NCBI GenBank assembly: GCA_002269645.1
Contig: NIVC01000406.1
Coordinates: 260,724 to 324,723 of the forward strand
DNA length: 64,000 nt
DNA from: Macrostomum lignano
Taxonomy: Eukaryota
Reading direction: 5' to 3'
Part shown: one piece after another, positions 1 through 64,000 of the stretch
How the letters are laid out: each line of letters begins with the position of its first letter
How positions within the stretch are numbered: position 1 is the first letter of the stretch
The notes under the pieces: model-generated
Told to the model about the DNA's origin: nothing
The model's database searches: none
What the model saw: the letters and a program-made list of their open reading frames with translations, nothing else
Program-made: the position numbers and the translations under genes

Positions 1-3000
1 TCAACTTCGGAATTGAACCGGAAGTAGAGTTCAGAATCAGGATGGTTCCAGAATTGTGTCAAAATAGTCAAAAACTCACCGAGATAAATGCAAGGCAGGC
101 GATTCTGGCGAGCCACTTCCTGGGCGCGCAGGTGTTTTTTCACCGTGATTGGGTAGTAGGAGCCGCCCTTCACAGTCGGGTCATTGGCGACTATCACGCA
201 TTCGACTCTGTGAAAGCATTTGAAAATCACACCAATTAGTGCCTGGCAATCTGACCAAATTAGTGACAGATGAATAAGGTTAACAAGGCTGACTCACCCA
301 CTAACCTGGCCGATGCCAGTGATGATACCACCAGCTGGCACCTCCTCTTTGCCATAGAGCTCGTGTCCTGCCAGCTGCGACAGCTCAAGGAATGCAGATC
401 CGGGATCCAGCAGGTGGCCAATCCGGTCTCTGGGCAGCAGCTTGCCACGGCTCAGATGCCGCTCACGAGCCTTTTCACCTCCACCTAGTTGAGCCCAAGT
501 TAATTAGCAACTGTGTAATTAGCAACAAATTCCCCAACTTTAACTAAGAAATTTTAAACTCACCTTTTAAAACATGCTGAATCTTGGATTCCAGATCAGA
601 GACCAGCTTCTTCATGTTGGCATAGTTAGTCTAAAAATTATAGAAACAATACACAATATATAGTCTAGCTATTACTATATACAGATGTCACTGGCATAGT
701 GTCAGTTGCAATTAAAGTACTGAAAATTTCGGAATCCATTTTTTTTTCAGCAGTTGTCTACACAATGTAACTATTTTGACTTAAACGTGACAGCAAAAAA
801 GCTTTTTTCTTTCCTTGGGGTTTGCAGCCACAGGGGCATATGGGGTCAAGAATGAATTATAAGCATTTAACTCAATATGCACACTTAAATTGAATGCAAG
901 ATGGACAAAACTCAGCCTAGGAGACAGGCCCAATCTAGCTCAGCTAATGAGAGAGCAGTAAAGAAATAGGTTAAAATCAAATATAAGCATAGGGTGCCAC
1001 CAGCCACCTCCATTGGAACCAAGCTCAGTTCTACTTTATAACTAGATATTTTAACTGCTTTTGGTATTCTTGTCCCCTTGGTAATATTAATAATAATAAT
1101 TAATTACACCTGCCCTGATTGGGACAGATACAATTGATATGACAGCTTAGCTATAGCTACTGTGTGGTATATTAGAAGACTACAGATAGCTATTTAGTCC
1201 AGAGACTGGGGGTTACCACACACCCTCAATTACCCTAGCTAGGCACAATTCTGGTACCTATTTTATAGCTGGGTGAACTGAAGCAATGCAGAGTTAAGTG
1301 TCCTGCTCAATGACACAAATTGTTTTAGTGGGATTGGGAATTGAACTTTCCAACCTTCAAGTTATAAGTCTACCAGTAGGCCTATCTAATGCTCTTACCA
1401 CTACATGGCTACAACCCATACATGTGCAACCTCCAAAACTTGGTTGGCCATGCAACTTAGTTTTAACAAAAAATGCAACATAGTCTTTGGCCAAAAATGC
1501 GACTTACCTAAAAAAGAAAGTAAAGCAAAATTAATGCAATTTTGGGTAAATGGCAGGAGTAACTATTACTATCATATTAAGGCAAAATGCATCATCATCT
1601 AATTAGTACTATGTCTGTATTCCTTTTAGTGGGGCATTTTTGCAACTTACCTTAGTTGGCTGCCAAATCTGTTGGCCAGATTTTAGTCCTTTTAGTACTA
1701 TATTACTACTACTAGGTATAATAAAAATGAAAAATTTTTGGATAATTTCTTGGAAAATTTCAAATTAATCTTTGCATCTATGAAGGAAAGAATTCTAAAT
1801 CTTTTTGGCTTTAATATAGTATTTTTCCTATCTTCTTTGACTATGAGCAAGCAGCAAGCTTTGCGGCAAAGTGCTGCCAAGCTGCTCCATGTGGACCTGC
1901 CTCCAAAGACAATCTATGCACAACTAAGTACAGATTGGCAATAGTTTACTAAGTGAAAACAACAATCTAGCACTAAGGCTATATATGCCTGCCATAAGCC
2001 AAGGAGTGGTTTCCTTGGCAAGACAATTGCTATCATGAAAACCAAGATTTGCCCTGATCCTTAGCAGTCAATTAGAAACTAACAGCTAAGCATAGAATGA
2101 TGCCAATGTCAATGCCATAGTCCGGATCATGCTAGGTGCATGCCTGAACAAAAATTGAATTATTACAAATGCACGCCGAAAAAAAATTAGTGCATGCCCA
2201 TTCTCAAAAATACACTAGTGTTGCAACAATAAATGACCTTTTTTACGTTGTGACAGTAAGACTTTTTTTAAATTGCGTAATAGACCCTTATTATTAGATA
2301 ATTTTGTTGCTTTTAAAGCTTTTTTGACAATACTATTTATAGCGAAGAGTTTATACACGCAAAGATTTGTTTAAATACTCTTTTACGAGCTAGAAAAAAC
2401 CGAAAGCTTGAAATTTGCACCTAAACATGAACTTTTTTCATCTTTTTTCTACTTTACAATAACTCTTACACATGATTCTATAAGTGCATGCCAGGTGTGC
2501 ACGCATACTTTTTTCTCAAGAGTGATGCACGCCAACTGTGCACGCCTAATTTTGGCATGCAAGGCCAATGCATGCCTGAATTTTCGGGCATATACTACAT
2601 GATCTAGAGTGTGATGTCAATGCATAGACTGGTAAAGGCTGACTTGCATCTGCACTTGGTTTGCAAGGCAACTTGTCACTAAGGTGCAAGTGGTAATGGT
2701 CTGCAGTCATTTCGTCTGCTGCTTTTTCATCTGCCAAAGAATTTTAGCAGACAAAACGACTTTTATATTTATGTTTATTTTGGTTCACTTATTTAGTATT
2801 TTTATGTAGGGAATTAAAATAAATTAGTATAAGCAAGTTTTAAGTATGTTTTCTTATTTATATTGATACATTTTGTTTTTTTTCATGCAGTATTCGTGAA
2901 TAAATTGCATATGAGTTTACATTTTCTGTGCCTACAATTTTGATTGCTCTTTACATTTTACACTTTGTGCATTTAAGCTACTTGTATTCGTGAATGACTA

Positions 3001-4924
3001 TGATAAGTACTTCCGGCGCCTCAGCCTAAGTAAAAAGGCTCTTACGCCACTAGAGATAAATAAGTTCCACATTGGGAGTGTACTAATGTACACTAAAAGC
3101 CATATTAGACTATAGAGGACTGTACAGGGCAGTATCAGAAAAACCAAACCTCCCCGGGGGACAGTAGCGGTTCGACGAACCAGTCAGGAAGCCCGTGCCC
3201 ACAAACCAGGTTAGAAGGCCCCCATAGCCTATTAGAGATGGCCCGAAGGCCTAGAGCCGTGGCAACCATGCTGGGGCCGACCACCCCTCTACCCCCAGGT
3301 ACAAATCATAAACCTCCCCGAGGCCCATGGGGGTTGAGAGAACCAATCAGGGAAGCCCGTGCCTACTCCTGGGTTAGAAAAGCCAATGCCGGTCATTTGA
3401 CCGCTCCCCACGGCCGTGGCAACCCGAAGGAGCCTCCCCCCCAACTAAGCCCCGGGTACTCTTGCCAACAGACAGTCTCTTATCTTTGAAGCAGCAGGAG
3501 GGCTAATCGCCGGGACTGTTTCACCCTTTGCTTCGCCAACCCGCCATTTCTATTGTGACCGTGCCAACGGTCCCGTCCTGCTCAGACTCAGTCCTGGTTC
3601 TGGCACACTCCAGCTTTAATAGGGTCGCTGGCTGTACGCTCAGAGGGCGCCTGAGGGATACCATCAGAGCACCTTGGTACAGGTATAGGCCTGCCTTCTT
3701 ATACAGCTACCCACAGCCCCTCCCGATCCACTATTACCCTCCAACCCAGCCTACTCACTCATTACAAGCTTTCAGCCAGGCAGAGACAAGTTTCACAGAA
3801 GTGACTGCGGTTAGGCGTCTCTATGCGAGACAAAACCACTATATTCATGAATAAACCACTAAAAGGTTTAGTCTAAACCACTGTATTTGTGAATAAATTG
3901 CATATGAGTTTACATTTTCTGTGTCTACAATTTCGATTGCTCCTTACATTTTACACTTTGTGCATTTAAACTATTTGTATTCGTGAATAAATTGCATATG
4001 AGTTTAAATACACGAAAAAAAAGAAAGTTGGAAGGAAACTAAACGGTTAGAGATATTTGCTTCTGGCTTTGTGTATTTATATGCAACATATTAGCTCCAG
4101 AACTTTCAGAAAAATCCTAGCATTATAATAAATTATAATTAATAAGACATTTACATTACACTTCCATGCAAAGCTTGATGACATAATTAGTTATTCCGGT
4201 TTATATATTATATATATTGGCAGATGAAAGGACTATATTGTATATTGGCAGACTAAAAGGTAGCAGACGAAAAGGCGGCAGACAAAATGACTGTCAACCG
4301 TGGTAATTGCAGCAGTTGCATGATTTGCTCAACTAGATCAAAGGCCATGGTGCTGGATAGACCATCATCTTTTTAGAGAAGAAGCTGTTTATGGTTGACC
4401 TAGTGCATAACTGGCATAATGATAGAATCCTTGCAGCATCTACCAATGATGCCAGTCCCAAGGTTGTCAGCATTACCACCATAAAGCATTGACTTAGATT
4501 TTCATGTTTTACATTGACTTATATTTGTTAGGCCTATCAAATACTAGGCTCCCCTACTCAAAACAAAAATATCTAGCATAGTAATAAACATAAGCCATAA
4601 ATTCTTAATTAGTATTATTAATAGTACCTAGTTCTAATTATATAGTTTATTTTATATCTTTGCACAGAGATTTTGTTTCTTGGCTAAGAGTTTTTATTAG
4701 AATTGGCTAACTCTAAATTTGCAACTTTTTGAACCAACTGCTTGCTAATTATATTTATAGTTACATTACAGAACATGCAAAATATAGTGAAATTCCTTTG
4801 AGCCTACCTTATATACATTATCATTTGTATCTATATTAGACTTGAATGCACACAATGAACGAAAAGGCTGGCGAAAATTTCTTTGCGCTATCATTATGTT
4901 GAACTGCAATGTTTTAATCGACAT
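1..4924 (-). CDS. MCCC2: Methylcrotonoyl-CoA carboxylase beta chain, 5' part (continues off the left edge)
   Basis: Exons on -: 4924-4808 ([28 protein letters not shown]..., transit-peptide-like), 630-564 ([14 protein letters not shown]), 484-298 ([22 protein letters not shown]...[11 protein letters not shown]), 207-80 ([42 protein letters not shown]), next exon probably starts at 4 (VD of VDSGG). All junctions are GT-AG with compatible phases. Motifs match recalled MCCC2. Exon 1 is the least certain. Confidence 0.92.
1190..1400 (-). mobile_element. tRNA-derived SINE, degraded copy in MCCC2 intron 1
   Basis: Reverse complement of the core seen at 12.8-13.1 kb and 52.5-52.8 kb (gctgggtgaactgaagcaatgcagagttaagtgtc..gacacaaattg). 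Boundaries approximate. Confidence 0.7.
2698..4299. mobile_element. Non-autonomous TIR DNA transposon (GG..CC termini, 8-bp TSD), Merlin-like or other
   Basis: Exact direct repeat gtggtaat at 2690-2697 and 4300-4307. Imperfect TIRs ggtctgcagtcatttcgtctg and cagacaaaatgactgtcaacc. No transposase ORF recognised. Confidence 0.7.
2996..3882. mobile_element. Unclassified GC-richer insertion nested in the 2698-4299 element
   Basis: It interrupts a ~94-bp AT-rich tandem unit and is flanked by tgtattcgtgaat (2983-2995) and tgtatttgtgaat (3882-3894), a ~13-bp duplication with one mismatch. Confidence 0.5.
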
Positions 4925-5617
4925 TGCATCAAAAATTTAATTAGGTTTAGAAAAAATGATTTTAACAAATTAGGCTCGTTTCGACAAGTCTTCAGAATAT
5001 AGATCCGTCTATTGGCTATCAAATTATTTCTAACATTACTAACTAGAAAGATAAGAGTTCATCTAAACGTCAGTTTAGGGAGTGAAGGTTTGCGTGGTGG
5101 AGCACTCAAGAAGAGCAAGAAAAAATAAGTTACGAACGAATCGTGCTTAGAAACTTAACATAATTAATTTAAAAAATAAATACTTGTTACTAGTTATTTT
5201 AAAAGACTTTGCTTTTTAATAGTGACGGTAACAACTAAACAACAGAAACGCGCATATTCAGTCCTTCAAAATAAGTAAGGGTAAAGTAGTTTGTTAATAT
5301 TTGTAAAATGTTAGCATATAAACAAAATATTCACATACCTAGGCACAGTTTTTGTTTTTTGATAACTAAATAAAATCAAAGTTAAAATGTATTTTTAAAC
5401 ATTGGTTACATTTAACAAAAATTTCATCCTCCTCGTCGTCGTCAGTGCGTTCGGTGGTGGATAGTAAAAATATTATTACTTTATTATTATTATTATATCA
5501 TAGGCCCTACTTTTCACTGTTGTCCTCAAAAATCATTGTATTGAAATCAATTGTTCCCCATTAACACCGACTCTGACTGTGACTCCGACTCAAAGTAAAG
5601 ATTTCTAAATATTTGCT

Positions 5618-8600
5618 ATGGCCATGATGCTTGGTGGTAATTCTCTCTTCCCAGCTAATGCCAATGGCAATAATAGTGCACTTTATCAAAATGCCCAAGA
5701 CTTTAATCAGCGAGCAGTGTCTTTCAGTAAGTATGCCCAACCCAAATTTGTTAGTTTTTATTCAGCAAATATAAATTAAATCACTTTTAGTTATGCTTAC
5801 TTTTACTATGGCCTACTTTTGTTGCATTTTTTAAAGTTTCATATAGTGGATTTAATAATAATCTTTGTCAAATGACAAAGAAAGATGACACAGATCCAGA
5901 ATTTTTGCAGGGAAGAGACAACCTATAGGCTTTAAGTTCAAACTAGGAATGAGAAAAATCATGTTATAATGGTTTAATAATTCTATTATTAGAGGCAAAT
6001 ATATTTTTTTTAAACTTCAATCATTAGGATACTAATTTGCAATATAGCTATTAGATTAGCATGCATAAAATTATTTTTAAGCTTCTAAAGATATGTTATT
6101 TTATTTTATTAGATTTTATTTTTATATCCAAGAAAGATGACTCAAATATTTATTATATAAGTTGACTCATTCTTCAATATGTGATAAATAAATAGTTTTA
6201 TAGCCTAGTTTAAAATCTTAATAATATAAAAATCCAAATATAGCACAAATACAATACAGTATACAAATATAAACATCTAAATATATTAAATCTCTAAGTC
6301 TAAGGTTTGCATGTTTGCCAGTAAGTATCTATCTATCTAGGTATATAATCATTTTTAGAAAAGATGGCTTGACCAATTTTCATGAGACTTGCACTGTTCA
6401 ATAAGAAATTTTCCCATGATAGTACATGTAATTGTTTGATTGAAATTTGTTTGTTTGACTGTTTGATTGAAAGAAATTGCTTGATGCTAAAGGGATTTGA
6501 TATTTAAAAAACATGCTTTTTTACAAAGGTCAAGCAGCTCTTTTGAATTAAAATGCATTGCAAGAATGCTAAAAAAAACTGACTGGTTGAATTCTAATTC
6601 TGAAATAGATTGCATCAGACTAGGCTTTTATTTATTCAGTCTGTGTACTGGCTGAATTTTGACACTGACTTAAATTATGTCATAGTATTGAAAATGCAAT
6701 GTGGAAGCAGTGTAAGACCAAGATGGCCACACACCAAGATGGCCATAGCCACAACATTAAATCTCTATTATATCTGCTTTCTCTCTAATAATAATTAGCA
6801 ACTTAATAGCTATTGTTTTATTATCATAGTTTGATAGTCATGCATTATTTTGTTTTAATCAATCATATTTATAAATATTGATATAATAATTAGATTTGAA
6901 ACCAATTAATCATAATATAAAAATATGAATCTTTTTAGTTTTTGTGCCAATTTATTCCCATAAGGCCATATATATTAAATATATCATTATTAGTTTATTA
7001 AGAAACCATTGCTAATAATAATGCTATGCAAAAATGAGATAAATATGCGACTAGGTATTTATTTTATGCTTGGCTACTTGCTTTATTTAGTAAATAAACA
7101 TATATAGGTCCAGCCAAAATAAAAGCTAGGCCTAAAAACAAAGGGAATGATTATAATGTAATATAATTCTATTTTAGCATCTATCTTTCTAATTATTACT
7201 AATAGGAAAATGGAAATGAATGAAATATATAGACCTATACTTATTATTATTTATTTTAATTTAGACATTTAGATCTGTGGCCATCTTGGTGTGTGGCTAT
7301 CTTGGTCATGTGCCGTGGAAGCCAGGGTGTTTTAACCTAGGGTGGGCTAAAGAATTGTACAAGTGGGCCTAAATGACCAAATAGGGGAGAGAGTAAAGAG
7401 CAGAGACGAGGAGGAAGAAGAGAGGGAAGAGACAAGAAGAGAAGAGAGACAAAAATAAGAGAGAAGAGAGGAAAAAAAGAGGAATGATCTAAGGGATATA
7501 GAGAGAGGCAGAGGCCAGAGTTTGCCAATACATGTTTTCAACAAACATTGTCTGACATTCTGCCAATGAGATCAATGCTTGCCTCAAATCTAATTTTACA
7601 CAAATTTACTCCATTTTTGTTTACATCTATCCTCTATTATTAACAAGTTTCTGTTTCAGTATAACTTTAGATTTAACTTTTAAATGTTAAAGTTTTACAG
7701 ATTAGGTCAAGTCATTATCATCATATGATGATTTTGAATATGATTATTTCAACTGTACCATTTTTCTTGGCATACTTACTGCACTGGTGTACAATAAACT
7801 TTGGTATATAGAATTGGCATATTGGTGTATAGAACTATTTGAAGTGCCACATAACTGTAAGCATGTTACAGTTTCCAGAACAAAATTTTATATTTTTAAG
7901 ATATTACAATTTAGATTATAATACTATCTCTACTTTCTCCTCTCTTGTCTTGATCCTCTCCTATCTACTCTTTCTTGTCTCATCTCTTCTCTTGATCATC
8001 TCTAATTTGTACTCTCCTATTTATCATCTCTCCTCTCTTCTATCAACTCTCTCCTCTCTTCTATCAACTCTCATCTCTTCTATCAACTCTCTCCTCTCTT
8101 TTATCAACTCTCTCCTCTCTTTTATCAACTCTCTCCTCTCTTCGCTATTCCTTTTACTTTCTCTTCTTTACTCTTTTAGCCCCCTAGCCTATTCCAGCAA
8201 AATAGATATTAATATAAATAATCAGACAGTTGAGTAGCCCCAAATAGTTAATTTCATAGTTCTGTTTAACCTGAAAACTATTGGTGGCTTACACATTGCC
8301 ATTCCTTTGCCTCTAATTAGTGCCAGGCGCACAGACACCGCTGATGCTGCCAGGTGGAAGTGGCAGCGGCGGGCCCTTCAACATGGGGCCTCTCCAGCAC
8401 CAGCTGCCGCCCCAGCCGCCTTCCTCGGGAGCTGGCAGCGTCCACAGCGCCGGAGCTGGCGGCAGCGGCAGCATGGGTGGTGGCGGGAACGGCCCGCTGA
8501 CGTCCGGCTCTTCCGGCGGTGGCTCCGGCTTCGGCGGCGGAGGCGGCGGCGCCGGCGGCAGCGAGTCGGGAGAGCCTTCGCCGCCGTCCATCATCTTCCA

Positions 8601-11600
8601 GCCGCCTGTGCGGCCGGGTCGCGGCATGGAGGGCCGCCACATCGGCCTGCGGGCCAACCACTTTGAGATTAAGTTACCCAAGGGCTTCCTGCATCACTAC
8701 GACGTGTCAATCATGCCTGACAAGTGTCCGAGGCGCATTAACCGCGAGATTGTTGATATCATGGTGAACTCGATGCACCATCAGAAGTACTTCTTCAACC
8801 AGCGTCCGGTGTTCGATGGTCGCAAGAATTTGTACACCAGGGACCCCCTGCCGTTTGGAACCGACCGGCTCGAGCTGGAGGTCACCCTGCCCGGCGAGGG
8901 CAGCAAGGACCGCGTGTTCAAGGTACTGAGGCTGATTCTTTTCCTGCGGGCTAGATTAGCAATCCATTCTATTCCTGCATCCATGATAGGCTAGATTAGC
9001 AATCCATTCTATTCCTGCATCCATAATAGGCTAGATTAGCAATCCATTCTATTCCTGCATCCGTGATAGGCTAGATTAGCAATCCATTCTATTCCTGCAT
9101 CCGTGATTGGCTAGATTAGCAATCCATTCTATTCCTGCCTCCGTGATAGGCTAGATTAGCAATCCATTCTATTCCTGCATCCATGATAGGCTAGATTAGC
9201 AATCCATTCTACTCCTGCATCCATGATAGGCTAGATTAGCAATCCGTTCTATTCCTGCATCCATGATAGGCTAGATTAGCAATCCATTCTATTCCTGCAT
9301 CCATGATAGGCTAGATTAGCAATCCATTCTATTCCTGCATTCATGATAGGCTAGATTAGCAATCCATTCTATTCCTGCACCCATGATAGGCTAGATTAGC
9401 AATCCATTCTATTCCTGCACCCATGATAGGCTAGATTAGCAATCCATTCTATTCCTGCACCCATGATAGGCTAGATTAGCAATCCATTCTATTCCTGCAC
9501 CCATGATAGGCTAGATTAGCAATCCATTCTATTCCTGCCTCCGTGATAGGCTAGATTAGCAATCCATTCTATTCCTGCACCCATGATAGGCTAGATTAGC
9601 AATCCATTCTATTCCTGCCTCCGTGATAGGCTAGATTAGCAATCCATTCTATTCCTGCATCCATGATAGGCTAGATTAGCAATCCATTCTATTCCTGCCT
9701 CCGTGATAGGCTAGATTAGCAATCCATTCTATTCCTGCATCCATGATAGGCTAGATTAGCAATCCATTCTATTCCTGCACCCATGATAGGCTAGATTAGC
9801 AATCCATTCTATTCCTGCACCCATGATAGGCTAGATTAGCAATCCATTCTATTCCTGCATTCATGATAGGCTAGATTAGCAATCCATTCTATTCCTGCAC
9901 CCATGATAGGCTAGATTAGCAATCCATTCTATTCCTGCCTCCGTGATAGGATAGATTAGCAATCCATTCTATTCCTGCATCTCAGACAGGCTAGATTAGC
10001 AATCCATTCTATTCCTGCATCCATGATAGGCTAGATTAGCAATCCATTCTATTCCAGCATCCCTGTACGAGTAGACCAGACTAGCAACCCAACTCTCTTT
10101 CATCCAGGTGATGATGAAGTACCTGGGCGAAGTGTCGCTATTCGCTCTCGAGGAGGCCCTTGAAGGCCGACGCCAGAACATTCCAGCCGAAGCGGTGAAC
10201 GCCCTGGACGTGGTGATGAGGCACCTGCCCAGCCTCCAGTACACCCCGGTTGGCCGGTCGTTTTTCCAGCCGCCTGAGATGAACGACCATCCGCTGGGCA
10301 GCGGCCGGGAGGTGTGGTTCGGCTTCCACCAGAGCGTGCGGCCCAGCCACTGGAAGATGATGCTCAACATTGACGTGTCCGCCACCGCGTTCTACAAAGC
10401 GCAGACAGTTTGCGAGTTTCTGTGCGATGTGCTGGAGATTCAGGTAAAAATTCTCCATTTTTTTAACGAGTATGATTTTCACATTGCTGCTTTTAGTAGC
10501 ATGCTGTAGGAATTTACCAAAATCCGCTCTGTAATCAGCAGATCCGTGATCTGGAGGAGTACAACAAGAAGCCGCTGAGCGACTGCAACAGGGTGAAGTT
10601 CACCAAGGAGATCAAAGGCCTGAAGATTGAGATCACCCACTGCGGCCAGATGCGCCGCAAGTACCGCGTCTGCAACGTCACCAGGCGCTCGGCCAGCACG
10701 CAGAGCTTCCCGCTGCAGATGGAGAACGGCCAGACTCTTGAGTGCACGGTGGCCAAGTACTTTGCTGAGCGGTACAAGATGAAGCTGCGGTACCCCATGC
10801 TGCCCTGTCTGCAGGTAAGACTTTTTTATCACTTGTTCCATTGTGACTGGCCTCTATGAACCACTTGTTCCATTGTGACAACAATAAACTATATGTATAA
10901 GTATCGCTGTTATTCTTCCAGGTGGGCCTGGAGAACAAGCACACCTACCTGCCACTGGAGGTGTGCAACATTGTCAGCGGCCAGCGCTGCATCAAGAAGC
11001 TGACGGACTCGCAGACGTCCACCATGATCAAGGCCACGGCCAGGTCCGCCCCGGACCGGGAGCGCGAGATCAACAACCTGGTGCGGAAGGCCAATTTTAG
11101 TCACGACAGTCACCTGCAGACCTTTGGCATTCAGGTTTGTGAATTATGGAGTGCGTTTATGGATTGCCGTGTGCTTAATAATGCTGTTTTACTTGAGCAC
11201 ATTCAACCGAAACACATTAGGACTACTTAATGTAACTTTCTGGTTTCTTACGAGTATTCCTAGAAAAAGAAGCAAGTCTAGCCAGGATAGGACAGATTAT
11301 TGAATTATTTATCAAAAGTTGGAGACTTTTCTGTCAGTTTTATGCGATTTATGTCAGGATTATGGGATTTCCTGTCAGTGTTGTGGGAATTCCTGTCAGG
11401 GTTATGGGATTTCCTTTCAGGGTTGTGGGAATTCCTGTCAGGATTGTGGGAATTCCTGTCAGGGTTGTGGGAATTCCTATCAGGGTTATCAGATTTCCTG
11501 TCAGTGTTGTGGGAATTCCTGTCAGGGTTATCGGATTTCCTGTCAGTGTTGAAGGAATTCCTGTCAGGGTTATCGGATTTCCTGTCAGTGTTGTGGGAAT

Positions 11601-14600
11601 TCCTGTCAGGGTTATGGGATTTCCTGTCAGTGTTGTGGGAATTCCTGTCAGGGTTATGGGATTTCCTGTCAGTGTTGTGGGAATTCCTGTCAGGGTTATG
11701 GGATTTCCTTTCAGGGTTGTGGGAATTCCTGTCAGGATTGTGGGAATTCCTGTCAGGGTTATGGGAATTCCTGTCAGGGTTATGGGATTTCCTGTCAGGG
11801 TTGTGGGAATTCCTGTCAGGGTTGTTGGAATTCCTGTCAGGGTTGTGGGAATTCCTGTCAGGGTTGTTGGGTCTCCTGTCGGTTGTGGGAATTCCTGTCA
11901 GTGTTGTGGGAATTCCTGTCAGGGTTGTGGGAATTCCTGTCAGTGTTGTTGGAATTCCTGTCAGGGTTGTGGGAATTCCTGTCAGGGTTGTTGGGTCTCC
12001 TGTCGGTTGTGGGATTTCCTGTCAGTGTTGTGGGAATTCCTGTCAGGGTTATGGGATTTCCTGTCAGTGTTGTGGGAATTCCTGTCAGGGTTATGGGAAT
12101 ACCTGTCAGGGTTGTGGGAATTCCTGTCAGGGTTGTGGGAATTCCTGTCAGGGTTGTGGGAATTCCTGTCAGGGTTGTTGGAATTCCTGTCAGGATTGTG
12201 GAATCTCCTGTTTGCATTGAGATTTCGTGTCATTATAGTGGAATTTTCCAGTCAATATTCTAATTGCAATGAATTGACTCTCCATTTCTCAATGCCGCCG
12301 CCCGCTCGCAGGTGCAAACTCGCATGGCAGATATCGGAGGCCGGGTGCTGCCGGCTCCCAAGATCCAATACGGCGGCCGGTCCAAGGCGCAGGCGCTGCC
12401 GCAGCAGGGGGTCTGGGACATGCGCGGCAAGCAGTTCTTTGCCGGCATCGAGATCAAAGTGTGGGCCATCGCCTGCTTCGCTCCGCAGCGCACAGTGCGC
12501 GAGGACTCGCTGAGGCAGTTCACCCAGCAGCTGCAGAAGATCAGCCAGGATGCCGGCATGGCCATCACCGGCCAGCCCTGCTTCTGCAAGTACGCCAACG
12601 GCCAGGACCAGGTGGAGCCAATGTTCCGCTACCTGAAGAACAACTTTCACGGCCTGCAGCTCATTGTGGTGGTGCTGCCGGGCAAGACGCCGGTGAGTAG
12701 AATTTATGGGTTTCTGACAAACATTTGAAGATTCCTATTAGATCTCATTAATGCCCTGTCTAGATGATCGCAAGTTGTGCTCCCAGAGTTCACCCATTTG
12801 TGATAGGTTTAGTTGCCAACCTCCATTGTAGCCTAGTGGTTAGAGGTGGGGGTTTCGATTCTCGACCCAGTCGGAACAATTTGTGTCCTTGAGCAAGACA
12901 CTTAACTCTGCATTGCTTCAGTTCACCCAGCTGTAAAGGTCTTGCACCAGAATTAGCTGGGGTAATTGAGGGTGTGGCGACCCCCCAGTCGTTGGACTGA
13001 ACAGCCACACGCAGTCTTCAGATGCGCCATGCAATAGCTGCGGCTGAGCTGTCGGTTGCACTTCTGCCATTAGGACAGGTTTAATGACGATTAGAAAGTC
13101 AGGGTCGCTGTACACCCTCTGGGAGCGTGTGCATGAGTCCTGCTGGGCTGGAGTCGTAGAATCGCTAATCTAAATAAATGCTCTCTGACACATGGTGGGG
13201 GCAAATCACCAGGTGTACGCCGAGGTCAAGCGAGTGGGCGACATCCTGTTCGGCTTGGCCACTCAGTGCGTGCAGGCTAAGAACGTGATCAAGACTTCGC
13301 CGCAGACGCTCAGCAATCTCTGCCTGAAGATCAACGTCAAACTAGGCGGCATCAACTCCATCCTGGTGCCGGGCGTTCGTCCGGGCGTCTTCCGCGAGCC
13401 CGTCATCTTCATGGGCGGCGACGTGACCCACCCGCCGGCCGGCGACCGCTCCAAGCCGTCCATCGCAGCTGTGGTGGCCAGCATGGACGCCCACCCCAGC
13501 CGGTACGCGGCCACTGTCCGAGTTCAGGGCCATCGGGAAGAGAAAATCACCGAGCTGACCGCCATGGTCCGCGAACTGCTGCTGCACTTCTATAGGAGCA
13601 CCCGGTTCAAGCCGACCAGGATTGTGTACTACAGGGACGGAGTGAGCGAGGGCCAGTTCCAGGTGAGCATTTTACCTGGGCTTAAAAGTCTGCAATCTTG
13701 TAGGCATGCGTCTGAATCCAGGTAGATTTTTGTTATCTGACATGACTGAAAAATATGTTTGCGACACTGGAAGCCTGCTGGAAACCCTGATGTCTTTTGG
13801 AAACCCCGGTCGCCTGCTGGAAACCCCGGTCGCCTGCTGAAAACCCTGGATGTCTTTTGGAAACCCCAGTTGTCTGCTGGAAACCCTGGATGACTTTTGG
13901 AAACCCCGGTCGCCTGCTGGAAACCCTGGATGACTTTTGGAAACCCCGGTCGCCTGCTGGAAACCCTGGATGACTTTTGGAAACCCCGGTTGCCTGCTGG
14001 AAACCCAGGGTTAGAATAGCCACAGTCCCAAAATGCCTTCCCGCAACCATCTGCACACGTCATCACCACCCTCGTCAGGTGGTCCAGTCCCACGAGCTGC
14101 GCGCCATCCGGGAGGCCTGCACCCGCCTGGAGATGGGCTACCAGCCCGGCATCACCTTTGTTGTGGTGCAGAAGCGCCACCACACCCGCCTGTTCTGCGC
14201 CGACACCAAAGACCGAATGGGCCGCAGCGGCAACATCCCGGCCGGCACCACGGTGGATCAGACCATCACGCATCCCACCGAGTTCGATTTCTACCTGTGC
14301 AGCCACGCTGGCATTCAGGTGAGTCTAGCTTTGGATAGCTTAGCCCTCCAGTCTCTCACTGAGAGTCGCCCTCCAGTCTCTCACTGAGAGTCGCCCTCCA
14401 GTCTCTCACTGAGAGTCGCCCTCCAGTCTCACTGAGAGTCGCCCTCCAGTCTCTCACTGAGAGTCGCCCTCCAGTCTCACTGAGAGTCGCCCTCCAGTCT
14501 CTCACTGAGAGTCGCCCTCCAGTCTCTCACTGAGAGTCGTCCTCCAGTCTCACTGAGAGTCGCCCTCCAGTATCTCACTGAGAGTCGCCCTCCAGTCTCA

Positions 14601-15097
14601 CTGAGAGTCGCCCTCCAGTCTCACTGAGAGTCGCCCTCCAGTCTCACTGAGAGTCGCCCTCCAGTCTCACTGAGAGTCGCCCTCCAGTCTCACTGAGAGT
14701 CGCCCTCCAGTCTCACTGAGAGTCGCCCTCCAGTCTCACTGAGAGTCGCCCTTCAGTCTCACTGAGAGTCGCCCGATCCGCTCCGCAGGGCACGAGCCGA
14801 CCCTCGCACTATCACGTGCTGTGGGACGATAACCGGTTCACGGCTGACGAGCTGCAGGTGCTGACGTACCAGCTGTGCCACACCTACGTCCGCTGCACCC
14901 GCTCCGTGAGCATCCCGGCCCCAGCCTACTATGCTCACCTGGTGGCCTTTCGAGCTCGCTACCACCTGGTTGAGAAGGAGATCGACTCGGGCGAGGGCTC
15001 GCAGAAGAGCGGCAACTCTGACGAGCGGACCCCCACGGCAATGCTGCGGGCGGTCACGGTGCACCCGGAGACCATGCGGGTGATGTACTTTGCCTGA
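5618..15097 (+). CDS. AGO2: Argonaute (AGO clade, miRNA/siRNA type), ~970 aa, 9 coding exons
   Basis: Exons 5618-5726 (inferred; ends A|GTAAGT and joins TG at 8321 to give in-frame ATG), 8321-8922, 10108-10443, 10542-10814, 10922-11134, 12312-12692, 13213-13662, 14079-14318, 14789-15097. All GT-AG and in frame, 2913 nt total. N/L1 ([18 protein letters not shown]), PAZ ([17 protein letters not shown]), MID ([14 protein letters not shown]), PIWI ([33 protein letters not shown]-stop). The symbol means AGO1/2-type, not strict orthology. Confidence 0.97.
6709..7314. mobile_element. MITE-like element in AGO intron 1 (8-bp TSD)
   Basis: Direct repeat gtggaagc at 6701-6708 and 7315-7322. A 30-bp inverted repeat at 6716-6745 and 7278-7307 has one mismatch. 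The interior is AT-rich. Confidence 0.7.
8949..10061. repeat. 40-bp minisatellite (~28 copies) filling AGO intron 2
   Basis: Unit ggctagattagcaatccattctattcctgcatccatgata. Confidence 0.97.
11353..12205. repeat. 21-bp minisatellite (~40 copies) in AGO intron 5
   Basis: Unit ggttgtgggaattcctgtcag; explains the long repetitive ORFs at 11300-12513. Confidence 0.95.
12805..13095 (+). mobile_element. tRNA-derived SINE in AGO intron 6
   Basis: A-box-like tagcctagtggttaga and B-box-like gtttcgattc. The core gtgtccttgagcaagacacttaactc is shared with copies at ~1.3 kb and ~52.6 kb. Confidence 0.75.
13768..14008. repeat. 20/21-bp alternating minisatellite in AGO intron 7
   Basis: Units ggaaaccccggtcgcctgct and ggaaaccctggatgacttt. 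Confidence 0.9.
14343..14773. repeat. 23/25-bp minisatellite (~18 copies) in AGO intron 8
   Basis: Unit ccctccagtct(ct)cactgagagtcg; the longer variant contains the palindrome ctctca-c-tgagag. Confidence 0.95.
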
Positions 15098-15704
15098 TGC
15101 GCTGCTCTGGGCAGCTGGAATGCTCAACATATCCCATTGTTATTAACTTATCTCGGTTTTTTTACCTGCATTCCCTCAGTTTTTTTATTATGCGAAAAAT
15201 TAAGCTGCAATTTGAAAACGAAAGCATTCTTGGTTATTCATCTTGTCTGCGGTTTTTTATATGCATTAATTTTATTGTCAATAACATTTATTAATAGTCA
15301 ATTTGCGCAATAGTTATGTCTCTGTATTCCCGTCTGTCCATGTCCGGTTGTCCCTGTGTTTTTTTGTTTATTCCTTTTAATTTATGCATTGTTTTCCCAA
15401 TGGCTTACAGTTTTTACAATATAAGCGCGTTGAACTTATTTGTACCATTTTCTTATTGATGCGAGATCTCTGGCTGCTGAGGCCCGCATGTCAGCTGTTG
15501 ATCATTGTAGGCTGGCAGCTTTGTTTGTCTGCTCGTTTAACTTTAAATATATACTCGTACTTTGTTCTGCTGCTGCTCTGGGCGAGATTAATTACAGCTG
15601 CTGATTATGCTGTCACAGTATCCTAAATTCATTGTCTGCTTTGTTTTCATGTTTATTTGGCGCTGATATCAATTATGATCACTACCGGTCATAGACTCAC
15701 TGAC

Positions 15705-16010
15705 ACCCTGAATCACTGACACCCTGACTCACTGACACCCTGACTCACTACTGACACCCTGACTCACTGACACCCTGACTCACTACTGACACCCTGACTC
15801 ACTGACACCCTGACTCACTGACACCCTGACTCACTGACACCCTGACTCACTGACATCCTGACTTACTGACATCCTGACTCACTGACACCCTGACTCACTG
15901 ACACCCTGACTCACTGACACCCTGACTCACTACTGACATCCTGACTCACTGACACCCTGACTCACTGACACCCTGACTCACTACTGACATCCTGACTCAC
16001 TGACACCCTC
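15705..16010. repeat. 16/19-bp minisatellite between the convergent AGO and ARHGEF10 3' ends
   Basis: Unit ctgactcac(tac)tgacacc, ~18 copies. Confidence 0.93.
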
Positions 16011-16231
16011 AGATACAGGAGGATGTCTGCCAGTCTGGCTCACTGCTTCATTGAGTTCAGATTATCGCAAATGCATATTACTTTAGTTTGCTTCTGCTTT
16101 AGTAGAAAATTTCAGGAAATCAAATGGAAGACTTGCAGCCATTGCAGTTTTAATTGCGAAATCAAAATGGGAATTAGCAGTCTGGATAAAAGTACAGAGT
16201 TCGGTTGGTCTTGCACAGCCCTGGCACTAGG

Positions 16232-19200
16232 CTAGGATGTCGAGTAAAAGGCCATCAGGCTGGCGCCCTCCTCCCCGGGGCACTGCGGCCGGTGCAGCAT
16301 GTCCCGGTAGCCCGGGCCGAAGGACACCACGATTTCCGGCCCGACCCGCCCGATGGCAGCAGCCGCCGCGTCCACGACGTCGTTCACCGCCTCCTCTTCC
16401 TCTATGTCGCTGAGCTTCTCGTCCTCTGCCCCGACTACTGAAGAAGCTTCAGCAGCGTCGCCAAAGTCAATGTCCACCAGGTGGGAGCAGCCAGAGTCCA
16501 GCTGCAGCAGCGAGCCGTACAGCTTCCGCACATCCGTCTCTGGCGTGTGCAGCTGCTGGTTGCGCAGCCGTTCGCTGATCAGCAGGTTGGGGTTCGATGC
16601 CCAGCGTTGCATGTTCGGCGCCACCGACACCCTGGCCACGGCGGTTGACTTTCGACGTATAGCTGCGGCGGCGGCATCATCGGCGGCATCGGCTGCTTCG
16701 GCTTCGTCGACGACCATCTTCAGTCGGTAGAGGCCGCTGGTGGAGCCGGAGCTGTCCAGCCCGCCGGAGGACTCCGCGTCAGATGGCGTTGCCGCCCGTC
16801 CGTCTGCCTCGCCGGCGCCCGGCTCCGACTCCGCCTCCTGCTCGTCGAAGGTGACGGTGGACACGACTGTGTCCTTGATGTTCCTGTAGGTGAGCAGCGC
16901 CGTGATCGGGCCGCGGTGCGAGTGGCAGCAGATCAGTGGCGGACCGAAGGCCACGGGGACTCCGCCGTCGAGTCGGGGCGTCCTGAGCAGGTACAGCAGG
17001 CCGACCGAGGTGCCGACCCAGAGCAGACCTCGGGTCACGGCCACGGCGGTGGCGGCCGGCACCGTGCTCTCCGGATGGCGGTGCGTCTTGGCGTTGACCT
17101 TAGCGAAGGCGGGCCGGATGTCGAAGGTCTGCACCAGGCGCATGTCCGGCCGGTAGTACAGCCGCACGTACGGCCGGTTCTCAAAGCAGACCCAGAGGCC
17201 CTCGCCAGCCAGCAGGAAGCTGCGCACGTGACCACCGCCGCTGCCGCCCATCTTCGTGGCCTCATCGTTGTCGTCCGCGTCCTCCAGCGACAGGTCGGTG
17301 CGGCTGAGTTGACGCAGGCTCTCCAGGCCGAGGGAGATGATGCAGGGCCCGCTGCTCATCAGCAGCTGCTGGCCGTCTTGACTGACGGTGAGGTTTCGCA
17401 GCGGCCAGTCGGCGATGCTCTGCACCTCCGGGTCCTGCAGGTTCCAGTTGCCCAGCAGGTTCTGGTTGAAGCACAGCAGGTTGCCGCTGACGTCGCCGCA
17501 GTAGATGCTCTTGTCCCAGCACAGCATGCTGGTCACCGTGGCGGGCACGTCAACTTTCTTGCGAGGCTCGCGGCGCTTCGACTCAACGGTGCTGTGCAGG
17601 AAGATCTCGGCCGTGTCCGTGGCCATCCACACCTCGTCCTCCTTGTTCTGGCTGGAGGTCGGGCAGCCGGGCACCACCGCGGCTGCCGTCACGTAGGCGT
17701 CCACCGGGCGGAAAGTCTCCGTCATCTCCAGGCTCTGGTTGTAGAGTGAAAACACCGCCACGCTGCCGTCACTGGCCGCGCACCAGATGTGCGTCTTCAG
17801 GATGCTGCCGTTGAGCAGGCACACCGGGGTGGCGCAGGTCACCTGCGGTATTGCCCGGAGTCGGCTATTTTGGCTAAATCTTCTGCTATTTTCTCTCCCC
17901 ACTAGCAAATGTACATCTACGGCTATTTTCTCTGCTCCCTGGCAAATGTACATCTTCAGCTACTTTCTCTTCCACTAGCAAATGTACATCTGCGGCTATT
18001 TTCTCTCCCCCTAGCAATTGTACATCTTCGGCTATTTTCTCTCCCCCCTAGCAAATGTACATCTGCGGCTATTTTCTCTGCTCCCTGGCAAATGTACATC
18101 TGCTACTATTTTCTCCCCCTAGCAAATGTACATCTTCGGCTATTTTCTCTCCCCCTGGCAAATGTACATCTGCGGCTATTTTCTCTGCTCTCTGGAAAAT
18201 GTACATCTGCTACTATTTTCTCTCCCCCTAGCAAATGTACATCTGCGGCTATTTTCTCTGCTCCCTGGCAAATGTACATCTGCTACTATTTTCTCCCCCT
18301 AGCAAATGTACATCTTCGGCTATTTTCTCTCCCCCCTGGCAAATGTACATCTGCGGCTATTTTCTCTGCTCTCTGGAAAATGTACATCTGCTACTATTTT
18401 CTCTCCCCCTAGCAAATGTACATCTGCGGCTATTTTCTCTGCTCCCTGGCAAATGTACATCTGCTACTATTTTCTCCCCCTAGCAAATGTACATCTTCGG
18501 CTATTTTCTCTCCCCCCCTGGCAAATGTACACCTGCGGCTATTTTCTCCCCCTAGCAAATGTACATCTGCGGCTATTTTCTCCCCCTTAGCAAATGTACA
18601 TCTTCGGCTATTTTCTCTGCTCCCTGGCAAATGTACATCTGCTACTATTTTCTCCCCCTAGCAAATGTACATCTGCTACTATTTTCTCCCCCTAGCAAAT
18701 GTACATCTTCGGCTATTTTCTCTCCTCCCTGGCAAATGTACATCTTCGGCTATTTTCTCCCCCTAGCAAATGTACATCTTCGGCTATTTTCTCCTCCCTA
18801 GAAAATTTTCTCAAAAAAGCGTTCGCACTGCAAACCCGCGTAGCCCCCAGCAGCCCACCTGGAACATCGACCTGCTCAGGTCGCACGCCTTGACGCCAAC
18901 CAGCAGCGGCGTCCGCTGATGCGACTGCAGGCCCAAGTCGTCCAGCATCTCGGTGATCCACGCCGCATTGTTCTCCGGCTGCAGGGCCAGCCTCAGGATG
19001 GTGAACTCGCTGGTCCAGTCGTCTCTGGCCCTGCTGTTGCGCATGTCGAACGCTTTCCTGCTGATCGACTGGCTGACTTCACCGCCGCCGCCGCCGCCGA
19101 GGATGCCCCGTCTGACGGTGAGCGCCAGCACGGTGCCCTGGGCCACGCGCAGCTCCTCGTTCTTCTGCTGGATGGCCACCTGCATGTTGCCAAGCAGCGC

Positions 19201-22200
19201 CTGCAGCCGGTCCTCCCGCACGTCCGGGTAAATGAAGTTGAGAGTGGAGACCAGGCTGAGGATCTTCACCAGGACCGCGTGATCGTGCAGCAGGCTGTGC
19301 AGGCTGTTGTAGATCTCCTCCAGCTCTTCTGGCACCTCCGTGCTGCGCTGCGACACAATCCTCAGGTAGTTGCTGACCTCCTCCAGATTCACCTGTCGCG
19401 AATGGGTTGGCGAACTTTGATCAGTTCCCTGTTTTGCGCCTTTTGAGGATGCCAACTTAGTCAGGAAGTCATCAGTAATCACCAAGACTGCAAACAGAGC
19501 CATCCGCTGATAGTCCTGCTTCCATTTTCAGAGTGGATTGGTTGAACATCCCCTCTGATGCCACTTTCTCAAATTGCCGGTTAGGCAAAATACAGTTTAG
19601 TCACGAGAAGCTGGCATATTCCAATGCTTTGCCCCCCCCCCACCCAACCTTGTGATTCGTTAGGGAAATCAATAATTCCATAATAATTCCATATGAGTGC
19701 CTGTGACGCCAAAATGAGTGCCTGTGGCGCCAAAATTATTGTCTGTGGCGCTAAAATCATTGCCTGTGGCTCCAAAATGATTGCCTGCGGCGCCAAAATG
19801 AGTGCCTGCGGCGCCAAAATGAGTGCCTTCGGCGCCAAAATGAGTCCCTCGGCGACAAAATGAGTGCCTGCGGCGCCAAAATGAGTGCCTGCGGCGCCAA
19901 AATGAGTGCCTGCGGCACTAAAATGAGTGCCTGCAACGCCAAAATGAGTGCCTGCGGCGCCAAAATGAGTGCCTTCGGCGCCAAAATGAGTGCCTGCGGC
20001 GCCAAAATGAGTGCCTGCGGCGCCAAAATGAGTGCTTGCGACGCCAAAATGAGTGCCTGCGGCGCCAAAATGAGTGCCTTCGGCGCCAAAATGAGTGCCT
20101 GCGGCGCCAAAATGAGTGCCTGCGGCGCCAAAATGAGTGCCTGCGACGCCAAAATGAGTGCCTGCGGCGCCAAAATGAGTGCCTGCGGCGCCAAAATTAG
20201 AGCCTGCGGCGCCAAAATGAGTGCCTGCGGCGCCAAAATAAGTTCCTGCGACGCCAAAATAAGCGCTGACAACACCAATTCTGAAAATAATGTACACGTA
20301 CGTGTAGAATTCTTAGTTCGGTCCCCCACCACCATAAAATCCATAGCGACTCCCCTGGAAGTTGCTGACTGCAAACTGAACTAAAATTCAATTCGAACAG
20401 ACCTTCATGTCAGGCGTTAGCGAGGTCCCGGACAGGCGGACGTCCTCCAGCTTGGTGTACCACAGCAGCTCCTGTGGGCCGCCGCGGCGCCTGGCTCCTG
20501 TGCAGAGGACATAGTAGGTCGTCAGGATGATCCGCATGCCGCCCGCGTGCTGCTGCTGCCGGTCTGCCCGGAGCTCGCTGACGTCATCCTCGCGGACGAT
20601 GCGGATTCGCGAGTTCTTCAGCGCCGACTTGGAGTGGACGCCCAGGGCGCGGAGCATCTGGCGCGCCGAGATGAGCTGCTCGCTGTCGCGTTTGATGTCG
20701 TTGAGCTGGCTGGCCAGGTGCTCGATCTGAGTCTGCGCGTACAGCAGGTCGTACCGGTCAGGATGGTCGGGCTCCGTGTACTTCAGCAGGTCCTTGACCA
20801 CCAGCAGCAGCTGGGGAAAGCGCTGCACCGGACGCACCAGGATGCCCAGCAGAGGCAGCTTGTGCGAACTGCGCCGCTGCGCCGTGCCGAGGAAGCTGGC
20901 GAACGGCGCGTTGTCCTTCATCTGGCGCCTGACGAGCTCCAGGCCGCGCGGATACGTGTTGATGAAGGCGGCGTAGGTCTTCAGCACCAGGCTCTTGGAA
21001 AAGGAGGCGGTCAGGATGTGGCCAACCTGCTCGTTGGTGTCCCAGGACAGGGCGGCGGCGTGCAGCGAGATCTGCAGGATGCGGTGGATCTGGTGCAGCT
21101 CGCGCACCTGGGGACGGGGAATTGCGCTTGTTTACTGCTTCTGCAACTGTTGCTGCTATTGCTTCTTATTGCTACTGCTATTGCTACTATACTACTGCTA
21201 CTGCTACTTCTTCTGCTACTGCTACTGCTATTGCTACTGCTATTGCTACTATACTACTGCTACTGCTACTTCTTCTGCTACTGCTACTGCTATTGCTACT
21301 GCTACTGCTACTGCTATTGCTACTGCTACTGCTATTGCTACTGCGGACAACCTTGTAGAAGATCAGTCTGGTGGCTCTCCTCGGCAGGAGCTTGGGCTTG
21401 TGCTTCAGCAGCGGCTGCTCGTACACATCCAGCAGCTCCCTCAGCGAAGCCAGGTAGGAAGCCTCGGTGGCCAGGAGGCTCTCGAAAACCTTCCGCCGCT
21501 TCAGCCGATTGCCAGCAAGACCCTCAGGCTGTGGCGGCAGCACCGCTGGCGGGTGCTTCGTGTCGCTGATGTTCACGTCGATGTACTCGCTGAGGCCTGC
21601 CGCGGTAGCTGTCGATGCGGCCGACTTTGCCGTTGATCGTCCGCCGCCGCCGCCGCCGCCGCTGCTGCTGCTTGCTGGCCGGCCGGACATGACGGCGGCC
21701 GCTGCAGCAGCCGCTGAACGCCAGGCGCCGATGCGACTGCCGCCGCCTCCGTCAGCGGTGTCGATCGGCACCTCCTCGAAGTCGCTCGCGGGACTCTCCG
21801 AGCGTCGCCCAGGTCCACTGCCGTCACCTCCGCCCCCGTCACTCTCCTCGTCTTCGGTGAAGTCGCTGAACACCTGGCTGACGAGTCGGCTGTTGCCCCT
21901 AGAAGAAGCGGCTTCATCGTCTGCAGCTGGCGCCTGCTGCGGCTCGTCCTGGATGCTCGCCACGTTGCTCACGCACAGGAGGCCCGGCGGCGGCTGCGGC
22001 TGCTGCGGCGGTGGCGGAGCCTCGTGCGTCTGCATCGACTGAATGGTTGGCGGCGCAGGCGGGGCGGTGGTGTAATATGCCGAGCGATAGTTCAAGGCCT
22101 CGCAGCTGCCGCGGACGTTGAAGCCGCCGCCGACGGCCCCGAAGCTGAAGCTGCCCGGGACGCGGAACTGCAGCTCCTGCTCGAGGCGGCGCACCTTCTC

Positions 22201-22221
22201 CTGCATGCTCAGCTGGTCCAT
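16232..22221 (-). CDS. ARHGEF10: Rho guanine nucleotide exchange factor 10-like (DH, PH-like, coiled coil, WD40-like propeller), ~1239 aa
   Basis: Exons 22221-21352, 21107-20403, 19392-18859, 17842-16232, all phase-0 GT-AG. DH domain motifs RRKVFESLLATEASYLASL and LVRPVQRFPQLLLVVKDLLKYT. Family-type motifs YNSLHSLLHDHAVLVKI and LALQPENNAAW...PLLVG. Propeller LWVGTSVG. The true 5' end may be further upstream (acceptor at 22276). Confidence 0.9.
17880..18800. repeat. ~33-36-bp minisatellite in ARHGEF10 intron 3
   Basis: Unit tagcaaatgtacatctgcggctattttctctcccc with variants. Confidence 0.95.
19700..20260. repeat. 21-bp minisatellite in ARHGEF10 intron 2
   Basis: Unit ggcgccaaaatgagtgcctgc. 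Confidence 0.95.
21130..21345. repeat. (TAC/TGC/TAT) trinucleotide microsatellite in ARHGEF10 intron 1
   Basis: ctactgctactgctattg runs lying between the donor (21351) and acceptor (21108). Confidence 0.92.
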
Positions 22222-22763
22222 TGGCTCGGTTTGTACTGTGGCTGGCCGGCTGACTTTCCACTCCGAGCTGCCCGCCTGCCAGTTTAAAAACGGGGCTCTA
22301 TCTGGGGCCAGCGATCAGTAGATAAGCGGGTGCGCGCGCCAGGTACGAATCTTGTAGCCATGGATAGTGTGTTCCAAAATGCTAGCCTTGAAAGTCGGGC
22401 TTTTGCATTAAGGCAAATGCGCTGTGTTGCTTGTGCCTCTCGCAGCCCTGCTTATCCTCCCCTGTTATCTGCCTGTCTGCCTGCCTCAACTTCATCCTGA
22501 TTTTCGCAACGTTTTCCGCTGACAATAACAAACTAAATAATTGAATGACTACCCGATCTGGCCTACTGAGTTGGGCAATTGTCAGTAGTATATATTGAAA
22601 ACTGATTTTCAATTTCTTCTGTGGGGGCAAAATTTTCCGTGCTTTTTTATAGGCACTCATTTAAGCATGTCCTGGCCTTTTCGTGAGATGCATTGAGAGC
22701 GAATATTAAGATTGAAAGAAAAGGGAGATACGATGTTAAAAAGTGGTCATTAAAGGGACATGA

Positions 22764-24387
22764 GTTAGAGAAGTAGTCAGTAGAGATCGAGACAGGGGTT
22801 GGACAAGTAGTCAGTAGAGGGAGACAGGGGTTAGAGAAGTAGTAAGTAGAGGGAGACAGGGGTTAGAGAAGTAGTAAGTAGAGGGAGACAGGGGTTAGAG
22901 AAGTAGTAAGTAGAGGGAGACAGGGGTTAGAGAAGTAGTAAGTAGAGGGAGACAGGGGTTAGAGAAGTAGTAAGTAGAGGGAGACAGGGGTTAGAGAAGT
23001 AGTCAGTAGAGGGAGACAGGGGTTAGAGAAGTAGTCAGTAGAGGGAGACAGGGTTAGAGAAGTAGTCAGTAGAGATCGAGACAGGGGTTGGACAAGTAGT
23101 CAGTAGAGGGAGACAGGGGTTAGAGAAGTAGTAAGTAGAGGGAGACAGGGGTTAGAGAAGTAGTAAGTAGAGGGAGACAGGGGTTAGAGAAGTAGTAAGT
23201 AGAGGGAGACAGGGGTTAGAGAAGTAGTAAGTAGAGGGAGACAGGGGTTAGAGAAGTAGTAAGTAGAGGGAGACAGGGGTTAGAGAAGTAGTAAGTAGAG
23301 GGAGACAGGGGTTAGAGAAGTAGTAAGTAGAGGGAGACAGGGGTTAGAGAAGTAGTCAGTAGAGGGAGACAGGGGTTAGAGAAGTAGTCAGTAGAGGGAG
23401 ACAGGGGTTAGAGAAGTAGTAAGTAGAGGGAGACAGGGGTTAGAGAAGTAGTCAGTAGAGGGAGACAGGGGTTAGAGAAGTAGTAAGTAGAGGGAGACAG
23501 GGGTTAGAGAAGTAGTAAGTAGAGGGAGACAGGGGTTAGAGAAGTAGTCAGTAGAGGGAGACAGGGGTTAGAGAAGTAGTCAGTAGAGGGAGACAGGGGT
23601 TAGAGAAGTAGTCAGTAGAGGGAGACAGGGTTAGAGAAGTAGTCAGTAGAGGGAGACAGGGTTAGAGAAGTAGTCAGTAGAGGGAGACAGGGTTAGAGAA
23701 GAAGTAAGTAGAGGGAGACAGGGTTAGAAAAGTAGTCAGTAGAGGGAGACAGGGTTAGAGAAGTAGTCAGTAGAGAGAGACAGGGGTTAGAGAAGTAGTC
23801 AGTAGAGGGAGACAGGGGTTAAGAGAAGTAGTCAGTAGAGGGAGACAGGGTTAGAGAAGTAGTCAGTAGAGGGAGACAGGGGTTAGAAAAGTAGTCAGTA
23901 GAGGGAGACAGGGTTAGAGAAGAAGTAAGTAGAGGGAGACAGGGGTTAGAGATGTAGTCAGTAGAGGGAGACAGGGTTAGAGAAGTAGTCAGTAGAGAGA
24001 GACAGGGGTTAGAGAAGTAGTCAGTAGAGGGAGACAGGGTTAGAGAAGTAGTCAGTAGAGGGAGACAGGGGTTAGAGAAGTAGTCAGTAGAGATCGAGAC
24101 AGGGGTTGGACAAGTAGTCAGTAGAGGGAGACAGGGGTTAGAGAAGAAGTCAGTAGAGGGAGACAGGGGTTAGAGAAGTAGTCAGTAGAGGGAGACAGGG
24201 GTTGGACAAGTAGTCAGTAGAGGGAGACAGGGGTTAGAGAAGTAGTCAGTAGAGGGAGACAGGGGTTAGAGAAGTAGTCAGTAGAGGGAGACAGGGTTAG
24301 AGAAGTAGTCAGTAGAGGGAGACAGGGTTAGAGAAGTAGTCAGTAGAAGGAGACTGGGTTAGAGAAGTAGTCAGTAGAGGGAGACAG
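22764..24387. repeat. 31/32-bp purine-rich minisatellite (~50 copies)
   Basis: Unit ttagagaagtagtcagtagagggagacagggg. Confidence 0.97.
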
Positions 24388-25182
24388 AAGGAATAACGAG
24401 CTGAGATGAAACTCAAAAAAGTTAAACTACAAAGCATTTAGAATCATCGCGAGGAACTGAGATTAGCAATTTCTCATTTCAATGTCCTTTCTAGTTCACG
24501 CGGCCGCATCGAATAGTTTTAATCTCACTGCTGCCCCGCCTGTTTACCTCAGAGCGGAAACAATAAAATGCAGCAGAAAAAGAAGCTACGGGGGCGGCGC
24601 CTGGACCCTCCGTGTTCGGCTCTGTGCGGGCGCTCAGTTCTTTTTTTTCACTTTTGGCGCGCCTGCCTGCCTAACTTGAGCTGCCCCCCCCTCCGCTGCA
24701 GCAGTAGCAATATCTGCTTCTGCCTGCTGCCTGCTGCCCCCGTGTGCGCTCACGCAAATTCGCCTCCTAAAGAGAGTGAATGGCCGGAGCACTGGGGCCA
24801 TCGCCCCCCTACCGCACTCCGCACTCACCAGCCCTGCAAATGAATGCCTGTCCAGCTCGAGTACTCGGCTTAGAGACCTACCCACTCTCCCTTCTGCCCC
24901 ACTTTTAATTCATCAGTTTCGGCCAATCCGGGCGGCCTGGCATTGAAGCCAAAATATTCTGGCATGAAATTGAGACAACAGGAGGAGCACGAGGGCCCGA
25001 CAGACCTTCCCCGCAGGGTGGACGCAAATCAAACTCTTTGAGAAGGAGAAAGAGCTGTCGGTTTGAGGTCATTGCATCAGATATCGCAGTATCCTTCTCG
25101 GCTAATCTGACAAGAGAGGGCTTATTGAGGATTCGAACAACAGGTAGGCGTCACAACACTGTGAGACACTTCTATCTTGGAT

Positions 25183-25571
<389 letters not shown>

Positions 25572-25986
25572 GCATGTCGCACGCATAGTTAAACATTCAA
25601 ATTCCATTAGACCTATATTTAGCATCACTGTCAACAATCGTATCTGAATGGAAAAGCAGCCCCAGCACCCACCCACAAGTGTTTGTGAAGGTTAGCCATA
25701 TGCCAACGTAAATGCTTGGCGAGTAAAAAGCATTGCTGGCGTCTTTAAATAAAAAGCCCCTTTTGAGGTCGCCGGCCACAGTTTCAAAATCCAAGTTTTT
25801 TTGTGCCGAATAAAAAACTTACTAACCCCAGCTCGCCAACCTCGTCCCTGCAGCAGTTTGCTACCAACTCCGTGTCGAATATCTTTCTGCCTCAACGGTC
25901 ATAAATTCCTCTGTGTCTAATTTTTTCTTGATTGCCAGTAATACCAAATCCTTCTAAAATATATCTTCATACTAGCTTTGTATGGA

Positions 25987-26598
25987 AACCACCCCACTCC
26001 GCAGCAACCACCCCACTCCTCAATAACCACCCCACTCCGAAACAACCACCCCACTCCGAAACAACCACCCCACTCCGAAACAACCACCCACTCCGCAACA
26101 ACCACCCCACTCCGCAACAACCACCCCACTCCTCAGTAACCACCCCACTCCTCAGTAACCACCCCACTCCGCAACAAACACCCCACTCCGCAACAACCAC
26201 CCCACTCCTCAGTAACCACCCCACTCCTCAGTAACCACCCCACTCCGCAACAACCACACCACTCCGCAACAACCACCCCACTCCTCAGTAACCACCCCAC
26301 TCCTCAGTAACCACCCCACTCCGCAACAAACACCCCACTCCGCAACAACCACCCCACTCCTCAGTAACCACCCCACTCCTCAGTAACCACCCCACTCCGC
26401 AACAACCACACCACTCCGCAACAACCACCCCACTCCTCAGTAACCACCCCACTCCGCAACAACCACCCCACTCCGCAACAAACACCCCACTCCGCAGCAA
26501 CCATCCCACTCCGCAGCAACCATCCCACTCCGCAGCAACCACCCCACTCCGCAGCAACCACCCCACTCCGCAGCAACCACCCCACTCCGCAGCAACCA
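25987..26598. repeat. 19-bp minisatellite ending ~50 bp before the USH1G ATG
   Basis: Unit aaccaccccactccgcaac with variants. Confidence 0.95.
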
Positions 26599-26648
26599 CG
26601 CTGTCGTTTTCCGTCCACGGGTCGTGCAATTTCTGTTAAGCCGGCGGG

Positions 26649-28774
26649 ATGACCCGCCACAAGGAGCGCTTCCACCAGGCAGCCAAGGACAACTATTTGG
26701 ACCTGCTGCGGGAGGCCACCCGAAGCGAATGCGACGCGGTAGACGATAACGGCATGACGCCGGTGATGTGGGCAGCGTTCTATGGTCACCTGGAGGCACT
26801 GCGAGTCCTCATGGGTCGCGGGTGAGGCTGACGATTGAGTCTACAGAATGTCACTCTGTGTTTCTAGACCCAGAGAGGGTCTCTATGGGTGCTGCGTCTG
26901 TCAATTTTTCTGCGTTTTTTTATTTCTTCGTGTCTCCACGAGTAGATGTCTTTCCGTGTGTCCCTAGATTAGGGGTCGGCAAACTCCGGCCCGCGGGCCA
27001 CATGCGGCTCGCGAAGCCTCTCTATCCAGCCCTCAGGTCCATGAAACTTTACAATAGCAATCTGGCCCGCTCAAGGTTTGTGTCTCTTCTCAGGTCTCCT
27101 ATCCCTCCTCTCTTCTCTCCACTCATCTACCCTCCCATCTCTCATCTCTCATCTCTCATCTGGCCTATCTTCTCTCCCCACATATCCCCTCTCCTATTCC
27201 TTCCCTCCTCTCCCCCTTCCTCTCTCCCCTCTCCTCTTTCTTCTCTCCTTTCTCCCCTCATCTTCCCTCTCTCCCCTCTCCCCACGCCTCCCTTCTCTTC
27301 CCTCTCCTCTCATCTCCACGCTCCTCTCTTATCTCCTCTCTTATCTCCTCTCTTATCTCCTCTCTTCTCTACTCTCCTCACTCTCTGGCCCGCAGTCATG
27401 CGCTAGATTTTATATCTGACCCTTACGTTGAAAAAGTTTGCCGACCCTTGTCTAGATGCTAACTTCGACAAAGCAAATCACCAAATTTTACCATCGCCCT
27501 CTTTGACAGCGCGGACCCCGACCGCGCAGATCACATGGGCAGCACGGCGCTGCACTTTGCAGCCCTCAACGGCCGCATGAACTGCGTCACCTACCTGGTC
27601 AACTTTGGCGCCAACATCTGGACGCTGGACGTCGATCTCCACTCGGCGCTTGACCTTGCAGCGCTGAACGAGCACCGCGACATTGTCGACTTCCTGGACG
27701 ACGTGGCGGGCCGCCAGGCCGAGGTGAACAAGCGGACGGTGGCGAAGATGCGCGAGAAGGCCGTCTTGGAGGCGCAGCGCCGAGCTAAGAAGCGGGACAA
27801 GCTGATGAAGAAGGCCGACCGGCGGGCTGCGAGGGAGAGCAGCGACGCCTGCGACCTGCACCCGTCGGCGACCAACCCCAACTACCGGCACGCGCAGGGG
27901 TCCGCATCGACCTCCGCCGTTGCCGACGGTGTCAGCGTGGTGCTGGAGCGGACCAACCAGACGGCGAGACCCTACTCCAACATCGTCGCCGGGTCGCCCT
28001 CGCCGTCCGGAGCTGCGGCAACCGGTGGCGGGGCATTTTTCTCGTCGGCCACGTCGCCGAATCCGAAGTTGCAGCGCAGCCCGATGCCCGAGGCGGACAT
28101 CATGTACGCCCGCTCGGCCGACGGCCGCTCGCTCGCCTCAGCTTCCGCGGCAGCGTCGGCAGCAGGGGCAGCGGCGGAGCCTCCGCGCGGCGTCCCCGGC
28201 CTCTTCGAGCGGCCCGGCTTCGGCAACGTCGCCTTCCTGCAACCACCGCAGCCGCAGTCGCCGCAGTCGCCGAATTCGTTGAATCCGCACCCGCGCACTC
28301 GCCGCACTCGCCGCAGTTTCCAAACTCGCCGAACTCGCCGCAGCTGCCCCAGTCGCTGCAGCTGCTGTTCCCTCCGCCGGCGTCGCCCAACCGGACTCTC
28401 GGCCGGGAGTCCATCGGCACCTCGGCCAGCCTGGTGCTGCAGCCCTGGCGCGACATGCAGTGGACGGAGGCGGACGTCACCACGTTGGCGCCGGACTACG
28501 ATATGGATGGCCTCGAGAATTTCGGCGACGGAGACGACGGTGACGGGGAGCCGTCGACACTGGAGACGTTCCTGGAGTGCCTGGGCCTGGCCGACTACCA
28601 CCACCTGCTGACCCGCGAGCACCTGGATCTGGACGGGCTCGCCCTGTGCTCCGAGCCGGACTGCAGAGCCTCGGTCTGCCGCTGGGGCCGCGGCGGCGCC
28701 TCCTTGAAGGCCTGGCGCGTCGGCGGGAGACGCTGGCGGATTCGCCGCAGGAGATGCTCGACTTGCGACTCTGA
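26649..28774 (+). CDS. USH1G: USH1G/SANS (ANKS4B)-like ankyrin repeat + SAM scaffold, with two apparent 1-bp deletions
   Basis: Exon 1 26649-26821 (MTRHKERFHQAAKDNYLDLLREAT...GMTPVMWAAFYGHLEALRVLMGRG); exon 2 from 27510 (ADPDRADHMGSTALHFAALNG...FGANIW). SAM: STLETFLECLGL..HLDLDGLALCSEPD / LQSLGLPLGPRRRLL. The frame changes near 28294 and 28661. Could be an assembly error or a pseudogenised copy. Confidence 0.88.
26970..27449 (+). mobile_element. hAT (Charlie-type) MITE in the USH1G intron
   Basis: TIRs taggggtcggcaaac and gtttgccgaccctt. Flanks ccctagat and gtctagat match 6/8 and resemble the nTCTAGAn target preference. Confidence 0.8.
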
Positions 28775-29113
28775 GAAGCGTCTGGGCAGCTGAGGAGACT
28801 TAAAAAGGATTTAGGATCTCAAATTATTTACTCAAAGCACTTTTATTTTTTTACTCATTTTCGACTGGCTTCCAAAACCAAAATCGAATTGCCGTTCTCT
28901 GCGCCATGTTTTTATCATTTCCCTAACATTCTACGTTATAACTGCAACTACTAGCGTGCATTGCTACTCACGCAAGTAGTAAGTGAAGTCTACAGTTATA
29001 TATAGATCTACTTAAACAAAATGTTTATTGCGTAAATTTAGTTTACAAGCTGAATTGTACAGTGAAGAGTGAAAACTTCAATGTAACTTGTGGAGTTTGG
29101 CTTCTCTCTCTAT

Positions 29114-30240
29114 TTAGACATGTAGAGTGTGAAATATGCTGTAAAATTAGACATGTAGAGTGCGAAATGCGCTGTCAAATTAGACATGTAGAGTGCGAAA
29201 TGCGCTGTCAAATTAGACATGTAGAGTGCGAAATGCGCTGTCAACTTGGACATGTAGAGTGTGAAATGCGCTGTCAAATTAGACATGTAGAGTGCGAAAT
29301 GCGCTGTCAACTTAGACATGTAGAGTGTGAAATGTGCTGTCAACTTAGACATGTAGAGTGTGAAATGTGCTGTCAACTTAGACATGCATAGAGTGTGAAA
29401 TGTGCTGTCAACTTAGACATGTAGAGTGTGAAATGTGCTGTCAACTTAGACATGCATAGAGTGTGAAATGCGCTGTCAAATTAGACACGTAGAGTGTGAA
29501 ATGCGCTGTCAAATTAGACACGTAGAGTGTGAAATGCGCTGTCAAATTAGACATGTATAGAGTGGGAAATGCGCTGCCAAATTAGACATGTAGAGTGTGA
29601 AATGCGCTGTCAAATTAGACATGTATAGAGTGTGAAATGCGCTGTCAAATTAGACATGTGTAGAGTGTGAAATGCGCTGTCAAATTAGACATGTAGAGTG
29701 TGAAATGCGCTGTCAAATTAAACATGTAGAGTGTGAAATGCGCTGTCAAATTAGACATGTACGAGCGTAGAGTGTGAAATGCGCTGTCAAATTAGACATG
29801 TATAGAGTGTGAAATGCGCTGTCAAATTAGACATGCATAGAGTGTGAAATGCGCTGTCAAATTAGACATGTAGAGTGTGAAATGCGCTGTCAACTTAGAC
29901 ATGTACGAGCGTAGAGTGTGAAATGCGCTGTCAAATCAGACATGTATAGAGTGTGAAATGCGCTGTCAAATTAGACATGCATAGAGTGGGAAATGCGCTG
30001 TCAAATTAGACATGTAGAGTGTGAAGTGCGCTGTCAAATTAGACATGCATAGAGTGTGAAGTGCGCTGTCAAATTAGACATGCATAGAGTGTGAAATGCG
30101 CTGTCAAATTAGACATGCATAGAGTGTGAAGTGCGCTGTCAAATTAGACATGCATGGAGTGTGAAATGCGCTGTCAAATTAGACATGTAGAGTGTGAAAT
30201 GCGCTGTCAAATTAGACTTGTAGAGTGTCAAATGCGCTGT
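29114..30240. repeat. 33/35-bp minisatellite (~33 copies)
   Basis: Unit tagacatgtagagtgtgaaatgcgctgtcaaat. Confidence 0.96.
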
Positions 30241-31607
30241 ACATGTACTACATGTAGAGCCAACATTCTGGGCAGAAGGCTACGTAATTAACGATGATTT
30301 CAAAATGGAAAACTATTTTCATTTTTCAATCAAAAACGAAAACCCTCGAGCCACCTTTGTCTCTGAAAAAAAATTGAGCAGCTCCAGCATGGGTCGCAGA
30401 TCCCGGCCAAAGCAAACACGGAATGGCTGGCGCGGAGGAGGCTGTCTGTCAGGCTGTCAGACTGTCAGACTGTCAGCTTTTCTGCGCTAACCATGCGGGC
30501 GGCGCGTGCAGGCCGGAGGTTCGAGCCGATCCCCGAGCGCCATGGCAACCTCATCCATGGCGAGCCGCCATCTGCCACCCGGGGGGAGGTCAAGTGTTTG
30601 ATTGAGATCGGCTCAAAAAATATTCGATCCCGAGGACAGATCACGCGAACAACATCGCTTAGCAACAAGCTTGAGAGCGGGGTCGATCCGTGATACGTGC
30701 TCCAGGAGAGCCGGAGCCCAGGCCAGGGAACATGGGAGACATGAAAGTGACAATCCCTACAAAAATGATGCCCAAGATTATGCTTTTCTTTTCCAAGAAA
30801 CAGCTTGGCAAGCCAGGCAGAGGAGCCTTGCGGTCTGTGCGGAATTCTCTAATTGAGCACCAAAAGTTCAATATTTTCTAGGAAAGTTCAAAGAAATTAT
30901 TTTGAGCATTTTATGCAAAATTGACTTCGTTGGTCACTGGTCTTCACCCAGGCGGAGCTTCTGGACCTTCAACAGGTGGCACCAGGTGACTATGGACACC
31001 CCTGTTGGGAATTTCACTAGTTTCGCTGATCAAGCCTCAACTCCTGGACATCCTCAGCCAGTCTCTCAAACATTCCATCATCACCCCGATGACTGTCTTT
31101 TCTTGCAATTATCATGTTCTTAAACCGATCGCTTCCCATATTTAGATATTTTATACGCATATTCAAAATGTTTACCTCGAGAGGCGTTCGATCTGTAGAC
31201 AAATAAATTGAGTCATTTTATGCTGTTCCTGTAAGACAAGAGAAATGGCAACAGCCAAGTTCAAAACAGCCTTTTCGTACCATAATTTCCATTAATTTTA
31301 ATCACCAGAATGGTTGGATTCGATCTCCTTGTCCGTAAGCTCCCTACTCTAACTGGGGGGGGGGGCTGTTTAAGCCTTGGATACGCCCAGGCGCTGGCAA
31401 CAGAAATATGATTAGGGCGCGTGACAATTGAACATATTCCACCGTCTCTATGCTCTTGATCCCCGGCTACGAATATCGAGGGGATATTTTCCCTAGGAGA
31501 TTGTGATTTCAATGCGGGATCGTCCCTACTCATTATAATATTCTGTGTTCTTTCGAGTTTTTATTTTTCAAACCGCCTGTTCGCTTAATCTAAATCAGCT
31601 GGGTCGG

Positions 31608-31720
31608 CAACCTCCGACCCACGGGCCACATGCGGCCACGTCTCTATCCGGGGGCCCTCGGGTCCTTTGAAACTTCACAATATCAATCTGGCTTGCTCTC
31701 TTCTCAGCTTTCTCCTCTCC
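31608..31720 (+). mobile_element. Partial copy of the same hAT MITE family as 26970-27449
   Basis: gggtcggcaacctccgacccacgggccacatgcggc...tctctatccg..ccctcgggtcc resembles the left end of that MITE. Confidence 0.65.
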
Positions 31721-32322
31721 CCTCTTCCTCACAGGTCTCGGTAGCGTTTTCTAGACTTCAGTTTGATGAAGTCCGAAGCAGCCTCAGACTAAACCAGCTG
31801 AATCAAACACGTATACAGTGGGGTGTCAAGGATTGTCAAAGCGGGTGTCAGGGATTAAACAAGGCGGGTGTCAGGGATTGTCAAAGTGGGTGTCAGGGAT
31901 CGTCAAAGTGGGTGTCAGGGATGGCCAAGGCGGGTGTCAGGGTCGCCAGCTCCATCAGTCACAGAACGTGAAAGATGTACCACGGTAGTTAAAGAACTGC
32001 GAAAATGCGGAAGACCTTTTAGATGCTTCGAGTTGTTTAGCAAAAATAAAAGCAGTTTATAATTTGTGTTTACAATCGGGTCGGTTTCCAGCCTCATTGG
32101 CCAGATTAAAACAAAAAACAAAATGAGCTAATAACAAATTTAAATTGCCAGCCGTTAACAGAGCTGCTTACCAATATTTACAAAACCAAATTTGAAGTAA
32201 TTTGTGTGCTAATTTTCATGCAAGTTGAACAGCAAATGTGTACAGTGCATGGCATGAATCATTGAAAAAATATAAAATTGTCCCATTATTTCACACACTA
32301 ACCCACAAAAACACATAGACCC

Positions 32323-32532
32323 TAAATATTGTCAGACACTCGTATAGATTATGTCAGCAGCTGGTAAATATTGTCAGACACTCGTATAGATTATGTCAGC
32401 AGCTGGTAAATATTGTCAGACACTCGTATAGATTATGTCAGCAGCTGGTAAATATTGTCAGACACTCGTATAGATTATGTCAGCAGCTGGTAAATATTGT
32501 CAGACACTCGTATAGATTATGTCAGCAGCTGG
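32323..32532. repeat. Five identical 42-bp tandem units just past the stop codon of the HLH-like gene
   Basis: Unit taaatattgtcagacactcgtatagattatgtcagcagctgg; each contains CAGCTG. Confidence 0.95.
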
Positions 32533-32565
32533 TAAATGATTATTTCATCGAAGGACGAAGGCAGA

Positions 32566-34044
32566 TCAGCCCAGTCGCACCGGCCCCAGGTCGCAGAGCA
32601 GCTCAGTCAAGTCGCTGACGGCAGCAGATGACACGCAGGTCAGCTCGTCCGCCTGCGGCACCGCTGATTCCGAGTCCTGACTGTCGGGCTGCCGCTGCTC
32701 CTGCAGTGCTGGAACTGAAATATTGCGATAGACTTGTTCCATTCAAGTCTGCTTGCACTGACGAATTCTCTGCCTTCCGCCTGTCTCCCTTCCCTCCCCG
32801 CCTGTCTCCCTTCCCTCCCCGCCTGTCTCCCTTCCCCCCTGCCTGTCTCCCTTCCCTCCCCACCTGTCTCCCTTCCCTCCCCACCTGTCTCCCTTCCCTC
32901 CCCACCTGTCACCCTTCCCTCCCCACCTGTCTCCTTTCCCTCCCCACCTGTCACCCTTCCCTCCCCACCTGTCTCCCTTCCCTCCCCACCTGTCTCCCTT
33001 CCCTCCCCGCCTGTCTCCCTTCCCTCCCCACCTGTCTCCCTTCCCTCCCCACCTGTCTCCCTTCCCTCCCCACCTGTCTCCCTTTCCTCCCCACCTGTCT
33101 CCCTTCCCTCCCCACCTGTCTCCCTTTCCTCCCCGCCTGTCTCCCTTCCCCCTGCCTGTCTCCCTTCCCTCCCCACCTGTCTCCCTTCCCTCCCCACCTG
33201 TCTCCCTTCCCTCCCCACCTGTCTCCCTTCCCTCCCCGCCTGTCTCCCTTCCCCCCTGCCTGTCTCCCTTCCCTCTCCGCCTGTCTCCCTTCCCTCCCCA
33301 CCTGTCTCCCTTCCCTCCCCACCTGTCTCCCTTTCCTCCCCGCCTGTCTCCCTTCCCCCCTGCCTGTCTCCCTTCCCTCCCCACCTGTCTCCCTTCCCTC
33401 CCCACCTGTCTCCCTTCCTCCCCACCTGTCTCCCTTCCCTCCCCGCCTGTCTCCCTTCCCCCTGCCTGTCTCCCTTCCCTCTCCGCCTGTCTCCCTTCCC
33501 TCCCCGCCTGTCTCCCTTCCCTCCCCACCTGTCTCCCTTCCCTCCCCGCCTGTCTCCCTTCCCTCCCCGCCTGTCTTCCTCCCCTCCCCGCCTGTCTCCC
33601 TTCCCTCCCCGCCTGTCTCCCTTCCCTCCCCGCCTGTCTCCCTTCCCTTCCCGCCTGTCTCCCTTCCCTCCCCGCCTGTCTCCCTTCCCTCCCCGCCTGT
33701 CTCTCCCCTCTGCTCAGCTCCTTCACCCTTCTCTCCCTGCCCCTCACCGCTCTCAGGCGCCATCACGCAGTCAGGTGAGACGCAAAAGTCCACCAGACGC
33801 TCAAGAAAGTCGGCGACGTCCTCGGTGGTGTCGCCACCAGGCTCCTGGAATTGGAGAGATACGATGGTTTGCAGAGTAACGAATCTATTAATGTTTTAGA
33901 CTATCAAATGCTACTTTGAGCAGCTGAGCTCACCGAGTTGGATGAGACTGGCGGCAGCATGTTCTTCAGCTTGCGCAGCGTCTTCATGAGCTGACGTCGA
34001 GATGGCCGACGGTAGACGGGAATCCTTGATGCGTCAATTGTCAT
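32566..34044 (-). CDS. Small 3-coding-exon protein (118 aa), divergent helix-loop-helix-like
   Basis: GCCACCATG at 34044; exons 34044-33934, 33844-33748, 32714-32566 with GTGAG donors, CAG acceptors and matching phases (357 nt). Product: MTIDASRIPVYRRPSRRQLMKTLRKLKNMLPPVSSNSEPGGDTTEDVADFLERLVDFCVSPDC...LG. The gene structure is better supported than the HLH call. Confidence 0.72.
32777..33705. repeat. 21-bp pyrimidine-rich minisatellite in intron 2 of the HLH-like gene
   Basis: Unit cctgtctcccttccctcccc(a/g), ~44 copies. Confidence 0.96.
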
Positions 34045-34125
34045 GGTGGCGAAGATCTGAGCGAATCGTTTAGGACAGGAGGCGAAGCTTTTTACTATTT
34101 TGGTAAATCATGTCGCGACAAGATA

Positions 34126-34723
34126 AGACCTGACTCTGTACCAGATAGAGCCTGACTCTCTGTACCAGATAGAACCTGACTCTCTGTACCAGATAGAACC
34201 TGACTCTCTGTACCAGATAGAACCTGACTCTCTGTACCAGATAGAACCTGACTCTCTGTACCAGATAGAACCTGACTCTCTGTACCAGATAGAACCTGAC
34301 TCTCTGTACCAGATAGAACCTGACTCTCTGTACCAGATAGAACCTGACTCTCTGTACCAGATAGAACCTGACTCTCTGTACCAGATAGAACCTGACTCTC
34401 TGTACCAGATAAAACCTGACTCTCTGTACCAGATAGAACCTGACTCTCTGTACCAGATAGAACCTGACTCTCTGTACCAGATAGAACCTGACTCTCTGTA
34501 CCAGATAGAACCTGACTCTCTGTACCAGATAAAACCTGACTCTCTGTACCAGATAGAACCTGACTCTCTGTACCAGATAGAACCTGACTCTCTGTACCAG
34601 ATAGAACCTGACTCTCTGTACCAGATAGAACCTGACTCTCTGTACCAGATAGAACCTGACTCTCTGTACCAGATAGAACCTGACTCTCTGTACCAGATAA
34701 AACCTGACTCTCTGTACCAGATA
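34126..34723. repeat. 24-bp minisatellite (~25 copies), probably in a 5'UTR intron of the HLH-like gene
   Basis: Unit cctgactctctgtaccagatagaa; lies between donor CAG|GTAAGT (34927, -) and acceptor (34057, -). Confidence 0.95.
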
Positions 34724-35513
34724 AGGGTAGGGGTCATTGCAAGCAGAGAAGACTCAAGATTTTTCTGTCTATATAATATAGGTTTGCGTGCCTCAGGCTG
34801 TAAGACAGAGTCTTTACAGCAATACAGGCAGTAAATCTACAGTCATGACAACTATCGAGGCTAATCCGATCGATCCTATAAACAACTGTTAACGCCTCAT
34901 AATTACCCGCCCGCATGCATTACTTACCTGCCCTAGCAACTAAAATTTTAAAGCCGCGCCGCCAATCTCGCACCTTACTTCTCTTCTCCTCACTATAGAA
35001 TCCTGAGCAAAGGCATATTTTCAAATGATTTTAATACACTTCGAGCTCGTCAACGAGCCGCGTCCCCACTCAATTGAAATCCTCTGAGGGTGTTGGGCGC
35101 GAGCTTGGCCAAGGAATCCCCGCAGCCTTCATGAATAATTCATCTCTCAGGCGTGAATGCGAATCGAGTCAAGAGCGCAAGGATTGAGCAGGACGGGGCG
35201 AGTATCTCCCTCCTTGTCTCTGCGCTGTCACCCATACAGTTACCACCCGGAGTGTCTGCTCGCTTGGCTGACTTCCGCCCACATTGAAGCAGCTCTGTGG
35301 TCACAGCGACTTCCGCAATACTCGTACCATTTTCCTTTGTCTCTCAATGAGGCGTCATGGTCAAGATCTGCGAGAACAGACTGGAGTAAGGAGAATGAGA
35401 TTGAGTATGAGAATGATATTGAGAATGAGAATGAGTATGAGAATGCGATTGGGAATGAGAATGAGAGTGAGACGGAAAAGCTGAGGATAAGATGGAATGA
35501 GAGCACGAGAACT

Positions 35514-35518
<5 letters not shown>

Positions 35519-35575
<57 letters not shown>
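35519..35575. repeat. (GA)n microsatellite
   Basis: Pure gaga run. Confidence 0.95.
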
Positions 35576-35577
<2 letters not shown>

Positions 35578-37327
35578 GAGACGAAAGTCTCAGCCATGCC
35601 ACGCTTCCTGGAGTCGCCCCCAAAATCTGCACAAAGAACTTCTTACGCAACCAGCTGGCCACGGGCACAGCAATAAGAAGATAGTTGTGAAGTGATTACT
35701 GATTACCTGGTCCGCCCGGTTACCCCCAAATCCCCGGAGCCCCCGCTGGGACACGCTGTCCCCGTGTTGTCAAACTTCATTCCCGACTCCCTGAAGGGAT
35801 CTGCAGGTTGCGCAGCCGGTCTGGCGTGGGTAAAATCCCCGGCTTTGATTTAATCACCCCTTGCCAGTTCCGCTGCAAGCACCACCCCCCCCCCCAGGGA
35901 TTCGAGTTAGTGATGAGGAGGGGGGTAATTTTGTTGCTTACACAAAACAAAACAAAACAGAATCCCCGCTTAGCAATCAGGGGATTGCGGTGGCGCCTCA
36001 GTTATCTTGTATCCAGGCGGAACCGGGCCTGCCGGAGCTGTAAATTATCTGTATTAGACAGGTAGGAGATTTGCCAGGGTCCACGCAGCACAGGTATTGC
36101 AGTTGCAGTTTCGGGTCCAGAGGCTTTCTTTAGATGGCTGTGGCGAGATACTCGCTCCAGACTCCCATTTCTAGCAAAGTGCCCCCGCCACTCGCAGTTC
36201 CTGTTCTCCCTTTATCTCCACCTGGGATCTCCATCAAACTCTTAACTGGGCCACAGCCTCTTTAGAGTCCCTCCCATCTTCGTAAAAACAGCCTTAAGGC
36301 ACTGGTGGGAGGTGGAGGTTTAACACTGGGGGTATAAATTATTACGAGTTTGAACCCAGGGGCCAGATGTCGCCCCAAGAGACTGCGGCAGTTCATAGGC
36401 ATCATGCCGTCCATTAAGTTGGGTGTTTTGGGTCTTTGTACCCAAAGTCTTTATTATCTATCCCTGCAGTTTCTGAACACGACACGACGCAGGCAACTCT
36501 TAGTCTTACAGCTTAATGCTATCTAGAACCTAGCCAGCTAAATTCTGAAAAAAGCAGAAAAATGCATTGTAAAACTTACCGAATTGTCAAACTGAGTGTA
36601 GGAGCGGCTTAGGCTTTATCAAAGGCAGAAGAAGTCTTAGTCGTTTGACTGCTTTGTTCTGGAATATTTATAAGACAAAGACCTCTAGCTGACTACTGGG
36701 GGACTGGCCCGCTCGCGTGCTTATTTTTCTACTTGTAGCCTCTCCTCAATCCTACTTCTGGTTCTGGAGCGGCGGGCGGGGTAGGGCGGATCTTATACTG
36801 ATTATACTGAAGTGGGGGGCAGAGAGGGGGTGGTGGGCGCTCCAGGACCCGAGCTGGGGTTGGCTGCGGGTGACCCCCACCCCCCAAGCGTCTATAGCGA
36901 GACAGATGTCCCGACCAGGGGGGGGGAGGGGTTGGGAGCTGCGGGGCCCCGGCCCCAACCGCCCCCAACCGACGCCAGGGGAGATGCGGGCGGCGGCCCT
37001 GCCAGCCTGTGACTCGACAGGCTGTAGCATCAAAGTCTCTTTAGTCTGCTTTTGAAAAATAAAAACAAGCAGGGTAAGAGGGGATCGGGGATTTATCCTT
37101 TTATTTAGCAGTGCGGAGCCGAGCGGGAGAGCCGGTCTGCAGATGGTGCAGTAAGCAGGTCACGCTGAGGCTTGTCCCCTATTCGGTTTACCAGAGCCCC
37201 AAAATAGCAGCAGGACTGGAGAACTTAAAAAAGAAAAAAACCATTTGCCCAGGGAGTTCCGGATTCTTTGCTGGCCTTGGTCTATATTCTTCTACAATAC
37301 AATGTTCACTCAATTCACGCCTCACGC

Positions 37328-38147
37328 CTCAATTCACAGCGCCATCCCCTCAATTCACAGCGCCATCCCCTCAATTCACAGCGCCATCCCCTCAATTCAC
37401 AGCGCCATCCCTCAATTCACAGCGCCATCCCTCAATTCACAGCGCCATCCCCTCAATTCACAGCGCCATCCCCTCAATTCACAGCGCCATCCCCTCAATT
37501 CACAGCGCCATCCCCTCAATTCACAGCGCCATCCCCTCAATTCACAGCGCCATCCCCTCAATTCACAGCGCCATCCCTCAATTCACAGCGCCATCCCCTC
37601 AATTCACAGCGCCATCCCCTCAATTCACAGCGCCATCCCCTCAATTCACAGCGCCATCCCTCAATTCACAGCGCCATCCCCTCAATTCACAGCGCCATCC
37701 CCTCAATTCACAGCGCCATCCCCTCAATTCACAGCGCCATCCCCTCAATTCACAGCGCCATCCCCTCAATTCACAGCGCCATCCCCTCAATTCACAGCGC
37801 CATCCCCTCAATTCACAGCGCCATCCCCTCAATTCACAGCGCCATCCCTCAATTCACAGCGCCATCCCCTCAATTCACAGCGCCATCCCCTCAATTCACA
37901 GCGCCATCCCCTCAATTCACAGCGCCATCCCCTCAATTCACAGCGCCATCCCCTCAATTCACAGCGCCATCCCTCAATTCACAGCGCCATCCCCTCAATT
38001 CACAGCGCCATCCCCTCAATTCACAGCGCCATCCCTCAATTCACAGCGCCATCCCCTCAATTCACAGCGCCATCCCCTCAATTCACAGCGCCATCCCCTC
38101 AATTCACAGCGCCATCCCTCAATTCACAGCGCCATCCCCTCAATTCA
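37328..38147. repeat. 21/22-bp minisatellite (~38 copies)
   Basis: Unit ctcaattcacagcgccatcc(c)c. Confidence 0.96.
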
Positions 38148-38778
38148 GCCAGCCCCACCCGTCCAGATATCCTGCCCAGAACTCTCTGGCTTGGCCATGC
38201 CACTACAGCGCAACTCAGCCACAGTCAAACAAGCCATTCTAATCCAATTCCAAAAACTCGAAAGGAACTCGATTCGACTCCGAATTGACCTACTTTCCGA
38301 TCGCGCAGTCTAGACTGGAGCCTCAGCCTCCCCCGGTTAAACCGGGATTGCAATTTCGACGGAGAAAAGTAGCGAAACTCGAAAAAAATCCGAACCACTT
38401 TTCAGTGCGTCTACGAACTACTTTGCTGCTTTGATTGAAACCAAAAAACAGTTGATGACGAAAGTTCGGATGGCTCCTTAGTTCGTTCATCATAAATTAA
38501 TTTTTTCTCTCAGACACGGCATAAAATGGATGGTGAATGAATGAAAGTTGGGATCAGTTTCCGTCTCGTTCCAATTTTGTGACACGGGTTCTGCATTTGT
38601 GGACAATCTAAATTCAAAATTCAAGTTTAGTCGCACAAGAGATTGATGGTTTGAATTTTCTTTTAGTGACTTCTCGAAATGCAACAACGGCTACGGGCTC
38701 CATTCAATATTTTTGGGACTTTCTCAGCTCACAGTTCAACTCAACCTTTTGAGATTTTGGACTGCCAATTTTGCTTAT

Positions 38779-39323
38779 TTGTTGGCGCCAGTTCAAATGA
38801 GTTGTTGGCGCCAGTTCAAATGAGTTGTTGGCGCCAGTTCTGATGAGTTGTTGGCGCCAGTTCAAATGAGTTGTTGGCGCCAGTTCAAATGAGTTGTTGG
38901 CGCCAGTTCTGATGAGTTGTTGGCGCCAGTTCTGATGAGTTGTTAGCGCCAGTTCTGATGAGTTGTTAGCGCCAGTTCTGATGAGTTGTTGGCGCCAGTT
39001 CAAATGAGTTGTTGGCGCCAGTTCTGATGAGTTGTTGTCGCCAGTTCAAATGAGTTGTTGGCGCCAGTTCAAATGAGTTGTTGGCGCCAGTTCTGATGAG
39101 TTGTTGGCGCCAGTTCTGATGAGTTGTTGGCGCCAGTTCTGATGAGTTGTTGGCGCCAGTTCTGATGAGTTGTTGGCGCCAGTTCTAATGAGTTTGTTGG
39201 CGCCAGTTCTGATGAGTTGTTGGCGCCAGTTCAAATGAGTTGTTAGCGCCAGTTCTGATGAGTTGTTAGCGCCAGTTCTGATGAGTTGTTGGCGCCAGTT
39301 CTGATGAGTTGTTAGCGCCAGTT
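38779..39323. repeat. 23-bp minisatellite (~24 copies)
   Basis: Unit gagttgttggcgccagttc(aaa/tga)t. Confidence 0.95.
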
Positions 39324-40879
39324 CCGCTACTGTTTTGCAGCAGTTTTATCGCGGGTTTCTTGCTCGGGTTCGAGATCTGATCTGAAAATGAAATTGCTAG
39401 TGAACTGGCATGCTGGGGTGCCGGGGTCAGCACTCAGCAGTGCCCAGCGCACTTGCAGATCGAGTTTCTATCGGTCTTAAATGATAAATGAAATGCAAAT
39501 TTGCTTGATAAACATAGCCATGACGTCACTAATGAACGGCAGCTGCCTTAATTCATGCCCCCTCAGCTATCGGATTCCCAGGTGCCAAATGATGACCCCG
39601 CCAAGGTGTTGGGTTTCTCACATTATGTCTGTCATTTCGCTCTCTCGATGCAGTCTTTGTGACCGCCTGCCTGCCTGCCTGACCGCAGTTAAATTGAGGG
39701 AATTATGCCCTAAGACAGTTTTTTCTAGCCCTGTCGGTAACTTGATCCAAATTAGAACACACACCGGCCCGAGCTGTTCCGATATGGATAATTCAATTTC
39801 ACTTTTTTTACTACAGGCTGCCCTAATTGGTAAATTATCTCACCTACCAGATAGATGTCCATGTGCTTTGTCTTCTGTTTCCCAGCCGTCCCTTTCTTCC
39901 TTTCCGCCTCCCTGCATGCTCATCTCATTCGAATCCTTTGCTTCTCTGTTGTGAACTCTGCTTTGCGTATTTGCTTTGAGAAAGCGATGGTTGGGCCATA
40001 GACATTCCGCATCAATGCAGGTAACATGACTCATGGGTATTCACAGCAGTGACCTCGCCTCTGTGACCCATATCCCGCTAATCTGCTTCACTCCCTCTGC
40101 TTAATCTCTCTCTCTCTCCCTCTGCCTAACCTCTCTCCATCTGCCTAACCTCTCTCCCTCTGCCTATCCCTCTCTCCCTCTGCCTATCCCTCTCTCCCTC
40201 TGCCTAACCTCTCTCCCTCTGCCTAACCTCTCTCCCTGTTTGTATCCTGAAAATGTATTATTCTATCTTCACCTTAAATGTCTCATTGGTCAGAGTTCGC
40301 GCCAGACGACCGCACTAAATGCGCCCCAAATAAGTATGGACGCCATCAGACAGACATGATCAAGGAGCTGAGCTCAGCCTCTTGTCTCCCACTCCCACAT
40401 TCTTGCATTCACCGGCAGGCTCAGGCAGAAGATCACAATTCAACTTGTGTGGTCTGGAGCGAAGCTTAATGCGAAATACGCTGGTAGTTTTAATTCTCCT
40501 TATCTGGGAGTCGGCTCTTATCTCTTGACTACACAATTTTAATAGCTTTGTTGCGAATATTTCCCAGTGTGGCCACCTATGGCCGAGGCCACGTGATCCG
40601 CCTGTCCGCCAGTCTGGTGGAGAGTAGGGAGGGGTTGGTCCGCGTCAAAACAAAGCCAGCTTGAACTTTAATTTTAGCCCGTAAACATCCTTTTGTATCT
40701 GGTTTTGTCTCGTGCAAACTGAAACAGCTCTAAAACCGAATATTATGAGCCTTTTCACTCTAACCGATTTGCCGTTAACCGTTTGCTTCAAGTTTCAAAA
40801 CGATGGAAAATTGAAATTGTTTGAGAGAGGAGGAGCGAAGGAGGGTAAAGAGGGTAAAGAGGGAACTGAGGGTAAGTAG

Positions 40880-41865
40880 GGGGACAGGGGGACAGAGGGC
40901 ACAGGTGGACAGAGGGCACAGGGGGGACAGAGGGCACAGGGGGACACAGAGGGCACAGGGGGACAGAGGGCACAGGGGGACACAGAGGGCACAGGGGGGA
41001 CAGAGGGCACAGGGGGGACAGAGGGCACAGGGGGACACAGAGGGCACAGGGGGGACAGAGGGCACAGGGGGACACAGAGGGCACAGGGGACACAGAGGGC
41101 ACAGGGGGGACAGAGGGCACAGGGGGACAGAGGGCACAGGGGGACACAGAGGGCACAGGGGGACAGAGGGCACAGGGGGACACAGAGGGCACAGGGGGAC
41201 ACAGAGGGCACAGGGGGACACAGAGGGCACAGGGGGACACAGAGGGCACAGGGGGACAGAGGGCACAGGGGGACACAGAGGGCACAGGGGGACACAGAGG
41301 GCACAGGGGGACAGAGGGCACAGGGGGGACAGAGGGCACAGCTAGGGTACACAGAGGGCACAGGGGGGACAGAGGGCACAGGGGGACAGAGGGCACAGGG
41401 GGGACAGAGGGCACAGGGGGACACAGAGGGCACAGGGGGACACAGAGGGCACAGGGGGACACAGAGGGCACAGGGGGACAGAGGGCACAGGGGGGACAGA
41501 GGGCACAGGCGGGACACAGAGGGCACAGGGGGACACAGAGGGCACAGCGGGACACAGAGGGCACAGCGGGACACAGAGGGCACAGGGGGACAGAGGGCAC
41601 AGGGACACAGAGGGCACAGGGGGACACAGAGGGCACAGGGGGACACAGAGGGCACAGGGGGACACAGAGGGCACAGGGGGACAGAGGGCACAGGGACACA
41701 GAGGGCACAGGGGGGACACAGAGGGCACAGGGGGGACAGAGGGCACAGGGGGGACAGAGGGCACAGGGGGACAGAGGGCACAGGGGGACACAGAGGGCAC
41801 AGGGGGGACAGAGGGCACAGGGGGACACAGAGGGCACAGGGGGGACAGAGGGCACAGGGGGGACA
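40880..41865. repeat. G-rich 18-21-bp minisatellite
   Basis: Unit gggg(g)gac(ac)agagggcaca with variable G-run. Confidence 0.95.
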
Positions 41866-42540
41866 AGGAGAATGGAGCATTAACATCAGCTCACAGCCCG
41901 CTAGGATGTGGAGCCAATGGGTTCAGGAGTTTCGAAAACAATTGTCCCCGGGCCGCAGTGCAAACCAATAAAACGAGTTAGCCAGTATAATACAGGAGTT
42001 TTATGTTGCGACTAAAGGGGACAAGAGCCATCAATGCTTCGTTCTTTCGTTATGATTCGGGAGTCTATCAAAATTTATTATTTTCCACTGATAAGTGATG
42101 ATTGCGCTTGCACTGAGGGGTTTTATTTTTGACACAAGAAGTCAAGTCACAAAAGTTTGAAGTCTTTGTCACTGCGAAAGATGGTAGATATTTTGCCTCA
42201 TGCTTTTGCTTGCTTCCTTCCGATTTCTGCTAAACGTGGATCTCTGAAAGTCTAAGCCATCAAAAGTCTGTTGTGTGTTCTAAGATTTGCGCTTGAAACG
42301 AACTGAAAGAACGCATGGGACATGAGGTATTGAAGTTATGAATTTTTTATTTTATTTTTTGTTTGCAATATATCCGTCTAACGAGTAGTACGAAACGCAT
42401 TTGGTTGAGTATCACTTCTCTAATATTTATTAGTCAGAGAAGTTGCAGATTTTTTGCGTTTCGAGTGGGAAATGTAATATTTGCGATGCATAGTCAGCTG
42501 GCAAAATATTGTTCAACGTCAGTCAGCTTCAGCATGCAGC

Positions 42541-43635
42541 TCAGGTAGCTGTGACGGCGGGCCCTGAAACGGTCGAAGTTTTCCCTGTGTAGGTGGAGCC
42601 CGCGCGGCCCCGGCCGCCGCCCGGGTTGCCGAAGCAGCGGTCGAGGCGGAACGTGGCCACGAAGTTGGCGCGGAACCCCTGGCCCATGAAGTAGGCCATC
42701 CAGTTGAAGGCGTTATTCATAAACAGTAGCGCGTTCAGGTACTCAAAGATGCGATTCCGATCTTTGAGGGGTATCCAGTCCAAGGCCCCAAATGTCTCAG
42801 TGGCGCTGAGCAGGCTCCATGGGAGCGTGAACATCAGGAAGTTGACGTTGAGAATGACCAGCACCAGGCTGAGCCGAATGGCGCGACTCTTCCTCTTGTC
42901 GTCGCCGTCGTTCGTCTCGCCGAGGCCGCGGGCGCTGCGCAGCAGCATGACGCAGATCAGCGTGGTGCCCAGCAGCAGCAGGACGGCCAGCATCAGGCGG
43001 CCAACATAGAGCTCGTACTGCGTGTAAAATATGTAATACGCATCATCATCGACTACACTCACGTCTCGAAGCTCCGGATCCCACTCAATCAGGTAGATGG
43101 TCAGGGCGGGGAAGGACACGGTCAGGAGCAGAACGATGGCTAGCAAGATGGCGCTGTTTCGTCGATTCATCAGCTGCTTGGCCTTCAACGGAAAACAGAC
43201 AGCGACGGCGCGGTCGACTGTGAGGCCCAGCTGCAAAAACGGAGCCCCGAACACCAACAGGTAAGTGAGGATGTAATAGATGCGCATCACTACAGCGCTC
43301 AGACTGCGCACCGGCCGATACCAGGACTGCGGATTCGTGACTAGGATAGTCGTGATCTCCAAGTAGTAGATTGGGCCCTGGGCCAAAAGGATCACAGTAT
43401 CGGTGGCGCTAATCATCAGCATGTAAAGCCGGCTGTTTCTAGGAAATGACTTTCTATTGGCAGCCGTGACGATAAAACAAGCGGCATTAAGAAAACCGCC
43501 GCTCAATACCAGGACTGGGAAGAGCCAAGAGAAGACGTGGCGAACGAAAAAGTTCCAGCTGGGATCCCAGTACCACGGCGTGTACTGGCCGGCTGCGCCG
43601 TTGCCTGTCGAGTCGTTGGCCGCAGAGGAATTCAT
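42541..43635 (-). CDS. Rhodopsin-family (class A) peptide-type GPCR, intronless, 364 aa
   Basis: Seven hydrophobic segments: TM1 GGFLN, TM2 ISATD, TM3 TVDRAVAVCFP, TM6 FTLPW, TM7 NNAFNWMAY. N-glycosylation sequons NSS and NDS in the N-terminus. Confidence 0.93.
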   Translation of the reverse strand: MNSSAANDSTGNGAAGQYTPWYWDPSWNFFVRHVFSWLFPVLVLSGGFLNAACFIVTAANRKSFPRNSRLYMLMISATDTVILLAQGPIYYLEITTILVTNPQSWYRPVRSLSAVVMRIYYILTYLLVFGAPFLQLGLTVDRAVAVCFPLKAKQLMNRRNSAILLAIVLLLTVSFPALTIYLIEWDPELRDVSVVDDDAYYIFYTQYELYVGRLMLAVLLLLGTTLICVMLLRSARGLGETNDGDDKRKSRAIRLSLVLVILNVNFLMFTLPWSLLSATETFGALDWIPLKDRNRIFEYLNALLFMNNAFNWMAYFMGQGFRANFVATFRLDRCFGNPGGGRGRAGSTYTGKTSTVSGPAVTAT

Positions 43636-45400
43636 GTATGCGCTGCGGGTTAATAATGTAAAATTAGCCTAGTCTCAGTTTTTAAAATGATGAAGTGTAG
43701 CAGCTGGGTACCTTGCTTCAATGGCTTAAATCGTGCATTAACTGCAATAGCTAGACTGTCGGCTCTGAGAGCATCTGCTCTTAAAATCAGGGAGCATAAA
43801 AATTCTTAGTGGAGCGCCTGCTAATGCGGGCAGGCAAATGCTTTTGGAGTATCTCTGCTATGCATGTTGGTTCTTGAAAAAGTCCAGCAGTTCAGAGTGT
43901 GCTGATCGAAATCATGTCACTGTTAGTAGCTTACCGGCTACACGGCTGTAGAGGACGGATAAATTTTTGATCCCATCGCTCAGGATTCTTGGGGATGAAA
44001 TTTATATACAAGCCCGGATTGAGTAGGTGGTGGGGCACACCGTGCGATCGCAGCATGTGCTGCATTCCCAAAGGAATTGTCTCCGATGGGTGTATCAAAG
44101 GATGCAGCTAAATTGGCTAACTGGAAAAGTGGCAGATGGATGGACAACTCAAAATTCAAAGCCACATTGCGGCTATCAAAGAAGCTTAAAAAGATTGGAA
44201 TGGGGCCGTATTTTTGGGCAGCTCATCAATAAATAAAATCTATGCCTAGAGGGTCCAGACTCTTTTAGGGGCCGCCAAATGCAGTTCTTTGATCGTTTGT
44301 TTATCCGCAGCAAAAAGGCTATTGGGATCGCGTGAGATGGTCTGGTCTTTGTTGTTCAGGCTGCCTTGCAACGGGATGGCTACGAATCATTGGACTCGAC
44401 GCTCCTGCTTGATGACTTCGCCTAAATCGACCCTCCCGCGTTTGGTGTGCCTTTTTGATTGCCTTCGGGTCATACATGGAGACAGGTCATCGAAGATTGG
44501 GTCATTGCTCTGGCGCCTAAGTTTAAATGCACACGTACTCGATACTCGTAAGTCGGGGCATCACGAACCCGAAATATCACAAACCTGAAAGTGTTAGCAG
44601 CGCCCAACGCTATTTTCGTTTTCGGAGTTGATTAGTTCGGATAGCTCGTATCTCGGGCTTGCGATATTTCGGTTTTTTACATTTCGGGTTTATGATTTCG
44701 GGCCTACCGCAGTTTCAATGTACACGTAAGTTAATTTTATTAGGGCAGATATGCTTTAAACAGTACATCAGTAGTTTTAGCTTGGAAAATGTTAATGGAT
44801 AGACAGAGAGTTGGGGAGTTTGCACCTGAGGGGATTAATATATCCACCTATTGAATTCTTGTTATAAATCTTTCAAAAAATAATCTCCTGGATTCCTTTC
44901 TCAATTCTTTAATCGCTAAACACTAGGATTAGGGAATCTCAGGAACCTGGTGGGCAGCAACCTACAAATTAAAGACCAGTTAGTCCACTAAGATAGATCA
45001 GAAATAAACCAGTAGCCAAAACCGCGAGAGGACTGCGACTGCATAATCGATTCTCTTACTGATGACTGAATTTACCTACGCGGTAAGAACCTGAGTTAGT
45101 TAGTAGCATTTTGCCATGTAGCCAAAATATTACTAGCCTTTTTCCAACCAGCCTACTAGTAAGTATTATAAACGAAATTTTAACAAACAACAAACAAGAA
45201 ATGGAAGAATTTTAATTTGCAATATCTCAATATGTACAACGTTTTCAAACATGTAGATAAGCACTCCATAAAATATCACTCTTTTATTACAAGTACGGTT
45301 ATGCTGGTAATTTCGAATAAAACCGAGCAAGTCGATAGAAACAGAAAGTTTAACAAGTCTTAATTATTTGGAGATTGTTTTCAAACTGTACTCTTACAGT

Positions 45401-45904
45401 TCAGCCGCCGTAGTTGCCCGTCACAATGAGCTGCACAGGGGGCGGGTTCGGGCTGGTCCTGCTGCCCAGTTCATCGCGCAGCCACATGTCATACAACAGC
45501 CGGGCGTCGTCATTCAGCGCCCCACCGCGTACGGTGAGGCCCCCGAAGTTGCCCTGCCACTGCCTGATGAGCTCCTTGAGTCGGCCGACCGTCTCCCACC
45601 TGGCCGCATGGACCTCGAACTCCCGACCGTCAGCTCGGCGAACCCTGACAGTCATGGCGTCCGGCAGGCTCTCTCCGGGCGCGAGGCGGCCCACCAGTCG
45701 CAGGTAGGACTCGGCCAAGGACTGCGCCTCCGACAGCAGGCCGGGCCGCGGTCGCCCTCCGGCCTGAAGCTCCGACTGCAGGTCCTGAGCTCGTCTCCGC
45801 TCGTTCTCAGCAGCCTCCGATGCAGGCCCTTTGGCGGCACTGCCGTCGGCTACGCTGGCAATGGCTCTACGGGTGAGTTGCTCGCTCTGCTGTCGGCTGG
45901 CCAT
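45401..45904 (-). CDS. Ubiquitin-like protein A (167 aa): N-terminal helical extension + Ubl domain ending YGG-stop
   Basis: Residues 84-167 (MTVRVRRADGREFEV...ETVGRLKELI...LTVRGGALNDD..LLYD...VQLIVTGNYGG) align by eye to ubiquitin MQIFVKTLTGK..DTIENVKAKI..LIFAGKQLED..LSD..LHLVLRLRGG. A paralog lies at 49840-50322. Confidence 0.8.
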   Translation of the reverse strand: MASRQQSEQLTRRAIASVADGSAAKGPASEAAENERRRAQDLQSELQAGGRPRPGLLSEAQSLAESYLRLVGRLAPGESLPDAMTVRVRRADGREFEVHAARWETVGRLKELIRQWQGNFGGLTVRGGALNDDARLLYDMWLRDELGSRTSPNPPPVQLIVTGNYGG

Positions 45905-45964
45905 GTCTCAATCTGTTGGAGCAGTCCGTGGATTTTACAGGGCCGAGCCATTGTGGCTGGCTGC

Positions 45965-46051
45965 TTTTATAGATGACAGTCTCCGGGGCTGCTGCGACTC
46001 TGTGTGTCGAAGTTCGAATCGGCTCTAGATGAGTCAGAGTTTTCGATTTCG
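45965..46051 (-). promoter_or_regulatory. Putative core promoter of Ubl-A: TATA, AP-1 and IRF-E/ISRE-like motif
   Basis: TATAAAA at 45971-45965 (-); TGAGTCA at 46030-46036; gttttcgatttcg at 46039-46051 (GAAA-NN-GAAA on -). Confidence 0.5.
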
Positions 46052-46256
46052 ATGCTAAGTTTAGCAGTGACGGTGTCAGTTTTTTAAAAAAAATCGTCAG
46101 TATGTGATCGTGCGTAGCCCTCCTATGCCTATTTTTGGATGAGAGATGCCGTTTGCTATTTCCTAGAAATGTTTTAGGAAAACGACAATTTCTTAGAAAC
46201 TGTTCGAAAAATTTGTGTAAAAATCCTCACTTCTATATTCAGCTTCTACACTTCAA

Positions 46257-46440
46257 GGGCCAGATAAATAATCAATGGCCTTGAGAGATGAGAGAAGAGA
46301 TAAGAGACAGAATAGGAGGAGAGAATAAAGGGATGAGAAGAGAGCTGAGAAGATTGAGCAGGCCGGATTGCTATTTTGAAGTTTGAAAGGACCCGAGGGC
46401 CGGATAGAGAGGCTTCGCGGCTGACATGTGGCCTGCGTGT
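46257..46440 (-). mobile_element. Partial hAT MITE copy (family of 26970-27449), reverse orientation
   Basis: The reverse complement contains gccacatgtcagccgcgaagcctctctatccggccctcgggtcc, which matches the MITE interior. Confidence 0.6.
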
Positions 46441-49116
46441 AGAATCTACAAGAATGCATCCATGAGACTACGAGTACAGCATCCAAGCCTTTCTACATGT
46501 ATAAGGCTGACCTCATGAGATAAATGATTTAAAAAATTCAATTCTACCAAGAACTGAAGGCGCCAAGCTCTGACGAATAAAAGTTTATTTTACTCGATTT
46601 GTTCTTTGAATGATTAGAGGATGTGATGAGGACGCACTTTTTCCCAAATCCCGCGCTAGCACATGGGCTCTAAACTTACTTGCCTACTAACAGTGGGCAA
46701 TGGGCATTTTTATCCTTTTTCTGCGAATTTTCATAGAATCTATACTAGATATAAAGTCTGGCCATACTAGTAGTCATAATAACATAGGCGCAGCTTTTTG
46801 GGTCATAAATCATCGCTTTCGAAGCTGATCTGACAGCCACCTGCGCCTGGGCGGTAGCTTTTTTCTCATCATTTTGACAGGCCATCAAGATTTATGAGGT
46901 CAGAGCCTATTGTTCGTGTTCACTCAAGCGTGTGACAGCTTTGACAGCTATGCGTTTTACCCCTAAAAGTACCTTGGGATTAGCGATTAGCGATTTCTCT
47001 TCATTATCTTCACTTTCTATTTAATAAGAGCTTTCTAATGTATATTTTTTCATTAATTTCTATCAATCCTACGCGAAAAGTCATAAATCATTTTGTTGCG
47101 ATTTTGAGTGATTTATGGCCGCACCTGTCATCTTTTTACAACCCTGTGGGAACTGATAGGATTTCTCGGTCACGTGATTCTGGGTAGCAACGAGCTTAGC
47201 CAATCAGAAAATTCGGCGCTCATTTTAACAAAACGGCTCAGCCAATCAGAATCGACGTGTTCCGTTATAACAAACTGCGGTCCAGTTGGCGGCTATTTAA
47301 ACCGGAGTTTTTGGCCCGCTCGGACGCAACTTCTTCTTACTTTGGCTCGGGCCCAGCGCGCAACTTCTGGTTCCCGGAGCACGACCGTCGTTTCTTGATC
47401 CCCGGATTGCAACTTCCCCCATCATCATCAAGGACGAGTCCCCCGGTCGACAGCAGCGAACATCCAGTTAAGAGCATCACCTGCTAGCTAACAGCGAAGA
47501 TTGTGACAGCATCATCCCGAGTCTACAGCTGCAGAACATCGAGCCGATTCGGTCACTGTGGAATACCTGGTCTCCGGCTGTTGAGTTTCTGATTGGTTGG
47601 GTGAGAGGCTACCTAGACTTGCTTGATTGGGTGATCCCTTTTCTGTCCCCTGTTGCAGTAGCTGAATTAGGCGCACACTTTTGCTCATTTTGTTCAGTAG
47701 TGCTGTTGCTGAGGCAGGAATCATTCAATAATACTGCTAGTAGTCTAAGACTCCAATTCAATCTAAAGTGTGAAGTGAACTAAGGAGAAGGTTAAATCTA
47801 ACAGTTATCTTTGTCGGCTTTATTTCTTTGTTCGCCGATGGCTCAGATGAGTAGCTAAGCTAGTAGGCGCCGGTCACAGTGGACCAATGGCAAGGCAGTT
47901 CTCAGTCAACCAATCTAACCAATCAGTGAGCAAAACTGCCAAAAGTGCAGAATCGGCGCCAGAGATGTACTTTGTGCACTCTAGGGTAGCCAAGCGGCTC
48001 GGGTAAATGAATCATGCGGTCTCTGAAGTTCGAGTTAGTCTATCATCAGCGCTATGAGAGGCTAGTTGGCGCGTTGAAGGCTAAAAGTACATATCTTCGT
48101 ATTTAGCAATGTAATAGTACATGTAGCTACCCCATAGACTCGCCACCGCAAGAATCCCCTGCACAAGTCCCCTCTGTACCTGCATGGCCAACGCGATCTA
48201 GTCCCAGCAGTGTCCCTTATCATCGGCTATGACTTCGAGATTGACAGCAAAAAGACACTAGTTGGCAGGTAAGTGCAAGGCCCCTTCTAGTCGGAAGCCC
48301 GATTTCGAGAGTCCCGGTGTGGTGAGCCAGGGCGCACGGGCTGGTGGCAGCAAGTTAGTTGATCTGCGGATTAGCTAATTTCTACTTTCAAAATTCTCCC
48401 TGCTCGTCTCTCGCTGTCCCTCTCTTAGCTATAGGACCTAGACTGCTCGCCACACGATCAAGCTACCATGGGGCTGACCATCTGACAGGAGTGGGGGGCC
48501 AGGTCTCTAATTGATTTATTTCTGAGCCTGAGGCCCGAAGGCTTCCCTAACAAGGAGCCCGAAGGTCGAAACCCATCAGATGGTTTAAAATATTGAAATT
48601 TTTCACCTTGTAGGCGTTTTGTAACGGCCGGAGGCAGTAAGCAGAAGTGTACGCTGCATGGCTTAACGCAGTGTTGCAGCTGCAGTCCAATTGTTCTATT
48701 TTTAGCACCCCGAAGGTTAAACAATTATTGTAGGTTGGATTTTCCAAGTTAGCCAAATGCCTCCTGCTCAGCAACTAAATATGTGGAATAAAAGATTAAC
48801 AACGCGTGGGAGTCAAAGACAATTTTTTAACTTCTTAGGATTTTTATTATTTGGTGGACTATAGTAAAATTTCTGTATATTTTCACACATGTCGTTTGAA
48901 GCATTTGGTGGTCGGGATTTTGATTATTTAGTAATTAATAGAAAGTTCATGAGTAAATAATAACAAGTTATTTATTGAATTTTCGGGCGAGCTTCTACAG
49001 TAAACCCGACTCGTACGTAAGCAGGAATTTAAATTCTTGAATAAGTCCATTATAAGAAATAGAACTTAAATATTGTTATAATCAGTAGATGTTCCGCAAA
49101 TCACAGTAGAAATCGC

Positions 49117-49494
49117 GGGCGAGAGAGCAAGCTGGTCTGGCGCAGCTGCCAGCGGCAGCCCCCGGGGTGACGTCGAGGAGGGTCAAAAAATCTTTTTGTC
49201 GGCCGCTTTCATTCGGCAGAAATCGAGAAGCGAAATTATTTCAATTAGAAAAATTAACGCGCGAGTTTTTTGGTTTGTCATACGGACAAAGTCGAGAGTA
49301 AATAGAGTATATAAGCAAGCATAAAATCAATCAAGGCCCCGTGTGGGCCAGCATGCAGTTTTACAGCAGCGGTGCTTTTGACAAATATGGGATAAATTCC
49401 GACGCAAGTTCCCGGAAGCCTTCCGTCTTCACCTGGTCGCCGTCGCCCCGGGGGCTGCCGCTCAACTGGGCCAGACCAGCTTGCTCTCTCGCCC
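49117..49494. mobile_element. MITE/foldback element with ~55-bp GC-rich inverted repeats
   Basis: gggcgagagagcaagctggtctggc..agcggcagcccccggggtgacg (from 49117) is near-perfectly complementary to 49441-49494. No TSD found. Confidence 0.65.
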
Positions 49495-49839
49495 CCAGAC
49501 CGCTACTAACCGATCTCATAGGCTACAGTTAGCTTAGCTAAAGTACATTTATAAGATATAGATGAACTCGTGTATTCAGGTCTTGCTATCGAAAATAGCA
49601 TCGCATAGCAACACAAAAACATGCACGAAACTCATCTAAATCTATATAAATGGGATGCTTCCGGCAGCCAGGTGAAGTTTCAGAAGCTCCAGGAGAAATG
49701 AGTCGGATTTTTTTCCCGCGGGATCATTTGGGACTTAAATATGTTTCCATACAGTTAGTTAAAGATCTCCGCTGCCATAAAGACTACTAGCAAAAAAGGG
49801 TAAAGCAAAAAAATTAGTTAACCGAGTGGCCAGCCAAGC

Positions 49840-50322
49840 TCATCCGCCGGCGTTGCGCACCGTGCTCTGCACTCTGGGCTGGCTGCCATTGGCAACCGTC
49901 AAGCTCCCCAGCTGGTTGCGCAGCCAAAGATCAAATAGTGGCTTGTCCTTGGCCACTGGCCGACCGTTCATGATGAGGCCGCCGCCGCCGATCCGCTCCT
50001 GAAGCCACTCCATGGTTTCCCAGCGGGGCACCGACACCTGGATCGGCCGCCCGTCAGTCCCGTGCACGCGGACCGACATGTTTCCCACCAGGCTCTCGTT
50101 CGGGGCCAGCCGACCGACTTGCCGAAGGTAGCTCTCGGCCACGGACTCGGCCTCGGACAGCAGGCCGGGACGCAGCTGGGGGCCAGCTTGGAGCTCCGCC
50201 TGGAGCTCGACAGCTCGTCTCCGCTCCTGCTCCAAGTGAGCGGCTTGGCCTGCGCTGCCATCAGCGATGCTGTCGATGGCCCTTCGAATGAGCTGCCGTC
50301 GTGCATTCTCCGGTGCTGACAT
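49840..50322 (-). CDS. Ubiquitin-like protein B (160 aa), paralog of Ubl-A, ending AGG-stop
   Basis: ATG at 50322 (the ORF-track start at 50394 is GTG). Shared blocks RRAI.S.ADGSA, ERRRA..LQ.ELQAG, RPGLLSEA.S.AESYLR.VGRLAP.ESL, M.VRV...DGR, RWET, L.D.WLR..LGS.T and terminal GG. Confidence 0.8.
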   Translation of the reverse strand: MSAPENARRQLIRRAIDSIADGSAGQAAHLEQERRRAVELQAELQAGPQLRPGLLSEAESVAESYLRQVGRLAPNESLVGNMSVRVHGTDGRPIQVSVPRWETMEWLQERIGGGGLIMNGRPVAKDKPLFDLWLRNQLGSLTVANGSQPRVQSTVRNAGG

Positions 50323-50411
50323 ATTTTTCTTTAAACAAGCAGACGTTTCAAGAGTTCTAGAAGTTGAAGCCTTGCACTCGCTTAGCTCTTCCACGGCATT
50401 TCCTTGCCGTG

Positions 50412-50442
50412 TTTATATAGGCTGTCGCCGTTTTCGATTTCG
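50412..50442 (-). promoter_or_regulatory. Putative core promoter of Ubl-B: TATA and IRF-E/ISRE-like motif
   Basis: TATATAAA at 50419-50412 (-); gttttcgatttcg at 50430-50442, identical to the 13-mer upstream of Ubl-A. Confidence 0.5.
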
Positions 50443-51759
50443 GCGCCAATTTTAGACATGACGCGGCGGTTTCATCATAAGCGAGCAATTCCGACCTTGG
50501 GACTGGGGCTCCCACGGACGTGTCGGTACGGGTGTGGAGGGCGAATTAGACAGCAGAGAACAGCGCAGACTGAGAGCCAATAAGACCGTTTACTCTGTCA
50601 GCAAGTTGCTGAATGTTGCTTGGATTTTCCAAGAAAATTGAACTCATGCCCCACCTTGCAGTCCCGCTATGATATTAATAAAAAAATCTATTTCTGGAGC
50701 ATCTGAGTCAGATCCAGAAGCGGTGTTATTTTGAAATCGAAAATTTTCGCTTTCGTTGTCATATTTTCATGGTGCTTTTGTACCATCTTGCTCGGAGGGG
50801 TCTGATATTTGTACGTACTGTTGCCGTTGATGCATTTAATTTTTTAACTGCGTACACGCCATATTGCCAGATGTACACTTACAGTATAGTGAGTCTCAAG
50901 CGTATGTATTTCTCAATCCCGTTTATAGATTCATTACTTCTATGCACATTATTAACTAATCTACCCCAAAAAGTTTGCAATGATCCCGTATGACTTGTTT
51001 TGTGTTCAATCGATTAATTCATTTTGGCAATAAAATTTCCACTATTTTCATTGTTTCGAAAACTCAATAAAAATCAGATCTTAACACTTGAATTGCAATT
51101 TCGGGTAGGCTTCAAATAGCTAATTATTCTACTCGTAGTAGAAAGTAAGACATTTTTGCAACGGAAAATTGCAGTACGTGGGTACAGACAATAGAGCGCT
51201 TGACTACAGACTAGATTTGCATGTGGCAATATTTTTTTTAATGACACGAATAATAAATGTACACGTATAAAGTCGACCGTTTTTTAGTATCAGCTAGTAT
51301 TGTGCTCCAGCTTTTGGTTCACTAGCATAACAAAATTCTAGTTGCTTAAACAGAATTTTTCACGAATGAAACGTCGCCACAAAAAACGAGGGCTAATATA
51401 GGCTATTAAAAGCTTCCTTTAATGCAATTAAGACATACATCCCAATAAGACGGATATCCGTCCTTCCACACATAGGTGTCAGAATGAGGGGGGCGTGGGG
51501 GGGGCATGTCCCCACCACTTTTTTTAGCAATTTTTAATATATTTTCCTCCAAATAGAGTGCTTAAATTACTGGATGAGGACTTCCTAAAAAAAGATAATT
51601 CTATGCAGGAGCGTCGCTTACCGAGGGTACAGGGGACATGTCCCCAGCCCAGTAAAAGCGATATGGGAGAACACGCCAATTCTTTTTAAAACGTTCCGAC
51701 GTCTATGCTTCCACACTATGCTTCCCAGCTGTCTGTGATGGCAATGCAGCAATCGTTCA

Positions 51760-52260
51760 CGAATCTCGATCTGCGCGTCGTGATGAAGTTCCAGTTTCTG
51801 CAGAGCAAGCGGACGCCAGAAATGGTTTGCAAGGCAGCTGCAACCGGTGTATACGGACTTTTGGCTCAATCTGATCCGACGGGCGAAAGCGGTTCTAGCT
51901 GGTTGTTCAGGGAAGGACAAACGAATTATCTGGGAGGCCGCAGGCAGTGACTGGATGTCATGCACGTGATTTTCTTTGATGTGCGAGGCGGCTTCCTGCT
52001 GGCCCGGTGCCAGGTGGTACAGCTGTCAACAGCAACTACATGTATACATGTACTATTGCTGGCTGCTTCAGGAGAAATTTCGACATGCCATCCGTGTAGG
52101 AAGCGCCCGCAACTGCTGGAGAAGGATCGAGTCTTTATCTACTGGAATAAGTGGAATACTCTGGGAATACGACTTGGGGGAAAAGTGCAGAGACCTTCGC
52201 GGTGGCTAAGTGAACTGACCAAATGTTGTACATGTACTTACTGCCTTGACAGACGCGTGG
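51760..52260 (+). pseudogene. Degenerate mariner (Tc1/mariner) transposase relic
   Basis: DLRVVMKFQFLQSKRTPEMV resembles the mariner N-terminal HTH (E.RAVIKFLFLEGK.A.EI); VMHVIFFDVRG resembles KVMLTVFWD..G. Stops and deletions present; TIRs not found. Confidence 0.45.
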
Positions 52261-52544
52261 TTCTATAAATAAGCAGCTTTGATAAAAATTTATCGCTTAC
52301 CGAAAAAAACTGAATACACAGTAAGTTTAACACAAGACCAAACTTTCATATTCATAGGATCTAAATTCCACAGCACCAAGTTTTATTGTATTATTAAGTT
52401 ATCGATTTCATAAATTAAGACTTAAGTTATGAAATCCACTTTCTTAACTTAACCACTTTCATAAGTCTTATAAAATTTTGGAGTTGCGAAATGGCATGCT
52501 AATTTGATTGTTTGACAATGTGAAATATAGAGGATATGAAGGTT

Positions 52545-52835
52545 TCTACTGTTAGGTGACTGAGTCATGTCTACAATCCAATTCTTGGGGGTTCGATTCT
52601 CGACCCAGTCGGAACAATTTGTGTCCTTGAGCAAGACACTTAACTCTGTATTGCTTCAGTTCACCCAGCAGTGAAATGGGTGTGCCAGCATTAACTGGGT
52701 GTGTGTGGCGAACCGCCTCCCCTCCCCAGTCCTTGGACTGAACAGCCATACGCAGCCTCAGATGCATGGCACAATAGCTAAGGCTGAGCTGTCAATTGCA
52801 CACCTGTCCATTAGGGTAGGTGTAATCAATGATTA
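52545..52835 (+). mobile_element. tRNA-derived SINE
   Basis: B-box ggttcgattc; ~250 bp similar to 12840-13090. Confidence 0.78.
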
Positions 52836-54164
52836 TTATACATAGGCTGCTCCGATAATCAAATCTATGCATGGCAGTTGACAAAGCACTAGGTATCTTT
52901 GTCAGGGTATGCCTAGCCCTGACAGAGTCAGCAGTAAAGTACCTCTTGTACTAGCTGGGGTCACTGAGGGCACAACAGGTTGCTTAGATAGACTAGGCTA
53001 CTGCAGCAATATTGCATTGTATTATTCATTGCTAATCTTGATATATTGTGTTAACATATTGTCAGTCTGTTATCCAAGGCAAGGCTCAGATTTCAACTTC
53101 TTACCTGCCTATCAGTGCACAGTTTTTTGCATATACTATAAGAGATTTCCTTCATATCTTTTCATTTTTTATTCTTCTATAAACAATCTCTTGATACATT
53201 TGCACTTTTTTAGTAACATTAAATATCATAATTAAAAAAATAAAGCAAATATTAAAAGCCATTGAGGCTTCATTTTATAGCACCACAGATTAATTTTAAA
53301 TACTCAAAATATAATCTCAATTCATAATAGGATAAAAATCAGTTCATATATTTATACTTGAAAAATCACAAAGATCTGTGACATTTGAAAATATATAATC
53401 AATATTTAGTTGGCTTTGTTTAATAGCAACAATCAAAAAGACAAGTATAAGAATATGTCAAAGTTGGGACATCATTTTTATTAAAACAATCAGTTTTTAT
53501 TGCAAAATAAGTAATTAACATGTAAAATAAACATTCTTTCTTCACTTGATGAACTTCACTTCACTTGATCATCAAAAAGTATAAGACAATCTCAATACTG
53601 AATAAGCACCAAAAACAATATAATGTAATTGAGAAGTGCATCTGTTTTATATAAACGGACCTCCTTGCATTTGAAGGACTTGATGTCTGATAGCCTGAAA
53701 GTATAAAGTGGATGCATGAAAATAAAGAGAATCAGTCATTTATTTTTAGGGTATATGGTTTTGTTGCATTTTGGTCTCATAGGTGATTTAATCACTAATT
53801 GGTGATGAATAGGACTTGCTGCTCTTATTCTAAGTGTTGGGCACCATTAATCAAAATCTTAACTTCCATTAATAGCAAAAGCGTTAGCATTAAAACAAAA
53901 AAACTTAACTTATTAACTCTTAATTTTGTTAAGTTAACTGATAATTGTTAATAAGCATTAATCCATTTTAAGTTAACACAGAAAATACAGAAATCTTACA
54001 CTTTTTCCAAAACAGACTTCCTTAATGTACTGTCTTTGCTTTTCCACCTTTTTAGCAAAACACAGAGGTCATCTAAGGGATTTACAAGCTAAAAAAGTAA
54101 TAAATAATAATTTTAAAAAACTTGAATGTATAATACTACTTCTTTTTCTCTTAGCTGCAGGGCT

Positions 54165-55170
54165 GTCCCAGAGGGGACACAGCGGGAAGGCGCGGGCGCC
54201 CATTCCGCTAATCCCTGAACGGCTGACGTGTCGCTATGGACAGAGGGTTGGTGCCACCCAGGGAGGTCCCCCAGTGTCGCCAGCAGCTATAGTGCTCTCT
54301 GGAAAGGAGAGTTCAGCCCTGCGGGTGGCCCGAAGGTAGCGCTTGAGCTGTTTAAAGTTTTTGGGTTTGCACGCTTCAGTAATAGATGTGTGTGGCCCGA
54401 GGTAAGTGAGTCTGGCCCGCGTGAAGGCAGGACAGATGCTGACGAAATGCTCAGCAGTTTCGTCACCTGAGTTGCAGAAACTACAGGTGGCGTTGGTGGC
54501 GTTGCCCTGCAGGTACTGGTGCCTGGAGAAGCAGCCGTGACCTGAGAGGGTCATGGTGGCAGCCCGGATGTCTCTGCGCGAGAGGCGCAAGAGGAGCTTC
54601 CGGAGCTGGTGAGAGGGCTGAGGGACAGCACCTCTGGATTGCCTGCAGTTTGTGCGGTTCGCCCAAGACGAGCGGTGCTGAGTCCTGATCCACGCTTTGA
54701 TGCGCGAGTCGATGACACAGCCAGGAATCGGGACAAGAGGTTTGGGGCCGAGAGAGGAGCCGGAGGCACCAACTTTTGCAAGGGTGTCAGCCAGCTCATT
54801 TCCTCGGATCCCCACATGCCCCGGAACCCACTTAAGGGTAATTTTGTTGGCGGAACCCAATACGTTGAGAAGTTTGATACAGTCGAGGACTGTAGCAGAG
54901 TTGGTGCTGCAGCCACTGATGGTGTGCAAGGCAGCTTGGCTGTCCGAATGGAAAATGATGTTCTTGCCAATAATGCCAGTGGCGAGAAGCTCTGCAGTGC
55001 AGGAGCTGATGGCCAGAACTTCATTTTGGAAAACACTGGAGTTGACCCCAGTGTATTGAGCGTGGGTAGCGATGACCCTCCCGTTCAGAAAGATTCCAAC
55101 ACCAAAGCCGGTGTTGGCTGACTGCTTAGAACTGTCAGTGTAGCAATGAAGCTCACCAAGGTTCCATTGG
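54165..55170 (-). mobile_element. 5'-truncated non-LTR retrotransposon (RNase H + C-terminal CCHC; I/LOA/Tad1-group)
   Basis: Open frame ~55165-54234: YTDSSK, FQNEVLAI, HSDSQAAL, WVPGHVGIRGNELAD (four RNase H acidic residues), then CSFCNSGDETAEHFVSIC, stop and a short 3'UTR. Confidence 0.9.
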
Positions 55171-55239
55171 TCATTGATGTGATATAGTACCCCCTAGGCA
55201 AGTGCAACCTGCACTGGAGCTATGCAACATTAATTTGAC

Positions 55240-56060
55240 AATGCGGGAGCTTGCCACTATCATGACAACACCTCGAGACATTATCAACTGGATGGCAACA
55301 TACCATCTTATTGCAAACCAATGGTCTTGCTTGACCTACCTTGGAGGTGGCGCCAGCGATATAATGGCACAACAAATGCAATTGCAATGACGTATGGGTG
55401 ACCCATTCTTAGATGGACTGGCATAGGCATGCACTAGCTGTCGTGCCCAGGTGTCAGTTTGGAAGGGCTCATTTTTTGAAGCTAGTCATCTTATGCTGCA
55501 GCAGCTGCTGGATCTTATTTAGTGGTGGGCTACAGAAGCAAAGCAGGGTAAATGTCAATGACAATGCAACATTGGTCATAATGCTATTGTTGACTGACAA
55601 AACTTCATCAGAGACATCTGTTCTTAGTACCTGATTGACCATCCAGTGGAACTAGGTGGTCCTAGTAGAGATATAGAGATAGACAAATCCTATTTCTTTC
55701 ACCAAAAGTATCACCATGGTGCCTACTGGCCTGGAAGTAGGTACTAAGCATGGTTGAATGTGGTGCCAGGAAGTGTGTGATGATTGCTATTCTTAACCGC
55801 ATTGCTGCTTTGATTCAATGCCATATTCTCCCTGGTACACGTATGATTACTGATAGATAGCAAGCGTATGCCCAGCTCTAGAATCATGCTATTGTCAACC
55901 ACCAGCTCTTATTTATTGACAAATTGGGAGACCCAACTGTGCATACAAACCTTATTGAGGGGACATAGGCACACTGTAAGGCAAAGTTCCAAGCTATTCA
56001 TAGTACAAGCCAGGCCCTCTTTAAGTCACATCTCAAGGAATTCATATGGCGCACCTATAG
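55240..56060 (+). pseudogene. Merlin (IS1016/IS1595-like DDE) transposase fossil
   Basis: Fragments VD*QNFIRDIC, LGGPSRDIEIDKS, HILPGTRMITDR*QAY, VHTNLIEGT*, HLKEFIWR match the recalled Merlin pattern (GGPG..VEIDES; I.PGT.I.SD.W.AY; HTN.IE..W; YL.EF.WR). The Trp codons have become stops. Confidence 0.8.
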
Positions 56061-56964
56061 AACACCTTTTTGGCAACATACTCTTGGATTGCCCACTATT
56101 ATCCCCTATAAACCAAACTTCAAAGTTTTGACTTTTGAAGTTCATCATGTTTTCTAGTGATATCCCCGCAGTTTTAACCATAGACAGTTGCTAAAAGATA
56201 GTTACTGCTTCACTTTCTTACACACCTTGTCACAATTTTAATTTCATGCTTTTCTAAATGCTATGAAGGTTTTAACGACATACTGTTATCGTTTTAAGTT
56301 AGTACTATTTATATTCAAACAAAAAATAAATTTAACAAATGAAAGAGGAAAATTGCCAAAAGTAAGCATATAGTAAAAGAAGTAATTCATTTATTTGAAA
56401 CTTGAAAGTTAATAATTAATAATTTTATTGGTTAATAATAAAATACAAATAAGAAGGTTGTTTCAGTAGCATTAGCAGGCGCAACAGAAAGTTACAAAAG
56501 ATTGGGAAAGAAGTGAATCAAAGGGATTGATGCTCACATACAAGCATTAAAAAAGTTCATTATTAAGAAGTTGGTACATTTGCATTATCATTGTAATGCC
56601 TAATTAAGAGATTAATTAGGCATTTAGATAGATTTGAATACATTCATAATGTTGTAGCTTCTCATTAGACTTATATTTGTGTTCTTTCTTTGCATCTTTG
56701 GTCACTAACATTATCATTAACATTAACAATGAATTTGTCATTAACTCACAAAAATATTAATGCAAATTTGTTAATCCATTAGTGCAAAATATCTTAACGG
56801 CAGTCTATTAATGTTAATGAATAATCTTAATGCTTATTAATGGATTAATGCTTATTAATGGACTGGTGCCCAACACTGCTTATTCTCAACAAGTTTGTAA
56901 TTTATAATTGTGTTATAGTCAATGTAAAAGCAGGGAAATTTGAAATGACTTACATTTTTATCAT

Positions 56965-57159
56965 TCATCCAGAATTTCCTGCCTTCCTACGGGCATACAC
57001 GCCGATGCACGCACAAATTCCCAAGATCCCGATAGCCAATCCAAGAATCAAAGCGATTGTGTCACCAGCATTGAATGCATGAGCCTGTCCAAAGCAACAC
57101 GCGATCGACAATAAAAATAAGAAAATTCGAAAGTGCATGTTATTAATAATCGCAGTCAT
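56965..57159 (-). CDS. SMIM30: Small integral membrane protein 30-like micropeptide (64 aa, or 57 aa from the second Met)
   Basis: Signal-like N-terminus, then AGDTIALILGLAIGILGICACIGVYARRK, closely matching recalled human SMIM30 AGDAIALLLGVVLSITGICACLGVYARKR. A splice-acceptor-like tract precedes the ATG. Confidence 0.88.
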   Translation of the reverse strand: MTAIINNMHFRIFLFLLSIACCFGQAHAFNAGDTIALILGLAIGILGICACIGVYARRKAGNSG

Positions 57160-57909
57160 GCTGGATTAAAATATAAATAAAAACGAGCAAGGTTAGGTAA
57201 CAGTAAGAAATACGTAAGCTGAGAATAGGAATGTACTGTCGGAATTTCAGACACATTTTCTAGGAAACAGCAACTACTTGAATATTAAAATTTGATAAAC
57301 ACAAGGGTAAAACAATTTAAAGCTAACTTTTGTGTATGTAAAAATTAGGAGTTCTCTTTGCTGAATAAAAGTTTGTCTGATTTTGTACACATTGATTAAT
57401 TGGATTGACGATTCGAGAAGTTTGTTTTGGGACTGCCAGCATGCCGTGTCACGAGAATTGGTTGTCACGGAAATTTTGTTATTTTGAGAACCAGAATTGA
57501 TAGGAAAAGGAAGAGCATTGGCCTTATTTAAACTATGTCAGCCATTACAGAAAATGTGACAATGTAATTCCAGAACTGAAACACGGCTCTGGAACCGATT
57601 CTGCAAGAAAACGGAGCTAGTATTTTAAATTAAAAGGTTAGTTTTGAAACAAATTCTGGTTTCGAAACCGTTAATATGAAAGACCGATAGAGGCGCTGGG
57701 TGAAAACCACTCGTTAATAGAATTTAAATGCTCCTTCATTACTTATATTTATAAAGGAATACGGCCCTTCTTTGCGTCGTACATGGCGATTCATTTACAA
57801 TTTTACGCCATTCAATCTCCATTCCATTTTTCTCCTCGGTGTTGGGCTTATGCAGTGTTGTTGGTGAAGCCTGGGCAAGTTTCAATTGCTACAGTGCAGA
57901 CTGTACAGT

Positions 57910-58015
57910 AATATTGCCTGTGCTTAATAGATTTACGTACATTCATTCAGATGGTTTAGAGTTATTGCCTGTGCTTAATAGATTTACGTACATTCATTCA
58001 GATGGTTTAGAGTTA
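57910..58015. repeat. ~51-bp tandem duplication
   Basis: tattgcctgtgcttaatagatttacgtacattcattcagatggtttagagt occurs twice. Confidence 0.9.
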
Positions 58016-59121
58016 TTTGAAGGGCTACCGGGAGAAGAGAAGAACTACTAGATAACATTAAATTTTGGTCTCTCACTCTGCATCGATCTCCTCCGTCCAA
58101 CCGTGATGTTTGAGCGTGGCCGGGCCGGGGCTGCCTCTTCTCCTGCTTAAAAAATACTTTCTGTTTTATCACGCACTTATGAATTGGCTAAATTGTGCTA
58201 TAAAATTTGGTCTTGCTAAGTTGCATATTGAATTATAGTTGCACATAATCCCATGGTTCAGCCGTATAGCTTTAGCTGGTTTAATAAAATGGCATTAAAG
58301 TTTGGTAATGCATTGGCGCCAACATATACAATTGTCCACACAAAAGTTCGCAAAAAAATGATTGCATCGGACAGCCAGCACCTGCTTCGTCGAGACAGTC
58401 CGTAGCGGTTTTGAATGCCTCGAGTCTGCTTTATATTTGCGAAAAAGCAATATTTGCTTACCAATTTCGCCCTGCTAGCAGTGACATGGGCCACGGTGAG
58501 GGCTATCAATAATTACTGTGCCTCACCTTGGGCAAAAGCTTTTACCTCACCTTAGCCATTTTGACAGAGCATGCGGAGCTGCAGTGTGTCACTTGCATGG
58601 CTGAGCAAGCTTGAAGAGCTGTCAATCCCATCACGAGACAGGCTTCCAGTCTATCTGTTATCCTTCCCTGCAGTGTGTCAGCTGTCAGTTATGCCTATAA
58701 AAAAATGAAGCTTGCTTTCTCGGGGTGAGTTTTTCGCATGGCTGAGCTGAGCCAAAATTCAGCCCACCTGTAGCGACAGTGCTGTGTAATGTGCCTGGCC
58801 AGGTAAGCCTGTAATGGTGACAGCTATTTGCTCATTATATCCCGGATGCAGCTGGCGTAGGTAGGCATCTGTCAACTCTGTCCTCACCAAATGTTTGGCG
58901 GTTTCTATAGGCGATAGGTGTATTGTCTTGGGGAGAGAAACTGCTCTCTGTCTCTCTCTCTTTCCTGAGAGCTAGGAAAGCAAAGTTTGCTTATTGGCTA
59001 GAAGCAACGGACCTGTTTCAGCGAAATTATGAATACAGCAGATTTTCCATAAAAATTATCGCCAAAACTATATCCTGGATATCCTGACTTTAGCGAGAAA
59101 AATACACCGAGGAATCAGGTC

Positions 59122-60099
59122 ATGCTTCCAGCTGTGGTGCCGCTGACTGTACTGTTCTTCAGCCGGATGCAGGCGGTGCTGGGTCTGCAGCAGCCGGGCG
59201 CTGTTCGGTTTGAGGCCAGCCAGTTCTGTCCAAGCGTGATGCAGCGTTCGGCCTTGCCGAGGCGGCTCAGTGGCATCGTCACTACCAGCACCTGCGCCGT
59301 GGAGTGCGCCGCGTCGCCCAACTGCTCCGCTCTGCACCGCCTCGGCGCTGACTGCTACCTGGCCACCCGATCCGATTGGCAAGACGCTTGGAAAACCTCG
59401 ACAAGTTGTCAGAGCAACGGAGCTGCCACACTGGTCCGCCTGCCGACAGCCCCAGCTAACTTGACTGACCGTCTGGTGGTCTGGCTGAGCCTGAGCGCCT
59501 CCCTGAGCAACCTGGCCAACAGCAGCGCCCGCCCGGCCGAGCTGGTCGGGCCGGCCGCCCTGAGAAATGCCAGCGGAGTCGTCCTGTCCTCCGGCCTGGG
59601 CGACTCCTACTTGCTGCTGCCGCCGCCCGACGATTCCGGTCTGGAGGCCAGGACCGGCCCGCTCGGCCAGTTTTCCCTGTTTATCAAGGCCGAGTGGCAG
59701 CCTAGGAGCGGCAACTCAACCTACCTGGTCAGGGCCGCGTCCACTTCGAACACGGTTGTCTTCTGGGCCTACGAAGACTCGCAACGCATCAAGTTTGGCA
59801 ACCGCAAAGCTGTAACCGTGAATTACTATACGGGACCCGTGGTTCCCGCCTCGAAGTCTGTCAACTCGTTTGGCATCTCCTACAACGGAGCCTACAGCGC
59901 CTACTTGAACGGCAAATCGGAGTCAGTCAGTCAGTACAGCACCATTTCCTCCACCACCGCCATTGGAAGCGTCATCCAGCTGGGCGCCAAGCACGGAGAA
60001 ACGGTGAACGACGCTATGCAAGGCCGGCTGCTCTGCTTCGCTTACTGGGCCAGGGAGGTCTCTCAGGAAGAGTTCGCCGAGTTCGACAGCATGTGCTGA
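59122..60099 (+). CDS. Secreted protein with PAN/apple-like domain and C-terminal ConA/LamG-like beta-sandwich, 325 aa
   Basis: Hydrophobic signal peptide; CAVECAASPNCSALH..G.DCYL apple/PAN pattern; YLNG and G.L.CFAYW.RE.SQEE resemble the LamG_3/pentraxin end. Intronless and GC-rich. Confidence 0.75.
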   Translation: MLPAVVPLTVLFFSRMQAVLGLQQPGAVRFEASQFCPSVMQRSALPRRLSGIVTTSTCAVECAASPNCSALHRLGADCYLATRSDWQDAWKTSTSCQSNGAATLVRLPTAPANLTDRLVVWLSLSASLSNLANSSARPAELVGPAALRNASGVVLSSGLGDSYLLLPPPDDSGLEARTGPLGQFSLFIKAEWQPRSGNSTYLVRAASTSNTVVFWAYEDSQRIKFGNRKAVTVNYYTGPVVPASKSVNSFGISYNGAYSAYLNGKSESVSQYSTISSTTAIGSVIQLGAKHGETVNDAMQGRLLCFAYWAREVSQEEFAEFDSMC

Positions 60100-60625
60100 G
60101 GGACTCCCTGCTTAGGATTCAAATTTTTCTGAAACAAAACATTTCTGTGTTCTGATGGCCCTTGAAGAAAAACCAAAGTGTACCCGAAATCGTTTCCACC
60201 AGCAAAAATATACTACCAGGTAATATACGATCTAAAATAAGCGGGAGTATAAATGTTGGCATTCTTGGCAAACAAAATGGCTTTTAAGCTGTGTTTTCAG
60301 GCGCTTTTATGCCCTTAGCAGCCGTTTTTGTTCTGGTTGCAAGGCTCGCTTGCCGCTGTTTGAATAAGGATACACTAAAATTTTGAAAGCCATATTTGCT
60401 TTGTAGGCCTGGGCCGTGGCGACGTTCTTCCCCGGTGACACTCAGTGCTAGAGGGGCAATTTAAAGTGTGAAGTACTTTGAACCCTGAAAATGCAATAAA
60501 AAGGGCTGGATTGGCGTTTCAGCATGGCCTGTATGAGATAGACTAGGCTTACAGGCTATGGTCTGCGATGCTTCACGTTCCCGTGGGTGCTCAAGGCAGA
60601 CCCTTAGGGCTGCTGGACAGACCGG

Positions 60626-62051
60626 TGTTAGAGTTTAGGATCTCCGCGTTTTAGGGTCTCCGGCCCGGAGATCACAAACTGAAAATTGTGTCATTTTAAG
60701 ATCGCCCACACGGAGATCGGAAACCATAACATAAGATAGAGTTACAGGTCTCCGCCGTGTTAGGATCTCCGCGGTTCTTTTCTATATGAAAATTATCGCT
60801 ACTTCTATGTACATCGAGATTGGCACCCCAAAGTCTTGCGTAACTTTCAATAGGCTTTGCACATTTTGGAGATCAGCTTTGTACTCATATTTTATGGGTG
60901 GCGGGAAGCGCTGTAAACATTTATATTGGGCAGATGATAAGAAAGGTTTGTCCTGTGTGATTTTCGTCGATTTCTGCATTTCAAAGCTTGATGGCTTTGC
61001 TCAATCAAATATTTTTCTACGTCCTAAACAATGAATATACGCAGGTACCAGCCAGATTGGACGCCAAAGATAAGGCCAACTTAAAAATACGTATTAGAGA
61101 AAAGAGCAAGCGTTTCTCCATCCATGACGGAGCGCTTTACTACAGGGTGACTAATAAGGACGACAGTCAGCGAATGCGGCCTGAAGACCATCGCAGAGTA
61201 CTTTTCACAGAGGAAGAGATACGGGATAAGATCCGCAGCCTTCACTCGCAAGGAAGTCACGTGGGTGTCAACAGCACAGTGAGCCTTTTTACTGCACGAT
61301 ACTATGCTGACATCCCCGTCACACCGATTGCCAAGGCAGTGGTCGAGTCTTGTGACAGGTGCGAGCTGGTCACACCGTGGGAGCAGCTGGGGTTCAGGAT
61401 CTGAAGCGAGGGGACGATCGGAAGGGTGGTAAGATGCGATACACTTGGAGTCAGCAAGTCTACATCGTGACCAGGTGTCTTGGTCAAAACGTGTACAGGC
61501 TAGGAGGACTAACCAGGTGTGTCAATGGGAAACACCTCAAGAGATGCTTCCTCCAAGCACCGGCTGAAAGTGCATCACCGGTTTTTCACTAAGCGGACAT
61601 TTACTTCATTACTTTAACAGTAAACAGTTTTCCATTTAAATACACAGTTGTGCGAGCATACGAGCTATACATATAAAACTAATGCTACGTTGATGATAAA
61701 AATGCCTTTCCACTTCTTATACATGTACGCGTTCAATACCATGACCATTGGTTTTACACAAATGGGGGGGGAGATCGGAAACCGGAGATCCTAAACCAGG
61801 ACTATGTTTTTGCGGCCCTGACGGAGAGCTGAAACTGGTTTAGAGTCTCCTGGGGGGAGATCAGAAACTGGTTTAAGATCTCCGGGTGCGGAGACCTGAA
61901 AATGCCCCCGGAGACCCTTAAACGGTTTCAGATCTCCTACCCCGGAGACCCATAACCGTTAGAAGTCTCCAGGGGAGATCCTAAACCGTTTAGGGTCTCC
62001 GCCCCGGACACCCTAAACTGACCGGACCCCCGGAGATCCTAAACCATAACA
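60626..62051 (+). mobile_element. Ginger1-type DNA transposon, internally deleted non-autonomous copy
   Basis: TIRs tgttagagtttaggatctccg and cggagatcctaaaccataaca (19/21); TSD ccgg at 60622-60625 and 62052-62055; gypsy-like integrase H2C2 region and C-terminal fragment; many subterminal ggagatc..aaac motifs. Confidence 0.9.
60991..61590 (+). pseudogene. Ginger integrase remnant lacking the DDE core
   Basis: LHSQGSHVGVNST..ARYY..VESCDRC then PWEQLG; the next frame continues VQDLKRGDDRKGGKMRYTW...YRL..VNGKHLK. The junction is near 61390. Confidence 0.78.
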
Positions 62052-62989
62052 CCGGCACCACCGGATTTCCCTGCGCGAAACCGCAGGACCAGCTGCCCGT
62101 GGTGATCGCCAGGGGTTAGCGGAATGGGCTTTGACGCCCCCCCGGTATCCGGATGCCCGGAGTTCCCTGCAGCTGAATCATGTAAGCCAAGAAACCAAGC
62201 TTTTCTCCTTTTTGCATCATTTCCTGTAAAACGACTGCATTGTTTGGAGGCAATGTTCACTCTAATCTTTTTAATCTAACCCGGACCGTGAGACTATAGC
62301 TACTAGTGACAATACACAAAAACTAACAAGTACATTGAGCAGCATAAAAACTATTTTAAGACAAAATTTTAAGCCTAAGAAGTCGATGACATTGGCGCGC
62401 TTCTGTTAGCATTGATTCGCAGGCCGTCCGCTTCTTTGGACACACCAGAAAACAGTCGGAGTTGCTTCAACGTAGGTTCGTAGCTGGCTGATCAAAAGCT
62501 CCTGCTTTTACAGGATACTCAAGCAGCCAATCTACGAGCGACTTGAACCACAATTTCGCAGATTGGAATAGCGGAGGGCTTTATGGGACGTTGTAATAAT
62601 GACTCACAGCCGCAATGCTGCTGGTTCTGGTTTGGCTTAAAATACTAATGCACTGAGACAGATCTAGCAAACAGAGTCCAGATACACGCATTTCAGAGGA
62701 TTGGTTGGACGCCATGTTTCTTATCTGTGCAAGTCGAGGTGTTTTAATTCATTTCACCTTTTTCCAGCCGTGCACGCCTCGGTCGAATCATTATCACATT
62801 GCTAACCCGAACCGGCGGTTGCGTATGGAATTGCATAAAATCATAGATAGACTCGGTTAGCCTTTCTTCCAACCCTTCCAGTTTGCAGTTGGTCAGCATA
62901 AGATCCACATTGATCTACGCTCATAACTACAAAAAATTCTCTGTAATTTGCAAAGCGTTGGATTCCGGAAGAGAGACCTAAGTCTCAAA

Positions 62990-64000
62990 ATGAAGATATC
63001 AATTTTATACTTTCTTTTGCTTCTCCTATGCAGCGATGCCAATGGCAATCCTCAACTCGGGGTTGCAGCTGGTACAGAATTTGAAGCTGGTATTACGGTT
63101 GAAGCAGGACAAGCAACAATGGACTCTACAGTGGAAGAAACAACACAGGAAACTGAAACGGAATCAACACAATTCGTCGATTCTTCGCCAAAAAGTACAG
63201 ACAGCAATTCAATCTCGCCGACAACTACAACCAGCGAGTCAATCTTGCCGACAACTACAGTCAGCGAGTCAATCTCGCCGACAACTACAACCAGCGAGTC
63301 AATCTCGCCGACAACTACAACCAGCGAGTCAATCTTGCCGACAACTACAACCAGCGAGTCAATATCGCCGACAACTACAGTCAGTGAGTCAATCTCACCG
63401 ACAACTACAACCAGCGAGTCAATATCGCCGACAACTACAACCAGCGAGTCAATCTCACCGACAACTACAACCAGCGAGTCAATCTCACCGACAACTACAA
63501 CCAGCGAGTCAATCTCACCGAAAACTACAACCAGCGAATCAATCTCACCGACAACTACAACCAGCGAGTCAATCTCACCGACAACTACAACCAGCGAGTC
63601 AATCTCACCGACAACTACAACCAGCGAGTCAATCTCACCGACAACTACAACCAGCGAGTCAATCTCACCGACAACTACAACCAGCGAGTCAATCTCACCG
63701 ACAACTACAACCAGACAGCCAACTCAAGGGACAAGCTCTGCTGACACAGCAACCACGGGCCCAGACGCAGGTGGAGGCGGTGGCATCCTGACGCCCAGTC
63801 AGCTAGCGGCTGTAGTTCTTGGATCGGTGCTGGTCCTCTCAGTCATCTTCGGCGTAGCGGTTGTGGTGATCCGCCGCCGCCGAAGCGAGGCCCGCTTCCG
63901 ACGACTCCGCTGCGCCGGCTACTTCGACGAAGAGGACGACGGCATAGTCGGACTTGGCGGCAGCGATCCGCCGTTGCCGCGAGTGCTGTTCGACGACCAG
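62990..64000 (+). CDS. Mucin-like type I transmembrane protein (3' end beyond the window)
   Basis: ATG at 62990: MKISILYFLLLLLCSDANG signal peptide; ~17 copies of the 10-aa repeat SISPTTTTSE; TM LAAVVLGSVLVLSVIFGVAVVVI followed by RRRR; acidic tail. No stop before the edge, so it is missing from the ORF track. Confidence 0.88.
   Translation, partial: MKISILYFLLLLLCSDANGNPQLGVAAGTEFEAGITVEAGQATMDSTVEETTQETETESTQFVDSSPKSTDSNSISPTTTTSESILPTTTVSESISPTTTTSESISPTTTTSESILPTTTTSESISPTTTVSESISPTTTTSESISPTTTTSESISPTTTTSESISPTTTTSESISPKTTTSESISPTTTTSESISPTTTTSESISPTTTTSESISPTTTTSESISPTTTTSESISPTTTTRQPTQGTSSADTATTGPDAGGGGGILTPSQLAAVVLGSVLVLSVIFGVAVVVIRRRRSEARFRRLRCAGYFDEEDDGIVGLGGSDPPLPRVLFDDQ
63209..63714 (+). 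repeat. 30-bp coding tandem repeat (~17 copies)
   Basis: Unit tcaatctcaccgacaactacaaccagcgag. Confidence 0.96.

Follow-up and report, generated by a model that had tools for sequence, protein, structure and literature searches.

Two neighbouring Macrostomum lignano genes encode diverged ubiquitin-fold proteins ending in Gly-Gly and are candidates for a genus-restricted protein tag

The 64-kb stretch of Macrostomum lignano DNA analysed here (referred to as the window) carries two paralogous open reading frames on its minus strand, genes A and B, which the original prediction had described as a tandem pair of intronless genes some 4 kb apart. The coding sequence of gene A, as taken from ORF reading and annotation, runs uninterrupted over positions 45401..45904 (–) and specifies 167 amino acids ending in GNYGG, with the Gly-Gly codons at 45404-45409 and the TGA stop at 45401-45403. 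That of gene B is likewise uninterrupted (49840..50322, –) and specifies 160 amino acids ending in RNAGG, with the Gly-Gly codons at 49843-49848 and the TGA stop at 49840-49842. The mechanically called ORF of gene B (49840-50394) opens at a GTG codon, while its first ATG, at position 50322, yields the 160-aa protein and matches the GenBank model (PAA58157.1-type). A distance of 4418 bp separates the starts of the two genes, the products are 53% identical (BLASTP, E = 7e-44), and the stretch RPGLLSEA.S.AESYLR.VGRLAP, singled out as conserved, was present in the alignment of A and B, in agreement with the pair as originally described.

Both A and B are real genes. They were called by an RNA-seq-based annotation (PMC5730564), the product of gene A is annotated as an identical protein on two M. 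lignano contigs, and a second contig carries A and B at the same position, intact and 96-98% identical. One of these copies already bears the automatic UniProt name "Ubiquitin-like domain-containing protein". A 202-aa antisense ORF (45368-45976, +) overlaps gene A and was judged to arise secondarily from the GC richness of the coding strand, and retroelement fragments lie nearby. A tandem segmental duplication with conserved flanks was rejected, since only 198 bp of coding sequence can still be aligned between the loci. An Rfam search of the 64-kb window gave no match.

Sequence reading placed a TATA box 60 nt before the ATG of gene A (TATAAAAG; 45964..45971, –) and another 90 nt before that of gene B (TATATAAA; 50412..50419, –), as well as an AATAAA polyadenylation signal 113 nt past the stop of gene A (45283..45288, –). 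Upstream of the TATA boxes, both genes have the motif CGAAATCGAAAAC in common, located at 46039..46051 (–) for gene A and at 50430..50442 (–), 10 nt upstream of the TATA box, for gene B. The motif has exactly two matches in the 64 kb, one before each gene, against 0.07 expected, and it is kept on the second contig within promoters that are otherwise unalignable. CGAAATCGAAAAC fits a GAAANNGAAA-type element that resembles the ISRE, by resemblance only; in planarians, only a diverged IRF homolog has been reported (PMC13563047). STAT/GAS-like TTCNNNGAA sites upstream of A, B and a paralog C (see below) were dropped, as the window holds 22 of them against 19.4 expected and is not enriched.

The surroundings of the genes might raise the question of whether A and B are non-functional, either as ORFs that arose by chance in a GC-rich sequence, as retrocopies in decay or as a piece of some mobile element. 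Their ORFs have a GC content of 66-68% amid AT-richer DNA, the antisense ORF covers gene A, retroelement fragments are nearby, and a retrocopy origin is conceivable because the coding regions of A and B lack introns while paralog C has two. However, comparison of A and B revealed significant purifying selection (pN = 0.30, pS = 0.59, dN/dS = 0.33; chi-square p = 4e-8), and dN/dS among A, B and a further member D, the ratio the original prediction had proposed to examine, lay between 0.25 and 0.37, with dS > 1. Moreover, each gene has its TATA box and both have the promoter motif, A and B have stayed intact in corresponding places on both of the diverged contigs, the annotated proteome holds only three loci of this kind, and a fourth intact member (D) comes from another data set. 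A lack of function is thus already contradicted by the selection, promoter and contig tests, and we regard it as extremely improbable.

Searches of billions of proteins found relatives in four lineages only (A, B, C and D), and neither word-indexed nor exhaustive HMM searches returned anything beyond these and generic ubiquitins. A, B and C are the three loci of M. lignano, and D was recovered intact from a separate sequencing run whose source is presumably Macrostomum or a close relative. As far as these searches reach, the family is lineage-specific, as had been supposed, and the proposed search for further paralogs turned up C and D. Paralog C, the most distant member, contains two introns, and its first in-frame ATG gives the 189-aa form listed in UniProt; an apparent signal peptide in the GenBank 'partial' models was rejected as translated 5′ UTR. 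We found no description of the A/B family in Macrostomum in the literature searched, nor any mention of the locus tags or of SRR28338163.

The N-terminal halves, which the original prediction had taken to be helical and unlike ubiquitin, comprise residues 1-76 of A (45677..45904, –) and, by alignment with A, residues 1-74 of B (50101..50322, –). When modelled alone with AlphaFold, this half of A is confidently predicted to be a three-helix bundle (pLDDT 88, pTM 0.74), with helices at residues 2-20, 30-47 and 56-70 followed by the conserved linker GRLAP. Foldseek found no structural relative in the PDB at E < 1 (the best match, at E = 1.5, being the Hsp70 lid) and Pfam gave no match either, so that the bundle could not be assigned to BAG or any other domain. 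The bundle is the most constrained part of the proteins, with a dN/dS of 0.25 vs 0.45 in the ubiquitin-like (Ubl) half, and with 50% of the columns of the helical half and linker invariant among A, B and D, vs 37% in the Ubl half. Such a distribution of constraint would also fit a main function residing in the helical module.

The C-terminal half, spanning residues 83-167 of A (45404..45658, –; tail TGNYGG) and, by alignments with A, C, D and ubiquitin, residues 82-160 of B (49843..50079, –; tail VRNAGG), is a very diverged beta-grasp domain of the ubiquitin/NEDD8/ISG15 family, confirming its description as ubiquitin-like. In the AlphaFold model of A, strands 83-89 and 95-101, helix 106-117, strands 123-125 and 128-130 and helix 137-146 follow each other in the beta-beta-alpha-beta-beta-helix order of the beta-grasp, while residues 142-167, including strand 5 and the tail, have pLDDT < 50 and a loop of ~10 residues is inserted ahead of strand 5. 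Against the PDB, Foldseek matched this model to the ISG15 C-domain, ubiquitin and NEDD8 (probability 1.0, TM 0.66-0.77 on the target, E ~6e-4), and from a viral library it returned ubiquitin-likes alone. At the sequence level, hhalign aligned the family's Ubl domains with an 8-sequence ubiquitin-family alignment at 95.6% probability (E = 1.1e-8, 56 columns), covering ubiquitin residues 1-59. The family profile matched polyubiquitins among 1.8 billion proteins (E = 1e-12) and single ubiquitin chains in the PDB (E = 0.003-0.07), with UBL4A among the weak PDB matches (E = 0.05). Counterparts of ubiquitin Gly10, Thr22 and Gly47 are present in all four lineages, and an L-x-D motif near ubiquitin residues 56-58 occurs in A, B and D, C having His for Asp; A carries Thr at the Ile44 position, and Arg42 has not been retained.

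No member reached the Pfam ubiquitin threshold: A scored 13.1 bits against a gathering cut-off of 25.4, B and D gave no match, and none was evident for C in the summary table. All Pfam matches among the four were sub-threshold (ubiquitin, E = 0.08; Ubiquitin_4, E = 0.24), those to EACC1 (E = 0.016) and, in one member, to Spc29 (E = 0.004) were treated as noise or generic similarity, and Prp3, the sole phmmer match of A among PDB sequences (E = 5.2), was rejected. The original prediction did not recognise these proteins as any of the known modifier families; they are very diverged members of the ubiquitin/NEDD8/ISG15 sequence family, with a recognisable fold. A free C-terminal Gly-Gly on a beta-grasp domain is also a hallmark of URM1, MoaD and ThiS, so that A and B might instead be sulfur carriers, their terminal Gly-Gly being adenylated and thiocarboxylated without modification of lysines. 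However, the matches fall in the ubiquitin/NEDD8/ISG15 branch, with URM1, MoaD and ThiS absent among the best 50-60 listed per search. Such carriers are moreover ancient and widely conserved, while the searches placed the A/B family in a single genus, and they lack the N-terminal helical bundle, making this a very unlikely option.

As read from the genes, the proteins end in a free glycine, and the stop codon has kept its position. Specifically, translation of A, B and D ends straight after the glycine equivalent to ubiquitin Gly76, and this GG-stop recurs in five allelic or homeologous copies, with terminal glycine codons that vary synonymously (GGC GGC, GGC GGA or GGA GGC). The tails read TGNYGG in A, VRNAGG in B, VRNVGG in D and GRCGSG in C. 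Paralog C therefore stops after GSG, in register with the others and with Ser for the penultimate Gly, and it retains the terminal Gly and stop position despite an identity of 25-28%. Counted from the C-terminus, the tail of B, C and D has the length of ubiquitin's, with Arg at the Arg72 position. The predicted retention of Gly-Gly before the stop consequently stands for A, B, D and all allelic copies, across saturated synonymous sites, but it is not universal in the family, since C, the most distant member, ends GSG. Retention of the two glycines among A, B and D has p ~0.14, which is weak statistical evidence alone because 37% of the Ubl columns are invariant among these three. Judging from its pLDDT of < 50, the tail is probably flexible, but given the low pLDDT of strand 5 and tail and the loop preceding strand 5, its exposure is an assumption.

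These features make A and B credible candidates for a genus-restricted protein tag, and it is quite possible, if short of probable, that they are conjugated to targets via their free terminal glycine. They would then be made ready-to-use, like FAT10 and URM1, with no need for a processing protease; an E1 would adenylate the terminal Gly, lysines of targets would then receive the entire 17-18 kDa protein, and target-bound A or B would display its helical bundle as a recognisable module. Conjugation is supported by the ubiquitin fold, by the GG-stop of A, B, D and their copies with synonymously differing Gly codons, by the terminal Gly and stop kept in C at its low identity, and by the ubiquitin-length tail with its Arg in B, C and D. 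It is weakened by the weak significance of Gly-Gly conservation in three lineages, the penultimate Ser of C, the Thr at the Ile44 position of A together with the loss of Arg42, the low model confidence of strand 5 and tail with the loop ahead of them, the weaker constraint on the Ubl half, and the failure of every member to reach the Pfam threshold. A further weakening point is that no E1, E2 or E3 gene is linked to A and B in Pfam scans of 30 long ORFs of the window, where short exons could escape, in line with the original prediction.

Several of these points would also suit a non-conjugated, type II Ubl protein, in which the bundle binds a partner, the Ubl domain acts non-covalently (for example, docking to the proteasome or other ubiquitin receptors, or regulating the bundle intramolecularly) and the terminal Gly-Gly is an inherited remnant retained for the sake of structure. 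Most ubiquitin-fold domains of eukaryotic proteomes are unconjugated, and the stronger conservation of the helical half and linker, the GSG terminus of C, the Thr in the Ile44 patch of A and the statistical weakness of Gly-Gly conservation all favour such a protein. However, all four lineages stop right after the terminal Gly, at identities as low as 25% and despite saturated synonymous divergence, while in known type II proteins the Ubl domain is usually N-terminal or internal, with no stop exactly at the Gly76 position. We consider a type II role possible, if somewhat doubtful.

Returning to conjugation, the TATA promoters, the intronless coding sequences, the common promoter element and the lack of any lysine shared by A, B and D suggest, at the level of sequence, an inducible gene pair whose products would act as mono-modifiers and not form chains. 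Lysines number 2 in A, 2 in B and 0 in D, none of them at a shared position, while neighbouring genes have 1.9-5.3% lysine. It is a more speculative and rather unlikely extension that A and B constitute Macrostomum's own inducible ready-made tag, an analogue of vertebrate ISG15 and FAT10 with a different architecture, which would respond to stress or infection through the shared IRF-like promoter element and be activated by a canonical or lineage-specific E1. If true, immune-type ubiquitin-like conjugation would have arisen independently in a transgenesis-capable invertebrate, stable transgenesis being established in M. lignano (PMC5730564). Conjugation as such would already imply a new modifier architecture, confined to one flatworm genus, in which a ubiquitin fold delivers a helical module that is not itself a Ubl, and would indicate that ubiquitin can still give rise to new modifiers in non-vertebrate animals. 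If unconjugated, A and B would be an orphan ubiquitin-domain family that matters mainly for the annotation of the M. lignano genome.

Among known systems, type II proteins such as BAG1 and UBL4A likewise combine a ubiquitin-fold domain with a helical module, but their Ubl domain is N-terminal and is not known to end in an exposed Gly-Gly; the helical module of A and B matched neither BAG nor any other domain. With ubiquitin and NEDD8 (PF00240), the family shares a homologous beta-grasp, the terminal Gly and, in B, C and D, the tail length. It differs from them in its ~20-25% identity and sub-threshold Pfam score (13.1 bits for A, against a gathering score of 25.4), in the ~10-residue insertion before strand 5 and the ~80-residue N-terminal helical extension, and in not being encoded as a fusion or polyprotein. 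The likeness to ISG15 and FAT10 that had been proposed holds for size and terminal Gly-Gly, and the N-terminal half is, as the original prediction had it, no second Ubl domain but a predicted helical bundle. ISG15 C-terminal domains are the best structural matches (E = 5.7e-4, TM 0.66-0.71), its two-domain size of ~17 kDa and terminal GG are similar, and the GAAANNGAAA-type promoter element recalls the ISRE, again by resemblance only. Nevertheless, sequence identity is ~21%, the tandem Ubl and LRLRGG tail of ISG15 are both absent, and A and B are not ISG15 orthologs, since the ISG15 matches score no better than those of ubiquitin or NEDD8. FAT10 (UBD) is fast-evolving, lineage-restricted and inducible and is not known outside vertebrates. 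Like A and B, it is a two-domain protein of ~18 kDa with a C-terminal domain of ubiquitin type and a C-terminal Gly-Gly that is free at translation, the mechanism of its diglycine having been described (PMC4359146). It differs from A and B in its tail (CYCIGG vs TGNYGG and VRNAGG), in showing no sequence kinship with them beyond the general ubiquitin family, and in its N-terminal domain, a second ubiquitin fold where A and B have the predicted three-helix bundle.

Both open reading frames (ORFs) of the original prediction were present as described, each with two glycines directly before the stop codon: gene A on the minus strand at 45401–45904 (167 aa, ending VTGNYGG-TGA) and gene B, also on the minus strand, at 49840–50322 (160 aa counted from the first ATG, ending VRNAGG-TGA). 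Taken mechanically, the ORF of gene B reaches upstream to a GTG at 50394, but a start at the ATG (50322) is favoured both by the GenBank model and by where the TATA box lies. The two products are 53% identical (E = 7e-44) and do share the RPGLLSEA.S.AESYLR.VGRLAP stretch reported as conserved. Comparing the two genes yielded a pS of 0.59 and a pN of 0.30 (p = 4e-8 for the difference), and hence a dN/dS of 0.33, while comparing their copies on two contigs yielded a dN/dS of 0.26 for gene B and a single synonymous change for gene A. A TATA box precedes each gene (45964–45971 for gene A and 50412–50419 for gene B), and an AATAAA is located 113 nt 3′ of the gene A stop. Moreover, both gene models appear in the Mlig_3_7 annotation, which was derived from a genome-guided RNA-seq assembly (PMC5730564), so that a transcript underlies both of them, as known from the annotation alone. 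It is unlikely that the two ORFs are something other than genes. A 202-aa ORF on the plus strand (45368–45976) runs antisense over the entire gene A, and gene B is likewise crossed by a similar, shorter antisense ORF; we judged these to be by-products of the GC-rich coding strand.

The 167-aa product of gene A was recovered without a single difference from two contigs of GCA_002269645.1, which papers citing this accession describe as the Mlig_3_7 assembly of the neopolyploid flatworm M. lignano; the source records likewise assign the proteins of these clusters to this species. The window corresponds to one of these loci (L002, contig NIVC01000406.1), and the other (L001) is a homeologous or allelic copy that is 96–98% identical. 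Two stretches of the window are missing from L001. The first (46624–48578, ca. 1.95 kb) sits between genes A and B, so that these are spaced ca. 4.4 kb from start to start in the window versus ca. 2.5 kb on L001, and the second (about 54141–55182) carries a retroelement RNase H ORF (54237–55193, minus strand). Because DNA of the A and B loci could be aligned over 198 bp of coding sequence and nowhere else, the duplication that gave rise to them is old.

Word-index searches across 5.8 billion proteins, together with an exhaustive HMM search, revealed only four lineages of this family, in line with the lineage-specific distribution suggested earlier. The third member, paralog C of M. lignano (PAA62498.1, PAA59051.1 and UniProt A0A1I8H5E3; 189 aa counted from the first in-frame ATG), is encoded on another contig (L003 10001–12164, contig NIVC01002301.1), is 25–28% identical to A, and has its own TATA box and two introns, one of which falls exactly between the helical module and the ubiquitin-like domain (Ubl). 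The GenBank models of C labelled as partial include translated 5′UTR, giving a false hydrophobic N-terminus. The fourth member, D (P0068; 165 aa, ending VRNVGG-TGA), was found at L004 46–543 on a 1.3-kb Logan contig from run SRR28338163, with an AATAAA just before the contig end, as expected of a transcript. D shares 61% identity with B and 54% with A, at a dS of 1.1–1.3 and a dN/dS of 0.25–0.37 against these two.

The ubiquitin-like nature claimed for the C-terminal domain was borne out by both profile and structure comparisons. Pfam scans provided only sub-threshold hints, with the ubiquitin model reaching 13.1 bits versus a cut-off of 25.4. A profile of A and B searched against 1.84 billion representative proteins retrieved polyubiquitins and multi-Ubl proteins with E-values down to 1e-12, their scores being summed over repeats, and the whole-family profile retrieved single ubiquitin chains (E = 0.003–0.07) as well as NEDD8, ISG15 and UBL4A (E about 0.03–0.05) from the PDB. 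Profile-profile comparison of the family domain with a small ubiquitin-family alignment yielded a probability of 95.6% (E = 1.1e-8) for a match covering ubiquitin residues 1–59. The AlphaFold model of A, built from two sequences only (mean pLDDT 66.5, and below 50 for residues 142–167, among them strand 5 and the tail), displayed its elements in beta-grasp order, and Foldseek matched this model to ISG15 C-domains, ubiquitin variants and NEDD8 (probability 1.0, target-normalised TM 0.66–0.77). A viral structure library likewise returned ubiquitin-likes only. Residues corresponding to ubiquitin Gly10, Thr22 and Gly47 are conserved in the aligned sequences of all four lineages, and the L-x-D motif of ubiquitin residues 56–58 is present in A, B and D, whereas C has His for Asp. 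Compared with ubiquitin, the family carries an insertion of ca. 10 residues ahead of strand 5. Aligned from the C-terminus, B, C and D have tails as long as the ubiquitin tail and carry an Arg at the Arg72 position, and the tail of A is one residue longer. Fold and profile place the family in the ubiquitin superfamily; its score lies outside the Pfam ubiquitin family.

The N-terminal half, proposed to be helical and not ubiquitin-like, was indeed predicted to form a three-helix bundle when modelled alone (helices 2–20, 30–47 and 56–70; pLDDT 88, pTM 0.74). No Pfam match was obtained for this half, and no structural relative of the bundle was found in the PDB (best E = 1.5). It is the more constrained half, with a dN/dS of 0.25 versus 0.45 for the C-terminal half, and with 50% of its columns invariant among A, B and D versus 37% in the Ubl. 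Since the helical module is the better conserved part, the proteins might, as the main rival to a role as modifiers, be ubiquitin-domain adaptors that are not conjugated and function through this module, an explanation that we regard as credible if somewhat doubtful.

The modifier interpretation, which is supported in part, draws on the ubiquitin-family fold and on the free terminal Gly, although the Gly-Gly that it had emphasised proved not to be universal. A, B and D have kept Gly-Gly before the stop despite saturated synonymous divergence and with differing Gly codons, and the same applies to each of the five additional allelic or homeologous copies, whereas paralog C ends in GRCGSG-TGA. 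Given that 37% of the Ubl columns are invariant, two conserved columns would arise by chance fairly often (roughly 0.14). All four lineages end in Gly with the stop in the same position, and this constant stop position is a stronger point than Gly-Gly conservation. Regarding composition, A, B and D lack cysteine and contain 11–13% arginine, and their lysines (two in A, two in B and none in D) occupy no shared position, while neighbouring genes of similar GC3 encode 1.9–5.3% lysine. We tentatively favour the family being ready-made modifiers, quite possibly activated at the terminal Gly and then joined to targets as entire proteins. With no conserved lysine, such proteins would be mono-modifiers. 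A sulfur-carrier role was considered unlikely.

The promoters of A and B could not be aligned save for a short block that ends in the 13-nt CGAAATCGAAAAC, located on the minus strand at 46039–46051 before gene A and at 50430–50442 before gene B. These are its only two occurrences in the 64-kb window, versus 0.07 expected, and the motif is also conserved on L001 (9855–9864 and 7427–7436). It follows a conserved CGTCA half-site and agrees with the GAAANNGAAA core of IRF/ISRE sites, a match that is no more than a resemblance. The gene pair may be inducible. A diverged IRF3/4-like gene has been described in a planarian (PMC13563047).

In agreement with the original prediction, no ubiquitin-system enzyme was detected in 30 long ORFs scanned from the window. 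This is little informative, because genes of one pathway are seldom clustered in eukaryotes. The neighbours include an Argonaute gene on the plus strand (8317–15094; at least seven exon-like ORFs covering ArgoN, L1, PAZ, Mid and, three times, Piwi), the introns of which hold minisatellites with units of 40 bp (8949–10062), 21 bp (11352–12211) and 23 bp (14343–14774). RhoGEF, PH and WD40 ORFs follow on the minus strand (16232–22314), in the order expected for one ARHGEF10-like gene and broken by minisatellite arrays at 17878–18806 and 19693–20260. At least 16 long arrays (units of 16–42 bp, 0.3–1.6 kb each) occur across the window, such as those at 22757–24387, 29114–30240, 32777–33703, 37309–38147 and 40880–41861, and they explain many of the multi-frame long ORFs as well as the strong local GC-skew swings. 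An intronless ORF for a rhodopsin-family 7TM receptor (42541–43635, minus strand, 364 aa) lies 1.8 kb downstream of gene A and is conserved on L001, where it is missing from the called genes. The window further contains an ankyrin-repeat ORF, retroelement fragments, a concanavalin-like ORF, a 251-aa ORF with a mucin-like Ser/Thr decapeptide repeat (63036–63791; Pfam Decapeptide, below threshold) and, at 1–300, an ORF fragment that by eye only is presumably from a carboxyltransferase subunit.

Taken together, these data firmly establish that the genes are real and form a small orphan family, encoding a three-helix bundle followed by a divergent ubiquitin-family domain with a free Gly as last residue. 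Our literature search yielded no paper on this family. UniProt automatically named one copy "Ubiquitin-like domain-containing protein", so the domain had previously been flagged by machine. Neither the tandem Ubls nor the tail motifs of FAT10 and ISG15 were found when looked for in the family, which is therefore a member of neither system. In function, the family would nonetheless most resemble FAT10 or ISG15, FAT10 likewise combining a free Gly-Gly with two domains and a restricted lineage.
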